Below are positions 1 through 64,000 of a DNA stretch of 64,000 nucleotides, piece by piece (the first letter of the stretch is position 1; each line of letters opens with the position of its first letter). The stretch spans positions 87,174 through 151,173 of the forward strand of contig DISH01000004.1 of NCBI GenBank assembly GCA_002421665.1. Direction: 5' to 3'. The translations under genes and the position numbers were made by a program. The notes beneath the pieces are model-generated. The model did not search any database and was not told the origin of the DNA. It was given only the letters and a program-made list of their open reading frames with translations. The stretch comes from Candidatus Omnitrophica bacterium UBA6215. GTDB taxonomy: Bacteria; Omnitrophota; Gorgyraeia; Pluralincolimonadales; Pluralincolimonadaceae.

Positions 1-1
1 G

Positions 2-1708
2 GGTTTGGTTTCACCCGACAGGACGAAAGACGTCCATACCTTGCTGCTCAACGGCCTCAGGGACCGCGGCATGCAGGCATCGGTCCAGGCGGTAAGGGTA
101 TCCGACATCGGGGTCTATAACCAAGGCGTGGTCATAAAGGTACTTCCCGACGTGACATATTTCAACGTCAAGGATGAAGACATCGGCAGGATACTTGATG
201 CGATCAAGCAGGACAAGACCATAAGCGAGCTTGCTTCACGCAGGGAACCCAAGCAGTTGAGGGTAGTCCTGCGCAATTGCGGCGTTATCGATCCCGAGAG
301 CATCGAAGAGTATATTGCCCACGACGGTTACCAGGCGATAAAGAAGGTCCTCTTCGAATTCAAGACCCCCGATAAGACCATAGATGAGATGAAGAAGAGC
401 GGGTTGAGGGGGAGGGGCGGCGCGGGTTTCCCGACATGGATGAAGTGGATCTTTGCGAAGCAGGTAGCCTCCGACCAGAAATATGTCATCTGCAATGGCG
501 ATGAGGGCGATCCAGGTGCATACATGGATAGGAGCGTCCTTGAAGGAGATCCTCACTCCGTAGTCGAAGGCATGATGATAGCCGGTTTTTCTATCGGTGC
601 CACAAAAGGATACTTTTATATCAGGGCGGAGTACCCGCTTGCCGTTGAGAGGGTCCAGAAAGCTATCGACCAGTGCTACGAGGCAGGATTGCTCGGTAAT
701 AATGTTTTGGGAAGCGGTTTTAATTTTGATCTCGAAGTCAGGCTCGGCGCGGGCGCTTTCGTCTGCGGCGAAGAGACCGCCCTTATCGCTTCGATAGAGG
801 GCAGGAGAGGCACCCCGCATCCGCGTCCGCCGTATCCGTCGGTCAAAGGACTCTGGGACAAACCGACCGTTATAAATAACGTCGAGACGCTTGCCAACGT
901 TCCTTATATAATCCTGAAAGGCGGGGATGAGTTCGCAAAAGTAGGAACGCAGACCTCTAAGGGAACCAAGGTATTCGCTCTTACCGGAAAGGTAAAGAAC
1001 TCCGGCCTCGTAGAAGTGCCGATGGGCACCAGTATCCGCGAGATAGTCTTCGATATCGGCGGCGGCATCCTGAACAACAAGAATATCAAGGCGGTCCAGT
1101 CGGGCGGGCCTTCGGGCGGAGTCATACCCAAGGACTACATAGATACACCCGTCGATTACGAGAACCTCCAGAAGCTCGGTTCCATAATGGGTTCGGGCGG
1201 CATGATAGTCATGGATGAGGATGATTGCATGGTAGATATCGCCTGTTTCTACCAGAGGTTCTGCTACGACGAATCCTGCGGCAAATGTTCGCCGTGCAGG
1301 ATAGGCACCACCCAGATGCTCAATACCTTGTGCAAGATCACCGAGGGCCTGGGTGAGTTGAGCGACCTGGACAATTTAAGAAGGATAGCGCAGGCCATGC
1401 AGAGGGCGGCTTTATGCGGCCTTGGGCAGACGGCGCCGAACCCGGTCATATCTACGTTAAGATATTACGAGGACGAGTACAAGGCCCATATAATCGATAA
1501 AAAGTGCCCGTCCAAGAAGTGCCGCAACCTGTTGACATACAAGGTTATCTCGGAAAAATGCAAGAAATGCGGTCTTTGCCTGAAGAATTGCGAGGCGAAG
1601 GCCATAACTGGCAATAAAGACGACGGTTACATCATCGACATGAACAAGTGCATCCGCTGCGGCAGATGTTTCGAGGTCTGCAAGTTCAAAGCGGTAAGCA
1701 AGGAATAG
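2..1708 (+). CDS. NADH-binding [FeFe]-hydrogenase subunit HydB/HndC (NuoF-like flavoprotein with C-terminal 2x[4Fe-4S] ferredoxin domain); 5' end outside window
   Basis: The ORF runs from the window edge. It has the NuoF signature GAGAFVCGEETALIASIEG, an SLBB/4Fe-4S region and a C-terminal CxxCxxCxxxCP pair (CKKCGLC...CIRCGRCFEVC). It sits immediately upstream of hydA. Confidence 0.85.
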   Translation, partial: GLVSPDRTKDVHTLLLNGLRDRGMQASVQAVRVSDIGVYNQGVVIKVLPDVTYFNVKDEDIGRILDAIKQDKTISELASRREPKQLRVVLRNCGVIDPESIEEYIAHDGYQAIKKVLFEFKTPDKTIDEMKKSGLRGRGGAGFPTWMKWIFAKQVASDQKYVICNGDEGDPGAYMDRSVLEGDPHSVVEGMMIAGFSIGATKGYFYIRAEYPLAVERVQKAIDQCYEAGLLGNNVLGSGFNFDLEVRLGAGAFVCGEETALIASIEGRRGTPHPRPPYPSVKGLWDKPTVINNVETLANVPYIILKGGDEFAKVGTQTSKGTKVFALTGKVKNSGLVEVPMGTSIREIVFDIGGGILNNKNIKAVQSGGPSGGVIPKDYIDTPVDYENLQKLGSIMGSGGMIVMDEDDCMVDIACFYQRFCYDESCGKCSPCRIGTTQMLNTLCKITEGLGELSDLDNLRRIAQAMQRAALCGLGQTAPNPVISTLRYYEDEYKAHIIDKKCPSKKCRNLLTYKVISEKCKKCGLCLKNCEAKAITGNKDDGYIIDMNKCIRCGRCFEVCKFKAVSKE

Positions 1709-1711
1709 ACA

Positions 1712-3463
1712 ATGGCCAAATTAATACACGCAAAGATAAATGATATACCGGTTGAGGTAAACGAAGGCACGACCATCCTTGAGGCTGCGAAGAGCGTACA
1801 GATCAAGATACCTACGCTTTGCAAGCACCCGGACCTTCCGCCGTCAGCAAGCTGCGGTATATGTATCGTAAGGGTCAAGGGCTCGAACAAGATGTTGAGG
1901 GCCTGCTGCACGCCGCTCGAGGAGAAGATGGAGATAACCACGCACGACCCCGAGATAGTCGCTATCAGGAAGAGCGTGATAGAACTGATACTTTCGAACC
2001 ACCCGAACGACTGCCTTACCTGCGGCCGCAACGGCAACTGCGAGTTACAGAAGCTGGTGGCTGATTTCGGCATTACCGAGGAATATTTCCCGAAGATAAA
2101 GAGGGACCTTCCTAAAGATGACTCCACCAAGGCGATCATCCTTGAACCGGAGAAATGCATCCTTTGCGGACGCTGCACCTACGTGTGCCAGGACATGCAG
2201 GATGTGTGGGCCCTCTCGTTCCTGCAAAGGGGTATAAAGACCAGGTTCTCCCCCGCGGGAGACATACAACTTTCCGAATCGCCGTGTATAAAGTGCGGCC
2301 AGTGCGCAGCGCACTGCCCGACCGGCGCCATACTTGAGTACTATGATGTCCCGAAGGCATGGGCCGCTCTCCAGAACCCGGACAAATATTGCGTGGTCCA
2401 GATCGCCCCGGCTGTCAGGGCCTCCATAGGCGAAGCGTTCGGCTATCCCGGGAAGAACTTTACCGGTAAGCTTTATTCGCTGCTTCGCAGGCTCGGTTTC
2501 AAGGCCGTCTTCGATACCAACTTCGCGGCGGACGTAACCATAATGGAAGAGGCCAGCGAGTTGAAGGAGAGGCTGTTGGAAGGCAGGAAGCCCCTTCCTC
2601 TTATCACGACCTGCTGCCCGTCGTGGGTAGACTTCATGGAGAAGTTCCACACCGATATGATAGACAATTTCTCCTCGTGCAAGTCGCCCCATGAGATCCT
2701 GGGCGTGCTTTCCAAGACATATTACGCGCAGAAGAACAAAATTGACCCGTCGAAGATCGTCATGGTATCCATCATGCCTTGCACCTCCAAGAAGTATGAG
2801 ATAGGCAGGTGCGATGAGATGCATGCCTCCGGCTACCAGGACGTGGACATAGTCCTTACGACCAGGGAGCTCGCCGGCATGATCAAACAGGCGGGTATAG
2901 ACTTCATCAACCTACCGGACAGCGAGCCGGATTCGATACTCGGCGATTATTCGGGTGCCGCCGTAATATTCGGAGCGACTGGCGGTGTCATGGAAGCCGC
3001 TGTCAGGACCGCGAACTACCTGATCACAGGCAAGGAACTTCCCAAGGTTGACCTCGAAGCCGTAAGGGGCCTTGAGAAGGTCAAGGAAGCCGAACTCGAG
3101 ATAGCCGGAAAGAAGATCCGGGTTGCGGTAGCGCACGGGATGGCGAACGTCGAATACGTACTTAACAAGGTCAGGGAAGCCAAAAAGGCAGGCAAGGAGC
3201 TTCCTTACCACTTCATAGAAGTAATGGCATGCCCCGGCGGTTGCGTCGGCGGCGGCGGCCAGCCCTACATGGTGACCGACGAGGTCCGCATGATGAGGGC
3301 GAAGGTCCTCTACGAGGATGATAAGGGCAAGGCGGAGCGCTGCTCGCACCAGAACCCTTATGTAAAGCAGCTCTACAAGGAGTTCCTTGAAAAGCCGTTG
3401 AGCGAGAAATCGGAAAAACTCTTGCACACGACTTATAAAGGCGTGCCCGTCTACAGAAAATAG
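1712..3463 (+). CDS. hydA: [FeFe]-hydrogenase catalytic subunit (M3-type, N-terminal 2Fe-2S plus accessory FeS domains)
   Basis: All three H-cluster motifs are present: L1 TTCCPSWV, L2 MPCTSKKYE, L3 EVMACPGGCVGGGGQP. There are N-terminal Cys clusters for [2Fe-2S] and [4Fe-4S]. The gene is 583 aa. Confidence 0.9.
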   Translation: MAKLIHAKINDIPVEVNEGTTILEAAKSVQIKIPTLCKHPDLPPSASCGICIVRVKGSNKMLRACCTPLEEKMEITTHDPEIVAIRKSVIELILSNHPNDCLTCGRNGNCELQKLVADFGITEEYFPKIKRDLPKDDSTKAIILEPEKCILCGRCTYVCQDMQDVWALSFLQRGIKTRFSPAGDIQLSESPCIKCGQCAAHCPTGAILEYYDVPKAWAALQNPDKYCVVQIAPAVRASIGEAFGYPGKNFTGKLYSLLRRLGFKAVFDTNFAADVTIMEEASELKERLLEGRKPLPLITTCCPSWVDFMEKFHTDMIDNFSSCKSPHEILGVLSKTYYAQKNKIDPSKIVMVSIMPCTSKKYEIGRCDEMHASGYQDVDIVLTTRELAGMIKQAGIDFINLPDSEPDSILGDYSGAAVIFGATGGVMEAAVRTANYLITGKELPKVDLEAVRGLEKVKEAELEIAGKKIRVAVAHGMANVEYVLNKVREAKKAGKELPYHFIEVMACPGGCVGGGGQPYMVTDEVRMMRAKVLYEDDKGKAERCSHQNPYVKQLYKEFLEKPLSEKSEKLLHTTYKGVPVYRK

Positions 3464-3490
3464 GGGACGTGCCGTTTTGGGACAGGTTAC
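3464..3490 (+). repeat. Dispersed repeat family copy (a): GGGGACGTGCCGTTTTGGGACAGGTTAC
   Basis: It shares the core GGGACGTG..TTTGGGACAGGTTAC with copies at 21362, 25820, 56471, 57193 and 61008. It lies directly after the hydA stop codon. Confidence 0.7.
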
Positions 3491-3554
3491 TTAAATAAAT
3501 ACCTGCGGCCAGGTACAAGTTACTGAAGCCAAGGGGACAGGGATGTAAATACCA

Positions 3555-3587
3555 CCCGGTTCCTTCGCAGGAACCGGGTTTTGTTTT
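3555..3587 (+). terminator. Rho-independent terminator after hydA
   Basis: Perfect 9-bp stem CCCGGTTCC / GGAACCGGG with loop TTCGCA, followed by TTTTGTTTT. Confidence 0.75.
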
Positions 3588-3608
3588 ATAAGCATACCGG
3601 GAGGATAA

Positions 3609-3857
3609 ATGGAAAAAAGACTTGGGTTCATGGGAATAATCGTGACGGACAGGAACAAGCAGGCCGGCGAGGTCAATAGGGTCCTTTCCGAGTTCGGCAG
3701 CATCATACTGGGCAGGATGGGTATCCCGTACAAGGAGAGGAACTGTTCGGTGATAACGATAATTGTCGACGCGACAACCGATGAAGTAGGCGCGCTTACC
3801 GGCAGGCTTGGCCTAATCAAAGGCGTCTCGGTCAAGTCCGCATTATCGAAAGGATAA
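3609..3857 (+). CDS. Iron-only hydrogenase system regulator (TM1266 family, ACT/CopG-like small protein)
   Basis: An 82-aa protein with a TM1266-like sequence (GIIVTDRNKQAGEVNRVLSEFGSIILGRMGIPY). It is the first gene of the hydEFG maturase cluster, as in Thermotoga. Confidence 0.7.
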   Translation: MEKRLGFMGIIVTDRNKQAGEVNRVLSEFGSIILGRMGIPYKERNCSVITIIVDATTDEVGALTGRLGLIKGVSVKSALSKG

Positions 3858-3864
3858 CGTTTAA

Positions 3865-5262
3865 ATGCGTTACAGGACGGAGAAGGACATTATCGGCGAA
3901 AGACAGGTCCCTGAGGACGCCTATTGGGGTATCCATACGCTAAGGGCTTCGGAAAACTTTCCTTTGAGCGGTTACAGGGTAAATCCCGCCTTACTCAAGG
4001 CGATAGTCTTTGTAAAGAAGGCCGCGGTACTCGCGAATAAAGAGCTCGGATATCTCGATGCCCCCAAGGCCGACGCCATTATATGCTCCTGCGACAGGAT
4101 CTCCGAAGGGATAGAGAAGCGGTCTTTTCTCCCGGAATTCCCGGTTGACGCGCTCCAGGGAGGTGCGGGCACCTCGACAAATATGAACGTCAACGAAGTC
4201 ATAGCAAACTGTGCCCTTGAAATTACGGGGAAAGCAAAGGGCGATTATGTGTCAATAGACCCCATAGAGGACGTAAACAAGCACCAATCCACGAACGATG
4301 TCTATCCTACGGCGCTCAAGATCGCCTGTATATACGGGCTCAGGCGCCTGAGCGCTGCAATAGAAAAAACTCAGGGAGCATTCCAGGCCAAGGAGAAGGA
4401 ATTTGCCGGCATTGTAAAGATGGGCCGCACCGAGCTGCAGGATGCCGTTCCGATAACATTAGGCGCTGAGTTCTCGGCGTTTGCCGAAGCTTTCGGCAGG
4501 GACAGGTGGCGGACGTTCAAGTGCGAAGAGCGCCTTCGGGTGGTCAACATAGGCGGCACCGCGGTCGGCACAGGTCTTACCGCCCCAAGGGACTATATTT
4601 TCCTCGCGATAGAAAAATTGCGCGAGACGACCGGCCTCGGGCTTTCCAGGTCGGAAAACTTAATGGATGCCACGGCTAACCAGGACCCCTTCGTGGAGGT
4701 ATCGGGAATGTTAAAAGCTCATGCCTCGAACCTGGTAAAGATCTCAGGAGACCTGCGGTTGATGGGCCTTTTGGGCGAGGTGATCCTGCCCAGGATCCAG
4801 GCGGGCTCTTCGGTGATGCCCGGAAAGGTGAATCCCGTGATACTTGAGGCCGCTGCCCAGGCCGGGATGAAAGTCATTGCGAACGATCTTGTCGTAACGC
4901 AGTGCGCTATGAAAGGCAGCCTCCAGATAGACGAGTTCATGCCGTTATTGGCGCACTCGATCCTTGAATCCATAGATATAATGGCCGGTATCAATACGGT
5001 CCTCTGCACGCATATAGGCGGCATAGGAGCGGATCCGGTAAAATGCCGCGAATACCTCGATAACAGTCCCGCGGTCATAACGGCTTTCCTGTCCGTACTC
5101 GGTTACAAGAAGGCCGAGGAACTGGCAAAAGGATATTCCGCCGGACGGGGGAAAAGCATAATACGGTATCTTGAGGAAAAACTCGGGAAAGAGGCGGTGG
5201 AAAAGGCACTCTCGCCGCAGAATCTTACGTCATTGGGATACAGGAATGATAAAAACACCTAA
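3865..5262 (+). CDS. Aspartate ammonia-lyase/fumarase-family protein associated with the [FeFe]-hydrogenase maturase cluster
   Basis: Fumarate-lyase family motifs GTSTNMNVNEVIAN and the signature GSSVMPGKVNP. It is 465 aa and lies between the regulator and hydF. Confidence 0.8.
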   Translation: MRYRTEKDIIGERQVPEDAYWGIHTLRASENFPLSGYRVNPALLKAIVFVKKAAVLANKELGYLDAPKADAIICSCDRISEGIEKRSFLPEFPVDALQGGAGTSTNMNVNEVIANCALEITGKAKGDYVSIDPIEDVNKHQSTNDVYPTALKIACIYGLRRLSAAIEKTQGAFQAKEKEFAGIVKMGRTELQDAVPITLGAEFSAFAEAFGRDRWRTFKCEERLRVVNIGGTAVGTGLTAPRDYIFLAIEKLRETTGLGLSRSENLMDATANQDPFVEVSGMLKAHASNLVKISGDLRLMGLLGEVILPRIQAGSSVMPGKVNPVILEAAAQAGMKVIANDLVVTQCAMKGSLQIDEFMPLLAHSILESIDIMAGINTVLCTHIGGIGADPVKCREYLDNSPAVITAFLSVLGYKKAEELAKGYSAGRGKSIIRYLEEKLGKEAVEKALSPQNLTSLGYRNDKNT

Positions 5263-6496
5263 ATCGCTCAGGCTGCAGATAGGCATCTTCGGCCGCACCA
5301 ACGTCGGCAAATCAAGCTTCCTTAACATGGCGGCGGGCCAGGATGTTGCCATAACTTCGCCGGTAGCCGGCACCACGACCGATGTCGTAGAGAAGTCTAT
5401 GGAGCTCCCGCCTATAGGCCCGGTCGTTTTTCTTGATACGGCCGGCATTGACGACAGGTCCGAACTCTCATCTGCGCGTCTGGGAAAGACCTCGAAGATA
5501 TTTGACCGCGCTGATGTTGCCGTCCTTGTAGTAGAACCGGATACCTGGTCCGATTACGAGGATAACGTTACCGCAGAACTCAGGAAGCGCGGCATACCGG
5601 TCATCATCGTGGTAAATAAGGCAGATATAAAGGCCCCGCGCGCGGGTTTTGCTGCGGATAAATCGGACAGGGTGATGCTTTGCTCGAGCGTGGACCTTTC
5701 CGGGAGGGACAGGTATGTCACAGAGCTCAAGAGGCACCTGATAGAGGCCTGCCCCGAAGATTTCCTGAACCCGCCCGCGCTTATCGGGGATCTGCTTCCG
5801 GCAGGGGGGACGGCCGTGTTGATAGTCCCCATAGACCTGCAGGCGCCGAAAGGACGCCTGATACTGCCGCAGGTCCAGACGATACGCGACGCCCTCGATA
5901 ACGACGCCTCCGCAATAGTGGTAAAGGAAAGGGAATTTGTCGCGCTGCTTGGGAAGATGAAAGTACTTCCCGATATAGTAGTCTGCGATTCACAGGTAGT
6001 GCTAAAGACGGTTGCGGATACTCCCGCGCAAGTCAAGTGCACCACTTTCTCGATATTGTTCTCAAGGTATAAAGGCGACCTCATAGAAGCGGCAAAAGGC
6101 GCGGCCGTAATAGATTCGCTCAAGCCCGGTGACAGGGTCCTTATCGCCGAAGCATGCAGCCATCACGCCATCGAGGACGACATAGGCCGCGTGAAGATCC
6201 CCCGATGGCTCAGGCAGTATGTCGGGGGCGACATCAAGATAGACGTTTCTTCGGGCAGGGATTACCCGGAGGACCTGGAGGAGTACAGACTTGTGATACA
6301 TTGCGGGGGATGCATGATAACCCGGCGCGAGATGCTCAGCCGCATCGAGAAGGCCGGACAGGCCGGTGTCGCGATAACGAATTACGGCCTGGCCATATCC
6401 GTATCACAGGGAGTGATAAAGCGCGTGCTCTCGCCGTTCCCGGCGGCGCTCGACGCTTACCTGAAGAGTTCCGAGGATAAAAAGGAGAAGAGATGA
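5246..6496 (+). CDS. hydF: [FeFe]-hydrogenase maturase GTPase HydF
   Basis: P-loop GRTNVGKSSFLN and the C-terminal FeS-binding motif CSHH...HCGGC. The start is moved to the internal ATG at 5246 (MIKTPKSL), which is preceded by AGGA. The 5171 ORF start overlaps the upstream gene by 92 nt. Confidence 0.8.
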   Translation: MIKTPKSLRLQIGIFGRTNVGKSSFLNMAAGQDVAITSPVAGTTTDVVEKSMELPPIGPVVFLDTAGIDDRSELSSARLGKTSKIFDRADVAVLVVEPDTWSDYEDNVTAELRKRGIPVIIVVNKADIKAPRAGFAADKSDRVMLCSSVDLSGRDRYVTELKRHLIEACPEDFLNPPALIGDLLPAGGTAVLIVPIDLQAPKGRLILPQVQTIRDALDNDASAIVVKEREFVALLGKMKVLPDIVVCDSQVVLKTVADTPAQVKCTTFSILFSRYKGDLIEAAKGAAVIDSLKPGDRVLIAEACSHHAIEDDIGRVKIPRWLRQYVGGDIKIDVSSGRDYPEDLEEYRLVIHCGGCMITRREMLSRIEKAGQAGVAITNYGLAISVSQGVIKRVLSPFPAALDAYLKSSEDKKEKR

Positions 6497-7875
6497 AATA
6501 CATAGATGAAGCAAGGATCGAGGAGCTTTTAGGCAAAAGCGCCGGTACTTGTGCGGCGCGCGTGGAAGAGATACTCGGGAAGGCCCGGACGCTCAAGCGG
6601 CTCTCGCTTGAGGAGACCGCCGTCCTGCTTGCCGTGGAAGACCCATCGCTAGTAAAAAAGGTCTTTGAGGCGGCCTTGTTCGTCAAGAATGCTATCTACG
6701 GCAACCGCATAGTCCTGTTCGCGCCTCTATATATATCGAACCTTTGCCAGAACCAGTGCCTCTATTGCGCATTCCACGCGGGGAACAAAGAGGTAAAAAG
6801 GAAATACCTGAATACCGAGGAGGTACGAGGCCAGGCAGAGTGGCTTCTCAAGAGAGGCCACAAGCGCCTCCTGCTGGTCGCGGGCGAATCGGGAGTGCCC
6901 GGCAAATCGGCCGTTGATTATTATATCGAATCGGTCGAGGCGGCATATTCCGCGCGTTCAGGGCCCCATTACATAAAGAGGGTAAATATAAACTGCGCGC
7001 CGCTTTCGGTGGAGGATTTCAGAAAATTGAAGGCGTCGCATATCGGGACTTTCCAGCTTTTCCAGGAGACGTACCACGATGCGACTTACAGGAAGTGCCA
7101 TGTCAAGGGGCCCAAGAGCGACCCCGACAACCGCCTCGATGCCATAGACAGGGCTTTCGCGGCCGGTATAGACGACGTGGGCATAGGACCCTTGTACGGA
7201 CTTTACGATTACAAGTTCGAGACGCTCGCGATGATGATGCATATCGAGCACCTCGAAAAGAAATTCAACGTCGGACCGCATACGATATCCGTTCCCAGGA
7301 TAGAACCGGCCGTCGGTTCGGAGCTTTCCATGCGCCCGCCTTACCCGGTATCCGACGACGAGTTCAAAAAACTCGTTGCCGTCATACGCCTGAGCGTTCC
7401 CTATACCGGGATGATACTTACTACCAGGGAGCTGCCGGCTATGCGTGATGAAGTTATCAGGCTGGGTATCTCACAGGTGAGCGCGGAATCCAGGACCTCT
7501 CCGGGCGGTTACGGGGACGACGAAAAATGGGACGCGCAATTCGTCAACAGCGACAGGCGCAGCCTCGACGACATGGTAGGGATGCTGATAAAGAACGGTT
7601 TTGTCCCCAGTTTCTGCGCGGCCTGCTACAGGCGCGAAAGGACAGGAGAGAGTTTCATGAGCCTGGCCAGGCCCGGGCTGATAAAAGGCATGTGCAGCGT
7701 CAACGCCCTTGTGACGCTCAAGGAATACCTCGATGATTTTGCCAGCCCTGCCGTAAAAGCTGACGGATACAAACTTATAGAGAGCGAGACCGCCAAACTC
7801 GATCCCGGTTCAAGGGAACAGGTTTCCAGGCTGTTCTCGGCCATCGATGCAGGAATGAGGGATGAATACGTCTAA
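6493..7875 (+). CDS. hydG: [FeFe]-hydrogenase maturase HydG (radical SAM tyrosine lyase)
   Basis: Radical-SAM motif CQNQCLYCAF. The 460-aa length and a C-terminal auxiliary-cluster Cys region (CAACYRRERTGESF...MCSVN) are typical of HydG. The ATGA overlap with hydF indicates translational coupling. Confidence 0.85.
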   Translation: MKYIDEARIEELLGKSAGTCAARVEEILGKARTLKRLSLEETAVLLAVEDPSLVKKVFEAALFVKNAIYGNRIVLFAPLYISNLCQNQCLYCAFHAGNKEVKRKYLNTEEVRGQAEWLLKRGHKRLLLVAGESGVPGKSAVDYYIESVEAAYSARSGPHYIKRVNINCAPLSVEDFRKLKASHIGTFQLFQETYHDATYRKCHVKGPKSDPDNRLDAIDRAFAAGIDDVGIGPLYGLYDYKFETLAMMMHIEHLEKKFNVGPHTISVPRIEPAVGSELSMRPPYPVSDDEFKKLVAVIRLSVPYTGMILTTRELPAMRDEVIRLGISQVSAESRTSPGGYGDDEKWDAQFVNSDRRSLDDMVGMLIKNGFVPSFCAACYRRERTGESFMSLARPGLIKGMCSVNALVTLKEYLDDFASPAVKADGYKLIESETAKLDPGSREQVSRLFSAIDAGMRDEYV

Positions 7876-8839
7876 AAACCTCGATTATTTCGAGAAGATA
7901 CTTTCATTGGAAGGGGAAGAGGCCCGTAAGCTCTACGACCGCGCCGATGAAGTCCGCAGGCGCTATGCCGGGGACAAGATACTCCTGCGGGGGCTTGTCG
8001 AATTCTCTAACCATTGTGCAAGGTATTGCTATTACTGCGGCCTGAATACGGCCAATGCCTCCCTGGAAAGGTACCGCCTTACGCGCGAAGAGATACTCGA
8101 GAGCGCGGCAAGGATAGCTGCCGATAACATCAAGACGATAGTCCTGCAATCAGGCGAGGACCCGGCTCTGGACCCTGCCTGGCTTGCGGAGATAATAAAA
8201 GAGATCAAGTCCCGCCATAATATGGCCGTGACGCTATCTGCAGGTGAAAGGCCGCGGGCCGATTATGGATTGTGGAGGAGATCCGGTGCTGACAGGTATC
8301 TGCTTAAGATAGAGACATCCGATAAGAAGCTTTACGACTCACTGCATAAGGGTATGAGTTTCGAGAACCGACTGCGCTGCCTGCAGGACATAAAGGACCT
8401 CGGGTATGAGGCGGGTTCGGGCATAATGGTAGGGTTGCCCGGGCAGACGTTGCGAAATATCGCGGAGGATATCTTGTTTTTCAAAGAGTGGAAATTTGAC
8501 ATGATAGGCATAGGGCCGTTCATCCCGCATGAAAAGACCGAGTTGGCCGGCAAGCCTGCCGGCGGCGTTGAGATGGTATTGAAGACGCTCGCGCTTACGC
8601 GAATAGTTATGGGGAGGGTCAACCTGCCTGCCACGACCTCTCTTGGGAGCATGGATAAGGATTACAGGATAGAGGGGCTTAAAGCCGGTGCGAACGTTCT
8701 TATGCCTAATTACACCCCAGATAAATACAAGGTATTATACGAGATCTATCCTAATAAGAGGTGTATAAGCGAATCTGCAGGAACCTGCGCGCCATGTATG
8801 GCATCGCTTGCCGCGTCGATAGGCAGGTTAGTCGCGTGA
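7862..8839 (+). CDS. hydE: [FeFe]-hydrogenase maturase HydE (radical SAM, biotin-synthase-like)
   Basis: Radical-SAM motif CARYCYYCG. The 325-aa BioB-like length and its position after hydG support HydE. Confidence 0.85.
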   Translation: MNTSKNLDYFEKILSLEGEEARKLYDRADEVRRRYAGDKILLRGLVEFSNHCARYCYYCGLNTANASLERYRLTREEILESAARIAADNIKTIVLQSGEDPALDPAWLAEIIKEIKSRHNMAVTLSAGERPRADYGLWRRSGADRYLLKIETSDKKLYDSLHKGMSFENRLRCLQDIKDLGYEAGSGIMVGLPGQTLRNIAEDILFFKEWKFDMIGIGPFIPHEKTELAGKPAGGVEMVLKTLALTRIVMGRVNLPATTSLGSMDKDYRIEGLKAGANVLMPNYTPDKYKVLYEIYPNKRCISESAGTCAPCMASLAASIGRLVA

Positions 8840-9364
8840 TCTTTTGAAACCGAGCAGGCCTATAAGTCCGGTGCCGAAAAGGAGGAGGGAGACGGGTTCC
8901 GGGACGGCCGCCACTTCGAAAGTAGCCGTATCCCCGCCGGTCAATATGATATTCGGCGTTATCCCGTTCAAAGTATATATAGTATAACCGCCGTACACTT
9001 TCCAGTCGCCGGGCTGTTTTAAGACATCCCAGCCGTCAAGTTTTACCCAGGTGTTCTGAAAACCGTTTGGATAAAATTCCTGGTCGAATCCCTCCACGTC
9101 TTCGAACGTTTCTTCTCCGTTATCAATGTGGAACCATGCGGCCGAAACGGACAACTTCGGGTACATGCCCTGGGCCCCGCTGAAACCCGGGACATTGATA
9201 TACAACCACGGGGTCTCATCATATCCGAAAACGGTTTTCTCGATAGTACTGCCCGATGATCCCACGGTCTTAACGCTGAAATCGGCGTGCGCGTCTGTTA
9301 AAAACGTTTCGAACGCCAGGAATAAAAAAAGGAAAATAATAAATTTATACGACTTTCTTGGCAT
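8828..9364 (-). CDS. Secreted PEP-CTERM sorting-domain protein
   Basis: N-terminal signal peptide MPRKSYKFIIFLFLFLAFE. The C-terminus is VPEPVSLLLFGTGLIGLLGFKRSRD: a PEP motif, a TM helix and a basic tail. It is convergent with hydE and overlaps its end by 12 nt. Confidence 0.85.
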   Translation of the reverse strand: MPRKSYKFIIFLFLFLAFETFLTDAHADFSVKTVGSSGSTIEKTVFGYDETPWLYINVPGFSGAQGMYPKLSVSAAWFHIDNGEETFEDVEGFDQEFYPNGFQNTWVKLDGWDVLKQPGDWKVYGGYTIYTLNGITPNIILTGGDTATFEVAAVPEPVSLLLFGTGLIGLLGFKRSRD

Positions 9365-9465
9365 CTATTTATGCCTCCATTGAAATTTGACTAATTATAC
9401 ACCATATCATAAAGGGCGTCCAGAGTAATTTATTGCTATTTGTGGGGATTGAACCGACAGCCGGC

Positions 9466-9494
9466 TTGACAAACGGCCGGTTTAGTCCTATAAT
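9466..9494 (+). promoter_or_regulatory. Consensus sigma70-type promoter (TTGACA-17-TATAAT) upstream of the membrane-complex operon
   Basis: Exact TTGACA at 9466-9471, a 17-nt spacer, and exact TATAAT at 9489-9494. This is about 24 nt upstream of the ATG at 9518. Confidence 0.65.
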
Positions 9495-9517
9495 ATCAAC
9501 AATCAAAATAAAATAAA

Positions 9518-11305
9518 ATGCAACTTGCCGGGAATTTCGGTGATCTAAGTGGGGACTATTTGTCCCTGTTTTTTCTTTTTACGATACTGCTTATATCTGT
9601 GCCTGCGGCTGTCTATTCCACGGGCTACATGATGGGGGAGTACGGCGGTAAAAAGAAGGCCGTACTATGGGCATTATTAGCCGCGTTCGTATCATCTATG
9701 GCGCTTGTGGTCCTTACGGCCAATGCATTTGTCTTCCTGGTGGCTTGGGAGCTGATGTCGCTCCTTTCGTATTTCCTCGTTGTCTCCGATTTCAAGCATG
9801 AAAAGTCCGTAAAGGCCGGGACCATCTATATCGTCATGACGCATATCGGCACGGCGTTCATGACAGCCGCTTTCCTGGTGATGTTCAGATACTCAGGATC
9901 ATTCGATTTCTCCGCTTTGAAAGAAGCCTGTTCCACGATGCCCCCCGAGATCAAGAATATCGTCTTCCTTATGTTGCTTGCCGGTTTTGGGACGAAAGCC
10001 GGGCTGGTGCCTTTGCATATATGGCTGCCATACGCGCATCCCCAGGCGCCGAGCCACATATCAAGTATAATGTCAGCTGTCATGATAAAGACCGCCGTCT
10101 ACGGCATGCTCAGGTTCGTATTCATGATATTGGGCATAGGTGCGATCTGGTGGGGCAACCTCGTGCTTGTCCTGGCGCTTGTCTCATGCCTTGCCGGCAT
10201 AATGTACGCGCTTACCGAAAATGACCTTAAGCGCCTCCTGGCTTATTCGAGCGTCGAGAATATCGGTATCATCATGCTCGGAGTGGGCGCGTCTATGGTC
10301 TTTATGAAGATGGGCCTGCCTGCCGTCTCGCTCCTGGCGCTTTGCGCGGGGCTTTTCCACCTGATCAATCATGCTGTGTTCAAGGGGCTGCTTTTCCTAT
10401 GCGCCGGATCAATTTATAAGGCAACCGGGACACGCAATATTGAGCACCTCGGCGGGCTTATCAAGAAGATGCCTGTTACCGCAGCGGCTTTCCTTGCCGG
10501 TTCGATAGCCATATCGGGCCTGCCGCCTTTTAACGGTTTCGTCAGCGAGTGGCTCACCCTGCAGGCGTTGTTCACGGGCGCGGTAAATACCGGCGGAAGC
10601 TACAAGATCTTCCTTTGCGTGTGCGCGGCGCTGCTTGCGCTTACCGGAGGGCTTGCGGCCGCGTGTTTTGTCAAAGCGTTCGGTGTCACTTTTCTGGCCG
10701 TACCCAGGAGCAGGGCAGCCGAAAGGGCGGGGGAAGTCCCGCTTTCAATGAAAGCCCCTATGGTGTTCCTTGCTGCGGCAGCCGTGCTCCTCGGCGTCGG
10801 CGCGCCCTCAGCAATAAGATGTATTTCGGCGGTTGCCGATTCGGTGATAGCCGCGCCTGCCGGGGGTATAACGCTTTCAGCTTCCTTGAATACGGTAATT
10901 ATCGCCTCTGCGATATTCACCGCATCCGCGGCGGCCTTTTATTTTATGAGGCCGAGAAGGACAACCGAATGCAATACCTGGGATTGCGGATATTACAAGC
11001 TGGGAGCGCGCACCGAATACAGCGCGACGGCATTTTCCAAGCCTCTGCGCATAGCTTTCGGTTTCTTCCTGTTGCCTTACAGCAAGACAGAAAAGATAAG
11101 GGATTCTTTCTATCATGTCCGGTCTTTTAAATACGAGGTCTTTACTACGCCCGTCTTCAGGGATTATGTTTATGAGCCGGCGGTAAAATTGGTCTTCATG
11201 GCGGCGCGCCAGGTCAAGAAGATACAACCCGGCAGTATCCATGTCTATGTGGCATATATTTTTGCGACCATAGTGCTCCTGGTCATATTTATGGGAAGGT
11301 TCTGA
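9518..11305 (+). CDS. NuoL/MrpA-like antiporter subunit of membrane-bound hydrogenase-type complex (HyfB-like)
   Basis: A 595-aa polytopic protein. The motif GTKAGLVPLHIWLPYAHPQAPSHISSIMSAVMIKTAVYGMLRF is typical of the NuoL/HyfB family. Confidence 0.85.
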   Translation: MQLAGNFGDLSGDYLSLFFLFTILLISVPAAVYSTGYMMGEYGGKKKAVLWALLAAFVSSMALVVLTANAFVFLVAWELMSLLSYFLVVSDFKHEKSVKAGTIYIVMTHIGTAFMTAAFLVMFRYSGSFDFSALKEACSTMPPEIKNIVFLMLLAGFGTKAGLVPLHIWLPYAHPQAPSHISSIMSAVMIKTAVYGMLRFVFMILGIGAIWWGNLVLVLALVSCLAGIMYALTENDLKRLLAYSSVENIGIIMLGVGASMVFMKMGLPAVSLLALCAGLFHLINHAVFKGLLFLCAGSIYKATGTRNIEHLGGLIKKMPVTAAAFLAGSIAISGLPPFNGFVSEWLTLQALFTGAVNTGGSYKIFLCVCAALLALTGGLAAACFVKAFGVTFLAVPRSRAAERAGEVPLSMKAPMVFLAAAAVLLGVGAPSAIRCISAVADSVIAAPAGGITLSASLNTVIIASAIFTASAAAFYFMRPRRTTECNTWDCGYYKLGARTEYSATAFSKPLRIAFGFFLLPYSKTEKIRDSFYHVRSFKYEVFTTPVFRDYVYEPAVKLVFMAARQVKKIQPGSIHVYVAYIFATIVLLVIFMGRF

Positions 11306-12180
11306 TGAAATACTTATTGGTGGCGCTGCAAATAGTCGTGCTTATCGCGGTTTCGCCGTTCATAACCGGTCTCATAAAGAAGATTAAGAATTTTATCAGG
11401 CTAAGGAAAGGTCCCGGTGTCTTCCAGCCGTACTACGACCTGGCCAAACTGGCCGGGAAGGAAGAGGTCATCTCCCGTGATACGTCGTGGATATTCGCTT
11501 TTGCGCCTTACGCGGTCATCGGGTCCGTAACGGCGGCTTTGCTGCTTGTCCCCGCGTTCGGGCCGGGGATATCGCTTAACCGCGCCGGCGACCTGATCGC
11601 CATGATATTCATCCTGGCGTTCGGGCGGTTCTTTATGGCCCTTGCCGGCCTTGATGCAGGCAGCGCGTTCGGCGGTATGGGATCATCTAGGGAGATGTTC
11701 ATCTCAAGCCTTGTAGAGCCGGTGGCGCTGCTTTCCGTTTTTGCCGTATCTCTTAACTGCGGCTCGACCGACGCGCAGGCGGTCGCCTCGTACGGGACAT
11801 TCAGGTTCTCCACGCTGGTCGCCACGGGCGCGCTCTTCGCGGTCACTATAGCCGAAACCTCCCGCATACCGGTGGATAACAGAGAGACGCACCTCGAATT
11901 GACTATGATACACGAAGCGATGGTCCTTGAATATTCGGGGCGTTCGCTGGCCCTGATAGAGCTTGCCTCGCATATAAAACAGGTATTGTTCTTTTCCGTG
12001 ATCGCGGCGGTAGCGGTGCCGTTCGGGAATTACGCGGTCAAGATGCTCGTTATCGCGGCTGCCGTGGCCGCACTCGAGGTCTCGATGGCCAAGATGCGGT
12101 TGTTCAGGGTGGTGGATATGATGAGTTTCTCTTTCGTGCTTTCCGTAATAGCGGTGGTCATCTCCGCGATGGGGTACTGA
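11305..12180 (+). CDS. NuoH-like membrane subunit (HyfC/HycD-like)
   Basis: A 291-aa polytopic protein with a NuoH/HycD-like sequence. It is translationally coupled to the upstream gene. Confidence 0.75.
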   Translation: MKYLLVALQIVVLIAVSPFITGLIKKIKNFIRLRKGPGVFQPYYDLAKLAGKEEVISRDTSWIFAFAPYAVIGSVTAALLLVPAFGPGISLNRAGDLIAMIFILAFGRFFMALAGLDAGSAFGGMGSSREMFISSLVEPVALLSVFAVSLNCGSTDAQAVASYGTFRFSTLVATGALFAVTIAETSRIPVDNRETHLELTMIHEAMVLEYSGRSLALIELASHIKQVLFFSVIAAVAVPFGNYAVKMLVIAAAVAALEVSMAKMRLFRVVDMMSFSFVLSVIAVVISAMGY

Positions 12181-12181
12181 T

Positions 12182-12820
12182 ATGGCAGTCGGGCTTATAC
12201 TTTTCGGGATACTGGTGATGGCGTTCGCGATGGTCGCCGCCAAGCGGCTTTCCGCGCTGATATTCGGGTTCAGGGCGCAGTCTTTTTTCCTGTTCATGCT
12301 TACTTTTATACTTGCCTGGAGGGAGAACTCCACCCAGCTCTATATTGTCACTACCATGTTGTTTGCGGTGAAAGTGGTACTTGTGCCGAACTTCCTTCAG
12401 AAGGTTGCGCGCAGGATCAAAGCCGATGAAGACCTCGGGCTTTCGGTCAACCCGACGGTATCCATGTCGGCCGCGGTGTTGTTGTCGTATATGGCCTACC
12501 TGTTTACAGGCAAGATAGTATCCATCCCGGGAGAGTTCGAGAACAGCGCGTTGTTCATTTCGCTTTCGGCCACGATGATAGGGACTTTCCTTATGATAAC
12601 CAGGATGAAGGCGCTTGCCCAGATACTTGGCTTGCTTGTAATGGAGAACGGGATATTCCTTGCCGCTGCGAGCGTATCCGGCGGAATGCCGTTCATAGTA
12701 GAGATCGCGATATTCTTCGATATCCTGCTGGTGGTTATCATACTCGGGATATTCGTGTTCAAGATAAACAGGCTTTTCACGCATATAGATGTCGACAAAC
12801 TTACGGAATTGAAGGGATGA
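12182..12820 (+). CDS. Hydrogenase-4 component E-like small membrane subunit (HyfE-like)
   Basis: A 212-aa multi-TM protein. The length and hydrophobic profile match HyfE, and it sits between the NuoH-like and NuoN-like genes. Confidence 0.6.
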   Translation: MAVGLILFGILVMAFAMVAAKRLSALIFGFRAQSFFLFMLTFILAWRENSTQLYIVTTMLFAVKVVLVPNFLQKVARRIKADEDLGLSVNPTVSMSAAVLLSYMAYLFTGKIVSIPGEFENSALFISLSATMIGTFLMITRMKALAQILGLLVMENGIFLAAASVSGGMPFIVEIAIFFDILLVVIILGIFVFKINRLFTHIDVDKLTELKG

Positions 12821-12821
12821 T

Positions 12822-14282
12822 ATGCAGATATTCGCGATATTACTGATACCGCTGGCGCTTTCGGGGATCGCTGTCCTTCCGGGAAAGACCAGGAGCTTCG
12901 GAGTATTTAACGCCGCAGGGCATTTCATTAATGCCGTCCTTGCAGTATGGCTGTCGCTCGACCTTCTCAGGACGCGCGAGGCCGCGGCGTATCTCGGTTT
13001 CTTCTATGCCGACCTGCTGAGCGCGTTTTTTATATTGACGATATCCGTCATCAATTTCATCGCGGCGCTCTATTCTATAGGCTATATATCCTCGGATGTC
13101 AGGGACAGTACTATGAGCGAGAGGAAGGCAAAGGCGTATTATGCGCTCTTCAACCTGTTCACTCTTACGATGCTTAGCGTTCCGGTTGTAAGTAACCTCG
13201 GCATGGTCTGGGTCGCCATAGAGATGACGACCCTTGTCTCCGCGTTCCTGGTCGGATTCTATAACAGGAAAGAGTCCATAGAGGCGGCATGGAAATACAT
13301 AATAATCTGTTCGGTAGGCATTACCCTGGCTCTCTTTGGCACGATCCTGTTCTATTACACGGCTTCTCGCGACGGCGGAGTCTCAAGCCTGAACTGGACA
13401 GACATGGCGGCGGTAGCCGGCGATCTCAACCCGTCAATACTTAAAGTGGCTTTCCTTTTCATAGTTGTGGGTTACGGCACGAAAGCCGGGTTCGTCCCCA
13501 TGCATACGTGGCTTCCGGATGCCCACAGCCAGGCCCTGGCGCCGATAAGTGCGCTGCTTTCCGGGGTATTGCTTCCTACGGCGGTCTACGCGATAATAAG
13601 GTTTGCGACGGTCATCAATATCTGTATAGGCACTTCATACACGGGAAACCTATTTATGTTCTTCGGACTCATGTCGCTGGGCATCTCCGCGGGGCTCGTG
13701 CTTGTACAGAGGGACATCAAGCGGCTCCTTGCCTATAGCAGCGTAGAGAATATCGGGATAATATCGATCGGCCTGGGTTTCGGGGGGACATTCGCGATTG
13801 CAGGTGCTCTGTTCCATGTCTTCAACCATGCCGCGGCGAAATCGCTTATGTTCTTTGCCGCCGGCCGCGCCGTAAAAAAATATAATTCACACAGTATAAG
13901 GGACATTCGCGGAATGATAAGCGCGATGCCGTTCGCCGGCACTATGCTTATAGTCGGGGCATTCGCGCTGACCGGAATGCCGCCGTTCTCGGCTTTCTTC
14001 AGCGAGATAATGATAATAATATCCGGTTTCACCGGAGGGTTCCTGTTCCAGTCGTCGCTGCTGCTGTTTTTCATGGCCGTCGTCTTCTGTGCCATGATAC
14101 ATAATATAAGCAGGTCGGTCTTCGGGGAGAAACCGTCGGGTATGGCCGCGGAAGGCGAGCCGTTAAGCGGTAAACTCGCTTTCGGCATCCTGATGCTCAT
14201 AATTTGTACTGCGGGCATCGTAGCGCCGGGATTCTTCAAGGAACTATTGACTGCCGCTTCGGAAATAATCAGGGGTGCATGA
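12822..14282 (+). CDS. NuoN/NuoM-like antiporter subunit (HyfF-like)
   Basis: A 486-aa protein with the proton-pumping family motif GTKAGFVPMHTWLPDAHSQALAPISALLSGVLL. Confidence 0.8.
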   Translation: MQIFAILLIPLALSGIAVLPGKTRSFGVFNAAGHFINAVLAVWLSLDLLRTREAAAYLGFFYADLLSAFFILTISVINFIAALYSIGYISSDVRDSTMSERKAKAYYALFNLFTLTMLSVPVVSNLGMVWVAIEMTTLVSAFLVGFYNRKESIEAAWKYIIICSVGITLALFGTILFYYTASRDGGVSSLNWTDMAAVAGDLNPSILKVAFLFIVVGYGTKAGFVPMHTWLPDAHSQALAPISALLSGVLLPTAVYAIIRFATVINICIGTSYTGNLFMFFGLMSLGISAGLVLVQRDIKRLLAYSSVENIGIISIGLGFGGTFAIAGALFHVFNHAAAKSLMFFAAGRAVKKYNSHSIRDIRGMISAMPFAGTMLIVGAFALTGMPPFSAFFSEIMIIISGFTGGFLFQSSLLLFFMAVVFCAMIHNISRSVFGEKPSGMAAEGEPLSGKLAFGILMLIICTAGIVAPGFFKELLTAASEIIRGA

Positions 14283-15808
14283 TGGACATTAACAGGGAAA
14301 CATATATAGAAGCGGCCCCGGAGCGGTTTGCGGCGGAGTGCCTAAGACTGCACAAGCGGCTCGATTCCGCCGTCATGACGTATTTTGCCGAGGACCTCAG
14401 GAAAGAACTCGGCATATTCCGCCTGTATTGCGTGTTCCTGGATAAAGAGAAAAAGGCCTGGACGGTCGTAAGGACAGGCCTCCCCGGCGCGGATGCAAGG
14501 ATGACATCGCTTTCGAAAGAGATGTTCTCCGCCGGCCTTTTCGAGCGCGAGATGGGGGAGATGTTCGGCATAAAATTCGAGGAAAGCCCCGATACCAGGC
14601 GTTTGTCGCTCCACGACGAGGTTTGGCCAAAGGGATATTACCCCCTGAGAAAGGATTTTTCGCCTGATGATGCCGCAAGAGCGGCCCCGGAAGGCGATTA
14701 CTGTTTCAACAGGGTCGACGGGGAGGGCATATTCGAAGTGCCGGTCGGGCCTGTGCATGCCGGTATTATCGGTCCGGGGCATTTCAGGTTCAGCGCGGCG
14801 GGTGAGCCTGTCATAAATCTCGAAACGCGGCTTGGGTTCACCCACCGCGGCGTCGAGAAACTGTTCGAGACGATGGATGCGGACAATGCCGTATCATTCT
14901 CGGAAAAGGTCTCCGGAGATTCGGCGTTCTCTTACAGTTGCGCGTTCTGCCGCGGCATAGAGAGTATATACGGCCTCGAGGTCCCGTTGAGGGCAAGTAT
15001 AATAAGGGCCATATTCATCGAACTTGAGAGGATGTATAACCACGCAAACGATATAGGCGGGATGGCCGTCGATGTAGGGTTCGGCTATCCCAATGCCCTT
15101 GCCTCGACGGTCAAAGAAGACTTGCTCGCGCTTAACAGGATGTTGACCGGCAGCAGGTACCTTAAAGGTGTTAACAGGATCGGCGGCGTAAACGCGGATA
15201 TCTCCGGGGAAATGAAACCGCTCCTTTTGGATTCGGTCTTGCGGGCGCGGGAGATCATGAACGAATTGAACGGCATATTGCATTCGAGTGTTTCGTTCAT
15301 GGACCGCGTTGACGGCACGGGGATATTGAAAAAGAAGACTGCGGCAGACCTCGGCGTGACCGGGCTCGCGGCCCGCGCGTCCGGGATCCGCTGCGATCTA
15401 AGGGAGATATTTGACGGGCAGGTATACGGCGCTTGCAGATTCAAACCTGCCGTTCAGGAGGAAGGCGATGTCCTGGCGAGGCTTAACGTGCGCTTTGATG
15501 AATTCGAGGCCAGCGTCGGAATGATAAATAAAATGGCGGAAATGCTGGATAAGGCGGGCAAATCCGGTTTGAAGGCGGAATATATCCCGAAAGCCGGAGC
15601 GGCTATCGGTTCCATTGAGGCATGGAGGGGGCCCGTCATTATATGGGTCAGGACCGATCCGTCCGGCCGTATTGAAAGGTGCAAGATAACAGACCCGTCA
15701 TTCAAGAACTGGCAGGGCCTTTGTTTCTCCGTCCTTGGTAATATCATCCCGGATTTCCCGTTATGCAACAAGAGCTTCGACCTTTCATACCCGGGTAATG
15801 ACCTATGA
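14279..15808 (+). CDS. Fused NuoC/NuoD-like large subunit (HycE/HyfG-like) with a degenerate NiFe-binding site
   Basis: N-terminal NuoC-like domain and C-terminal NuoD/NiFe-large-subunit-like domain. Only an N-terminal CxxC is retained (SCAFCRG), without the following His. The C-terminal DPCxxCxxR motif is replaced by ITDPSFKNWQ. The ATG at 14279 is preceded by AGGGG and overlaps the upstream stop. Confidence 0.75.
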   Translation: MMDINRETYIEAAPERFAAECLRLHKRLDSAVMTYFAEDLRKELGIFRLYCVFLDKEKKAWTVVRTGLPGADARMTSLSKEMFSAGLFEREMGEMFGIKFEESPDTRRLSLHDEVWPKGYYPLRKDFSPDDAARAAPEGDYCFNRVDGEGIFEVPVGPVHAGIIGPGHFRFSAAGEPVINLETRLGFTHRGVEKLFETMDADNAVSFSEKVSGDSAFSYSCAFCRGIESIYGLEVPLRASIIRAIFIELERMYNHANDIGGMAVDVGFGYPNALASTVKEDLLALNRMLTGSRYLKGVNRIGGVNADISGEMKPLLLDSVLRAREIMNELNGILHSSVSFMDRVDGTGILKKKTAADLGVTGLAARASGIRCDLREIFDGQVYGACRFKPAVQEEGDVLARLNVRFDEFEASVGMINKMAEMLDKAGKSGLKAEYIPKAGAAIGSIEAWRGPVIIWVRTDPSGRIERCKITDPSFKNWQGLCFSVLGNIIPDFPLCNKSFDLSYPGNDL

Positions 15809-16317
15809 ACAACATATTAAAGAGCAGGTTAAAGAGGGGAATATTGACGAGGCGTATAGATGCCGGCGGGCCGGTTCCTCCGGAACTGGAAACCCTTGGC
15901 GCCGAGATGAGAGAAAGGATAAAGAAGAGGTTCGGAAGGTCGTTCCATATCAGGCAGGTCGATACCGGCTCCTGCGGCGCGTGTGTGTCCGAGATAATCG
16001 CCGCGACGAACCCTATCTATGACCTGCAGCGCTTTGGTGTGGATTTTGTCGCGTCTCCGCGCCACGCGGACGCGCTACTGGTTACCGGCCCGGTCTCGAA
16101 GAACATGGCTGCCGCTTTGCGCAAAACCTATGACGCGGCGCCTGAGCCCAAGATAGTCATATCGGCGGGTGATTGCGCCCTCGACGGCGGCGCGTTCAAA
16201 GGTTCATATTATACCGCAGGAGGGGTCCGGCAGGTCCTTCCGGTGGATCTTCACATCCCGGGATGCCCTCCTTCGCCCGAAGAGATCATAAAAGCGCTCC
16301 TTGCATTGCTAAAATAA
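15805..16317 (+). CDS. NuoB-like small subunit (HycG/HyfI-like) with intact [4Fe-4S] ligands
   Basis: Four cluster-ligating Cys are present: SCGAC..., AGDCALDGG and IPGCPP. The CxxC-type first motif is hydrogenase-like rather than the complex-I CC type. Confidence 0.8.
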   Translation: MNNILKSRLKRGILTRRIDAGGPVPPELETLGAEMRERIKKRFGRSFHIRQVDTGSCGACVSEIIAATNPIYDLQRFGVDFVASPRHADALLVTGPVSKNMAAALRKTYDAAPEPKIVISAGDCALDGGAFKGSYYTAGGVRQVLPVDLHIPGCPPSPEEIIKALLALLK

Positions 16318-16369
16318 TAGTTTACATTTACGGCTTTTGAGGGATAATAACCTAAAAAGGAGGTATGCT

Positions 16370-16720
16370 ATGGCCATAATAGGGATAATAGCTCTCTTAT
16401 GGATGAGCCTTTTACTTGCGGTAAGCTATTTTGTCTTTCTTACGGCAGAAAAGGCGCCTGAGGGCGTAAAAGGATACGGAAAGCTTATCGGCGTTGTGCT
16501 GGTCGCGACAGCGCTGGTCATAGCGATAAGCGGCATAACGCTGCTTATCACGAACACCAACCCTCTTTGCGGCCCGAATTCGGCCTGCCCCATGATGCGC
16601 GGTATGTCCGGCGGCATGAAAGACATGGGAATGGGCGGAAAGATGGGCAAGGCGGGCAGGGGATCCGGCCCGGGTCCATGCGGTACTATGGCGAATCCTG
16701 CTCGCGGCAATCTCCAGTAA
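16370..16720 (+). CDS. Small two-TM membrane protein with C-terminal Met/Gly-rich tail
   Basis: The RBS AAAGGAGG lies 7 nt upstream of the ATG at 16370. It has two hydrophobic helices, then CGPNSACPMMRGMSGGMKDMGMGGKMGKAGRGSGPGPCG. It is the last gene before the operon terminator. Confidence 0.5.
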   Translation: MAIIGIIALLWMSLLLAVSYFVFLTAEKAPEGVKGYGKLIGVVLVATALVIAISGITLLITNTNPLCGPNSACPMMRGMSGGMKDMGMGGKMGKAGRGSGPGPCGTMANPARGNLQ

Positions 16721-16726
16721 TATCCG

Positions 16727-16768
16727 AGAGGGCGGTAAAAGCACGATTTACCGCCCTCTTTTTTATTT
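16727..16768 (+). terminator. Rho-independent terminator ending the membrane-complex operon
   Basis: Perfect 12-bp stem AGAGGGCGGTAA / TTACCGCCCTCT followed by TTTTTTATTT. Confidence 0.8.
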
Positions 16769-16825
16769 GTAAACCTTTTATCCTCCCCGACCGTCTAATT
16801 GATAAATAAAGGGAAGAATTATATC

Positions 16826-16854
16826 TTGACAATCTGAAAAGTATGATTTATCAT
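16826..16854 (+). promoter_or_regulatory. sigma70-type promoter (TTGACA-17-TATCAT) upstream of the AbrB-like gene
   Basis: TTGACA at 16826-16831, a 17-nt spacer and TATCAT at 16849-16854. A GGAGG RBS lies 5 nt upstream of the ATG at 16881. Confidence 0.55.
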
Positions 16855-16880
16855 ATATATCATACAATTCGGAGGTAAAG

Positions 16881-17120
16881 ATGAAGGAAAACGCGATAGA
16901 AGGTCCGGCGGGGGATTTCCATAGCGTCGTGACGATAGGCGAGAGGGGGCAGGTCGTAATACCGGCCGATATACGCAAGATGCGCAATATCAAGTCCGGC
17001 GACAAGCTCATCGTCGTCTCCAAGCGAGGAGGGCCTATCGGCCTTATCCCGGCGCAGGAATTCAACCGTTTCCTGACGGAAGCAACAAGGGTAATGTCAA
17101 AATTAAAGAGCCAGATCTGA
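16881..17120 (+). CDS. AbrB/MazE/SpoVT-family DNA-binding protein (transcription regulator or orphan antitoxin)
   Basis: A 79-aa protein. The motif VVTIGERGQVVIPADIRKM matches the swapped-hairpin AbrB N-domain. Confidence 0.6.
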   Translation: MKENAIEGPAGDFHSVVTIGERGQVVIPADIRKMRNIKSGDKLIVVSKRGGPIGLIPAQEFNRFLTEATRVMSKLKSQI

Positions 17121-17123
17121 AAA

Positions 17124-18443
17124 TTGAAGAATAGAGCACCGTTACTTATGATTTTCGCTTCGCTGGCGCTTGTATGCGCTTGCGCTCAAGCGGAAGAGAC
17201 GCTTACATGGGAGGATTGCGTCCGCGAGGCCGCGAAGAACAACCCTGCGCTCATCTCCTCTAAAGAATCCGTAAAGAGCACGGAAGCCGCCAAGTCGATA
17301 ACCGCCAGCGGGCTTTTCCCGCAGGTGTCCGCAAGCGCGGGAGTTGCCAAATCCAAGACGGAGACTTCAGGCTCATCGGGCGGGGACGGGAATAACGGGG
17401 GCGGCGGCTCGTCAAATGACAGCTCCGTCAATAATTATAATTACGGCGTAAGCGGGAACCAACTTATTTTCGACGGCTTCAAGACCGCGAACCAGGTGAA
17501 CGCCGCTTCCGAAGATATAAAGGCAGCGCAGGAAAACTATAAGTTTACTTCTTCGGACGTGAGGTTGAGCCTGCGTACCGCGTTCATCGAATTGCTTAAA
17601 GCGCAGGAGGGCCTGCGCATAAAGGAAGAGATATACGAGCGCCGCAGGCAGAACTTCGAACTCGTCACACTGCGTTACGAGTCAGGCCAGGAGAATAAAG
17701 GTTCCCTGCTGACCGAACAGGCCAACCTTATCCAGGCGCGTTTTGATGTCACCCAGGCGGGGAGAGATATAGACCTTTCCCGGCGCAAACTTTCCAAGGA
17801 GATGGGGCGTTCCGATACCTCCGAGATCACCGCAAAAGGCGATTTTAAGGTAGCAGAAGAGGTGCGCGAGATGCCGGATTTTTCCGTAATAGCGCAGGAT
17901 AACCCGTCTTTGAAACAGCTTATCGCGCAGAAGAATTCCGCTATATTCAACCTGAAGTCTGCCAGGGCGGAATTTATGCCGGAGGTTACCGCCAGCGGCA
18001 GCGCGGGACGTTCCGATACGAACTGGCCTCCGGAAAACAACAACTGGTCTATAGGCGCATCGGTCTCGCTGCCCATATTCGAGGGCGGCAAAAGGCTGGC
18101 GGATGTAAAAAAGGCGACAGCCCAGTTGAATAAGGCAGAAGCCGACCTGACCGACGGGTTGAACAGCGTGGTAGAGACCTTACAGGACAGATGGACATCC
18201 CTGCAGCAGGCGCTCGATAACGTTTCCGTCCAGAAAGAGTTCCTTACCGCCAACGAAGAGCGCGCTAAGATAACCGAGGCGCAATATTCGATAGGTTTTG
18301 TTTCGTTCAATGACTGGATAATAATAGAGAACAACCTCGTCGACGCAAAGAACTCGTACTTAGAGGCGCAGGCCAACGCGCTCGTCGCGGAGGCTAACTG
18401 GATACAGGCAAAGGGAGAGACAATAGAAAATGTCGAAAAATAA
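17124..18443 (+). CDS. TolC-family outer-membrane efflux channel
   Basis: Signal peptide, two OEP repeats, 439 aa. It has a Gly/Ser-rich low-complexity insert (SGSSGGDGNNGGGGSSNDSS). It lies upstream of macAB. Confidence 0.75.
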   Translation: MKNRAPLLMIFASLALVCACAQAEETLTWEDCVREAAKNNPALISSKESVKSTEAAKSITASGLFPQVSASAGVAKSKTETSGSSGGDGNNGGGGSSNDSSVNNYNYGVSGNQLIFDGFKTANQVNAASEDIKAAQENYKFTSSDVRLSLRTAFIELLKAQEGLRIKEEIYERRRQNFELVTLRYESGQENKGSLLTEQANLIQARFDVTQAGRDIDLSRRKLSKEMGRSDTSEITAKGDFKVAEEVREMPDFSVIAQDNPSLKQLIAQKNSAIFNLKSARAEFMPEVTASGSAGRSDTNWPPENNNWSIGASVSLPIFEGGKRLADVKKATAQLNKAEADLTDGLNSVVETLQDRWTSLQQALDNVSVQKEFLTANEERAKITEAQYSIGFVSFNDWIIIENNLVDAKNSYLEAQANALVAEANWIQAKGETIENVEK

Positions 18444-19410
18444 AAGCAAAATATTCTTGATCACGGCGGTCATAATAGGGATAGCCGCTTTCTTTATACT
18501 TAGACCTAAGAAGAGCGCCACTACCGAAGAAGCCGCGAAAGAGGTGAAGCCGCAGGCAGGGACGATCGAGACATACATCTCCACTACCGGTACCGTCCTG
18601 CCGCAGAACAGGCTTGAGATAATGCCGACGGTCGCCGGACGCGTAGAGCAGATACTCGCGAAGGAAGGCGAAAAGGTGAAGTCAGGCCAGATACTCGGAT
18701 GGATGAGTTCCACCGAGCGCGCCGCGCTGCTCGATGCGGCAAAAGGCAAGGGAGAAGAGGTCTTAAAATATTGGGAAGACGCTTATAAGCCCATACCGCT
18801 CCTGGCGCCGATAGACGGCGAGGTCATAGTATCTACTATACAGCCCGGCCAGACGGTAACTACCAGCGACGCCGTTTTTGTCCTGTCGGACAGGCTGATA
18901 GTGCGCGCTCAGGTTGACGAAACCGATATAGGCAAGGTCAAGCTCGGTCAGGAGGCCATGATAAGCCTCGACGCCTATCCGGACGCTAAGGTCAGCGCTG
19001 TCGTAGGCCATATATATTATGAATCCGAGACCGTGAACAACGTCACCATATATAAGGTAGATATGATACCCACGGTCGTCCCGTCGTTCTTCCGTTCGGG
19101 CATGAACGCCAATGTGGATTTCATTGAGCAGAGTAAGGCGAACATCCTGACCCTGCCGCTCGACGCCGTAAGGACCGATAAGGACGGTTCGTACGTCTTC
19201 ATCAACCAGGGCCCGGGTAAACCGCCGGCACGCCGCGCGGTAACGACCGGCCTGGCCGATGAAAAGAACATAGAGATAATCTCGGGAGTCACCGCGGACG
19301 ACACCGTGGAGATAAGGTCCGGGAAGTTCGTTCTCCCGATGAGCGCTTCCACGGGCTCTAACCCGTTCATGCCTCAAAGAAAAAATGATAGAAATAAGGA
19401 AAATAAGTAA
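18430..19410 (+). CDS. macA: Periplasmic adaptor (HlyD/MacA family membrane fusion protein)
   Basis: N-terminal TM anchor and biotinyl-lipoyl-like and beta-barrel MFP domains. It overlaps tolC and macB. Confidence 0.75.
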   Translation: MSKNKSKIFLITAVIIGIAAFFILRPKKSATTEEAAKEVKPQAGTIETYISTTGTVLPQNRLEIMPTVAGRVEQILAKEGEKVKSGQILGWMSSTERAALLDAAKGKGEEVLKYWEDAYKPIPLLAPIDGEVIVSTIQPGQTVTTSDAVFVLSDRLIVRAQVDETDIGKVKLGQEAMISLDAYPDAKVSAVVGHIYYESETVNNVTIYKVDMIPTVVPSFFRSGMNANVDFIEQSKANILTLPLDAVRTDKDGSYVFINQGPGKPPARRAVTTGLADEKNIEIISGVTADDTVEIRSGKFVLPMSASTGSNPFMPQRKNDRNKENK

Positions 19411-21355
19411 AACATACGCCAAAGGCGAAGCTGAGGTCCGCGCTCTCCGCGAAGTCTCGATCAAAATAGAGGCGGGGGAGTTCGTCGCGATAATGGGCGC
19501 TTCCGGATCGGGCAAGTCCACCCTTATGCACCTTATGGGCCTGCTCGACAGGCCGGATTCCGGGTCCTATATGCTGGGCGGGAAAGATGTCACAGGGCTC
19601 TCCGACGACGAACTTGCCGCCACGCGCAACCGCCTGATAGGTTTCGTATTCCAGCAGTTCCATCTCCTGCCAAGGATGACCGCGCTCGAGAACGTTGAAC
19701 TGCCGCTTATCTATGCCGGCAACCGCCACCTCAAAGACAAAGCATTCGACAAACTCAAGGACGTCGGGCTGGAGAGCCGCACGCGCCACCGGCCGAACGA
19801 AATGTCGGGCGGTCAGCAGCAGCGCGTGGCCGTTGCCAGGGCGTTGGTCAATGACCCGCTCATAATAATGGCTGACGAGCCTACCGGCAACCTCGATTCC
19901 AAGAGCAAGGAAGAGATAATGGCGATCCTCAAGCAGCTCAACGAACAGGGCAAGACGCTCATCATAGTCACACATGAGGACGAGATCTCCCGCTACGCCA
20001 GGAGGGTCATCCGCATGCGCGACGGCGAGATAATTTCCGACGAGCTCAACCGCGCGGAACGGACAGACCGCAAACCCGCGGCGGACGCTAAGCCGGCCGA
20101 TGAAACCCTTAACAAAGCGGAGAAGTTCTCGCGGCGCGCGGAGTTCGTCGACTACATGAGGCAGGCTCTCAGCGCCATGGCGACTCACAAGCTGCGTACT
20201 TTCCTTTCGGTGCTCGGCATACTTATCGGTGTCGCGGCGGTCGTGGCTATGCTCGCGATAGGCCAGGGCGCGCAGGAGACCATATCCAAGCAGTTGTCAT
20301 CGCTCGGCTCGAACCTGCTGCTCATTATGCCTGGGTCTACGCGCCTGCACGGCGTGGCGACGGGTACCGGCGCTTTCACGAGGTTCACCTTCGAGGATAT
20401 CGACGCGATAAAAAAATTGTCCGATGAAGTCAGCCGTGTGTCGGCATCGGTCCAGGGCAAGGGGCAGGTGGTCTACGGGAACAAGAACTGGAATACCACT
20501 GTTGACGGCCAGGGCCTGGATTATCCCGAGATGCGCGCGTCCGTGCCGGACATCGGCAGGTATTTTAACGAGAAGGAGATGAGGTCCAGGGAGAAGGTGG
20601 CGGTCATCGGCAGGACGGTCGTGCGGGAACTTTTCGGCGACGAAAATCCCGTCGGCAAGAATATCAAGATCAACCTGTTGAATTTTAAGGTCATCGGCAT
20701 ATTGCCGGAGAAAGGCGCTTCCGGCTGGCGCGACCAGGACGACACGATAGTCATCCCGGTAACCACCGCGATGTACCGCGTCTTCGGCAAGGATTATATA
20801 GATACCATATCGGTCGAGGTCAAGGAAGCCGGACAGATCGAACAGGCGCAGGAAGATATCAGGAAACTTATAATTAAGCAGCACAGGCTTACCACCAAGG
20901 ACCAGCAGGATTCTTTCCAGATAAGGGATATGTCCGAGTTCAAGAATATGCTCACCTCGACGACGAAGACCATGTCGCTGCTCCTCGGTTCCATCGCGGC
21001 CATATCGCTGCTCGTAGGCGGTATCGGCATCATGAACATCATGCTCGTCTCTGTTACGGAACGCACCCGCGAGATAGGCCTGCGTAAGGCAATAGGGGCG
21101 CGTAATGTGGATATAATGATCCAGTTCCTTATAGAAGCCGCGCTTATAGCTTTCATCGGCGGGATAGCAGGCGTCGTCCTCGGCGCGGGCATATCTTCGC
21201 TGATCGCCGCCGTCGCGGGATGGGCGGTCAAACTTTCCGCTTTCTCCGTAGCTCTCGCGACGGGTTTCTCGCTCGCGATAGGCGTATTGTTTGGAAGCTG
21301 GCCCGCGCACCAGGCCTCCCAGCTCAACCCCATCGAAGCGCTCAGATATGAATAA
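19385..21355 (+). CDS. macB: MacB-type ABC transporter (fused ATPase plus FtsX-like permease)
   Basis: Walker A GASGSGKST, signature LSGGQQQRVAVARAL, Walker B IIMADEP, and a C-terminal four-TM FtsX domain. It is 656 aa. Confidence 0.85.
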   Translation: MIEIRKISKTYAKGEAEVRALREVSIKIEAGEFVAIMGASGSGKSTLMHLMGLLDRPDSGSYMLGGKDVTGLSDDELAATRNRLIGFVFQQFHLLPRMTALENVELPLIYAGNRHLKDKAFDKLKDVGLESRTRHRPNEMSGGQQQRVAVARALVNDPLIIMADEPTGNLDSKSKEEIMAILKQLNEQGKTLIIVTHEDEISRYARRVIRMRDGEIISDELNRAERTDRKPAADAKPADETLNKAEKFSRRAEFVDYMRQALSAMATHKLRTFLSVLGILIGVAAVVAMLAIGQGAQETISKQLSSLGSNLLLIMPGSTRLHGVATGTGAFTRFTFEDIDAIKKLSDEVSRVSASVQGKGQVVYGNKNWNTTVDGQGLDYPEMRASVPDIGRYFNEKEMRSREKVAVIGRTVVRELFGDENPVGKNIKINLLNFKVIGILPEKGASGWRDQDDTIVIPVTTAMYRVFGKDYIDTISVEVKEAGQIEQAQEDIRKLIIKQHRLTTKDQQDSFQIRDMSEFKNMLTSTTKTMSLLLGSIAAISLLVGGIGIMNIMLVSVTERTREIGLRKAIGARNVDIMIQFLIEAALIAFIGGIAGVVLGAGISSLIAAVAGWAVKLSAFSVALATGFSLAIGVLFGSWPAHQASQLNPIEALRYE

Positions 21356-21361
21356 GAATAA

Positions 21362-21420
21362 GGGACGTGTCACTTTGGGACAGGTTACACGGGCGGAGTG
21401 TCCCAAAGTGACACGTCCCC
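21362..21420 (+). repeat. Dispersed repeat family copy (b): inverted dimer forming a 59-bp perfect hairpin
   Basis: GGGACGTGTCACTTTGGGACAGGTTAC, then ACGGGC, then GGAGTGTCCCAAAGTGACACGTCCCC. The arms are reverse complements over about 22 nt. The second arm contains GGAG-N9-GTG. Confidence 0.8.
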
Positions 21421-22631
21421 TTTTGTTCGGGAATACTTTCAGGGCGCTGAAATACCCGAACTTCCGGCTTTTCTTCACGGGCCAGAGCATATCGCTTGTA
21501 GGCACGTGGATGCAGTCGGTGGCGATGAGCTGGCTCGTATACCGCCTGACGGGTTCGGCGCTGCTGCTCGGTGTCGTGGGGTTCGCTTCCCAGATACCCG
21601 TATTCATATTCAGCCCGTTCGCCGGGGTGTTCGCCGACAGGTATAACCGCCACCGCATAGTCGTGGTAACGCAGGCCCTCGCCATGATACAGGCGTTCAT
21701 ACTTGCCGGGCTCACCATTTGGGGAAGGATACAGGTTTGGCAGATACTTTCGCTTGGTTTCTTCCTCGGATGCGTCAACGCCGTAGAGATACCCGCGCGC
21801 CAGGCGTTCCTGATAGACATGGTCGAATCGCGTAAGGACCTTTTGGGAAACGCCATAGCGCTGAACTCCGCGATATTTAATACCGCGCGTTTCATAGGCC
21901 CGACGCTCGCCGGTATCATCGTGGCCATAGTAGGCGAGGGGATATGCTTCCTCGTAAACGCCGTAAGTTTCGTAGCCGTGCTCGTCTGCCTGCTTTTGAT
22001 GAAAATAACGCCCAAAGAGTTCAAGCCGTCGGGTAAACATATCTTCGATGAGCTCAGGGAAGGCCTCGCCTATGCTTTCGGTTCCCGTCCCATACGGATG
22101 ATACTGTTCCTGCTCAGCATCATAAGCATGCTCGGCATGTCTTATATTGTCCTTATGCCGATATTCGCCGCCGAGGTCCATCACGGAGGCTCAAAGATGC
22201 TCGGGTTAATGATGGCGTCGGTCGGCGCAGGAGCTCTTTCCGCGACGCTGTATCTGGCCTCGCGCAGGGAACCGCCCACGCTCGAGAAATTTATCCCGGC
22301 GGCCGCGGCGCTCTTTTCATCGTCGATAATCCTCTTCGCGCTCGCGCGCGCTTTCTGGGTATCTATGCTGCTTTTAGCGGCGACGGGCTTCGGGTTCCTC
22401 CTTACGACCGCCTCGAGCAATACGATAATCCAGACGACGGTCCAGGATGACAAGCGCGGACGCGTGATGGCCTTTTACACGATAGCTTTTCTCGGCATGG
22501 CACCCATCGGAAGCCTCCTGGCGGGCGCCGTGGCCAATAAGATAGGCGCTCCGGACGCCCTCCTGCTCGGCGGGACGCTTTGCCTCTTCGCAACGTTCAT
22601 TTTTTACCGCTTGACACACCCCCGCAACTAA
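21408..22631 (+). CDS. MFS transporter
   Basis: Twelve predicted TM segments. The N-terminal motif is FRALKYPNFRLFFTGQSISLVGTWMQ. The start is placed at GTG 21408 inside the repeat, giving MTRPLLFG. The ORF track extends to 21291, but that N-terminal extension translates the palindromic repeat. Confidence 0.7.
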   Translation: MTRPLLFGNTFRALKYPNFRLFFTGQSISLVGTWMQSVAMSWLVYRLTGSALLLGVVGFASQIPVFIFSPFAGVFADRYNRHRIVVVTQALAMIQAFILAGLTIWGRIQVWQILSLGFFLGCVNAVEIPARQAFLIDMVESRKDLLGNAIALNSAIFNTARFIGPTLAGIIVAIVGEGICFLVNAVSFVAVLVCLLLMKITPKEFKPSGKHIFDELREGLAYAFGSRPIRMILFLLSIISMLGMSYIVLMPIFAAEVHHGGSKMLGLMMASVGAGALSATLYLASRREPPTLEKFIPAAAALFSSSIILFALARAFWVSMLLLAATGFGFLLTTASSNTIIQTTVQDDKRGRVMAFYTIAFLGMAPIGSLLAGAVANKIGAPDALLLGGTLCLFATFIFYRLTHPRN

Positions 22632-22679
22632 CGTAAAATATTCACTTACTTACCTTTATATAGAACGGACCATTACTCT

Positions 22680-23819
22680 ATGGTAAAAAAACCAATAATA
22701 ACTTCTATAATATCGTTGTGCCTGTTCATATTCGCCTCCGCGGCGGATGCCAGGGTATTCAGGTTCGGCCAGGCCGAGGTCATGTTCCGCGGTTCGGTCT
22801 TCGAAACCTACGATGATAACATCACCTATGTCAAAGATAACAAGATCTCCGATTACATAACCAAGCCCTCGGTCGGAGGCAGGCTCACCTATGACGGCAA
22901 GACAACCACGGCCTCGATAGACGGGAATTATTACCACGAATTTTACGCCGACAATTCCGGTTTCAACAACAATTCGGGCGAGTTGACCGCCGAAGTCAAC
23001 TCCGAGCTGTCGAAATACGACAGGTTCACCTTCAGGGATAAATATACCAAGACATATGAGCCGCGCAGCTTCGAGGACCAGTTCGGTTTTATCGGCGGCC
23101 GTTACAGTTCCGACCGCAACCGCATCGACGTCGGTTACGCGAGGGACGTCTCGCAGCACTTCGGGTTTTCGGCGCGTTACTCGAACGAGTATAACAGTTA
23201 TTCCCGCGATGATATCGCGAAGTCTTTCCTCAACTCCGGCGGGGTGGAGGGGGCGTATATAATCAGCTCCGATTTCAGCCTTTTTACCGCCTACGACTAT
23301 ACCCGCAGGGATTTCGATGACGGCCCGCACGCGACCGTAAATACCTGGTCCGGAGGTTTCCGCAAATACCTGACCAAGCAGTTATATGTCGACGCCTCCA
23401 CCGGCGTGGATTTTATCGGGGCATACGGCGGCGGCACCGATTACACGAAGCCCTTCGGCCTGATATCGCTTACCGACGATATCGACGACCGCACCGTCCT
23501 CAATTTTCTCTTCTCGAAACGTTACAGCACCATTTCCTATTCCCAGGATATATTCGACCAGTGGCAGGTATCCGGCACGCTCAACCGCGAACTGACTCCC
23601 AAGCTCGCGGGGACGATATCCGCGTTCTACGGTAAGGGCAAGTATATCGGAACGGGGGAGGAGGACGACTTCCTCGGATCGAGCGCCGGGCTCGAATACG
23701 AGATCAACGATAAATGGAAGGCCAGGGCCGCGTATTCCTATTCCAAGCAGGATTCGAATTCCATTTTCAGCGAATACCGTAAGAACACTGTTACTTTAGG
23801 GATCATGGCGGAATTTTAG
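22680..23819 (+). CDS. Putative outer-membrane beta-barrel protein of the polysaccharide locus (EpsL-like, PEP-CTERM-locus-associated)
   Basis: Signal peptide MVKKPIITSIISLCLFIFASAADA, a Tyr/Asp/Gly/Ser-rich sequence with alternating residues, and a C-terminal Phe (GIMAEF). It is the first gene of the EPS block. Confidence 0.45.
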   Translation: MVKKPIITSIISLCLFIFASAADARVFRFGQAEVMFRGSVFETYDDNITYVKDNKISDYITKPSVGGRLTYDGKTTTASIDGNYYHEFYADNSGFNNNSGELTAEVNSELSKYDRFTFRDKYTKTYEPRSFEDQFGFIGGRYSSDRNRIDVGYARDVSQHFGFSARYSNEYNSYSRDDIAKSFLNSGGVEGAYIISSDFSLFTAYDYTRRDFDDGPHATVNTWSGGFRKYLTKQLYVDASTGVDFIGAYGGGTDYTKPFGLISLTDDIDDRTVLNFLFSKRYSTISYSQDIFDQWQVSGTLNRELTPKLAGTISAFYGKGKYIGTGEEDDFLGSSAGLEYEINDKWKARAAYSYSKQDSNSIFSEYRKNTVTLGIMAEF

Positions 23820-23823
23820 CGGT

Positions 23824-25185
23824 ATGCTCAGACAGCATTCGGATGTTTTCAGGAAGCTGTTGATATTTGCCGACATTTGTCTGGCGGCAGGTACGTTCAC
23901 CGCGGCGTATTTTTTAAGCAACGAGATGAGGCAGTTGTACCCCCTCGATGATTACCTGCGGCTTATGCCGTATTTTGTCCTTGTGTGGGTAGGGCTGTTG
24001 TATTTTCTCGGGATGTACAGCTCTTTCAGGACAAAACCGCTCCCGGACGTGGTATCGATAGTCTTCGAGACGGCATTCTTCGGTTTTGTCCTCTTCAGCA
24101 GCGTCGTTTACATCGTGAAGCTGCATGACGTAAGCAGGGCTTTCGTCTTCATGATAGTAATCGTGTCGACGGCGGCTTTTATCTTTGAGAAACTGCTCAT
24201 TGTCACGGTGTTCAGGTATTTCCGCAGGAAGGGATACAACACCCGCAATATCCTTATCGTCGGCACCGGCCGCAGGGCGCAGAACTTCGCGAAGTCGGTC
24301 GAGGGCCACGGCGAATGGGGTTTTAAGATCGTCAGGATGATAGACGAGGACGAGTTCGCGGATATGGCGGGCATACTCCACAAGAATGTGATAGACCACG
24401 TTGTCTTCGTCGTACCGCGGTTGTGGTTCGAGAAGATCGAGGACCTCATACACCTTTGCGAGACGGAGGGTATTCCCGCGAGTGTTGTCGTCGACCTTTA
24501 CGAGCTCAAGTTCGCGCGCGCGAAACAGACGGATTTTTTCGGGACGCCGATGCTGACGTTCCAGTCGGCCCCGGACAGGCAGTGGGAGCTTTTGCTCAAG
24601 CGCGTATTCGACCTTGTCTCGTCCGCCGCGGGGCTGGTGGTATTGTCTCCGCTGTTCCTGACGCTGGCGGTGATGATAAAAGCGACATCGCCCGGGCCGG
24701 TCTTCTTCAGGCAGAAGCGCTGCGGGCTCAACGGCCGCAGGTTCGCGCTTTATAAGTTCAGGACGATGGTCAAGGGCGCCGAGGAGAAACTCGCGGAACT
24801 CCGTAAGTTCAACGAGATGGACGGTCCTGTATTCAAGATGGACAATGACCCCCGCGTTACGAAGATCGGCCGGTTACTAAGGATGTTAAGCCTTGACGAA
24901 CTCCCGCAGCTCTGGAATGTCTTGAAGGGGGAGATGAGCATAGTCGGGCCTCGTCCGCCTATCCCGAGCGAGGTCGATAAGTACGATAACTGGCAGCGCC
25001 GGCGCCTGAGCATGAGGCCGGGTATCACATGCCTGTGGCAGGTCAGGGGACGCAGCGAGATAACGGATTTTAACGAATGGATGCGTCTTGACCTTGAATA
25101 TATAGATAATTGGTCCATATGGTTGGACCTGAAGATACTGTTAGCTACAATACCCGTGGTCTTAATAGCGAAAGGAGCAAAGTGA
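23824..25185 (+). CDS. Polyprenyl-phosphate glycosylphosphotransferase (WbaP/EpsB-type initiating sugar transferase)
   Basis: N-terminal multi-TM region and a C-terminal bacterial sugar transferase domain ([26 protein letters not shown]...[21 protein letters not shown]). Confidence 0.85.
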
Positions 25186-25817
25186 TGAAAGGACTGGTAA
25201 TAGTTATTGTTATGGCGGCTTTATTCGTATTCGCGCAGCCTAAAGGGATATCGGCCCCTCCCGCGGAACCGGCGCCCGAGACGGCGGCGGAAAGCGTCCC
25301 GCAACAGGCGGCCGCTTCGCAGGAATATAAGATCGGGAACGATGACATCATCGATATAGCCGTCCTGCAGCCCGAACAGTTGGCGCTCACGGTAACGGTA
25401 TCCCCGGACGGGTCGATAACGTTCCCGTATATCGGCAAGGTCGACGTAAAAGGCAAGACCCCTTCCGAGGTGCAGGAGGAGATCCAGACGCGCCTGTCCG
25501 ACGGTTACCTGAAATACCCCGTCGTATCGGTCGCGGTCAAGGAATCGCGCAGCAAGAAATTCTATGTATACGGCGAAGTCCTCAAACCCGGCACGTATTT
25601 TCTCGAGGATAACATGACCGTCCTTAAGGCGATATCGACCGCCGGCGGTTTCACTAAGTACGGATCGTCGAGCCGCGTGAAGGTCCTTCGCCCCAAGACC
25701 GGCGCGGCCGGTTATGAGACCATCAAGGTCAACATGAAGCTTATAATGAACGGTTTATCGAATGATATCGTCCTTGAGCCGGGGGACATAGTACAGGTAG
25801 AAGAAGGCGTATTCTAA
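25185..25817 (+). CDS. Polysaccharide export protein (short Wza/EpsE-like, Poly_export plus SLBB)
   Basis: Signal peptide [18 protein letters not shown]. The sequence [14 protein letters not shown]...[20 protein letters not shown] is typical of the Wza N-terminal domains. The internal ATG at 25185 overlaps the upstream stop. Confidence 0.7.
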
Positions 25818-25819
25818 GC

Positions 25820-25845
25820 GGAGTGTCCCAAAGTGACACGTCCCC
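25820..25845 (+). repeat. Dispersed repeat family copy (c): GGAGTGTCCCAAAGTGACACGTCCCC
   Basis: Identical to the second arm of copy (b). Its GGAG-N9-GTG supplies the SD and GTG start (25833) of the following GT2 gene. Confidence 0.75.
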
Positions 25846-26804
25846 TAATATCCGTTATTGTTCCCGCGTATAACTGCGGGGATGTGCTGGGAAGGGTAAT
25901 CGGCGCTTTAAAGCTCCAGGGTGGTATCGCGGCGCGGGACGTCGAGATAATTGTTATAGATGACGCTTCAACCGACTCCACGTGCGAGATATCCGAAAAT
26001 TTCGCTAAAGACGGTTCGATAAAGTTTTTCAGGAATAAAGAACGCCTCGGTTCCGGGGTTGCCCGGAACAGGGGGATAGACGCCGCGACGGCGCCTTGTT
26101 TGTTGTTCCTTGACGCGGATAACGTTCCCGGAAAAGATTGCCTGGCGGAACATCTTGAATTCCACAAAAGGTTCCCTGGCCCGCAGATAGCGGTACTCGG
26201 AAACCCGCTGCCGCCGGTTGACGTCAAGACGACGCCGCTGATGAGGCTTGATGACGTAGGGCTTGCGTTCAGGGGCCTCAAACACGGCGAGCAGTGCCCG
26301 TGGCAGGATTTTTCCTCTATGAATATCTCGCTTATGAGGTCGTTCCTTGACTCTGCGGGCGAGCGGTTCGACGAGAAGACCTTCGCCAGGACGATAGGTT
26401 TCGAGGATACCGACCTGGGTTTACGGCTTTACAGGAAAGGCCTTAGGATAATATATAACTCTAAGGCGGTCTCATACCATTACCACTTCAGGACGCCGGA
26501 ACAGTTCCTCGAAAAGGTCCGCAGGTACGGCGAGGCGTTCCGTCTCTGGCTTGACGCCGCGGATAAGGACCTGTTGAAGGAGACGGCTTTTATATCGAGG
26601 TTCCTTCCCGAGAAGGGGCCTAAAATTTCGATTCGTTACGCGAGGTACGCCTTACAAAAGGTCTTTATCAACGCCCTTACGATAGACCCGTACCTGGCGC
26701 TGACGAAAAAATTAGAGCGCCGCAGCGAAACTGTAAGCTCATTTTTATATAGACGTTTGTTCAATTATTATTTCCACAAAGGATACTACGGAAGAAAACC
26801 GTAA
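25833..26804 (+). CDS. Family 2 glycosyltransferase
   Basis: GT2 N-terminal motif ISVIVPAYNCGDVL...IIVIDDASTDST. The start is GTG 25833 (MTRPL), encoded by the repeat. Confidence 0.8.
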   Translation: MTRPLISVIVPAYNCGDVLGRVIGALKLQGGIAARDVEIIVIDDASTDSTCEISENFAKDGSIKFFRNKERLGSGVARNRGIDAATAPCLLFLDADNVPGKDCLAEHLEFHKRFPGPQIAVLGNPLPPVDVKTTPLMRLDDVGLAFRGLKHGEQCPWQDFSSMNISLMRSFLDSAGERFDEKTFARTIGFEDTDLGLRLYRKGLRIIYNSKAVSYHYHFRTPEQFLEKVRRYGEAFRLWLDAADKDLLKETAFISRFLPEKGPKISIRYARYALQKVFINALTIDPYLALTKKLERRSETVSSFLYRRLFNYYFHKGYYGRKP

Positions 26805-26820
26805 TAAAAGGAGGACGCAG

Positions 26821-28386
26821 ATGGACCGTTACGAGATGAGTGCGCGTGACAACCTCAGGATCATATTCAAAAGGAAATCGCTGCTTCCGATATTCGCGGT
26901 GCTTTCCCTGGTTTTTACGACGATATTCCTGTCATTCTTCCTGCCGAAGTACAAGAGCGAGGTAAGGCTGCTGGTCGCGAGCCTTCCGCAGGTCGAGTCG
27001 CCGTATTATTCCCCTATACCGGCCTTCAGGACCGTTGATATCGCCAGCACGGTCAGCGAGGTGATCAAGAGCCGGGACCTTTTGAGGGAAGTGACCGTTA
27101 CCCTCGGGTTAGACAAGCGCTCGGATGAACTTAAATTTTCCCCGCTGGGGTGGAAGTTCGTGAAACTTACCATGAATTACGTCATCGACCCGGTAGTCTC
27201 CATATTCAAGAGGCCTCCGACAGAATCCGAGAAACTCGAACTTTCGATAAACCGCCTCGCCAAGCAGGTCAAGGTCGACAGCATTGAGAGGACGGACGTC
27301 ATACGCGTGGCGGCCATAGATTACGACCCGCAGATGGCGGCGAAGATCGCCGACGCGCTCACGAAGCGGTACATACTCTTCAATATGATGCAGCAGATGG
27401 ACGAGTACCGCACGAAATACGGCGAGAAGCATCCTAAGATAACTATACTCGAGAACCAGATAAGCGCCATCAAGAACGAGATCTCCTCGGGCACCCTGGG
27501 TTTCAGCGAGGCGATGAGCAGCGGCAACGTCAAGGTCATAGAGCAGGCCTCCGTACCGGCATGGCCCTCGACACCCAACAAGAAGATAGCCTACCTCGTC
27601 ACGCTCGTGCTTTTCATAATATTGAGCGTGGCGGGCATGTTCGCCATGGAGATACTCGACCACTCGGTCAAGACTCCAATGGAGATAGAGAAGTACCTCA
27701 ACCTTCACGTTCTCGCGTCCATACCCTCGCTCAAGGCGAGGATGGCCGGGGACCTCAGCCCGGACATGAACGACGCCTATTACGGCGCGTATGAGATGTT
27801 CGCGGGCCGCCTGCAGATACTCGTAAAGGACAGGCATCCGTTGTGCGTTGCAATAACCAGCACCGAGAAACAGGAAGGCAAGAGCCTCACCGCGAAAGAC
27901 ATCGCCGTCATACTCAGCAAACGCTCGCACGCCAAGACCCTCCTTATAGACGCCAACGTCAAGTCGCCGTCCGTAAATAAGCTCTTCGGAGTCCCGGAGA
28001 ACCCGGGCCTGAGCGACGTGCTCGACGGTATGGCCATAGAGAAGGCCAAGAACACCATCAACGAGAACCTCGACGTCATAACCGCCGGCAAGACGGATAC
28101 GCGCGGCGCGTTCAAGGCCGAAAAGATACGCCATATGATAGACGAGGCGAAGAAACATTACGACCTCATCATAATAGATACGCCTTCGATGAAGAGCTCG
28201 GCCGCGGCCCTGCTGGTGCTCAAGCAGGCCGACCTGGGCATAATGGTCGTCAAGGAGAGCGCCACGAGGCGCGAGGTAATAAGGGACGTATTGCGCAAGA
28301 CGGAGAGGGAGGGTATCACCTTCCTCGGCGCGGTCCTGACGAACCAGAGGTATTTCATACCGGCGTTCATATACAGGCATGTTTAA
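26821..28386 (+). CDS. Polysaccharide co-polymerase (Wzz-like chain-length determinant fused to P-loop ATPase; Wzc/EpsG-like)
   Basis: N-terminal TM plus Wzz periplasmic region, a second TM, then an ATPase with Walker A TSTEKQEGKS, LLIDANVKSP and IIIDTPS. No obvious C-terminal Tyr cluster. Confidence 0.75.
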   Translation: MDRYEMSARDNLRIIFKRKSLLPIFAVLSLVFTTIFLSFFLPKYKSEVRLLVASLPQVESPYYSPIPAFRTVDIASTVSEVIKSRDLLREVTVTLGLDKRSDELKFSPLGWKFVKLTMNYVIDPVVSIFKRPPTESEKLELSINRLAKQVKVDSIERTDVIRVAAIDYDPQMAAKIADALTKRYILFNMMQQMDEYRTKYGEKHPKITILENQISAIKNEISSGTLGFSEAMSSGNVKVIEQASVPAWPSTPNKKIAYLVTLVLFIILSVAGMFAMEILDHSVKTPMEIEKYLNLHVLASIPSLKARMAGDLSPDMNDAYYGAYEMFAGRLQILVKDRHPLCVAITSTEKQEGKSLTAKDIAVILSKRSHAKTLLIDANVKSPSVNKLFGVPENPGLSDVLDGMAIEKAKNTINENLDVITAGKTDTRGAFKAEKIRHMIDEAKKHYDLIIIDTPSMKSSAAALLVLKQADLGIMVVKESATRREVIRDVLRKTEREGITFLGAVLTNQRYFIPAFIYRHV

Positions 28387-29842
28387 GGAGAAGAACGACA
28401 GTTTCAGGAATATAGTCTTCTCGCTGCTGGTTTGCACGGCGATAGGGGCGTTGTCCGCGATAACCGGGCTCCTGCCCCTTCGTTTCGTGCTTACGATCGG
28501 CGCGGGCATACTTATCCTGATATTCTCGCTTTTCTTCCATGACAAGAAGCTGTATTACCTGATACTTTACGTATTCTTCCTGCCCATCAACATCAACAAG
28601 GCGATATTCAGGATAGATAACCCCATACCGTCGCTTTGCGACGTCCTCCCGTTCTTCGCCACCGACGTCTTCCTCGCCATATTGTACGGTTTCTGGATAG
28701 TCAGGATGGCGCATAACGAGAAGAGGAGCAAGACCATCTGGATGACCCCGCTGATGTTCATGATGATGGTCATGATAGCCGCGGATATCCTCTCGATGGT
28801 CAACGCGGTCAGGTTCGACCGTTCCTATATCGAGATCGCGATGATGATAAAGGTGGTCCTGACCTATTTTTACCTCATAAATAACATACACTCGATGAAA
28901 GAGGTGAAGATAATGGTGGGCACCCTTGCCGTGGGGCTCATACTGCAGACCGCCATAGTCATAACGCAGGTCTATTTCCGCGACACCCTCGGTTTTATCT
29001 ACCTGGGCGAGCTGAAGTCTCCTTACCTGTCTTATGAGGAAGAACACCAGATATTCAGGCCGTCCGGGCTCTTCGGGCACCCGAACCTCTTCAGTAATTA
29101 TCTCGAGTTCCTTATACCGCTCATGTTCGCGATGTCTTTTATCCGCCATAACGGCGGGCTCCGCAAACTATGCACCGTCGCGTTGTTCGCCGGGGGCGTG
29201 TCCCTGATACTTACGCTCTCCCGAGGCGGGTGGATGGGAGTTGTCACGTCGTGTTTCTTCCTGTTCTTCGTCATAACCGCGCGCAATATCTACGAGCAAA
29301 AATTCTTTTTCAAGACCCTGGCGATAATCCTCCTGGCGGTAGGCGTGCTCGCGGCCTTTTCGCCGAAGATATACAAGAGGGTAACTTCCCGCGACAGGGG
29401 CGCCGCGCAAGCGAGGGTCAGCCAGTATTATGTGGCCGCGGAGATAATCACCACGCATCCGATCATAGGGGTAGGCATCAATAATTACGTCGAGGTCATG
29501 GAGAATTACGACGAGACGACCTCGCGCATCTCGCGCGGCTTCAAGTTCCCGATACATACCGTCTACCTCGAGTATTACGCGGAGACGGGCCTGCTCGGCA
29601 TAACCGCGCTTCTTTCGTTCTTTCTTATAATAGTCATTACCGGGGTAAAGAACATCGCGAGGGCGAGGGGTTTCCTGTTCAGCCTCAACGCGGGCCTGTT
29701 CTTCGGGTTTATCGCCTACGGCATACACGCGATCTCCGACATGAACTACCCGTCGAGGCTTACCGTTTTCGCCTTCTTTGCGGCGATGTTCACGATAACG
29801 AATTACGCCATCCGCGACAGGATAACGCTCATCGATGGCTAA
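28379..29842 (+). CDS. O-antigen ligase/polymerase-family membrane protein (Wzy_C domain)
   Basis: About 11 TM segments. The motif LTLSRGGWMGVV is characteristic of the Wzy_C/O-antigen ligase family, with a large periplasmic loop. Confidence 0.7.
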   Translation: MFKEKNDSFRNIVFSLLVCTAIGALSAITGLLPLRFVLTIGAGILILIFSLFFHDKKLYYLILYVFFLPININKAIFRIDNPIPSLCDVLPFFATDVFLAILYGFWIVRMAHNEKRSKTIWMTPLMFMMMVMIAADILSMVNAVRFDRSYIEIAMMIKVVLTYFYLINNIHSMKEVKIMVGTLAVGLILQTAIVITQVYFRDTLGFIYLGELKSPYLSYEEEHQIFRPSGLFGHPNLFSNYLEFLIPLMFAMSFIRHNGGLRKLCTVALFAGGVSLILTLSRGGWMGVVTSCFFLFFVITARNIYEQKFFFKTLAIILLAVGVLAAFSPKIYKRVTSRDRGAAQARVSQYYVAAEIITTHPIIGVGINNYVEVMENYDETTSRISRGFKFPIHTVYLEYYAETGLLGITALLSFFLIIVITGVKNIARARGFLFSLNAGLFFGFIAYGIHAISDMNYPSRLTVFAFFAAMFTITNYAIRDRITLIDG

Positions 29843-31073
29843 AAGCGTCGCGAAGAACGCTATGGCGCTGGTGGCCTCCGAGGCCTTCAATATGGCCTGC
29901 GGGGTCGCGCTGGTCATCGTGCTCGCGAGGGCGCTGGGCGTGGCCGACCTCGGGCTATTTTCCTTCGCGTACTCGACCGCGACGGTAATATATTTCGCCA
30001 GTTTCTTCGGCATGAACGATTTCGCGATAAGGGCCGTCGCCAGGGACCCGCGCAAGGCAGGGGAGTATTATTACAATATCCTCGTCTCCCGCGCGGCGCT
30101 GATGGCTGCGGGCATCATAGCATTGGACGCCGCGCTAAGGATCTCGGGTTACCCGCCCGAGAAGAGGACGGTTGTATATCTTGTAATGTCTGCCCGGCTC
30201 ATAGAGTCGCTGATGTTCTCGTTCTTCGCGTATTTCAGGGCGTTCCAGAAGATGCTCTATGAGGCTGCCATACGCGGTTCGATGTACCTTACGGCTACCG
30301 CGGCGTCGATCTTCGTGATATTCAAGTACAGGAATATAGGGATATTCGCGCTGACGCAGATGTCGGTCTATGCGGTGTTCTTTCTTATAGCTTATATAGC
30401 CTCATCGCGTTTCGTCGCGTCAAAGGCAAAATTGAGCCCGTTCTCGGCGCGCGCGAGCGCGGCGTTGTTCAAGGGCAGCGCCCATATCTCGGTGATACAG
30501 GTGCTTTTGGCGGTATATGTCCAGACCAACACCATACTGCTTAATTTTTTCAAGGGCGACGAGGCTACCGGCATCTACGCGGCCGGCTTTCGTTTTGTAA
30601 GCGTATCGGGCATTTTGGCGGTCAGCATGACGCAGGCGATATTCCCGCACCTGTCCAGCCTGGCTTCCGGAAAGGACGCGGCGCGGCTCAAGGCGGCGAT
30701 AGGCAGGGCGCGCAAGTACCTTTTCTGGTCGGGCCTGGCGATAAGCGCCTGCATATTCGCGGCGGCGCCTTTCCTGGTGCGGCTTGTCTACGGGGATAAG
30801 TTCAGCGCGGCGGTCATGCCGCTTTATATAATGGCCTTTACGCCGGTTTTCCTGTTCCTTAATACGGGCAATAATTATTTTCTCTATGCCCTGGACAGGG
30901 AGAAGTCTTACCTTAAGGTGCTTATCGGGATATTGCTGTTCACGGTAGCGATAAATCTCGTCCTGCTTCCGAGGTTCGGAGCCGCGGGCGCGGCCGTCAC
31001 GACGTTCGTGCCGGAGGCGTTGTTCTTCGCGGTATTGAGCGTAAGCGTAAGGAGGGCCGTTAGGGCGGCATGA
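29835..31073 (+). CDS. Wzx-type oligosaccharide flippase (MOP superfamily), copy 1
   Basis: A 412-aa protein with about 12 TM segments. The N-terminal MAKSVAKNAMALVASEAFNMACGVALVIVLARALG is the polysaccharide biosynthesis protein family signature. Confidence 0.75.
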   Translation: MAKSVAKNAMALVASEAFNMACGVALVIVLARALGVADLGLFSFAYSTATVIYFASFFGMNDFAIRAVARDPRKAGEYYYNILVSRAALMAAGIIALDAALRISGYPPEKRTVVYLVMSARLIESLMFSFFAYFRAFQKMLYEAAIRGSMYLTATAASIFVIFKYRNIGIFALTQMSVYAVFFLIAYIASSRFVASKAKLSPFSARASAALFKGSAHISVIQVLLAVYVQTNTILLNFFKGDEATGIYAAGFRFVSVSGILAVSMTQAIFPHLSSLASGKDAARLKAAIGRARKYLFWSGLAISACIFAAAPFLVRLVYGDKFSAAVMPLYIMAFTPVFLFLNTGNNYFLYALDREKSYLKVLIGILLFTVAINLVLLPRFGAAGAAVTTFVPEALFFAVLSVSVRRAVRAA

Positions 31074-31810
31074 ACGAGGCGGAATTCTGGGACAGCAAGG
31101 CGGCAGGGCCGTTGAATTATTACAAGGGGCTTGTAAATAACCCCGACGAGAAACTCTACCGTATGCACGTATACGCGCTCTCGCTTTTGGGCGATGCCAA
31201 AGGGAAGGCCGTCCTTGACATGGGCTGCGGGCCGGGCGGCAATTCGGTATACCTGGCGAGGAACGGGGCGAAGGTAAGCGCCATTGATATCTCCCCGGCT
31301 AATATCGCCAGGACGAAGGAGTGGGCGGACAAAAACAGCGTAAATGTTGACGCCAGCGTAATGGATTGCGAAAAACCGGGGTTCGCCGATGCCTCCTTCG
31401 ACATGGTTTTCGGTTCGTTCATTTTGCATCATATAGATATAGGCAAGGCCGCGCCTGAGATCCGCCGCGTATTGAGGCCGGGCGGCAAGGCGGTGTTCAT
31501 AGAGAACTCGGGAGATAACCCGCTGCTTATGTTCTTCAGGAACAGGGTGCTTCCCGTATTCGGGCTCAGGAAGAGTTCGCCTTCTGAATACCCGCTGACG
31601 GCGAAAGAGATACAAGCCGCGGGCGGATGTATCGGTCCCGTTAAACAGTATTACCCGGAACTGGTTTTCTTCCGGCTGGCGGCCTCGTATTTTTTCCGGG
31701 ACGCGCATTGGGCGCGCGCGTTCTTCTCGGCGTTCGATGACGCGCTTTGGCTGTTCCCGCCCGCGAGGCGGCTGTCATATTATAAAATACTGGAGTTCAC
31801 GCTCAGATGA
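31070..31810 (+). CDS. Class I SAM-dependent methyltransferase
   Basis: Motif I VLDMGCGPGGNS, motif II VSAIDIS, and post-I/III spacing typical of Methyltransf_11/25. Confidence 0.75.
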   Translation: MNEAEFWDSKAAGPLNYYKGLVNNPDEKLYRMHVYALSLLGDAKGKAVLDMGCGPGGNSVYLARNGAKVSAIDISPANIARTKEWADKNSVNVDASVMDCEKPGFADASFDMVFGSFILHHIDIGKAAPEIRRVLRPGGKAVFIENSGDNPLLMFFRNRVLPVFGLRKSSPSEYPLTAKEIQAAGGCIGPVKQYYPELVFFRLAASYFFRDAHWARAFFSAFDDALWLFPPARRLSYYKILEFTLR

Positions 31811-32406
31811 AGAGGACTACGCTTAAAGAGACTTTCGCGAATATGTGGGGCGATTATACCTTCTGGCTCACCCTTAACCACAAAAAAGCGGGACCGGCGT
31901 CATGGGTAAGTTTCATATTGCTTCCCGGGACGTGCGCCGTATATATCTACAGGATCGCGCGCTGGTTTGACGGCTTGAGCATACGCCTGGTCAGCAGGAT
32001 ACTGCAGAATATCGGGATAATGCTCACCGGGACCGACTTGAACCCGCGTTCCGATATAGGCAAGGGGTTCATAATTTTCCATACACCGGCCACGGCGTTC
32101 ACCGGAAAGATCGGCGAGAACGCAGTCTCGGCCGGCGCGTTGAAGGCGGGAGGGGACGGTTCGGACCTCGATATCGGAGCGGGCCCCGGATTGCCGGTCA
32201 TCGGCGATAACGTCCAGTTCGGCGTCGACATATTGATACTCGGCCCCGTGAAGATCGGGGACGGCTGTTGGGTACTTTCGCGGGCCTCGATATTCAAGGA
32301 TATCCCGGCCGGTTCGATAGTGGCGGGCACGCCGGCGCGTGTCGTAGGCAAAGCGGAACCCGGCTCAAACATGTTCGAAAGAAAATGTCACTCAAACAAC
32401 TTATAA
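31807..32406 (+). CDS. Serine O-acetyltransferase-like hexapeptide acyltransferase
   Basis: CysE-like N-region (YRIARWFDGLSIRLVSRILQNIGIMLTGTDLNPRSDIGKGF), then left-handed beta-helix repeats. Confidence 0.7.
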   Translation: MKRTTLKETFANMWGDYTFWLTLNHKKAGPASWVSFILLPGTCAVYIYRIARWFDGLSIRLVSRILQNIGIMLTGTDLNPRSDIGKGFIIFHTPATAFTGKIGENAVSAGALKAGGDGSDLDIGAGPGLPVIGDNVQFGVDILILGPVKIGDGCWVLSRASIFKDIPAGSIVAGTPARVVGKAEPGSNMFERKCHSNNL

Positions 32407-32954
32407 CATATATTCTTGAGGATAACCGCCGCAGGCGCGTATACATGCGCAAGAGCGTCTCTTTCCTTGGCCTGTTCTCGGGCCTGTTCTCGCACATATC
32501 CGTTGCGACGGGGATATACAGGCTCTCGCATTATTTCTTCACTAAACGGCTGGGGCTCGTATCGAAATTCTTTTATGTCCTTAATATCACGCTCTTCGGG
32601 CTGGATATCTCCCCGATGTCGGAGATAGGCCCGGGGTTCGTCATATGCCACCTTACGGGCAATATCATACACGGCAAGATAGGCAGGAACGCCCTGCTGT
32701 ACGGCCAGAACGTGCTTGGCGGCGACGGCTACGACAGTAAAACCGGCTGGTACGGCGGCCCGACTGCGGGCGACAACCTGGTGATGTATATCGGCTCCAA
32801 GATACTCGCCCCCGTGAAGGTCGGCGACAACGTCGTAATCGGTGCGGCCTCCCTGGCGCTCGATGACATCCCGGACAATAAAGTCGTCGTAGGTTCTCCG
32901 GCGAAAATAATCAAGGATAATAATGGCCAGGGACCTTTCGGTCATAATAGTTAA
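32385..32954 (+). CDS. Second serine O-acetyltransferase-like hexapeptide acyltransferase
   Basis: A paralogous arrangement (YRLSHYFFTKRLGLVSKFFYVLNITLFGLDISPMSEIGPGF) plus LbH repeats. The internal ATG at 32385 overlaps the upstream gene by 22 nt. Confidence 0.65.
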   Translation: MSLKQLITYILEDNRRRRVYMRKSVSFLGLFSGLFSHISVATGIYRLSHYFFTKRLGLVSKFFYVLNITLFGLDISPMSEIGPGFVICHLTGNIIHGKIGRNALLYGQNVLGGDGYDSKTGWYGGPTAGDNLVMYIGSKILAPVKVGDNVVIGAASLALDDIPDNKVVVGSPAKIIKDNNGQGPFGHNS

Positions 32955-33819
32955 TTGGAACGCGGGCGGCCTCCTGCGCGACTGCGTGGAGAGCGTATAC
33001 CGCGAAACTCTCAAATATTCCCCGCAGGTCATCATTGTTGATAACGCCTCCTCCGACGACAGCGTCGCGCGCGTCGAAAAAGAATTTCCCGAAGCCGTAA
33101 TAATTAAGAATGCCGCCAACCTCGGTTTTGCCAAAGGCAATAATATCGGCGTCGAAGCGGCGGAGGGAAGATACGTTGTCCTGCTCAATCCCGACGCCAG
33201 GGTAACCGACAGGGCGCTCGATAAGCTCTGCGGCTTCCTTGAGTCCGCAGGCGCGGAGACCGGCGCCGCCGGGCCTGTTTTGCTGAACGGCGACGGCAGT
33301 TTCCAGACCCAGCAGGGGAGCCGCTTCCCGACCCTCGGCACCGCTTTTTCCCAATATCTTTTCCTGGGCAGGATATTAGGACTTCCCGGTATCTTTATGA
33401 ACCGCGCGCCCTCGTCCGACGGGCCGAGGCGGGTAGATTGGCTCTGCGGCGCTTGCCTGGCCTGCGAGACGGAAGTTTACAGGCAGGCGGGCGGCCTCGA
33501 CGAGAAGTTCTTCCTATACGCCGAGGACATGGACTTCTGTTACCGGCTGGGGGAGAAAGGGCTGAGCAGTTTTATCCTTCCGGCCGCAAAGGTGATCCAT
33601 GTATCCAAGCGCAGCACATCACAGCAGGGCGAGGAGATCTCCAAATACCAGGTAGAGAGCCTTAAAGAATTTTTCAGGACGAAGAACCCTTCGTGGAAAT
33701 TCACCGTGTTCAAGGGCATACTTTTCATCGGGCTGGCGGCGCGTTTCCTCGCGCTGTCATTGGTATCGCGCGAAAAAGCCCGTTCAATAAGGGTACTATT
33801 AAAATATGTCTATTCGTGA
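32923..33819 (+). CDS. Family 2 glycosyltransferase
   Basis: LSVIIVNWNAGGLLRDCVESV...VIIVDNASSDDS. There are DXD-like motifs and a rhamnosyltransferase-like C-terminal region. Confidence 0.8.
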   Translation: MARDLSVIIVNWNAGGLLRDCVESVYRETLKYSPQVIIVDNASSDDSVARVEKEFPEAVIIKNAANLGFAKGNNIGVEAAEGRYVVLLNPDARVTDRALDKLCGFLESAGAETGAAGPVLLNGDGSFQTQQGSRFPTLGTAFSQYLFLGRILGLPGIFMNRAPSSDGPRRVDWLCGACLACETEVYRQAGGLDEKFFLYAEDMDFCYRLGEKGLSSFILPAAKVIHVSKRSTSQQGEEISKYQVESLKEFFRTKNPSWKFTVFKGILFIGLAARFLALSLVSREKARSIRVLLKYVYS

Positions 33820-34942
33820 GGTGCGCAACGACAGGGATCGTTTCCTGGCCGCTGCCGCCGACATAGTTTTGAGGCCGTTGGCTTTCCTGCTCGGCGCGAT
33901 AAGGGGAGGGGAGAAGCCGCCCGTTACCGCTCCGCAGGACGTCAAGAACGTCCTGGTGATGCGCGTCGATAACATCGGCGACGTGGTCATGGCGACGGCC
34001 CTGATACACGAACTCAAGAAGGTGTTCAGGAACGCGCGGGTAGACGCGCTCGTAAGGCCTGAAGCGGCCGCGCTTCTCAAGAACGACCCTTCCATAGGCA
34101 ATGTCATCGCGTTCGACGGTTACCGCTGCCTGCCGAAGGTGCGCGCCAACGGTTACGACGTTGCCATCGAGCCGCGCGGCGACATAAGATATATTTTCTT
34201 CCTGTTCCTGGCGGGAATAAAGCGCAGGGTAGGCTTCGACCGAGCCGGCGGGGCATATATGCTGACAGATGTTGTGCAGTTCGACCTGTCAATGTCCGTC
34301 ACTGAAAGGAACATGGCGATCGTCAAATACCTTGATAAGGACGCCCGGCCGGACGGATACACCGGGCTCTTCGAGACCGATAAGGGCAAAAGCGAGGCGG
34401 AAGAATTGTTTCGCGAGGTGCCCGCGGGCAAGAAGGTCATAGGGATATTCCCCGGTTCTAAGTTCGCCTCCAAGGAATGGCCCGCTGAAAAGTTCGGCGC
34501 GCTGGCCGCGAAAATATCGGACGACGGTTTCGCCGCGGTTATCTGCGGGAGCGTGTCCGACGCCGGTAAATGCGAAAAGGCCTGCGGCGCTTCCGGCTGG
34601 AAGGCCGTAAACTGCGCCGGGAGGCTTTCGCTCGAGGGGCTTGTAAGCTTAATTAAGAGGTGCGAATGCGTCGTCGCCAACGACAGCGCGCCCGCCCACA
34701 TAGCCGAGGCGCTCGGAGTTCCCGCGGCGGTGATCTACGGGCCCATGGACCCCGGCATCGTTAAGCCCCGCCTCAAGCCCGGAGCGAAGCACATTGCGGT
34801 ATTCAAGCGCCTGCCATGCTCGTTCTGCAACAGCATAAAGGTCCTTCCCGCGAAGTGCAGGGGGAAGGCCTCGCCCGAATGCCTTGAGGAAATCGGCATA
34901 GATGATGTATACTCTTCATTACGCGGGCTGATGACAAAATGA
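33806..34942 (+). CDS. Family 9 glycosyltransferase (heptosyltransferase-like)
   Basis: VLVMRVDNIGDVVMATALIHELKK N-terminal motif and the C-terminal GT-B nucleotide-binding half (SAPAHIAEALGVP). Confidence 0.75.
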   Translation: MSIREVRNDRDRFLAAAADIVLRPLAFLLGAIRGGEKPPVTAPQDVKNVLVMRVDNIGDVVMATALIHELKKVFRNARVDALVRPEAAALLKNDPSIGNVIAFDGYRCLPKVRANGYDVAIEPRGDIRYIFFLFLAGIKRRVGFDRAGGAYMLTDVVQFDLSMSVTERNMAIVKYLDKDARPDGYTGLFETDKGKSEAEELFREVPAGKKVIGIFPGSKFASKEWPAEKFGALAAKISDDGFAAVICGSVSDAGKCEKACGASGWKAVNCAGRLSLEGLVSLIKRCECVVANDSAPAHIAEALGVPAAVIYGPMDPGIVKPRLKPGAKHIAVFKRLPCSFCNSIKVLPAKCRGKASPECLEEIGIDDVYSSLRGLMTK

Positions 34943-35721
34943 CGGACGTTACGGTATCCATAGTAAATTACAACAGCAAAGACGACCTGATCGGATGCCT
35001 GGACTCACTCGGGAACGCGTTTCCCGCAGGCACGCGGGTATCGGTGGTCGATAACGCTTCCCGCGAGCCTATCCGCGGCCTCGAAGGCAAGTACGAATGG
35101 GCGCGTTTTATCTTCAACGAGAAGAACACGGGCTTCGGCGCGGGCAATAACTTGGTGCTGAAAGAAGCCAAGACAAAATATTTTTTGGTATGCAACCCGG
35201 ACATACGTTTCAAGAAAGGATCCATCGAGGCGCTCGGGGAATATATGGATGCGAACCCGGAGACCGCTATCGCCGGGCCGAAACTGGTAAATACCGACGG
35301 GACTATCCAGTACTCGTGCAGGAAGTTCCCTACGGTGGCGACGTTCCTCGCCAGGGGATTGTTTCCCCGGGAAAAACCTAAGTTTATGAGGGATTACCTT
35401 ATGAGCGGCTCCGGCCACTCTCGCCCGATGGACGTAGACTGGGTGCTCGGCAGTTTCATGTTCGCGCGGACAGGGGCGCTCCTGGAATTAGGCGGGTTCG
35501 ACGAAAGCCATTTCATGTATTACGAGGACATAGACCTCTGCTACCGCGCGAAAAAAGCGGGATGGAAGGTCGCTTATGTCCCGCGGGCCGAGGCGATACA
35601 CACATACATGCGCTCAAGCGCCAGGGGATTTTTTAACCCGCTTAAGATACACCACACAATAAACGCCATACGGTTCTTCGCCAGGTATTTCGGCGACAGG
35701 AAATGGAGGACGTTCATATGA
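34939..35721 (+). CDS. Family 2 glycosyltransferase
   Basis: VTVSIVNYNSKDDLIGCLDSL...VVDNASRE. GT2 fold, 260 aa. Confidence 0.8.
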   Translation: MTDVTVSIVNYNSKDDLIGCLDSLGNAFPAGTRVSVVDNASREPIRGLEGKYEWARFIFNEKNTGFGAGNNLVLKEAKTKYFLVCNPDIRFKKGSIEALGEYMDANPETAIAGPKLVNTDGTIQYSCRKFPTVATFLARGLFPREKPKFMRDYLMSGSGHSRPMDVDWVLGSFMFARTGALLELGGFDESHFMYYEDIDLCYRAKKAGWKVAYVPRAEAIHTYMRSSARGFFNPLKIHHTINAIRFFARYFGDRKWRTFI

Positions 35722-36761
35722 GGGGTTTGCCGGTACTTTTGATCGCTTTGACCGCGCTGGCATGGGAGGCCTCGGCCTCGGACGGCGCCGCGAGGCTGAC
35801 GGACAAGAATTTCGGGACATACATGGGCGGAGTTCTCGGGGTATGGGCCCCGATAGAGACCTACCAAAAAGAGGTCCCTTACGTGAAAGACCTTAACATC
35901 GGGATAACGCGCCTGAACACCGACTGCTGGGACGAGCTCGAGCCGTCGCGCGGCAAGTACTCGTGGGACAAACTCGACAAGATAGTCGACCTCCTGCGCG
36001 CCAACGATATCGACATACTTTTTACCGTGCCGATATCCGCGAAGTGGAACGCGAGCGGCGGTCCGGTGCGCGTGAATAATTTCGATATCGGCACGACGCA
36101 TTTCCCCGCCAAGGACCCGCGGGACATAGAAGACTTTTGTTTCGCGCTCGCCTCGCATTTCAAGGGAAGGATAAAATATTATGAGGCGTGGAACGAGCCG
36201 GACCTTTTTATCTTTTGGAAGGGCAAGCCGAACGTCGATGAGTACATCGAGGTCCTGAAGAGGATGTATACGGGCCTCAAGAGGGGAGATCCCGATTGTA
36301 AAGTCCTCGTCGGGGGTATCGCTTACGCCCTCGATGACAGCTTCATGAAAGGTCTCTGGAAGAAAGGCGCCTTCGATTATTTCGACATCTTCAGCATCCA
36401 CATTTATACCAAGAGCACCTGGGACGCGCAGAGGGCGCTGACGAACACGCAGAATATCATAAAGTGGTCGGGCAAGCCGAAACCGCTCTGGGTAACGGAA
36501 CTCTCGACGACGCCGGATTTCTTCAAGAGCAACGACCGGGCCGGGGAAGAGAGAGAGAAGGCCGAGCTCCTGCCGCGGTTCTACGACATGTTCTTCAAGC
36601 AGGGGGTGGAGGCCGTCTTCTGGCATACCCTGCGCGATTGCGGCACCGAGATAGGCATGCCGAAGGACTTCGACTTCGGCCTAATGACCTCGGACTACAA
36701 AAAACTCCCGGCATACGACGCTTTGAAGAAATACACGGACAACGCCGTAAAAGGTGAATAG
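35703..36761 (+). CDS. Secreted TIM-barrel glycoside hydrolase (GH5/GH39-like, PslG-like polysaccharide-processing enzyme)
   Basis: Signal peptide. The candidate acid/base glutamate is in YEAWNEPDLF and the candidate nucleophile in LWVTELS. It is 352 aa. Confidence 0.6.
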   Translation: MEDVHMRGLPVLLIALTALAWEASASDGAARLTDKNFGTYMGGVLGVWAPIETYQKEVPYVKDLNIGITRLNTDCWDELEPSRGKYSWDKLDKIVDLLRANDIDILFTVPISAKWNASGGPVRVNNFDIGTTHFPAKDPRDIEDFCFALASHFKGRIKYYEAWNEPDLFIFWKGKPNVDEYIEVLKRMYTGLKRGDPDCKVLVGGIAYALDDSFMKGLWKKGAFDYFDIFSIHIYTKSTWDAQRALTNTQNIIKWSGKPKPLWVTELSTTPDFFKSNDRAGEEREKAELLPRFYDMFFKQGVEAVFWHTLRDCGTEIGMPKDFDFGLMTSDYKKLPAYDALKKYTDNAVKGE

Positions 36762-36763
36762 GT

Positions 36764-38086
36764 ATGAAGGCCTTCGATAAAAGGATACAACTCGCGGTCA
36801 TCGCCTTATGCGACCTCGCCGTCATTTATGTGAGCCTGGCGCTGGCGATATGGCTGTCTTACAGGACGGGGCTTATCGGCGAGGAACGGCTCGGCGTAAA
36901 ACTGCCGGAGTTCCTTTTTATGGGGCCGTATTTCATCTTCGTTTTCAAGAGCGTGGGGCTGTATAAGGAAAAGACGGGTATCCTGCACATCAGGGAGACG
37001 ATGGCGATATTTAAGGGAGTCTTGTTCGGTTTCCTTTTCGTCTTCATGATCTTCTTCCTTTTCCCGGGGCTTTCGGGCCTGCACAAGTCGCTCTTATTCT
37101 TTTTCGTTTTTATGATGGGTTTCATGCCGCCGGAACGCCTCTTCCTGCGCAAGCTGACCCAGGGCCTCCACGAGAGAGGGGTAGGGGTCACCAATACGCT
37201 CATTATCGGCACGGGAGCCGTAGCCAAGCGTCTCGCGATAAAACTCCACCAGATGCCGAAGATAGGATATAAACCCGTCAAGATCATCGCCGCCGCGTCC
37301 CAGCTCAAGGATGCCGTTGAGAAGAACGATATCGGCGCGGTCTTCGTCGCAGACCAGGACCTGCCCTATGACCAGGTCCTGGCGATAATGAACTTCTGCT
37401 CGGACAGTAAAGTGCCTTTCAAATTCGTGCCTTATATCTATAATATGCCCATAGACCTTATCTCCATGGACGATATAGAGGGCATCCCGGTCATCGGGCT
37501 GCGCAAATACAGCCCGCATTCGCTCTACGCCGTCTTCAAGCGCGCCGCCGATATAGCCGTATCATCGGCCCTGCTGCTGATCGCGCTTCCCGCGGGGATA
37601 TTGATAGCCCTGGCGGTCAGGATGGACTCCCGCGGTGCCGTGATATTCAGCCAGGAGCGCGCCGGCCAGAACGGCAAACCGTTCAGGATAATGAAATTCC
37701 GCACGATGTTCGTAAAATCGGCCAGGTACGAGTTCTCCCCGAAAGATTCGGGAGACCCGCGCATAACCGGGGTAGGCCGGTTCCTGCGCAAAACGGGCCT
37801 GGACGAGCTTCCCCAGCTTCTGAACGTCCTGAAAGGCGACATGAGCCTTGTAGGGCCGCGGCCTGAGATGGAATTCATCGTGAAAGAATACAGCGAAATA
37901 CAAAAAGAACGCCTTAAGGTAAAACCCGGCATCACGGGTTTGTGGCAGATAAGCGAACACCGCAGGGCGCCCATCCACGAGAACATGGAATACGACCTTT
38001 ACTACATAGAGAACCAAAGCCTGCTTTTAGACCTCGCCATACTCCTTCGTACTTTCTTCTCAGTTTTTGGCCTCAAAGGCAAGTAG
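36764..38086 (+). CDS. Polyprenyl-phosphate glycosylphosphotransferase, second copy (WbaP-like)
   Basis: Multi-TM N-terminus and the sugar-transferase domain (AVIFSQERAGQNGKPFRIMKFRTM...DELPQLLNVLKGDMSLVGPRPE). Confidence 0.85.
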   Translation: MKAFDKRIQLAVIALCDLAVIYVSLALAIWLSYRTGLIGEERLGVKLPEFLFMGPYFIFVFKSVGLYKEKTGILHIRETMAIFKGVLFGFLFVFMIFFLFPGLSGLHKSLLFFFVFMMGFMPPERLFLRKLTQGLHERGVGVTNTLIIGTGAVAKRLAIKLHQMPKIGYKPVKIIAAASQLKDAVEKNDIGAVFVADQDLPYDQVLAIMNFCSDSKVPFKFVPYIYNMPIDLISMDDIEGIPVIGLRKYSPHSLYAVFKRAADIAVSSALLLIALPAGILIALAVRMDSRGAVIFSQERAGQNGKPFRIMKFRTMFVKSARYEFSPKDSGDPRITGVGRFLRKTGLDELPQLLNVLKGDMSLVGPRPEMEFIVKEYSEIQKERLKVKPGITGLWQISEHRRAPIHENMEYDLYYIENQSLLLDLAILLRTFFSVFGLKGK

Positions 38087-38110
38087 AATGTGGTATAATT
38101 ATAAATTGAT

Positions 38111-39433
38111 ATGTTCAATAGGTTTAGCACAGACAAGAAGCGCCTGGCAGGCAATTTTTTCAGCCTTTCGGCGATAGAGGCGGCAAACTACCTTTTGCCG
38201 CTTATCACGGTGCCGTATCTGGTGCGCGTGCTCGGTCCGGCGAAGTTCGGTCTGGTAGCGTTCGCGCAGGCGCTTATACAGTATTTTATCACGTTCACCG
38301 ATTACGGTTTCCAACTTACCGCCACGCGCGCGATATCGGTGGCGAGGGAAGACGCAGGGAAGGTCTCGCGCATCTTCTCGGCGGTAACGCTCATTAAGGC
38401 CGGTTTCATGCTGGCGAGTTTCGCGGCGGTATCGGCCATAGTATTTTCCGTGCCGAAGTTCAGGCAGGACGCTCTTTTATATATTTTCGCTTTCGGGATG
38501 GTCATCGGCGACGTTCTATTTCCGGTGTGGCTCTTCCAGGGCCTTGAGAAGATGAAGTTCATAGCGGCTATCAACCTGCTTGCTCGCACAATATTTGTGC
38601 TCGCTATATTCGTCTTCGTCAGGAAAGAGTCAGATTACCTTTACGCGCCGCTTATAACCTCGGCGGGGACTATCGTAGCGGGGATAGTGAGCATGCTTGT
38701 CATTACCTCGCGGCTCGGGATAAAGTTCACAGTGCCGGCGCTTTCGGAGATCGCGGCGCACCTTAAAGAGGGCTGGAACGTCTTTATCTCGATGGTCTCG
38801 ATAAGTTTGATCACGACGAGCAACACGTTCTTCCTCGGGCTCTTCGCGCCCAGCGAGATAGTCGGCTACTACTCGGCGGGCGAGAAGATAATAAATCTCG
38901 TCAACAAGGCGTTCAACCCGATACTGGTAGCGGTATACCCGCATATCGCCAAGACAGCGGCCGAGGCGCGCGATATAGCGCTGATAAAGCTAAGGAAGCT
39001 CTTTGTGCTCGTGATGACGGCGTCTTTTGCGGTGTTTATCGGGATATTCGCGTTCAGCGGCCTGATAGTGGCGGTGGTGCTCGGCCCGAAGTTCGGGCCC
39101 ACGGAGGCGGTGCTCAGGGTATTGTCTCCGCTGGCTTTTGTGATACCCATAGCGTACATTTTCGCGAACCTCGGGCTGCTGCCGTTCAAGTTAGACAGGT
39201 ATTTCGCGAGGATATACATATTCGGCGGCATACTGAATATTTTACTTTTGATAATACTGGTGTATTTCTTGAAAACGGGGGCTATCGGCACTGCCCTGGC
39301 CGTGCTCGTAACCCAGACGTTTATAACGGCGCTGATGTGGAGGGTCTTGGGCAAGCACGGGATAAAGATAGTGAATATGGACATACCGCCGCTGTTGGCG
39401 GTATTCAACAATAAGGCGATAATAGACAATTAA
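38111..39433 (+). CDS. Wzx-type flippase (MOP superfamily), copy 2
   Basis: A 440-aa protein with about 12 TM segments. The N-terminal LPLITVPYLVRVLGPAKFGLVAFAQA is the RfbX/Wzx family motif. Confidence 0.75.
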   Translation: MFNRFSTDKKRLAGNFFSLSAIEAANYLLPLITVPYLVRVLGPAKFGLVAFAQALIQYFITFTDYGFQLTATRAISVAREDAGKVSRIFSAVTLIKAGFMLASFAAVSAIVFSVPKFRQDALLYIFAFGMVIGDVLFPVWLFQGLEKMKFIAAINLLARTIFVLAIFVFVRKESDYLYAPLITSAGTIVAGIVSMLVITSRLGIKFTVPALSEIAAHLKEGWNVFISMVSISLITTSNTFFLGLFAPSEIVGYYSAGEKIINLVNKAFNPILVAVYPHIAKTAAEARDIALIKLRKLFVLVMTASFAVFIGIFAFSGLIVAVVLGPKFGPTEAVLRVLSPLAFVIPIAYIFANLGLLPFKLDRYFARIYIFGGILNILLLIILVYFLKTGAIGTALAVLVTQTFITALMWRVLGKHGIKIVNMDIPPLLAVFNNKAIIDN

Positions 39434-39445
39434 CAGGAGGTCGGA

Positions 39446-40999
39446 ATGGACGAGATAACTTTAAGAGATTACCTGAAGGTCCTTTTCAGGCAGAAGTGGG
39501 TGGTCATCACGTCGATAGTTACGGTGACGGTCGTTACGGCGCTCGGGATCTGGATAAAGACGCCCACCTACGAGGCGACCGTTACCATGCAGGTATCGGC
39601 GCAGAAGGGCGTTGAAGCGCCGTATTACATGCCGCTTATAAATATGCAGAACATGCAAGTGGCGCTCAGCCAGAGCGAACTGGTAAAGTCCAATCCAGTC
39701 CTGGAGCGCGCCCTAAAGGCGATAGGCCTAAAGCCGCTCGATTTCGAGAAGAAGTTCGCGAGCGAGCCGAGGAAGAAGTTAATAAGCTGGCAGGTCGCCT
39801 CAATAAACAAAAAGATCGAGGAGATGAGCGCGAAGATAGAAGATCCGAAACTCGCCGAACAGCAGAAGCAGAATATCCTCTTTCGCATGGCGCTTAAAGA
39901 ACTCGAGGACAATATAAAGGTCGAGCCCGTTCGCGATACCAACCTTTTTACCATTTCATACAGGGATTTCGACCCCGGCGTGGCGGCGGCAATCGCGAAT
40001 ATCATCAGCCGTTCGTATGTCATATTTGACCTCGAACAGCAGTTAGCCGAGATGCAGGTCAAGTACGGAGACAAGAACCTCGCTGTCATACAGCTAAGCG
40101 ACAGCATATCGCGGATGGAGCAGAACCTCAACGGGCAGCTGCTCCCGAATATAGAGGCGATAGGCCCGGCGAGCGTCAAGATAGTGAACCAGGCGCTGCC
40201 GCCCATGAAGCCCACGGGCCTGCCGAATACGGTCATGCTCGCGCTCGCTATCTTCATGAGTGTATTCCTCGGCGTCATGCTCGCCTTCGGGTTCGATTAC
40301 CTTGACCAGTCTTTTAAGACGCCGCAGGAAGTGGAGGCGACGCTCGGCATGCCGTTTCTGGGCGCCATACCCATAAAACCCAAAGCCAACGACTACGAAC
40401 ATATCTCGGACCAACTCTGTTTCGAACTTAAGGACAGGAAACTAAAGTCCCTTATGATATCGGCGGCGTATCCCAAAGAGGGCGCCACCATGGCGATAAT
40501 GAGCCTGGCGAAGAGCGTCTCGGCAAAGTGCAGGCCGAAGGTGCTGGTGGTAGACGCCAACCTGCGCAAGCCTGCCATGCACACGGCCTTCAAGATAGCC
40601 AACAAGGCCGGGCTTGTGGACGTGCTGGAGGGGAGCGTTTCATTCGATGAGGCGGTCCATAAGGTCACAGAGAACCTCTCTGTTTTGACAAGCGGCAGGA
40701 TAAACATGAACCCGGGCACTTTGCTCGAGTCGCAGAAGATGGCGGTGCTTTTGGAACACGCCAAGGAAAAATACGACATTGTCTTTGTCGACTGCGTGAA
40801 CCTCAGGGAGGCTAAGGACGCGGTGGTATTGTGCCGCCACGTGGACAGCGTTGTCTTCATGGTAAAAGAAGGCCATACCCGCCGCCAGACCGCCAAGGAA
40901 GCTGTGGAGCTTCTGGCAAAGGCCAAGCCGGTATTTTTGGGCGCCATACTCGGAAGCAGGACGTATGTGATACCCAAGGCGATATACGAAAGGCTATGA
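39446..40999 (+). CDS. Polysaccharide co-polymerase with ATPase domain (Wzc-like), second copy
   Basis: Wzz-like N-terminal half with 2 TM segments and a C-terminal P-loop ATPase (AAYPKEGATMAIMSLAKS; VLVVDANLRKP; IVFVDCVNLREAKD). It is a paralog of the gene at 26821-28386. Confidence 0.75.
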   Translation: MDEITLRDYLKVLFRQKWVVITSIVTVTVVTALGIWIKTPTYEATVTMQVSAQKGVEAPYYMPLINMQNMQVALSQSELVKSNPVLERALKAIGLKPLDFEKKFASEPRKKLISWQVASINKKIEEMSAKIEDPKLAEQQKQNILFRMALKELEDNIKVEPVRDTNLFTISYRDFDPGVAAAIANIISRSYVIFDLEQQLAEMQVKYGDKNLAVIQLSDSISRMEQNLNGQLLPNIEAIGPASVKIVNQALPPMKPTGLPNTVMLALAIFMSVFLGVMLAFGFDYLDQSFKTPQEVEATLGMPFLGAIPIKPKANDYEHISDQLCFELKDRKLKSLMISAAYPKEGATMAIMSLAKSVSAKCRPKVLVVDANLRKPAMHTAFKIANKAGLVDVLEGSVSFDEAVHKVTENLSVLTSGRINMNPGTLLESQKMAVLLEHAKEKYDIVFVDCVNLREAKDAVVLCRHVDSVVFMVKEGHTRRQTAKEAVELLAKAKPVFLGAILGSRTYVIPKAIYERL

Positions 41000-41397
41000 A
41001 GATGATAAAGAAACTGAGCGTCTTAGCGGCATTCGCCATGTTCCCGTTCGCGGTATCGGGCAATTACGCCGAGGTAGCCCAGCCGAGGATCATCTCGCCG
41101 ACGGGCACGGTGGATATCTCTAACGGCGCGGTAGAGTTCAAGTGGTATTACAACATACGCGGCACGCAGGGGCAGGGGGGCAGTTATGAGATAGAGGTAT
41201 ACAAGGCCGGCATGATGGTCCAGAGCAACATTGTATATGAACAAAAGGTCCCGTTCGGGCAGGACAGCCTGCAGGTAGACGCCAAGCTCTTCCAGCCCGG
41301 GCAGGGGTATTCGTGGCAGATAAGGTTCATCAAGTACGACCTAAGGAAGAGTGATTGGGTGACGGGGAGTTTCAAGGTATCGGATGGGAGTAAATGA
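40996..41397 (+). CDS. Small secreted hypothetical protein
   Basis: The ATG at 40996 overlaps the upstream stop (ATGA). Signal peptide MKMIKKLSVLAAFAMFPFAVSG. 133 aa with no recognisable domain. Confidence 0.5.
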   Translation: MKMIKKLSVLAAFAMFPFAVSGNYAEVAQPRIISPTGTVDISNGAVEFKWYYNIRGTQGQGGSYEIEVYKAGMMVQSNIVYEQKVPFGQDSLQVDAKLFQPGQGYSWQIRFIKYDLRKSDWVTGSFKVSDGSK

Positions 41398-42836
41398 GTT
41401 TAAAGCAGAAGACAATAAAGGGCCTGTTCTGGTCTGGGGCGTCCCAAGCCGGCAAACAGATAAGCCAATTCATCATAACCGCTATTCTCGCGCGTCTCTT
41501 ATCCCCGAACGATTTCGGCCTCCTGGCGATGGCTACGGTATTTATCAACTTCGGGATGATATTCAGCGAGATGGGCATTAGCAGCGCCCTTATCCAGAAG
41601 CAGGATACCCACGACAGGCATTTTTACTCGGCGTTTTGGCTGAATGTTGTTGTCGGCGTGGTTTTAACGCTCATTTTTATCGCTATTTCACCTTTGATCG
41701 CGTGGTTTTACAAGAAGCCGGAACTGCAGATAATATTGACGGTAATATCCGTAAATTATTTCATTTCATCGTTCGTTGTCATCCAACAGACTATTCTTAC
41801 CAAGGAGATGGATTTTAAGAGCCTTGCCATAAGGGATATCATTGCCATTATCCTATCCGGCGGCGTCGGTATCTTCATGGCTTACCATGGTTTTGGGGTT
41901 TGGAGTTTAGTATTTCAATCTGTTGTATTTACGTTATCGAATGCTATATTGTTGTGGACCTTATCATCTTGGCGCCCGAAATTTCAATTTGCAAAATCTG
42001 ACATTAAGGACATATTTAAATTTGGTGCTAATATTACAGGATTTAATATTGTTAATTATTTTGCAAGAAATATCGATCAGCTGTTAATTGGTAAATTTCT
42101 TGGATCACAAGCATTGGGTTATTACTCTCTAGCGTATAAAATTCTATTGTACCCATTGCAATTTATGTCAGGAGTGATTGTAAGAGTGGTATTTCCTGCT
42201 TTTTCTAAGTTACAAAATAACATTGATAAGTTACGAATTTCATATATGAAAATGATAAAATTTCTGTCTTTGATAACATTCCCTATGATATTTGTATTGT
42301 ATGGGATTTCAACAGAGTTTATATTAACTATTTTTGGAAGTAAGTGGGCACCAGTTATTACCTTATTCAAAATATTCGCTTTCTGTGGACCTTTTCAATC
42401 ATTGATAACGGTAAATGGTACGATTTACTTATCAATTGGCAGATCGGATGTACAGTTCAGAATGCAGTTGATAGGGACTTTAGTTACCACTATATGTGTT
42501 ATATTTGGTCTCCAATATGGAGTTGTAGGAGTCGCTTTTGCATATACTATACAGTCAATCTTATATTTACAATATGCTCTATTTGTATCTAGGAGCATGA
42601 TTTGTTTAAAATCAAAGGATTTTTATTCTCTTCTAAAAGCGCCGCTACTAATTAGTAGCATAATTATTATTTTATTGTATATATATAAAATTATCTTTAG
42701 TCATTTCTCTTATCCTCAAATTGTGTATACATCATTACCATTGTGTTTAATAGCGTATATAGTATTGCTGTTCGTTTTTAAGGAAATTGGGGTAAAGAAT
42801 AATAGAATTAAAATACAACTGATAGAGTCTTATTAA
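41394..42836 (+). CDS. Wzx-type flippase, copy 3 (apparently chimeric: GC-rich 5' third, AT-rich 3' two-thirds)
   Basis: The N-terminal Wzx motif LLSPNDFGLLAMATVFINFGMIFSEMGISSALIQ is encoded in GC-rich DNA. Base composition drops sharply near 41880 to about 30% GC within the same reading frame. The protein is 480 aa. Confidence 0.75.
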   Translation: MSLKQKTIKGLFWSGASQAGKQISQFIITAILARLLSPNDFGLLAMATVFINFGMIFSEMGISSALIQKQDTHDRHFYSAFWLNVVVGVVLTLIFIAISPLIAWFYKKPELQIILTVISVNYFISSFVVIQQTILTKEMDFKSLAIRDIIAIILSGGVGIFMAYHGFGVWSLVFQSVVFTLSNAILLWTLSSWRPKFQFAKSDIKDIFKFGANITGFNIVNYFARNIDQLLIGKFLGSQALGYYSLAYKILLYPLQFMSGVIVRVVFPAFSKLQNNIDKLRISYMKMIKFLSLITFPMIFVLYGISTEFILTIFGSKWAPVITLFKIFAFCGPFQSLITVNGTIYLSIGRSDVQFRMQLIGTLVTTICVIFGLQYGVVGVAFAYTIQSILYLQYALFVSRSMICLKSKDFYSLLKAPLLISSIIIILLYIYKIIFSHFSYPQIVYTSLPLCLIAYIVLLFVFKEIGVKNNRIKIQLIESY

Positions 42837-42837
42837 T

Positions 42838-43944
42838 ATGAATTCAACTAAATTATGCGAATATATAATTAATTTAACTAACGATAGTATAATAAAACAA
42901 AATCGGGATGGGAGCATGCCCGCCGGTCACAATGGGCCTTGGAATAATATAGATACTCCGGTTAGAAATACGGCTCATTGGGCAATAACATTTTGCGAAA
43001 TATACAAATTGACTAAAGATAATAGATTTTTGGAGGCTGCATTTAAGGCTGCAGAGTATTTACTATCGAAACAGGCACGGCCAGGCGGAGTAGCTTATTT
43101 ATGCCGCATTGATGAAAATAAGAATTTTTCAAATGGCTTAATTGGACAAGCATGGGCAATCGAATCCTTATCACTTTTATATAAGTGCTTAGGTATCGAA
43201 AAGTGCAGGATTGTGGCCGAAGAGGTATTTATTAGCCATCCTTTTAACTATAAATTGGGTCTTTGGAATGCCATAGATATTTATGGAGAACCTCTCCCAG
43301 TTCATCGCACTTATAATCAACAATTATGGTTTGCCCTTTCTGGCATACTATTATTAAGTAGCGGTATAAATAATGAGTTGATTAAGGAAAGAGTGGGTAT
43401 TTACCTTTCAAATCTAGTTCAGCATACATATTTAGAGAAGGACGGTGTAATTAACCATCGAATATGGTTTACAGATAAACACGCAGATTTAAAACGGAAA
43501 ATAAAGGGAACATTAACAGATATCTCCTTGCGTTTAGATAAAAATTATTCAGAGATTTCAGCTGGTTACCATTCTTTTAATTTATATGCTTACGGGATGA
43601 TAAAAAAGTATTATTCCGGATACGTTAGTTTTTTTGATTCAAATATATTTAGACAAGTTAAGAGCAACTGTCTAAACAATAACTATCTGAGTTTATTAAA
43701 TACAAACAAATTTGCTTTTAAGTATAATCCAACTGGTTTTGAAATAGCATATTTTTGTGAAATGTTCGAGTTAAATAAGAACGGCAACGAGATTATGGCA
43801 AAAGATTTATTAGAAAAACAGCTTTGTTTTTATAATGATAAAATTGTTAGTTCAAATATTGATTACGATACCTTGTTTGCTAGAATTTATGAAGCAACTC
43901 GATTAAATGAATTTAATCTGCAATATATTAATGGTGAGTCATGA
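42838..43944 (+). CDS. Hypothetical protein in the low-GC cassette (possible alpha/alpha-toroid glycan-modifying enzyme)
   Basis: A 368-aa protein. The segment GHNGPWNNIDTPVRNTAHWAITF ... GLIGQAWAIESL is reminiscent of (alpha/alpha)6-barrel enzymes such as AGE, LanC-like or unsaturated glycosyl hydrolases. The family cannot be resolved by eye. Confidence 0.4.
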   Translation: MNSTKLCEYIINLTNDSIIKQNRDGSMPAGHNGPWNNIDTPVRNTAHWAITFCEIYKLTKDNRFLEAAFKAAEYLLSKQARPGGVAYLCRIDENKNFSNGLIGQAWAIESLSLLYKCLGIEKCRIVAEEVFISHPFNYKLGLWNAIDIYGEPLPVHRTYNQQLWFALSGILLLSSGINNELIKERVGIYLSNLVQHTYLEKDGVINHRIWFTDKHADLKRKIKGTLTDISLRLDKNYSEISAGYHSFNLYAYGMIKKYYSGYVSFFDSNIFRQVKSNCLNNNYLSLLNTNKFAFKYNPTGFEIAYFCEMFELNKNGNEIMAKDLLEKQLCFYNDKIVSSNIDYDTLFARIYEATRLNEFNLQYINGES

Positions 43945-44843
43945 AAAAGGATCTTCCGTTAATAAGTGTTATTATGCCTGCCTATAATGCGGAAGAAACA
44001 ATTGAGAAGGCAATATTATCGTTACTAAATTTAAACTATCCAAAAGAAAGAATCGAATTATTAATCGTAGATAATAATTCTAGCGATTCTACTGTAGATA
44101 TAATTGGCAAATATCCGGTGACATTGCTTCAAGAATGCGAAAAACAAAGTTCCTACGCAGCAAGAAATTTAGGTGTTAAAGTTGCAAAAGGAGAGATATA
44201 TGCTTTTACAGATGCTGACTGTATTGTTGATGTAAATTGGGTTATGATGGGTATCGAAGCTTTACAGAAAGCCGATTTAGTCGGAGGCAAAGTTGAATTT
44301 ATATATTCTGAGAAAAAAACGTCATCAGAAATGTATGATTCGCTAATTAGTATGGATAACGAGTTGTATATATTGAGCTCTAAGGGAGCTACAACGGCCA
44401 ACTTATTTGTTAAATCCAGTATTTTTTCTAAAATTGGTTTATTTGACGATACTGTCGTTTCTGGTGGAGACATGGAGTGGACGATAAGAGCTAGCAACTC
44501 AGGATATAAAATAGAATATTCCAACGCTGTTATAATAAGGCATCCGTCCAGAAAGTTTAAAGATTTGATGGCCAAAGGTTTTAGAGTTGGGACGGGATTT
44601 ATTAACATATGGCGTAAAAGCGGTCTATCGAGTAAACAGATATTAAGTAATATTTTTAGATTGTGCATACCGACGAGGCCCTATTATATAAGGAAGATGG
44701 TAAAAAGGCGCGGGACAACAGATATGTACAATAAAATAGCTCAGGTATGGTTAGTAGCATATTTGAGCAAATTGTCCCGAATCACAGGGATATTATTTTC
44801 ACTTGTTTCCAGAAGGAATAAAAATTGTTTGGGCCTAAAATGA
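43941..44843 (+). CDS. Family 2 glycosyltransferase (low-GC cassette)
   Basis: LISVIMPAYNAEETIEKAILSLLNLNYPKERIELLIVDNNSSDST. DAD motif (FTDADC). Confidence 0.8.
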   Translation: MKKDLPLISVIMPAYNAEETIEKAILSLLNLNYPKERIELLIVDNNSSDSTVDIIGKYPVTLLQECEKQSSYAARNLGVKVAKGEIYAFTDADCIVDVNWVMMGIEALQKADLVGGKVEFIYSEKKTSSEMYDSLISMDNELYILSSKGATTANLFVKSSIFSKIGLFDDTVVSGGDMEWTIRASNSGYKIEYSNAVIIRHPSRKFKDLMAKGFRVGTGFINIWRKSGLSSKQILSNIFRLCIPTRPYYIRKMVKRRGTTDMYNKIAQVWLVAYLSKLSRITGILFSLVSRRNKNCLGLK

Positions 44844-46228
44844 AAATATTACTAACAGTTTTAATAGCTTCAATAGCATTTTTAGCGGTAATATTCTTTC
44901 CAAAATATTTGTTGTATATATCAGGCTTATTGCTATTTGGTTGGTATGCAATATCGCCTGATTTAAAAAAGCTCGCCATTCTTACAATAGCCGTTACTGC
45001 GTTAATTTCACAGGGTTTATCAGAATACGTGCTTTCAATTAGACTGCTCGGATTCAATATTCATATTATTGAAATTATGATCGTTGTTATTTGGGCTGGT
45101 TGTTTTATAGCTGCATTGCGCGTAAAAGAGCAAATAAATGAGTTTCCAAAAGAATATTATTTTATGATTGTGTTTTATTTCATTGTTTTTATTTCAATAT
45201 TTAGAGGTGCTGATTATTCAATCAGCCATTCATTTTCTGCTTCTAGAGAGTTATTTTATTATTCCGTAGCTTTTATCGCATTTATTAAAATTAAAAAAAT
45301 GGAAGATGCCAAATTTGTTTTAAATGCTTTTTACTTAGGTATAATTTTATATTCAATAGAATTAATATCTGTCTATATTTGGAAGGGAAATCCTCTAAGA
45401 GAATTTATTAACCAGCAAGGTATATGGGGAGCGGGAAGAATTTCGTTCAGGAACCACCAATTATTACTTATATCTTTATCAGTTAGTTTTGCGATGTTTG
45501 GACTGAAGAAATATTCAAATAGATTTTTGAATATGGCAATATTTTTTATCAGTCTGATTTTTATAACGCTTGGAGAAAGTAGAATACTATTACTATGTGC
45601 AATTACATCTATAATAGCCGTATTTGTTTTATCGTTAATTAAAAGAAACTCAAATATTGATGTATCTAAATATTTTATTTTGTTTGCGGTTATTCTATCA
45701 ATAACTGTTTCCAGTCTAACATTATTGTTCTATGGAGATGCCGGAACTAAAGGAATTCCGTACGAGCTTAAGCAGAGGATTTCTAGTGTAAATAAGTTAA
45801 ACTTGGATAGCTCTTATAAGTTTAGGGAGCAGCAGTGGTTTAGAGAAATTAACAAAATAAGGAATTATTTGTGGTTCGGACAGGGTACAAAAGCATTCTA
45901 TAATGAGTTTGATCAAGACAATTTTGAAAATATATATTGGGATAATACCAATACTTTATTTATTAGAAAAGTCGGTTTGTTGGGTTATATTTTTATTTTA
46001 CTATTTTGTTTTTGTATATTTTATAAATTAATATATATCTATGTAACTTCTAGAGATCCATATATTTTGGCTATCACCATTGGTTTATTATCTATTATCC
46101 CTGGTTTTGTCATAAGGTTATTTACTTCTCCTTTTATGATTCAGCATAAAGGTATAGTTATATATGCAATATTGATGGGGTTGGTGCAACGAGTTTACTT
46201 AATAACGAAGTATGGCAAAATCAGTTGA
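44825..46228 (+). CDS. Wzy-like polymerase / O-antigen-ligase-like polytopic membrane protein (low-GC cassette)
   Basis: A 467-aa protein with 10 or more TM segments and a large loop containing ITLGESRILLL. This is a typical Wzy architecture. Confidence 0.6.
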   Translation: MFGPKMKILLTVLIASIAFLAVIFFPKYLLYISGLLLFGWYAISPDLKKLAILTIAVTALISQGLSEYVLSIRLLGFNIHIIEIMIVVIWAGCFIAALRVKEQINEFPKEYYFMIVFYFIVFISIFRGADYSISHSFSASRELFYYSVAFIAFIKIKKMEDAKFVLNAFYLGIILYSIELISVYIWKGNPLREFINQQGIWGAGRISFRNHQLLLISLSVSFAMFGLKKYSNRFLNMAIFFISLIFITLGESRILLLCAITSIIAVFVLSLIKRNSNIDVSKYFILFAVILSITVSSLTLLFYGDAGTKGIPYELKQRISSVNKLNLDSSYKFREQQWFREINKIRNYLWFGQGTKAFYNEFDQDNFENIYWDNTNTLFIRKVGLLGYIFILLFCFCIFYKLIYIYVTSRDPYILAITIGLLSIIPGFVIRLFTSPFMIQHKGIVIYAILMGLVQRVYLITKYGKIS

Positions 46229-46237
46229 TAGGTCATA

Positions 46238-47419
46238 ATGAAAATTTTGTATATAAACGAATGCATAAATAGAATTGATGGAAGTTCTGTTCATGCGAGA
46301 AGCATTATTAGGGAACTGCAGAATAAAGGAATAGTATTATTAACAATCCCAAACAAAAAAATTCTGAATCGTACATTTGAGCCAGGAGGTACATATAGAC
46401 TTGAATTATCTTTACCGGTTTTATATCGGGAAATTCTAGTGTTTTTAAAAAGTGTGTTGAAATGTATATACAACATAGCCCTCGTTTCATTTAAAATACC
46501 TATATTTAAACCAGATATAATAATGATTAGAACGGTTCCTTATGATTTTTTACCTCTATTTCTTAATTTTGTTGGGGTCAGAAAAATAATTTTGGAGGTT
46601 AATGCGCCTCATTATATAGAAAGAGAGATGTATTATAAAATTCAATACGATAAAAGCGTTCATTTAAGTTTAATGAAAAAAATTGAAATTGTATCGTGGA
46701 AATCCGTTGATGCTTTATATGTTGTGTCAAATGAACTGAAGGAAATGATTGAACATGAGGTTGGGTCTTGTAATCCGATCATAGAGGTTATCCCCAATGG
46801 TTCAGATCAAATTAATATAGTTGATGTTAAAGTAAATTGTGATATTGTAAAAATAGGATATTCAGGGAGTTTTCATAAATGGCATGGGGTTGAATTATTA
46901 GTAGAGGTTGCCAGAAAAATTCTTAAAGAATCGGATCGTATTGAATTTTATCTAATAGGAGACGGCGAAAATAAAAAGGCAATAGAGAATATTGTAAATA
47001 ACGATAGCTTATTAAAGGATAAAATTAAATTTACTGGATATTTAACACAAAAAGAAGTTTTGGACATCATGGTTACTATGGATATTTTAGTTGCACCATA
47101 TTTAAACATGGAAAAATTCTATTTTTCTCCGATTAAAATTATGGAATATATGGCCTGCGGTAGAGCCATTATAGCTTCGAGAGTTGGGCAAATTTCCCAA
47201 ATTATTCAAGATGGGGTAGATGGAGTACTAATTCCTCCAGGTTCTAGAGACGACCTAGTGATAGCAATTAAAACATTGGTTACGAATCCTGAATATAGGT
47301 TGAGTTTAGGGAGAATGGCATTAGAGAAATCAAAAGAACATACTTGGGAAACAGTTGCATCAAAAATATTATTGCTTACAAATAAAATAAATGAAAAAAA
47401 TAATAATATACAACGATAG
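46238..47419 (+). CDS. Family 4 (GT-B) glycosyltransferase
   Basis: C-terminal E-X7-E motif region SPIKIMEYMACGRAIIASRVGQISQIIQDGVDGVL. 393 aa. Confidence 0.8.
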   Translation: MKILYINECINRIDGSSVHARSIIRELQNKGIVLLTIPNKKILNRTFEPGGTYRLELSLPVLYREILVFLKSVLKCIYNIALVSFKIPIFKPDIIMIRTVPYDFLPLFLNFVGVRKIILEVNAPHYIEREMYYKIQYDKSVHLSLMKKIEIVSWKSVDALYVVSNELKEMIEHEVGSCNPIIEVIPNGSDQINIVDVKVNCDIVKIGYSGSFHKWHGVELLVEVARKILKESDRIEFYLIGDGENKKAIENIVNNDSLLKDKIKFTGYLTQKEVLDIMVTMDILVAPYLNMEKFYFSPIKIMEYMACGRAIIASRVGQISQIIQDGVDGVLIPPGSRDDLVIAIKTLVTNPEYRLSLGRMALEKSKEHTWETVASKILLLTNKINEKNNNIQR

Positions 47420-48488
47420 TAAAATCTTCGGCGGACATGAAGTAATGTCTGCCGAAATTGCTAATGAATTGTCAGAGAAATACACTATTTGGTATGTTAG
47501 TTATAGCCGAGATATAGAAAGCCATTTGAATAATTCAATCAAATTTGTAAAAACAAACGTTAAATCATGTTTAACAATATTCGGTTTGGGTAGTTACAGT
47601 ATCTTTGACATAGTTAAGTTATACATATTATTTAAACGAATACAACCAGATTTAGTTATAATTTGTCAAGGTACTATTGAAGTGGGTCTTAAGGGAATGT
47701 GGGCATCAAAACTCTGTAGATATAAAACAATCAGCTATATTCCATTATGCTACAGTTTTAGTGAAATTAAATCTTTTATGGGATGCTGGAGGGATATCAT
47801 AGCTAGTTACTATTATAGGGTTTTTGATGCGATTATTACTATTTCTGGGGAACAAAAAGAGCTTCTTTCTCATAGAGTGGATAAAAAGGTATATATTTTA
47901 AACAATGCTGTCGACGGTAAATGTGATAATGGATATCTGTCTCCACTTAAAAAAGATGAACCGGTGGTTATCGGTATCATAGGTCGAATATCATTTGTTC
48001 AAAAAGGTCAAAATAAAATAATTGGCATAGCAAACAAGGTTAAGAGTCTTAAAATTAATGTTATATTTAGAATTATAGGTGACGGTGAAGATGCTGATAA
48101 TATGAGAGCAAGTATACGCGCGAATGGATTAGACAAAATGATTTATGTTGATAATTGGGAAAAGGATAGGCGGATATTATATAAAGGAATCAATATTGTA
48201 CTTATAACATCAAACTATGAAGGCGTCCCATTAGTTATGCTTGAATCGATACTATTTGGTAAATATGTAATAGCGCCAAATATGGGGATATTCAAAGAAT
48301 ATTTGGATAAGGATTTCTTGTATAATTCTATTAATGATGCTGCGGGAATTATATGCAGAGTAATTGAAAATTATAATGAGTATAGGTATAAATTTGATAA
48401 ATCATATAGGTTGGTTATAGAAAATAATAACAGAGAAACTTTTAGAAGCAATTTATTTAGCATTATTGATGAAATAACATCAAATTAG
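47391..48488 (+). CDS. Family 4 (GT-B) glycosyltransferase
   Basis: EGVPLVMLESILFGKYVIAPNMG motif. 365 aa. Confidence 0.75.
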   Translation: MKKIIIYNDSKIFGGHEVMSAEIANELSEKYTIWYVSYSRDIESHLNNSIKFVKTNVKSCLTIFGLGSYSIFDIVKLYILFKRIQPDLVIICQGTIEVGLKGMWASKLCRYKTISYIPLCYSFSEIKSFMGCWRDIIASYYYRVFDAIITISGEQKELLSHRVDKKVYILNNAVDGKCDNGYLSPLKKDEPVVIGIIGRISFVQKGQNKIIGIANKVKSLKINVIFRIIGDGEDADNMRASIRANGLDKMIYVDNWEKDRRILYKGINIVLITSNYEGVPLVMLESILFGKYVIAPNMGIFKEYLDKDFLYNSINDAAGIICRVIENYNEYRYKFDKSYRLVIENNNRETFRSNLFSIIDEITSN

Positions 48489-48490
48489 AT

Positions 48491-49600
48491 ATGAAAATTA
48501 TCCATATAGTAAGACAATTTTACCCATGTATTGGCGGAGTTGAAAATTATATTTACAATTTGTCGAAAACACAGCTTGCGGCTGGGAACGATGTTACGGT
48601 TTTAACTCTAAACAAGAATCTTTGCACTAAAGAGGATCTCTCTGATAACGAAATAATAGAAGGAATTAAGATTAAGAGGATACCATTTACGGGCAGCAAA
48701 AGATATCCAATCGCTTTATCGAGCGTTACTAATTTAGACGGTTGTGACATTGTTAACATTCATTGTGTTGATTCTTTTATTGATTATCTAGGAATTTTAA
48801 AACCGTTTCATAAAAAACGAATTATTCTTAGCACACACGGAGGTTATTTCCATACAAAATGGCTTAAAATCCTTAAGCAGGTATATTTTTATACGGTCAC
48901 AAGAATAATTTTGTATAGTTGTGACAAAATTATAGCAAACAGTAATAGTGATCATATTTTATTTAAAAAAATCAGTAATAATGTAGTAAGAGTTGATAAT
49001 GGCGTGGAAGTAGAAGCATTTAGTTCAGTTAGCAAGAATATAGAGTTCGGTTATCTTTTATACATTGGTAGATTGGATTCCCACAAGCGTATTGATAATT
49101 TAGTCCGTACGATCCCTTTTTTGCTAAAAAAGAATATTAATGTTAAATTGGGAATCATAGGACCAGATTGGAATGATACAAGGAAGGGGTTAGAACATAT
49201 AGCCAAGGGTTTAGGTATTAAAAATTCAATAAATTTTATGGGGAGCTTGAGCAGGGATAATCTGCTTAATGAGTTGTCTAAAGCTCATTTGTTTGTTTCC
49301 GCATCTGAATATGAAGGATTTGGAATTTCAGCGATTGAAGCAATGGCTTCTGGAACACCCTGTGTTTTAAATGATATTGCGTCATTCAGGGATTTCATTG
49401 CTACTTCAAAAGCTGGTGCGCTTGTCAATTTCAATGATCATGAACAAGCTGCGCGGGCCATATCGAATATTATATGCATGGATAAAATTAACTATGATCT
49501 AATGGCATTAAATGCTAAAAAGAAGGCAAAAGAATATTCCTGGGAAACGGTTGGTAAGGCGGTGATGAAAGTATATGAGGATGTTTTATATCAAAAATGA
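48491..49600 (+). CDS. Family 4 (GT-B) glycosyltransferase
   Basis: EGFGISAIEAMASGTPCVLNDIASFRDFI motif. 369 aa. Confidence 0.8.
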   Translation: MKIIHIVRQFYPCIGGVENYIYNLSKTQLAAGNDVTVLTLNKNLCTKEDLSDNEIIEGIKIKRIPFTGSKRYPIALSSVTNLDGCDIVNIHCVDSFIDYLGILKPFHKKRIILSTHGGYFHTKWLKILKQVYFYTVTRIILYSCDKIIANSNSDHILFKKISNNVVRVDNGVEVEAFSSVSKNIEFGYLLYIGRLDSHKRIDNLVRTIPFLLKKNINVKLGIIGPDWNDTRKGLEHIAKGLGIKNSINFMGSLSRDNLLNELSKAHLFVSASEYEGFGISAIEAMASGTPCVLNDIASFRDFIATSKAGALVNFNDHEQAARAISNIICMDKINYDLMALNAKKKAKEYSWETVGKAVMKVYEDVLYQK

Positions 49601-50334
49601 TACTATTCGGAATTGAATATGAAAATATCAGTAAGGCTGTTGCTTTGGAGAAAATATTCGGCCTGCTAAGCACTTCTTCTAAATCATCCGTCTATTTCTT
49701 AAATGCAGATTGTCTCAATATTTCTCTTAGGGATGGGCAGTATAGAGATATTCTTAAATCAGCAAGTTTAGTATTGCCCGATGGAATTGGACTTAAAATT
49801 GCTACTAAAATATTTGGCGGTAAGATGGAAGAAGATTGTAATGGGACAGACCTCAGCCCTTTGATAATGGGAAAAGCAGCAAAGGATGAATATAGAATTT
49901 ATTTGCTGGGGGGAAGAGAGGGAGTAGCTGAAAAGGCCGCCAAAAATATTAGTAAACAGATCGCGGGTATTAAAATCGTAGGCACTAATTCAGGTTATTT
50001 TAGCGAAGACAGCGAAATAATTAGTGATATTAATAATTCAGGGGCTGATATTCTTTTTGTTGCGATGGGTGTGCCATTACAGGAAAAATGGATTGCTAAA
50101 CACAGACAAGATCTGAATCCTCGTTTATGTTTGGGGGTTGGAGCCCTTTTTGATTATCTTTCAGGAAGGATACCGCGCGCGCCGATATTTATGCGTAAAA
50201 TTCATCTTGAGTGGTTGTGGCGGATATTTATAGAACCCAAGAGGATGTTCAAAAGGTATATTATCGAAGGCGCAAAATTATTCTGGTGCATTTTGAAGTA
50301 TAGACTTACTGCAAAGTGTTCTGAATTAAAATAG
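49597..50334 (+). CDS. WecB/TagA/CpsF-family glycosyltransferase (GT26, UDP-ManNAc/ManNAcA transferase-like)
   Basis: LPDGIGL...YLLGGREGVAEKAAKNI...KIVGTNSGYF...ILFVAMGVPLQEKWI matches the WecG/TagA family. 245 aa. Confidence 0.8.
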   Translation: MILFGIEYENISKAVALEKIFGLLSTSSKSSVYFLNADCLNISLRDGQYRDILKSASLVLPDGIGLKIATKIFGGKMEEDCNGTDLSPLIMGKAAKDEYRIYLLGGREGVAEKAAKNISKQIAGIKIVGTNSGYFSEDSEIISDINNSGADILFVAMGVPLQEKWIAKHRQDLNPRLCLGVGALFDYLSGRIPRAPIFMRKIHLEWLWRIFIEPKRMFKRYIIEGAKLFWCILKYRLTAKCSELK

Positions 50335-51751
50335 GCGAAGTTCCCCACTCGTATTTTCCGGAAGTACTCCAGCCGCTTCCTGTATTTTTAATTTGACGTA
50401 CGATAGGTATTGCGGGGTTATCTCCTTCAAGAAATATCCTGCTTCCATAAGAGCATAATATTAACTGTTGGGAATTAGCGCTAATTTCGAAATAATTTTG
50501 TATATAGTTAAAGCAATCTTTTGATTCCCACCCTCTTCCAAAATCAAACTGGAACAACCCGTCCCAATCTTCCTGCCTGGCTGTCTTGGCGAGCAGGGTA
50601 GGGGTTTCATAAGCGTATGGGTTTGGATAGCAATGGTTCCACTCGCTTATGACATAGGGCATATTCTTCGGCGCGCGTTTCTTGAACTCGCCTATTATCC
50701 CGAGGTTTTTGTCCGCCAGCAAAGACTTATTATGCATACGGAAATCATTCATGTCCCATGATTTATTCGGGAATTTCGGATGGTCCCAGTAGCCGTGCTT
50801 GTCAACATAATCAAGGCATTCCCGCTGAAGCTCCAACTGCTTGTCGTTCCAATGGCCGCCTATTCCAATAGGGACTTTGACCCCTACCTTATTCCTTAAA
50901 TAGTCCCTCATATCGAAAAGATAACGTTTCTCAAGGTCTGGCAAAGGGATCTTGCCGTTATCCGATAGGGTCTTTAATTCGTTTTGGTAATATTCGGGTA
51001 ACTTGGAAGGGTTAAGTTCGACAAGGGTGTTTTCGTTATTTATCTCGACCAGGCAAACAGCCGGGTCATCGCAATAGCGCAGCTTTGTGTATGGGTTCAG
51101 GTGCGTCAGGAGGTCCTTCGAATACTGTTTCTGGAGCTCTATAATGCGCGCGTCGAACAATGAGACGGGCTTGGCGGCCATGCCGAGTTTTTCGGCGTCC
51201 CTGACGCCGTCGGCCTCGGTAAAGAAACGCGAGACGAGGGTGTTGATATTTACATAAATGCCGCGTTGTTTGAGCTGGTAGATAAGATAATCGAGCTTGT
51301 CTAATTGGCGCGGGCTAAGGTGCCCGGTAGGTTTCAACTGCTTGTTCTTGTAAGCCGGGGCGGTGTCCTCAAATATCCCGTTCGGCTCAAAGAAATAATC
51401 CATATGGTGCAGGCGCACAGCATTGAACCCGAAATACGCGATGCGGTTCGCCATTACCTCGGCGTCTTTGTGCTCGGGGAAGCACGCACCGAAGCAGAGA
51501 TTCGTTCCCCAGAAGCGCGCGCGGGTACCGTCCTCGAAATAAAAATGGCCGTCCTTGACTTTCACGAAGCCATGCTTGCCCGCGGGAGGGTCCAGGACGT
51601 CTTTGCCAGCGTTGAACGCCGTTGCCGGGATACCCATGTAATCCGGCGCCTTCGCCGGGTCGGCGGGGAAGTAGTAGGGGAACCAACCCTCTTCGGCGTG
51701 TGCCGTGCCTGACAAAAATATAAGTACAAGCAAAAACAGGAACTTTTTCAT
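50306..51751 (-). CDS. Secreted TIM-barrel glycoside hydrolase-like protein (GH5-like)
   Basis: Signal peptide MKKFLFLLVLIFLSGTAHA. Motifs FNAVRLHHMD, VEINNEN (candidate acid/base) and ISEWN (candidate nucleophile). It is GC-rich, unlike its neighbours, and convergent with the cassette. Confidence 0.5.
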   Translation of the reverse strand: MKKFLFLLVLIFLSGTAHAEEGWFPYYFPADPAKAPDYMGIPATAFNAGKDVLDPPAGKHGFVKVKDGHFYFEDGTRARFWGTNLCFGACFPEHKDAEVMANRIAYFGFNAVRLHHMDYFFEPNGIFEDTAPAYKNKQLKPTGHLSPRQLDKLDYLIYQLKQRGIYVNINTLVSRFFTEADGVRDAEKLGMAAKPVSLFDARIIELQKQYSKDLLTHLNPYTKLRYCDDPAVCLVEINNENTLVELNPSKLPEYYQNELKTLSDNGKIPLPDLEKRYLFDMRDYLRNKVGVKVPIGIGGHWNDKQLELQRECLDYVDKHGYWDHPKFPNKSWDMNDFRMHNKSLLADKNLGIIGEFKKRAPKNMPYVISEWNHCYPNPYAYETPTLLAKTARQEDWDGLFQFDFGRGWESKDCFNYIQNYFEISANSQQLILCSYGSRIFLEGDNPAIPIVRQIKNTGSGWSTSGKYEWGTSPILIQNTLQ

Positions 51752-51889
51752 ATTAAGATTATATCACGTAAAAATAATATAGATGAAAGAAAATCGTATT
51801 AAAATTGACAATGCCGGAAGTAGATGTCATAATTTCATTAAGCTGTTTTGTAGTTTTAAAGTGAAAAGGGGCATGGGTAAAAATCCAAA

Positions 51890-52942
51890 ATGAAAATTAT
51901 TAATTCCGATATCTATGATAATACGAATTGGATCTGGTACCTTAAAGGCTGTGCCATATTAGGTATAGTTCTATTTCATTGGTTTTCTTATTATTTAAGC
52001 GAAACGTGTGTATTTGCGGTTAATTTCGGAGGGCAGGGAGTACATGTATTTATTATTTTAAGCGCGTTTGGTATTTATTTATCATATGAAAAATCACATC
52101 CTAAGTGGGGTATCTGGTGCCGCAAACGTTTTTTCAAAATAATATTACCTTATTATTCCTCCATATTACTTGTAGTTTTCTCAATATTGATATTTGGTGT
52201 AGTTTCCGGTAATGTTGGAAGATATTTAGGAATGTCAGGTCTCAGCATAGGATCCTTGGTTGCCTCAGTTTTACTATATAGAGCGTTTATAGATAAGTAT
52301 GTATTGATAATTAATTCCCCGTGGTGGTTTATCGTTACGATCTTGGAGTTATACCTGATTTTCCCATTGTTATATCGTTGCTTTAAGAAATATGGTTGGA
52401 TGATTATATTGGGTTCCTTGGTCATAACGGTAGGTTATGAAGTGTATTACGCTGTTATCTTAATGTCGGATAGCGTTGTATATAGCAAATTCTTTTTAGC
52501 GTTTCTTTTTGAGTATACCAGCGGGATAATTCTGGCGGACATTTATATAAACAGGATCGCTGTTTTTAAGAAAATTACCATAGGGCTTGTTCCGTTTATG
52601 TTTGGTTTGCTTATGGAGATGATTGGGATAATCCTAGCTTTCCATGGGCCAAAAGGCAGAGCTTTTAACGATGTTTTTAATTCTGTAGGATATTTTTTGA
52701 TTTTAATAAATATAGTTAATTATTTATGCAAATATAAAATTATAACCCGTTCCTTTTATTGGCTGGGTAGATATTCTTTATCGATATTCCTTGTCCATGC
52801 TCCTTACATATACTTGATATATAACAATTACAGAAATGGCGGTATTAAAAGTAGCTTGGTATATTTACCCGGTTATTTGATCGTCGTGGGCTCCATTTCA
52901 TATATATTTCAGAAATGTCTGTCAAAATATAGCAATGTTTGA
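51890..52942 (+). CDS. Acyltransferase family 3 membrane protein (OafA/WecH-like O-acetyltransferase), low-GC
   Basis: N-terminal NWIWYLKGCAILGIVLFHW, the Acyl_transf_3 hallmark, and 10 TM segments. 350 aa. Confidence 0.75.
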   Translation: MKIINSDIYDNTNWIWYLKGCAILGIVLFHWFSYYLSETCVFAVNFGGQGVHVFIILSAFGIYLSYEKSHPKWGIWCRKRFFKIILPYYSSILLVVFSILIFGVVSGNVGRYLGMSGLSIGSLVASVLLYRAFIDKYVLIINSPWWFIVTILELYLIFPLLYRCFKKYGWMIILGSLVITVGYEVYYAVILMSDSVVYSKFFLAFLFEYTSGIILADIYINRIAVFKKITIGLVPFMFGLLMEMIGIILAFHGPKGRAFNDVFNSVGYFLILINIVNYLCKYKIITRSFYWLGRYSLSIFLVHAPYIYLIYNNYRNGGIKSSLVYLPGYLIVVGSISYIFQKCLSKYSNV

Positions 52943-53182
52943 TTGTAATTATTTTTAAATAAGGATAAGGAAAGCGAGCGGGGTCTTTAAGTTTGACCCA
53001 GTGATCGTTAAGAGCATCACAAAACTGGGAACAGGGGAGAAGGCGTCCTAAGGGTCCCGCAATGGCGTTGCTTAAAGTAGCTGAAGCCGCGCCGGACGCA
53101 GTGACGAAGGCGTTAAATAGTTGGAAGAAAATTCTTCCTCAGGTGTCCATAAATTCTACCCTAAAAAGACAAAATATTTCAT

Positions 53183-53210
53183 TTGACTTTTTCGGCATTT
53201 TTGGTAAAAT
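53183..53210 (+). promoter_or_regulatory. Candidate sigma70 promoter (TTGACT-16-TAAAAT) for the PEP-CTERM gene array
   Basis: TTGACT at 53183-53188, a 16-nt spacer and TAAAAT at 53205-53210. This is about 110 nt upstream of the first PEP-CTERM gene. Confidence 0.45.
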
Positions 53211-53321
53211 TATCACAATGCATTGATGTGCACCCGCCTGTTAAAATTCCAATGACGGAATAGGTTTTTTGGTACAGATATGTCTTGTAATTTCACTGCC
53301 TTACAAAACAGGAGCAGCAAG

Positions 53322-53810
53322 ATGTTGAAGTCATTTATTACTTTAGCCGCGGTAATGGTGTTTTTGTTCTCTTTTAACGCCGCCCGCGCCGATTTCGAGG
53401 TGCACATAGTTGATTCTCTCGGCGAGAACGTGAATTTTCGTGACGGGGATACTTTTCAGTTGAGCGAGACCCCGTATTTGTATTTCAATGTGCCGGATTT
53501 CAATCCCGCGTGGCAATATATAACCTTTACCGGTTCTTACTGGCAGGACCCGGAGAATGCTTTAACCGCTACTTTACCGGTAAGCCCGAATAGCGACGGC
53601 GATGTTTGGGTAACTCTTGATTGGGATTCGATATCAAAGACCGCGGGTTTGTGGAATGTTTCAGGCTGGTACGCGGCGCCAAGCGGCGCTGTGGGGAGCG
53701 ATTCAACCACTTTCAGTTATGCCGCTGTCCCGGAACCCGTGGCTATGGTGTTGTTCATAACCGGAGGTTCGGTATTGATGGCTCGCAGGATGAGAAGGGG
53801 CAGGAAATAA
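53322..53810 (+). CDS. PEP-CTERM sorting-domain secreted protein 1
   Basis: An AGGAG RBS precedes the ATG at 53322. Signal peptide MLKSFITLAAVMVFLFSFNAARA. C-terminus AAVPEPVAMVLFITGGSVLMARRMRRGRK. Confidence 0.8.
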   Translation: MLKSFITLAAVMVFLFSFNAARADFEVHIVDSLGENVNFRDGDTFQLSETPYLYFNVPDFNPAWQYITFTGSYWQDPENALTATLPVSPNSDGDVWVTLDWDSISKTAGLWNVSGWYAAPSGAVGSDSTTFSYAAVPEPVAMVLFITGGSVLMARRMRRGRK

Positions 53811-54511
53811 TGAAAAAGGTACTTATATTAGCTTCTATTATATTGATGGTTTCCGCGGCGGCTTCGGCCGACGTGGTCAGTTTTGTATGGAACTCAAGCG
53901 GCGACACCATACAGGGCGTTGACGGCGACACCTCGTGGTGGTCGAGCGGTGACAATATGGTGAACCTCGGAAGTTATTATTTGAACCTCCTTGGCGGCAG
54001 CGCCCAGGCGGTCGGCTATGACGGGACGAGCAACGGCTGGCTTACCCAGCGCGGAACCCGCGGCCTTGGTATCTACGGCAGTGAGAACGACGAAATAGAC
54101 AGCTACGATAAGGTCGAGAAGCTTATCATCAATTTTGACGCCCCTGTTTACCTTGATTCTTTCCAGGTCAGGTCGCTTTATTATGAATCAAGCCTTTTGA
54201 CGAACGGAGATCACAAAGAGAGGGGTATAGCGAATTTCTATCTTGACGGGACGAGCATATATACCCAGAACTTGGTCGGCGTGGAGAACATCAATGCCGG
54301 CGGCGACGGTATAGTGGATTATTCATACAGCGAACCCTTGCTTATCGATAAGATAGTCTTCAACGTGCCTTCATGCAAGTGGTATACCTACCAGAGCGAG
54401 TTTTCGGTCGCTAAGATGGATGTTTCTACGGTCCCGGAACCGGTAAGCACGACATTATTCATACTTGGCGGGACCACGCTTCTTGTCCGCCGCATCCGCA
54501 GGAGAAAGTAA
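53810..54511 (+). CDS. PEP-CTERM sorting-domain secreted protein 2
   Basis: Start MKKVLILASIILMVSAAASA (the ATG overlaps the upstream stop). C-terminus VPEPVSTTLFILGGTTLLVRRIRRRK. Confidence 0.8.
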   Translation: MKKVLILASIILMVSAAASADVVSFVWNSSGDTIQGVDGDTSWWSSGDNMVNLGSYYLNLLGGSAQAVGYDGTSNGWLTQRGTRGLGIYGSENDEIDSYDKVEKLIINFDAPVYLDSFQVRSLYYESSLLTNGDHKERGIANFYLDGTSIYTQNLVGVENINAGGDGIVDYSYSEPLLIDKIVFNVPSCKWYTYQSEFSVAKMDVSTVPEPVSTTLFILGGTTLLVRRIRRRK

Positions 54512-54514
54512 AAA

Positions 54515-55222
54515 GTGAAGAGACTCATATTCGCGGTAATAGTAAGTCTGCTTGTTTGCCCCGCGGTTTTCGCGGACGTTGTTTTTAGCGATGATTTCAG
54601 CGCCGACACCATCGGCACCCTGTGGACGGTGAATGTTTCCGGCGCGAATAACTATGCCGGGATATCGTCGGATGGTTACGTGACATACAGCCTCGTCAAC
54701 AGCGGATACGCTTACCTCTATTCTTCGTCCTTCGCGGCAACAGGCGATATATCATTTTCCGGCCAGGTTTTTGCCGGCAGCTATACGTCTTACCCGGCGA
54801 TCACGCAGTCGAGCGAGATAGCGATATTCAACAGTTCCGACTCTTCAAAGTATTATAAGGTTTCCTATGAAGCGGGCTCCAATACGCTTCGTTTTGTGGA
54901 CAGCGGCACCCTGGTAGACGAGATCTCCTGGGCCGACCAGCCGTCCTTTAACTGGAAAGATTATTCATTGCAGTTCAACGGCTCCGAGTGGGCTTTTTAC
55001 CAGGGCGGGTCTTCGGTATGGTCGCGTGCCAGTTCCACGATGGACGGCGTCGGCTCGTACTTCCTGGGCATCGGGGCGTCGGATGTTTGCTCCAACAATA
55101 ATTTTACCCTGTTTGATAATGTCTCGGTCACGGCTAACACCGTGCCGGAGCCTGTAAGCACCACGCTGTTCATACTTGGCGGTTCGGTGCTGGCGCTAAG
55201 ACGTCTGCGCCGCAGGAAATAG
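54515..55222 (+). CDS. PEP-CTERM sorting-domain secreted protein 3
   Basis: GTG start. Signal peptide MKRLIFAVIVSLLVCPAVFA. C-terminus VPEPVSTTLFILGGSVLALRRLRRRK. Confidence 0.8.
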   Translation: MKRLIFAVIVSLLVCPAVFADVVFSDDFSADTIGTLWTVNVSGANNYAGISSDGYVTYSLVNSGYAYLYSSSFAATGDISFSGQVFAGSYTSYPAITQSSEIAIFNSSDSSKYYKVSYEAGSNTLRFVDSGTLVDEISWADQPSFNWKDYSLQFNGSEWAFYQGGSSVWSRASSTMDGVGSYFLGIGASDVCSNNNFTLFDNVSVTANTVPEPVSTTLFILGGSVLALRRLRRRK

Positions 55223-55259
55223 ATTTCGGGCGAGAGAAAACAATTAGGGGGATGGGAAG

Positions 55260-55844
55260 ATGAAATACTTTGTGTTTGCGGTGTTGTTTGTGGCGCTTGC
55301 CGCGGCGCCGGTATTCGCCGATGAAGCGAACATGGTGTATAACCCGGGATTCGAGATGGCCCTTAACGGCTGGGGCACCGGCGGAAGCGGGGTTTGGCTG
55401 GGTGCCGACGGGCAGGCCAGTGCCAACGCGGCCTATGCGTGGATCGGCGGGTACGGCTGGCAGGATATCACGATAACCGACCCGTTGCAGGCATTGAAGA
55501 TAAGCGGTTGGGTTTCCGACAGTTCGGATGATAAGCTCGGGACCGGCGGTTATGTTTCGTTCCGCCTTGAGTTCAAGGATGATGATGGCAACATACTCAA
55601 CGAATGGGATTCCGATAAGATCTACGGGACCGGCCTTGGATTGAGTTGGACGGAGCTTTCGGGTATCGCCACTCCCGGTTCGGGTGTTGCGAAAGCGACG
55701 CTTGTCTGGGAGACCCAGGGAAGCGGCAACGGGACGGGCAAGTTCGATAATTTCAGCGTTAGCGCGGTTCCGGAGCCTGTCAGCACGGCCTTTTTCCTTT
55801 TGGGCGGCGTGACTCTCTTGGCAAGGCGGCTGCGCAGGAAGTAG
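55260..55844 (+). CDS. PEP-CTERM sorting-domain secreted protein 4
   Basis: Signal peptide MKYFVFAVLFVALAAAPVFA. C-terminus AVPEPVSTAFFLLGGVTLLARRLRRK. Confidence 0.8.
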   Translation: MKYFVFAVLFVALAAAPVFADEANMVYNPGFEMALNGWGTGGSGVWLGADGQASANAAYAWIGGYGWQDITITDPLQALKISGWVSDSSDDKLGTGGYVSFRLEFKDDDGNILNEWDSDKIYGTGLGLSWTELSGIATPGSGVAKATLVWETQGSGNGTGKFDNFSVSAVPEPVSTAFFLLGGVTLLARRLRRK

Positions 55845-56513
55845 CTATTTTCCGAACAGGTATTCCGCTTGTTCGGGAGAGAGGCCGCGGGAAAGGTCTT
55901 TAACGAAGTCGCGGGCGAGGCGGAGGGAGACCTCCGAATTTCCGACGCGCGTAGGGATATCAAGCCGGACCATGAGTCCGGCTTTTTTCTTGTGCAGTAT
56001 CGATGACCAGAGTTCTATCATCTTCTGTTCCGTCCAGCCGACGATCTTTTTGTCGATGCATATCCAGTAGACCATAGTAAGCCCGTCTCCGCCTTTTTCC
56101 ATATAAAGCGCGTGGGCCATGAATTTCTTTCCGCCCGCGTCGAGTTCCAAGTCCTCAAGCTCGGTTATCTTGTATCCGGAACTTCCGTAACAGACCTTGG
56201 GGTTGTGGAAGTTGCCCGCGTCGAGGACAAGCATCAGCAGTCGCTCGCCGAGATAATTGACGTATGCCCTCGCGAAGACATCGCCGACGAAATTGTATAC
56301 TTCCTGGTCCTTCATCTTCGACTTCATGCTGCCGGAGACGTCTATGCTTTGCCAGTCCTTCATCTCCGCGGGGATATTTACCTGCAAGAGCGTGTCCGCG
56401 CCCCGGTATTTCCATTTAGGCAGGGCGAACGCTATCACCATCGCCGCGATCACCAGCATGCATACAATTAGGGGACGTGCCGCTTTGGGACGTGCCCTTA
56501 CAGGACAAGTCAT
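55845..56513 (-). CDS. EpsI-family exosortase-associated protein
   Basis: One N-terminal TM segment plus a periplasmic domain with the EpsI motif FHNPKVCYGSSGYK. It lies directly downstream of the exosortase gene. The first 18 codons of the ORF translate repeat copy (d). The internal ATG at 56459 (MLVIAAMVIAF...) is the more likely start. Confidence 0.8.
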   Translation of the reverse strand: MTCPVRARPKAARPLIVCMLVIAAMVIAFALPKWKYRGADTLLQVNIPAEMKDWQSIDVSGSMKSKMKDQEVYNFVGDVFARAYVNYLGERLLMLVLDAGNFHNPKVCYGSSGYKITELEDLELDAGGKKFMAHALYMEKGGDGLTMVYWICIDKKIVGWTEQKMIELWSSILHKKKAGLMVRLDIPTRVGNSEVSLRLARDFVKDLSRGLSPEQAEYLFGK

Positions 56514-56526
56514 TTTGGGACGGACC
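56471..56526 (+). repeat. Dispersed repeat family copy (d), degenerate tandem: GGGGACGTGCCGCTTTGGGACGTGCCC...TTTTGGGACGGACC
   Basis: It shares GGGGACGTGCCG(C/T)TTTGGGAC with copy (a), followed by further GGGAC units. It lies at the exosortase/EpsI junction. Confidence 0.6.
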
Positions 56527-57367
56527 TCACTTTATTCCTGTCTTCGGCCTTCTCGAGCAGGAACTCCAGGATGAGCAGACCGACGATCATTATCACGAAT
56601 ATCACCCCGCCGCTGAAATAATGGAAGAATCCCTGCGCGATCTCCTCGCCCTTGTAAAATGTCAGCAGGCAGAGGGTGATGACGCGGATGAGGTTTCCAA
56701 GGAGCGCCAGCGGGATTATCGCCGCGACCAGGATGATCTTCTTCCAGATGGAACCCTTTATCACGTAAACGTAGAATATGCCGAGAGAGAACATCGTGAT
56801 GAGCGACCGGAATCCGCTGCACGGCGCGCCCATGAAGATCTCGTGTCCGCCGAGGTAGATCATCAACCCTTCCCGGCTGACAGGGTAATGCAGGGCGTTG
56901 AGTATCGCGACCGCGGCCACCGATATGCCGTGGCGCATCGGTATGGTTATGGCGTCGAGGACGCCCAGCGGAGGCGGTACCATCAAAAGCAGGTAGAGTA
57001 TCGGGAAAGAGAGGGCCTTTGCTGCCGGGCCGCCGTATAAATATATTATTACCCCGAAAAGCAGGGGGATCGCCGAGATCGTGGTTATAAAAAGGAAATC
57101 GAGTTTCCATCCGAAGACGAACATTATCAGGCCGAGGACGATGAGCGAGGGGGCGAATACGTTAACGGCTGCGTTCAAGGGTTTATTTTCGAGTAACCTG
57201 TCCCTAAGTGACACGTCCCCTATTTTTTTCCAGACGAGGAAGAGCGAGAGGGGGAGGATGAAGTAGGCGTGGGTGTAATCGATCATCTCCCAACGCGACC
57301 TGTATAGCTGGTAGATGACCGGCGAGTAAAGGGCGCAGACCAGTCCCCAGACGACCCAGTTTAACAT
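56510..57367 (-). CDS. Exosortase (EpsH/Xrt family transpeptidase)
   Basis: A 285-aa polytopic protein. The N-terminal motif is YRSRWEMIDYTHAYFILPLSLFLVWKK (exosortase N-region). The catalytic-Cys motif is EIFMGAPCSGFRSL and the conserved Arg is in LGNLIRV. The stop overlaps the EpsI start. Confidence 0.85.
   Translation of the reverse strand: MLNWVVWGLVCALYSPVIYQLYRSRWEMIDYTHAYFILPLSLFLVWKKIGDVSLRDRLLENKPLNAAVNVFAPSLIVLGLIMFVFGWKLDFLFITTISAIPLLFGVIIYLYGGPAAKALSFPILYLLLMVPPPLGVLDAITIPMRHGISVAAVAILNALHYPVSREGLMIYLGGHEIFMGAPCSGFRSLITMFSLGIFYVYVIKGSIWKKIILVAAIIPLALLGNLIRVITLCLLTFYKGEEIAQGFFHYFSGGVIFVIMIVGLLILEFLLEKAEDRNKVRSVPK
57193..57220 (-). repeat. Dispersed repeat family copy (e), embedded in-frame in the exosortase CDS
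   Basis: The + strand reads GTAACCTGTCCCTAAGTGACACGTCCCC. Its reverse complement encodes GDVSLRDRL (exosortase residues 50-58), immediately after the first TM helix. Confidence 0.7.
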
Positions 57368-57427
57368 GGGGACATTATACCAGATAATAAAGTGTTGTGT
57401 CCCGATAATTATTTGATATAATACGGA

Positions 57428-58360
57428 TTGGGAGCGATCACAACTATGGACTTGTCGATAGTAATAGTCAATTATAAGACGAAGGATCTGACCTCCGGAT
57501 GTATAGATTCGGTCATACGAAACACGAAGGGCGTATCGTATGAGATCATCCTCGTGGACAACGCCTCGAATGACGGCAGCTGCGAGTATTTAAAGAGCAG
57601 GTATCCGGGGATAAGGATAATAGAGAACAGCGGGAACCTGGGCGTCGTTAAGGCCAATAACCAGGGTATCAAGGCGTCGAAGGGCAGGTATATACTTATG
57701 CTTAACAGTGATACCATCGTCCTGGGAGACTGTATGGCAAAATGCCTTGAGTTCGCGAAAAGCAGGAGCGATGCCGGTATAATCGGCTGCAAGGTGCTTG
57801 ATAAGGACGGGGCTTTGCAGTATTCGTGCTATCATAAGCCCAACCTGCTCACGGAGCTGGTTTGTTTTACGAAGGATATACTCAAGCCCAGCTGGGACCC
57901 GGTGAATTATTTTAAGTATATGCTCTATTGGAAGCATGACAGCGTAAGGGAGGTCGAATGCCTTTCCAGCTGTTTCTTCTGGATAGATAGGCAGATAATA
58001 AAGGAAGCCGAGTACTTCGACGAGAATATATTTATGTATTACGATGATACGGAATACTGCGTGAGGCTCAGGGAGCGGACCGGCTACAAGGTTTATTATT
58101 ACCCTTTCGCCGAAATAATCCATTTGAAGGGGTCGCGTTCAAGCGATCTGCGATACGACTCGATGACGCCGGTGAACCTGTTCCGTTCGGCCAGGTATTA
58201 TTTTGAGAAAAATTACGGCGTTTTTTACAGGGACCTGTTCGTGAAACTGTGTTCGTTTGCCTGGAGGGCAGAGAAGCTGGCGCTCAGCCCGTGCAGGTCA
58301 AACGAGAAGGTGGAAAAAAAATACAGGCTGCTGGACGAACTTATAGGGCGCTGCGCATGA
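57428..58360 (+). CDS. Family 2 glycosyltransferase
   Basis: LSIVIVNYKTKDLTSGCIDSV...IILVDNASNDGS. 310 aa. It is divergent from the exosortase gene. Confidence 0.8.
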   Translation: MGAITTMDLSIVIVNYKTKDLTSGCIDSVIRNTKGVSYEIILVDNASNDGSCEYLKSRYPGIRIIENSGNLGVVKANNQGIKASKGRYILMLNSDTIVLGDCMAKCLEFAKSRSDAGIIGCKVLDKDGALQYSCYHKPNLLTELVCFTKDILKPSWDPVNYFKYMLYWKHDSVREVECLSSCFFWIDRQIIKEAEYFDENIFMYYDDTEYCVRLRERTGYKVYYYPFAEIIHLKGSRSSDLRYDSMTPVNLFRSARYYFEKNYGVFYRDLFVKLCSFAWRAEKLALSPCRSNEKVEKKYRLLDELIGRCA

Positions 58361-58704
58361 GGATACTTATTCTTGCTCTTGTCTTTGCGGTGCTGGCGGT
58401 TCCCGCGGCATTCGCTCATCCGCCGTCGCTGGTCGATATTTCTTTGACGGATACCGGCAAGGTGCAGGTCATGGTCACCCATGCGGTGGGCAATCCCAAG
58501 GAGCACTACATCGAGAAGATAGAGCTGTTTATCAACGGCGTGAAGTTAGAGGAGAGGGAATACGCGTCCCAGTTGGGCAACCAGCAGATAGATGTTTTTA
58601 AGGTCCCCGGCCTGGCGGCCGGAGATAAGATTTCAGCGCGCGCGTATTGCAATAAAGGCGGCGAGCGCAGCGGAGAGATGATAATAGAGCAGCCGGAGGA
58701 ATGA
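58357..58704 (+). CDS. Secreted desulfoferrodoxin/superoxide-reductase-fold protein (SOR centre-II-like, one His ligand missing)
   Basis: Signal peptide MRILILALVFAVLAVPAAFA. The mature region HPPSLV...VQVMVTHAVGNPKEHYIEKIELFI...YCNKGGE parallels SOR (KHVPVIE...HPNTTEHHIRYIELYF...CNIHG). The Cys and three His are conserved. The fourth His is Gly. Confidence 0.5.
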   Translation: MRILILALVFAVLAVPAAFAHPPSLVDISLTDTGKVQVMVTHAVGNPKEHYIEKIELFINGVKLEEREYASQLGNQQIDVFKVPGLAAGDKISARAYCNKGGERSGEMIIEQPEE

Positions 58705-58716
58705 ACGGAGGGGTAA

Positions 58717-58926
58717 ATGGTCAACCTTCAGAAAGCCATAATGATATCGGGGATAGCGGCGTTCATCTCCCTTATTGTGACTGGTTATCTCGGGGCCAAA
58801 GGGACAAATATCGAAGCGCATGAAAAGGCGGCTATGGCGACGTTCGCTTTGGCGCTTGTCCACGTAGGGTTTGTCGTCTATAAACAGGCAAAAGTCCGCA
58901 GGGCCAAAAGGCAGGCGGGAAGATGA
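58717..58926 (+). CDS. Small two-helix membrane protein
   Basis: A 69-aa protein with two hydrophobic segments and a basic C-terminus (KVRRAKRQAGR). It lies between the SOR-like and EF-hand genes. Confidence 0.4.
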   Translation: MVNLQKAIMISGIAAFISLIVTGYLGAKGTNIEAHEKAAMATFALALVHVGFVVYKQAKVRRAKRQAGR

Positions 58927-59204
58927 AGAACTCTTTACTGGTAACTTGTGCCGTTGCCGCGGCAATGTTGGCGGCTCCTGCTGCGATGGCCTTGAGCCTC
59001 TCGGGCGTCCTTAATGCCAATAAGGTCCCTAAGCTTGAGAAGATGAGCAGTCAGGAAGAGCGCGAATACATCGAAAAGAACAACCTCGGCAATAACTATA
59101 CCGTAAAAGTGACCACTAAAAATCAGGACCGGTTCGACAGGGATGGGGACGGCTATTTGAGCGGCGATGAGCTCAATGATTATTTGAGGAAATACGAAAG
59201 ATAA
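58923..59204 (+). CDS. Secreted EF-hand calcium-binding protein
   Basis: Signal peptide MKNSLLVTCAVAAAMLAAPAAMA. Canonical EF-hand loop DRDGDGYLSGDEL. Confidence 0.55.
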   Translation: MKNSLLVTCAVAAAMLAAPAAMALSLSGVLNANKVPKLEKMSSQEEREYIEKNNLGNNYTVKVTTKNQDRFDRDGDGYLSGDELNDYLRKYER

Positions 59205-59219
59205 CCACCGGAGGGGAAA

Positions 59220-60290
59220 ATGGTCGATTTCGGGGCGGTAATTGGCGATTCGGTGAACTGGACCAGGAAGATGCTTTTCAGACCGTTCAACCTCAAGAAA
59301 TGGCTTATCCTGGCATTCGTCGCCATCATGGCGGGAGCCATGTCCAACGGCTGTAATCTCAATACCTCCGGCGGCAATGATAACCATTATGAGTCTTCGC
59401 AAAGTTGTTCCTCGCCTGCGGCCCCTTCTGACTGCGGCCAATTGGGTACGCCCGAAATGGCGGTTGTCTGGACGGTTCTGGGGATAGCGATACTTTTTGT
59501 TTTGCTGATAGTTGTGCTTTTCACATGGCTGGCCGCGCGGTTCTCGTTCGTCTTTATCGAGGATATAGTCAAGGATGACGCATCGGTCAAAAAGCCGTTT
59601 GCGGACAACGCAGAAATAGGCAACTCTTATTTTAAGTTTGCGCTGCTGTTCATGCTGACTTTCTTCGCGTGCGTGGTCGCCATGATAGCCCTGGGGATAT
59701 TTATATTTGCCAAGAGCGGGCTTATGGCTGCGTTCAGCTCGCCCGAACCGAGCGGTTCGGCCATCGGCGGATTCCTGCTGGTATTCATACCGTTCCTTGT
59801 CGTGTTTGTGATAGTAGCTGCCGGCGTAGGGATCTTCTCGACGATGGTAGTGGATCTCGCCCTGCCGATAATGTATAAGGACAAGGCAAGGGTTTTGGCG
59901 GGTATCGGGAAGGCCTGGGATATAGTGAAGGCCAACAAGGGCAACTTCGTGGTCTACCTGCTGATAAAACTTGGCTTGGGGATAGGCGCGGGAATCGCTT
60001 ACCTGATAGTTTTTATATTGGGCCTGTTGATAGCATTGGTGCCCATGATATTGCTGGTTGCTGTCCTGTATTTCATATCGTTGGCCCTGCCGGCGGGCGC
60101 GTCCCTGGCTTACTGGGTGGCCGCAGGGATAATATTGACGCCGGTGGTGTTCTTCCTGTTGTACTGCCTGCTGGCATTGAATGTGCCGTTCGCGGTATTC
60201 TTCAGGACAATGAGCATGAAGTTCCTTGAAAGGATGGACCCGACTTATGCCCTCATACCTTCAGAAAAACAAGTGGCGCCTCAACAGTAA
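59220..60290 (+). CDS. Polytopic membrane protein of unknown function
   Basis: A 356-aa protein with about 7 hydrophobic helices and no recognised catalytic motif. Confidence 0.5.
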   Translation: MVDFGAVIGDSVNWTRKMLFRPFNLKKWLILAFVAIMAGAMSNGCNLNTSGGNDNHYESSQSCSSPAAPSDCGQLGTPEMAVVWTVLGIAILFVLLIVVLFTWLAARFSFVFIEDIVKDDASVKKPFADNAEIGNSYFKFALLFMLTFFACVVAMIALGIFIFAKSGLMAAFSSPEPSGSAIGGFLLVFIPFLVVFVIVAAGVGIFSTMVVDLALPIMYKDKARVLAGIGKAWDIVKANKGNFVVYLLIKLGLGIGAGIAYLIVFILGLLIALVPMILLVAVLYFISLALPAGASLAYWVAAGIILTPVVFFLLYCLLALNVPFAVFFRTMSMKFLERMDPTYALIPSEKQVAPQQ

Positions 60291-61011
60291 CCACGACCTG
60301 GAATTTACGGTAACCCAATCAAAGGGCCTCGGAAGCGTCGAGGCCCTGAGTTTGAAAGGGGAGATAGCAGGGGCGTCTTCGGACCAGCTGGTTGCCGTTG
60401 TAACCTCCAAGAAGGTCGGGGGCGTGGAAGTGACCCGTATCGTCAAGCTTAACGGCAGGTGGCAGGCCGACGACAGGAACCGCCTGTGTTTTGCTGTTTC
60501 GAAGCAGGACGGCAAAAAGGACGTCCTTGTCTTCGACGGGAAATGGGAGATCGGCAAGGACAACGAGATAATTTACAGGTATAGACGGACCGATCTTGTC
60601 CGCAAGAGGAAAGAAGAACGCGCCATAATTTTAAGGGGCGCATGGCGCGTCGACGGGAAGAATAAGATATCTTACCTGCTCGATACGAGCGGGGAGTCGG
60701 GTTTTGTATTCAGGGCCCAGTTCGAGAGTTCAGGCGTGGTCAACGGCCTCGGGGCGCTGAAGTTCAAGGTGGGTATAGGGGTTTCGAGGTATAAAAGGCC
60801 GGTTGAGCAGGTGGTGAAGGTGCTTGGGACGGTCCGCTGGAACATGACCCGTAAATATGCCATTGAGTTCGAAGCCGTCGGGGCGAGGGGACGCAGGCCG
60901 GGAATGGGGGTTACCCTTAGCCGTAACCTGTTGGGGGGAGAGGCCTTCCTGAGGTTAAAGAGGCTTGCGGAGGAGAAGAAGGCAGAAGTCGGGCTTAAGT
61001 TTAAGTGGTAA
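60247..61011 (+). CDS. Hypothetical protein (basic, soluble)
   Basis: ORF with no recognisable motif. The internal start MPSYLQKNKW at 60247 reduces the overlap with the upstream gene. Confidence 0.4.
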   Translation: MPSYLQKNKWRLNSNHDLEFTVTQSKGLGSVEALSLKGEIAGASSDQLVAVVTSKKVGGVEVTRIVKLNGRWQADDRNRLCFAVSKQDGKKDVLVFDGKWEIGKDNEIIYRYRRTDLVRKRKEERAIILRGAWRVDGKNKISYLLDTSGESGFVFRAQFESSGVVNGLGALKFKVGIGVSRYKRPVEQVVKVLGTVRWNMTRKYAIEFEAVGARGRRPGMGVTLSRNLLGGEAFLRLKRLAEEKKAEVGLKFKW

Positions 61012-61034
61012 CCTGTCCCTAAGTGACACGTCCC
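61008..61034 (+). repeat. Dispersed repeat family copy (f): GTAACCTGTCCCTAAGTGACACGTCCC
   Basis: Same orientation and sequence as copy (e). It overlaps the stop codon of the upstream gene and lies just upstream of the tRNA promoter. Confidence 0.7.
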
Positions 61035-61043
61035 TAAAATATA

Positions 61044-61072
61044 TTGACCTGGCGGCAAGTTTGTGCTAAAAT
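61044..61072 (+). promoter_or_regulatory. sigma70-type promoter (TTGACC-17-TAAAAT) for the tRNA cluster
   Basis: TTGACC at 61044-61049, a 17-nt spacer and TAAAAT at 61067-61072. This is about 15 nt upstream of tRNA-Lys. Confidence 0.55.
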
Positions 61073-61087
61073 CTCATTTCTAAATAC

Positions 61088-61163
61088 GGGCCGCTAGCTC
61101 AATCGGTAGAGCAGCAGACTCTTAATCTGTTGGTTGAAGGTTCGAGTCCTTCGCGGCTCACCA
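61088..61163 (+). tRNA. tRNA-Lys (anticodon CTT)
   Basis: A 76-nt cloverleaf. Acceptor GGGCCGC/GCGGCTC, anticodon loop CTCTTAA, T-loop TTCGAGT, encoded CCA. Confidence 0.85.
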
Positions 61164-61183
61164 TAGCGCTGTTTTTTTGTTTC

Positions 61184-61268
61184 GCGCGGATGGCGGAACT
61201 GGCAGACGCGATAGCCTTAGGAGCTATTGGGGAAACCCGTGGAGGTTCAAGCCCTCTTCCGCGCACCA
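61184..61268 (+). tRNA. tRNA-Leu (anticodon TAG)
   Basis: An 85-nt class II tRNA. Acceptor GCGCGGA/TCCGCGC, anticodon loop CTTAGGA, 13-nt variable arm, T-loop TTCAAGC, encoded CCA. Confidence 0.85.
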
Positions 61269-61286
61269 GTTTTGGGAGTGACATAA

Positions 61287-61362
61287 GCGGGTGTAGCTCA
61301 GTTGGTAGAGCGCTACCTTGCCAAGGTAGTTGTCGACGGTTCGAACCCGTTCACCCGCTCCA
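61287..61362 (+). tRNA. tRNA-Gly (anticodon GCC)
   Basis: A 76-nt cloverleaf. Acceptor GCGGGTG/CACCCGC, anticodon loop TTGCCAA, T-loop TTCGAAC, encoded CCA. Confidence 0.85.
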
Positions 61363-61396
61363 TTATTCGCGAGAATTCTTTTAGGAGGAAGCCGTA

Positions 61397-61861
61397 ATGA
61401 AGATAATGGATTTTCTTAACCAGGATGCTGTGACCGCAGATCTTCAGGCAAAGACCAAGGAAGATGTGATAAAAGAGCTTGTTGACCTTTTATCCAAGTC
61501 GGGCGCCGTAAGGGAGAAAGACAAGCTTACCAAGATACTCATGAGCCGCGAAGCCCTGGGTTCGACGGGCATCGGTTCGGGTGTCGGCATACCCCACGGC
61601 AAATGCGACGGAGTTAAAGAGTTGACGGCGGCGTTCGCCATATCGCAGAGGGGAGTGAATTTCGATTCTCTCGACGGCGAACCGGTGCACATCTTCTTCC
61701 TTCTGGTAGCGCCTCAAGATTCGGCGGGTCCTCACCTCAAAGCTCTGGCGCGGATTTCGCGCCTGCTCAAGGACAGGGTTTTCCGTGAATCCCTCAAACA
61801 GTGTAAAGACGAAAAGAGCATTCTGCGGCTTATCGAAGACGAAGACACGAAACGCCACTAA
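61397..61861 (+). CDS. ptsN: PTS EIIA-Ntr-like nitrogen regulatory protein
   Basis: PTS EIIA type-2 domain with the phosphorylatable His in GSGVGIPHGK. 154 aa. Confidence 0.8.
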   Translation: MKIMDFLNQDAVTADLQAKTKEDVIKELVDLLSKSGAVREKDKLTKILMSREALGSTGIGSGVGIPHGKCDGVKELTAAFAISQRGVNFDSLDGEPVHIFFLLVAPQDSAGPHLKALARISRLLKDRVFRESLKQCKDEKSILRLIEDEDTKRH

Positions 61862-61925
61862 TTTTTTTCCCTTAGAAGTATCCGTAGTCTTTATTGAAAA
61901 TAAATCTTTGAAAAAAGGATAAACA

Positions 61926-63188
61926 ATGCGGTGGTTTAAGTGGTTATATCCGGGTATGAGGATAAAGAGGTGGATCTTCCTCTTTACGCTCGGTATCGTC
62001 GCCGTGATGTTCGCCGCCGGCTTTCTCTGGTTCGGCTACGCGAAATACCTGGATACGCATAAGGCGAATTTGCTGGTCTTTGGCACGCTGCTCTTTATGA
62101 CGGGCATAATAATGATGATCATCGGTATAAGGAAGATGGTCAAGTCTTTCGTCACGGTCTTCCTGCCGCGCCGCGAGAAGGACCTGGTGGATATAATGTT
62201 CAAGCAGCGCCAGCTCTCGAAGGGGCCGAAGATAGCGGTCGTCGGGGGCGGGACCGGGCTGTCGGTCCTGCTGCACGGGCTGAAGGAACTTACATCGAAC
62301 ATAACGGCTGTGGTGACCGTAGCCGATGACGGCGGCAGTTCCGGAAGGATCAGGGCGGATTTCGATGTCCTGCCTCCGGGCGATATCCGTAACTGCCTCG
62401 TGGCCCTTGCCGATGCGGAAGGCCTTATGGGCGAACTCTTCCAGTACCGTTTTACCGAAGGCGAAGGGCTCAAGGGGCACAGTTTCGGAAACCTTTTTAT
62501 CACGGCTCTTTCTAAGATCACCGGCGATTTCGACAAGGCGATAAAGGAATCGAGCAAGGTCCTGGCGATACGAGGAAGCGTGGTGCCTTCGACACTCGAT
62601 AAGGTGACGCTTGTTGCCAGGCGCGCGGACGGGACGCAGACATCGGGGGAGAGCAAGATACCCGCGGAGAATCCGGTCAGCCCGATAAAAAGCGTCTTTC
62701 TCACGCCGGACAACGCCAGGCCTACTCCGGAGGCGCTGCTTGCCTTGCGCGAGGCCGATGCCATAGTCTTCGGGCCGGGCAGCCTTTATACGAGCATACT
62801 CCCGAACCTGCTCATTGACGGCATCGTCGAAGAGGTGTTGAGGTCCAGGGCGGTAAAAGTATATATTTGCAACGTCATGACACAGCACGGTGAGACGGAC
62901 GGTTTCAATGCCTCCGACCACCTCGATGTCCTGCTCAAACATACGCACCACGCGCTCGTAGATTATGTGCTCGTAAATACCGCGAAGATACCCGAGCGCC
63001 TGCAGGAAAAATATAAGGCGGAATCGGCCTACCCGGTGGAAGCGGACGTAAAGAAGATACGCGAGCTCGGCGTAGGGGTAGTGGAGGGCGACATGACATC
63101 CGTCGACGGTTACGTCAGGCATAATGCGGACAAGATCTCGAAGAGGATAATGGACCTCATCTATGAGGTGAAGGGTATAGGGGTTTAA
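61926..63188 (+). CDS. YvcK/CofD-family (UPF0052, gluconeogenesis-factor-like) protein with an N-terminal two-TM extension
   Basis: The core starts at KIAVVGGGTGLSVLLHGLK (CofD/YvcK Rossmann motif). It is preceded by about 95 residues containing two hydrophobic helices. 420 aa. Confidence 0.75.
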   Translation: MRWFKWLYPGMRIKRWIFLFTLGIVAVMFAAGFLWFGYAKYLDTHKANLLVFGTLLFMTGIIMMIIGIRKMVKSFVTVFLPRREKDLVDIMFKQRQLSKGPKIAVVGGGTGLSVLLHGLKELTSNITAVVTVADDGGSSGRIRADFDVLPPGDIRNCLVALADAEGLMGELFQYRFTEGEGLKGHSFGNLFITALSKITGDFDKAIKESSKVLAIRGSVVPSTLDKVTLVARRADGTQTSGESKIPAENPVSPIKSVFLTPDNARPTPEALLALREADAIVFGPGSLYTSILPNLLIDGIVEEVLRSRAVKVYICNVMTQHGETDGFNASDHLDVLLKHTHHALVDYVLVNTAKIPERLQEKYKAESAYPVEADVKKIRELGVGVVEGDMTSVDGYVRHNADKISKRIMDLIYEVKGIGV

Positions 63189-64000
63189 TGGGGAGAAGCA
63201 CCATAGATCTTTTGATGGCGGTACACTCGCACCAGCCGGAAGGCAATTTTGAGTGGGTATTCGCCGAAGCATACGAAAAGTCGTACCTGCCTTTTTTGGA
63301 TCTGCTTTACAGGCACCCTAAGTTGAAGGCGTCGCTGCATTATTCGGGATGCCTTTTGGATTGGATAGCCGGTAAGCACCCGGAGTTCATCAAGATGCTC
63401 AGGGAGATGGTCGGCCGCGGACAGGTCGAGATGCTGGGCGGAGGTTATTACGAGCCGATACTTTCGCTCATCCCGGAGAGGGACATTCTCGGCCAGGTAA
63501 AACTGATGAACGAGAAGCTCAAGGCGTTCACCGGCAAACCCGCCGCAGGAATATGGCTGACGGAGAGGGTCTGGGAGCCGGCGCTTATAAAGCCGTTGGC
63601 CAGGGCAGGGGTGAAGTTTGCGATAGTCGATGACTGGCATTTTACGTACGTCGGCCGCAACCCCGATGAGCTTACGGGGTATTATGTGACCGAGGATGAC
63701 GGGGAGAAACTTTTTATCTTCCCGGGCTCGGAGAAACTGAGATATTTGATGCCCTTCAAGCTTCCCCATGAGACGGTCGATTACATGAGGGGGCAGAAGG
63801 ACGCGGGCGTGGCCTCAAAAGTTTTTGCCGATGACGGAGAGAAATTCGGCGTATGGCCGGGGACCCATAAATGGGTCTACGAGGAAAAGTGGCTCGAGAA
63901 TTTCCTCGGCGCGTTGGAGAACGATTCGTCCTGGCTAAGGACGACGACATTCTCCGAATATATAGATGTGAACGGGCCGAGCGGCAGGATATACCTGACA
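63188..64000 (+). CDS. Glycoside hydrolase family 57 enzyme (alpha-glucan branching/4-alpha-glucanotransferase-like); 3' end outside window
   Basis: GH57 N-terminal motifs HSHQP, GGGYYEP, WLTERVW and FGVWPG. The ORF is open to the window end. Confidence 0.75.
   Translation, partial: MGRSTIDLLMAVHSHQPEGNFEWVFAEAYEKSYLPFLDLLYRHPKLKASLHYSGCLLDWIAGKHPEFIKMLREMVGRGQVEMLGGGYYEPILSLIPERDILGQVKLMNEKLKAFTGKPAAGIWLTERVWEPALIKPLARAGVKFAIVDDWHFTYVGRNPDELTGYYVTEDDGEKLFIFPGSEKLRYLMPFKLPHETVDYMRGQKDAGVASKVFADDGEKFGVWPGTHKWVYEEKWLENFLGALENDSSWLRTTTFSEYIDVNGPSGRIYLT

Follow-up and report, generated by a model that had tools for sequence, protein, structure and literature searches.

In the cps loci of Streptococcus pneumoniae and the K loci of Klebsiella, a type-specific cassette of wzy, wzx and glycosyltransferase genes comes after conserved genes for export and regulation at the 5' end, and recombination yields new types. 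Polysaccharide clusters are also often of lower GC content than the genomes in which they lie. The galactose-initiated O-antigen (rfb) clusters of Salmonella have a low-GC central serogroup block, containing wzx, wzy and glycosyltransferase genes, between shared genes; junctions in O-antigen loci are well demarcated, some lying inside the shared genes that flank the divergent central block, and homologous recombination transfers whole blocks (Reeves et al. 2013, PMC3715488).

The locus presented here comes from an uncultured Candidatus Omnitrophota of about 54% GC and lies in a window (the whole stretch of DNA analysed) of 64,000 nucleotides. As in the cps and K loci, conserved 5' export genes precede a type-specific cassette and, as in enterobacterial rfb clusters, a deviant low-GC central block is bordered by shared flanking genes, with the junctions inside shared genes. 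The sole unusual feature of the cassette swap proposed below is a seam that runs through the exporter gene itself. Whereas the boundaries of cps and K loci lie between genes or in regulatory or export genes, the flippase being wholly type-specific, and rfb clusters have wzx in the variable block, their junctions falling in flanking genes or in those of sugar pathways, rml for example, here the boundary falls inside wzx, and Wzx residues 1-256 belong to the conserved backbone. The locus differs from rfb clusters also in its Omnitrophota host and in its polymer, which is probably an exosortase-associated exopolysaccharide rather than a proven O antigen.

The window contains three tandem polysaccharide modules. 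MOP-flippase genes begin at positions 29835, 38111 and 41394 (window numbering throughout), so that the gene at 41394 is indeed, as a first-pass annotation of this DNA had it, the third wzx. That gene and the backbone leading to it are as follows.

36764-38086, plus strand: initiating phosphoglycosyl transferase (Bac_transf, PF02397, E 5.5e-66), with a host-like GC3 (GC at third codon positions) of 0.73
38111-39433, plus strand: second MOP flippase gene, wzxB (Polysacc_synt, PF01943, E 6.4e-56)
39446-40999, plus strand: polysaccharide co-polymerase/tyrosine autokinase with Wzz and kinase domains (Pfam Wzz; TIGR01007)
40996-41397, plus strand: small ORF of 133 amino acids whose stop overlaps the wzx start (ATGA)
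41394-42836, plus strand: chimeric but intact predicted MOP/Wzx flippase of 480 amino acids with 14 transmembrane (TM) helices (PF13440, NF007773, AF2 model, Foldseek)

Comparison was made principally with two syntenic Omnitrophota relatives, L005 and L090, which are other species (Wzz 79% and 67% identical at the amino-acid level, respectively). The 3' end of the initiating transferase gene aligns with L005 at 84% nucleotide identity and wzxB is conserved in both relatives at 78% amino-acid identity. The co-polymerase scores 115.7 bits against the NCBIfam cutoff of 108 for TIGR01007. The small ORF, for which neither Pfam nor NCBIfam yielded a match, is fast-diverging, being around 50% identical at the protein level to its counterparts, with the window copy standing apart from the rest. 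In the neighbourhood lie EpsH and EpsI genes, the autokinase co-polymerase, the initiating transferase and several putative PEP-CTERM proteins, the matches for these last scoring below curated cut-offs. With these close by, the locus resembles XrtA/EpsH exosortase/PEP-CTERM loci and is best explained as an exosortase-linked, Wzx/Wzy-dependent exopolysaccharide locus; adjacency suggests that the exchanged cassette, too, may be linked to exosortase function.

Assignment of the 41394 gene product to the MOP flippases draws on curated scores over the full domain, on a predicted two-lobed MOP fold within the 12-14 TM range of the family, and on pathway context. The product covers positions 1-292 of the 293 in PF13440 (Polysacc_synt_3; E 2.4e-100, 336 bits, cutoff 23) and scores 316.8 bits against a cutoff of 273 for the NCBIfam model NF007773. 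Its AF2 model has 14 long helices with a pLDDT of 90.4 and a pTM of 0.88, and pLDDT shows no dip at codon 164. A sequence search of the PDB with Wzx gave no sequence-level match; kinship came instead from the Foldseek fold search, in which the model superposed on MurJ (6nc6 and 7wax, TM-score 0.73-0.78) and matched also WzxE (9g9n), solved structures that share only 13-18% sequence identity with it. The context is that of a Wzx/Wzy-dependent pathway, with Bac_transf at 36764, Wzz/kinase at 39446, Wzy_C at 44825 and GT2, GT4 and GT26 glycosyltransferases at 43941-50334. The product is thus a predicted MOP/Wzx flippase with a continuous, in-frame modelled fold, and it is probably functional. Unlike MurJ and WzxE, it derives from a naturally chimeric gene built of at least two alleles.

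The first-pass annotation had reported an abrupt GC drop within wzx at about 41880. This was assessed quantitatively by maximum-likelihood location of a change point on third codon positions, with a 2-lnL support interval and significance from 300 permutations, and the drop was borne out at almost that position: at codon 164, nucleotide 41886, GC3 drops from 0.62 to 0.26 (log-likelihood ratio, LLR, 30), a step equalled in none of the 300 permutations. Seven control genes of the locus lack a significant internal GC3 step (p 0.21-0.97). The refuting conditions put forward with the original observation were all examined, and none of them told against it.

41874-41907, plus strand: left junction, the support interval of the GC3 change point, at the turn between TM5 and TM6 beside the conserved motif G-F-G-V-W-S-L-V

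The region 41886-50334 has 31.8% GC, compared to 54.2% in window positions 1-41393. The first 490 or so nucleotides of wzx had been put at 55-60% GC, a figure that needs correction, since the first 492 measure 45.9% (50.6% in 41394-41660 and 40.4% in 41661-41885); their GC3 of 0.62 is likewise below the 0.71-0.77 of adjoining host genes. The change point for all bases comes earlier than that for GC3, at 41662, because codon positions 1 and 2 of this membrane protein are AT-rich. Composition is accompanied by similarity. Against L009, the closest relative in this part of the gene, the nucleotide-identity change point of wzx lies at codon 150 (support 87-182, p<0.005), where identity falls from 90.9% to 78.7%, and third-position identity falls from 78% to 55%. 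A crossover hotspot, with the junction on the longest patch of identity, was considered but found no support: the longest common patches are at codons 53-62 and 137-141.

The gene had been described as a chimera of two halves. Chimeric it is, with parts that differ in affinity, but the protein-identity step of Wzx relative to its best homologues falls at about residue 250-257 and not at 164. A two-piece split at codon 164 was therefore replaced by three segments.

41394-41885, plus strand: segment A, codons 1-164, TM1-5, high GC3 (0.62), backbone-like in nucleotide and third-position identity
41886-42161, plus strand: segment B, codons 165-256, TM6, TM7 and the first half of TM8, GC3 0.25, delimited by GC3 and by amino-acid and nucleotide identity
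42162-42836, plus strand: segment C, codons 257-480, the second half of TM8 to TM14, the cassette-linked orphan part as judged by amino-acid identity and database searches

When the parts were compared with databases separately, residues 1-164 proved 87-93% identical to the best database proteins, and residues 257-480 reached at best about 40% over most of their length. Segment A has nucleotide identities of 89.8% to L009 and 79.5% to L005, and its third-position identity to L005 and L090 (52-53%) is similar to that of Wzz and wzxB (49-57%), from which it follows that it co-diverged with the backbone. The region upstream in L009, however, groups with L005 and not with the window, incongruently with the history of segment A, so that 'native' is an approximate term for this segment and more than one exchange shaped wzx. 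Segment B is still conserved as a protein across the clade (83-87% amino-acid identity) and is nearly equidistant from all relatives at the nucleotide level (72-79%). Being low in GC yet clade-conserved, it points to a donor wzx of the same clade and a crossover inside the shared module. Segment C is 31-48% identical to relatives at the protein level (about 35% to L005 and L090), and nucleotide homology to L005 stops at 42160. The crossover is thus upstream of the usual homology boundary (around codon 257), inside the conserved N-terminal module.

Low GC had been said to persist through the next eight genes. A tract of roughly 30% GC does follow, but it consists of seven complete genes (42838-50334) and the last 80 codons of a convergent gene, ending around 50548.

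42838-43944, plus strand: cassette gene 1, AglQ-like protein (no Pfam match; homologues named AglQ, best identity 42%)
43941-44843, plus strand: cassette gene 2, family-2 glycosyltransferase (PF00535, E 3.9e-26; GC3 0.32)
44825-46228, plus strand: cassette gene 3, Wzy-type polymerase (Wzy_C, PF04932, 33.8 bits against a cutoff of 31.7)
46238-47419, 47391-48488 and 48491-49600, plus strand: cassette genes 4-6, three GT4 glycosyltransferases (Pfam Glycos_transf_1 / Glyco_transf_4; GC3 0.23-0.29)
49597-50334, plus strand: cassette gene 7, WecG/TagA-family (GT26) glycosyltransferase (PF03808, E 1.5e-61)
50306-51751, minus strand: convergent gene of 481 amino acids holding the right junction (GC3 step, and identity step relative to the L005 orthologue)
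51890-52942, plus strand: separate low-GC islet, putative O-acyltransferase (Acyl_transf_3, PF01757, E 1.7e-23; GC 0.33)

GC3 across all the cassette genes is 0.23-0.33, compared to 0.71-0.77 in host genes. Some homologues of the AglQ-like protein carry the annotation of a putative glycan-biosynthesis isomerase. The Wzy has no homologue in any related locus compared, and the WecG-family protein, encoded by the last complete low-GC gene, is only 33-37% identical to WecG of L005 and L090.

The right-hand end mirrors the left. In the convergent gene the last 80 codons (50306 to about 50548) are low in GC and the remainder is host-like, GC3 being 0.66 before codon 401 of this gene and 0.32 from there on (LLR 16.2, reached in 0 of 300 permutations). 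Relative to the L005 orthologue, codons 251-400 are 73.8% and codons 401-481 are 54.4% identical at the amino-acid level, and nucleotide homology to L005 restarts within this gene, at 50321. Some 1.2 kb of host-like sequence then separates the tract from the acyltransferase islet, which has sharp GC edges of its own at about 51750 and about 53000-53300.

That the low GC is intrinsic or selected, through expression control or membrane-protein codon usage for example, with wzx straddling the boundary and no transfer at all, would accord with the generally low GC of polysaccharide clusters, a property seen in L005 and L090 also. We nevertheless regard this as hardly credible: it leaves unexplained the mirror-image step in the convergent gene, the fall, at the same place, of nucleotide and synonymous identity to L009, and the complete lack of homology between this cassette and those of syntenic relatives, and the two other Wzx/Wzy modules of the window have a host-like GC3 of 0.75-0.77.

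Comparison of the locus among relatives, also proposed at the outset, gave a consistent picture. The upstream backbone is common to the syntenic Omnitrophota, as are Wzx residues 1-256, which are 83-93% identical. L005 and L090 keep the backbone and the 5' part of wzx (residues 1-256, 83-90% identical) and carry different cassettes, non-homologous to that of the window: their flanks are 67-90% identical in amino-acid sequence, and the window's cassette genes are absent from them or at most 37% identical. A set of species-representative genomes, which excludes the window's own species, has Omnitrophota and Planctomycetes MAGs as its nearest members, at 64-79%. For housekeeping proteins, counterparts at 90% identity or above turn up in several Omnitrophota MAGs. 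High N-terminal with low C-terminal identity recurs in half of the remaining homologue pairs, the N-terminus being more conserved family-wide, and for this reason that asymmetry is unusable as evidence by itself. Rate heterogeneity alone was nonetheless rejected, as pairs 80-95% identical in residues 1-256 span 32-91% in the C-terminal third. Of the 37 invariant columns of the Wzx clade, 33 fall within residues 1-256, and mosaicism is common across the clade.

This wider mosaicism bears on timing. The cassette could be an old polymorphism of the Omnitrophota gene pool and not a recent import, the GC step then recording only to what extent the flanks have come to match the host lineage, as in the Reeves model for Salmonella. 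The L005 and L090 cassettes are also below their flanks in GC (0.40 compared to 0.51 and 0.37 compared to 0.53, respectively), the wzx of L090 shows a separate GC3 step within the gene, at codon 268, and L009 has one at about codon 162, the same place as in the window, so that the junction could predate the present cassette; junction gradients are described, moreover, in PMC3715488. Long residence in a genome with host GC3 of about 0.73 should, however, have ameliorated a cassette that still has a GC3 of 0.23-0.33 and a step whose support spans only about 33 nucleotides. Deviation is milder in the other cassettes, suggesting that donors differed or that residence times did. We judge an old polymorphism rather improbable; it differs from the preferred reading, replacement of the cassette by an incoming allele, solely in timing and source, with an identical mechanism.

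A second possibility concerns the source more directly: two paralogous loci within one genome, each with a member of this wzx clade, might have recombined or undergone gene conversion, with no DNA passing from one genome to another. One metagenomic contig, Ga0172381_10000605, does bear a wzx of this clade in each of two loci, L090 and L094, and the window itself has its three modules in tandem. A resident paralogous locus should, however, be host-like in composition, as is the L094 cassette with its GC content of 0.50, and within the 64 kb of genome inspected the two other wzx genes are of a different family, at most about 22% identical to the 41394 gene. Such an internal origin appears very unlikely.

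The junctions are real and not an artefact of assembly. Loci from four assemblies (ENA/MEGAHIT, JGI, Logan) aligned to the window at 99.97-100% identity, and about 19 contigs from seven samples have the same flank and Wzx proteins, the same gene order and the same cassette. Contigs carrying the locus include some of 388-505 kb, and one 17-kb Logan contig crosses both junctions. An assembler jump between co-occurring genomes at the wzx module, and back again at the downstream gene, might be entertained in that both junctions are in regions homologous between related lineages and that another Logan contig, L173 (SRR942928), stops 41 nucleotides before the wzx start. Set against the agreement of assemblies and samples it has next to no plausibility: reading frames are kept at both junctions, and exact identical runs between diverged alleles, only about 14-26 nucleotides long, are too short for bridging de Bruijn graphs.

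Hallmarks of mobile elements are absent. Pfam scanning of the ORFs of the locus revealed no integrase or transposase domain, no tRNA lies at the island edges (window tRNAs are confined to 61088-61362), a repeat scan gave no convincing flanking direct repeats there, and blastn gave no match indicative of phage or plasmid origin. Promoter-like and terminator-like sites occur at chance-level frequency. A site-specific integrative genomic island was consequently rejected, there being no integrase or transposase, no edge tRNA or att site and no flanking repeats.

Searches for a donor were extensive. With the C-terminal third of Wzx, a word-indexed search of 5.8 billion proteins gave one match, at 39%, and an exhaustive HMMER scan of 1.84 billion representatives reached no more than 38-41% over most of the length, with one 108-residue fragment at 46%; neither pointed to a donor, nor did the AglQ-like protein, with its best match at 42%. 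Since no donor taxon was found, 'foreign' here means foreign in composition and phylogeny. Low-GC members of the wzx clade do exist (L007, L010, L011, L091, L093 and L101, at 31-38% GC), making a suitable type of donor plausible. An alternative cassette between identical flank proteins was also sought, and all of the approximately 19 contigs carry the present one. With no conspecific strain found to bear another cassette, the event is deduced from comparisons between species.

Syntenic flanks with a non-homologous centre, deviant composition and abrupt junctions in homologous genes at both ends were all observed here, as expected of cassette replacement. We consider it very probable that the Wzx/Wzy glycan cassette underwent allelic replacement by double homologous crossover with an unsampled low-GC donor of the same locus layout. 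Weighing against this reading are the fruitless donor search, the single cassette seen between identical flanks, the sub-host GC3 and incongruent history of segment A, the matching step in L009 and a junction that lies off the longest identity patches. An 8.7-kb block (about 41886 to about 50548) would have been exchanged with a donor locus of the same architecture and about 30% GC. This block would specify the repeat unit, comprising the 3' two-thirds of wzx, the AglQ-like gene, one GT2, Wzy, three GT4 and WecG. On the left, crossing-over would have taken place at around codon 164 of wzx, within the 256-residue N-terminal module conserved across the clade, and on the right some 80 codons short of the stop codon in the convergent gene. 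The resulting Wzx would be of host type in TM1-5, of donor type from TM6 to mid-TM8, where the protein is nearly the same, and cassette-specific from mid-TM8 to TM14. The donor was most probably a low-GC member of the same broad lineage; transfer appears to have been inward and fairly recent, and would have changed the surface polysaccharide.

The original proposal of homologous recombination within the conserved 5' end of wzx accordingly holds up well, in view of the GC step, the split affinities, the synteny of relatives, the intragenic right junction and the absence of mobile-element hallmarks. Its corollary, that downstream genes were replaced with foreign DNA, stands as regards composition and phylogeny, though no donor taxon can be named. 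The mechanism is ordinary; what is new, modestly, is a modular flippase, mosaic across a clade, and a phrase search of the literature on chimeric, mosaic or hybrid wzx found nothing relevant. Tentatively, and with more doubt than conviction, it may be suggested that the flippase is modular throughout the Omnitrophota/Planctomycetota wzx clade. Residues 1-256 (the N-lobe, TM7 and the first half of TM8) might be generic, staying with the initiating transferase and co-polymerase and serving as the left homology arm, while the second half of TM8 to TM14 might travel with the cassette and carry specificity for the repeat unit.

On the preferred reading, cassette replacement, surface-glycan cassette switching by homologous recombination is documented in Omnitrophota, whose members have come to light almost exclusively through metagenomes. 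A stretch of 8.7 kb at 32% GC within a 54% GC genome is one that composition-based binning and annotation pipelines could mishandle. Diversifying pressures from phage, predators or hosts, and a mechanism like that of enteric and streptococcal pathogens, appear to be active in this phylum as well. The seam within wzx, together with the conserved N-terminal two-thirds and cassette-linked C-terminal third seen across the clade, also yields a testable hypothesis as to which Wzx helices read the repeat unit: if the modular reading is true, natural Wzx chimeras would be ready-made domain swaps with which to locate the determinants of substrate specificity.

The window stands at 52-58% GC up to about 41.5 kb, falls to 23-40% between about 41.9 and 50.4 kb and afterwards regains the host level, except for a further dip spanning 51.75-53.3 kb. 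The fall begins inside wzx (41394-42836), which is, as the first-pass annotation had it, the third MOP-flippase gene present, the others starting at 29835 and 38111. The abrupt compositional drop which that annotation had placed within this gene is confirmed: GC at third codon positions (GC3) changes from 0.62 to 0.26 at codon 164, nt 41886 (support 41874-41907; LLR 30), a step matched in none of 300 permutations, while internal steps were insignificant in all seven control genes of the locus. The 55-60% GC claimed for the 5' part was not recovered, however, its 492 nt measuring 45.9%, with a GC3 of 0.62 compared to 0.71-0.77 in adjoining host genes. A second step, from 0.66 to 0.32, lies at codon 401 (about nt 50548) of a convergent 481-aa gene without Pfam or NCBIfam match (50306-51751, minus strand), covering its last 80 codons (LLR 16.2; 0 of 300 permutations). 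The two intragenic steps thus delimit an island of 8.7 kb, at approximately 41886-50548.

An assembly artefact is ruled out by the recurrence of the same sequence and gene order across samples, and by a single 17,143-bp Logan contig which crosses both island edges. Exact matches to the Wzx protein were found on 18 contigs and to the flank proteins on 19, with identical gene order in all; samples carrying identical proteins are ERZ27315056, JGI 3300001592 and 3300001594, SRR943316, SRR943318, SRR943321 and SRR942928, and four assemblies match the window at 99.97-100% identity. A further Logan contig from SRR942928, with identical backbone, stops at window position 41353, which is 41 nt short of the start of wzx; this end might stem from a graph branch, caused by heterogeneous strains in that sample at the conserved 5' end of wzx, or simply from low coverage. 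Housekeeping proteins ([FeFe] hydrogenase, HydE, HydG and aspartate ammonia-lyase) fall into clusters of at least 90% identity with several 'Candidatus Omnitrophota bacterium' MAGs, and the EPS-locus proteins form singleton clusters.

Two syntenic loci were recovered, L005 (from an Omnitrophota MAG) and L090.

Identity of window proteins to their counterparts in L005 and L090
Flippase wzxB: 78%
Co-polymerase/autokinase Wzz: 79% / 67%
Small ORF: about 50%
Wzx residues 1-164: 90%
Wzx residues 165-256: 87% / 83%
Wzx residues 257-480: only about 35%

The cassettes of both loci are unrelated to that of the window. Nucleotide homology with L005 extends from 37877 to 42160 and, after a gap, restarts at 50321 in the convergent gene, also present in L005 (57% identity), where amino acid identity falls from 73.8% to 54.4% at the same place as the GC3 step. 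The L005 orthologue bears a CBM_4_9 domain. Between wzxB and Wzz, L005 additionally contains an AbiEii-domain gene and a 212-aa ORF (L005 2573-4011), absent from the window, which resemble a module of the toxin-antitoxin or abortive-infection type within the EPS locus.

Three segments can be distinguished within wzx. The best homologues of the protein share 87-93% identity over residues 1-164 and around 50% over the remainder, the protein-identity step falling at residue 250-257 rather than 164. Against L009, the closest relative, codons 1-164 show 89.8% nucleotide identity (78% at third positions), codons 165-256 show 78.6% (55%) and codons 257-480 encode proteins just 33% identical; the nucleotide-identity change point, codon 150 (support 87-182, p<0.005), overlaps the GC3 step. 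The syntenic, high-GC relatives stand 8-20 points nearer to the window than low-GC relatives over codons 1-164, and over codons 165-256 identity is compressed to 72-79% for all. At third positions the first segment is 52-53% identical to L005 and L090, the same level as in Wzz and wzxB (49-57%), indicating that it diverged together with the backbone while under strong purifying selection.

Rate heterogeneity alone is excluded as an explanation, since pairs of homologues that match at 80-95% over residues 1-256 span 32-91% identity in the C-terminal third (residues 257-480). Across 16 loci, C-third identity correlates with downstream 3-kb similarity (Spearman 0.44) and residues 1-256 identity with upstream DNA (0.46), figures which are indicative only, the pairs being non-independent. 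L090 and L009 have GC3 steps of their own, at codons 268 and 162. Upstream of wzx, L009 pairs with L005 (77-87% nucleotide identity), leaving the window as outlier (53-71%); the 133-aa ORF at 40996-41397 is 65-77% identical among L009, L005 and L090, the window copy being highly divergent, at 52-55% nucleotide identity to these over most of its length. At the start codon of wzx the tree topology flips, window and L009 being nearest neighbours over codons 1-164. Together, these steps and the flip mark the wzx 5' end as a zone of repeated exchange, with more than one event recorded in the window gene. A 43.6-kb metagenomic contig, Ga0172381_10000605, carries two loci with this wzx clade, L090 and L094, whose residues 1-256 match the window Wzx at 87% and 74% identity; one cassette is low-GC (0.37), the other not (0.50).

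Both island ends lie inside genes with homologues in relatives. The edges bear neither tRNA nor flanking repeat, the scanned ORFs encode no integrase or transposase domain, and no similarity to phages or plasmids was seen; tRNA-Lys(CTT), tRNA-Leu(TAG) and tRNA-Gly(GCC) form a cluster at 61088-61362, some 10 kb distant. This anatomy fits allelic replacement through double homologous crossover, for which the donor locus must have been laid out alike, its left side carrying a wzx of this clade and its right side the same convergent gene. The clade does include low-GC members (31-38%). Searches with the Wzx C-third and the first cassette gene did not find the donor: the C-third gave a single match (39%) in a word-indexed search and at best 38-41%, over most of its length, when 1.84 billion representatives were scanned exhaustively with HMMER, and it ranks third in isolation among 108 full-length homologues. 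The first cassette gene (42838-43944), AglQ-like and lacking a Pfam domain, reached 42% at best; its homologues are annotated AglQ, named from the Haloferax archaeal N-glycosylation cluster. The original proposal of a chimeric wzx at the left edge of an acquired glycan cassette is supported, in a refined form that has three segments, a further junction at the right-hand end and clade-wide mosaicism.

Polysaccharide functions are tandemly repeated over 23824-50334, genes outside the island all having host-like GC.

First run: initiating transferase 23824, Wza-like exporter 25110, co-polymerase 26821, Wzy 28379, wzx 29835
Second run: initiating transferase 36764, wzx 38111, co-polymerase 39446, wzx 41394, Wzy 44825

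A separate low-GC islet (51752 to about 53300, around 33% GC) holds an Acyl_transf_3 gene (51890-52942), a putative O-acyltransferase for glycan modification that may have been acquired independently; directly upstream, at 51805-51833, is the region's strongest sigma-70-like site. Four ORFs at 53280-55844 have weak, sub-threshold PEP-CTERM-type matches and, with the adjoining genes, place the swapped cassette in an exosortase-associated EPS neighbourhood.

55845-56513, minus strand: EpsI, adjoining the PEP-CTERM-type ORFs
56510-57367, minus strand: exosortase EpsH, adjoining EpsI

At the far left, 5-16317 is an anaerobic energy-metabolism block.

5-3463: NuoF-like subunit and group A6 [FeFe] hydrogenase
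3865-5262: aspartate ammonia-lyase
5171-8839: maturases HydF, HydG and HydE
9518-16317: Mbh/Ech-like membrane hydrogenase or antiporter complex

The 41394-42836 product is a full-length MOP/Wzx flippase (Pfam Polysacc_synt_3, E 2.4e-100, profile positions 1-292 of 293; NCBIfam NF007773, 316.8 bits against a cutoff of 273). An AlphaFold2 model built from a 57-sequence alignment has 14 long helices (pLDDT 90.4, pTM 0.88), with confidence undiminished at codon 164, and Foldseek groups it with MurJ (TM-score 0.73-0.78) and WzxE. Codon 164 falls at the TM5/TM6 turn, adjoining the near-invariant motif GFGVWSLV, and residue 257 in mid-TM8; 33 of the 37 invariant alignment columns lie within residues 1-256. 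The chimera is in frame, and an ATGA overlap at its start and a 1-nt spacer at its end couple it translationally to its neighbours. Its structure is continuous, and it is most likely functional.

Enterobacterial O-antigen clusters are known to have low-GC central blocks, as well as junctions within shared flanking genes (PMC3715488); here, in contrast, the junction-bearing shared gene is the flippase. No description of a natural chimeric or mosaic wzx came up in phrase searches of the literature. The window wzx and its island add one more case to a well-known evolutionary mechanism, in which the hint of Wzx modularity is modestly novel.
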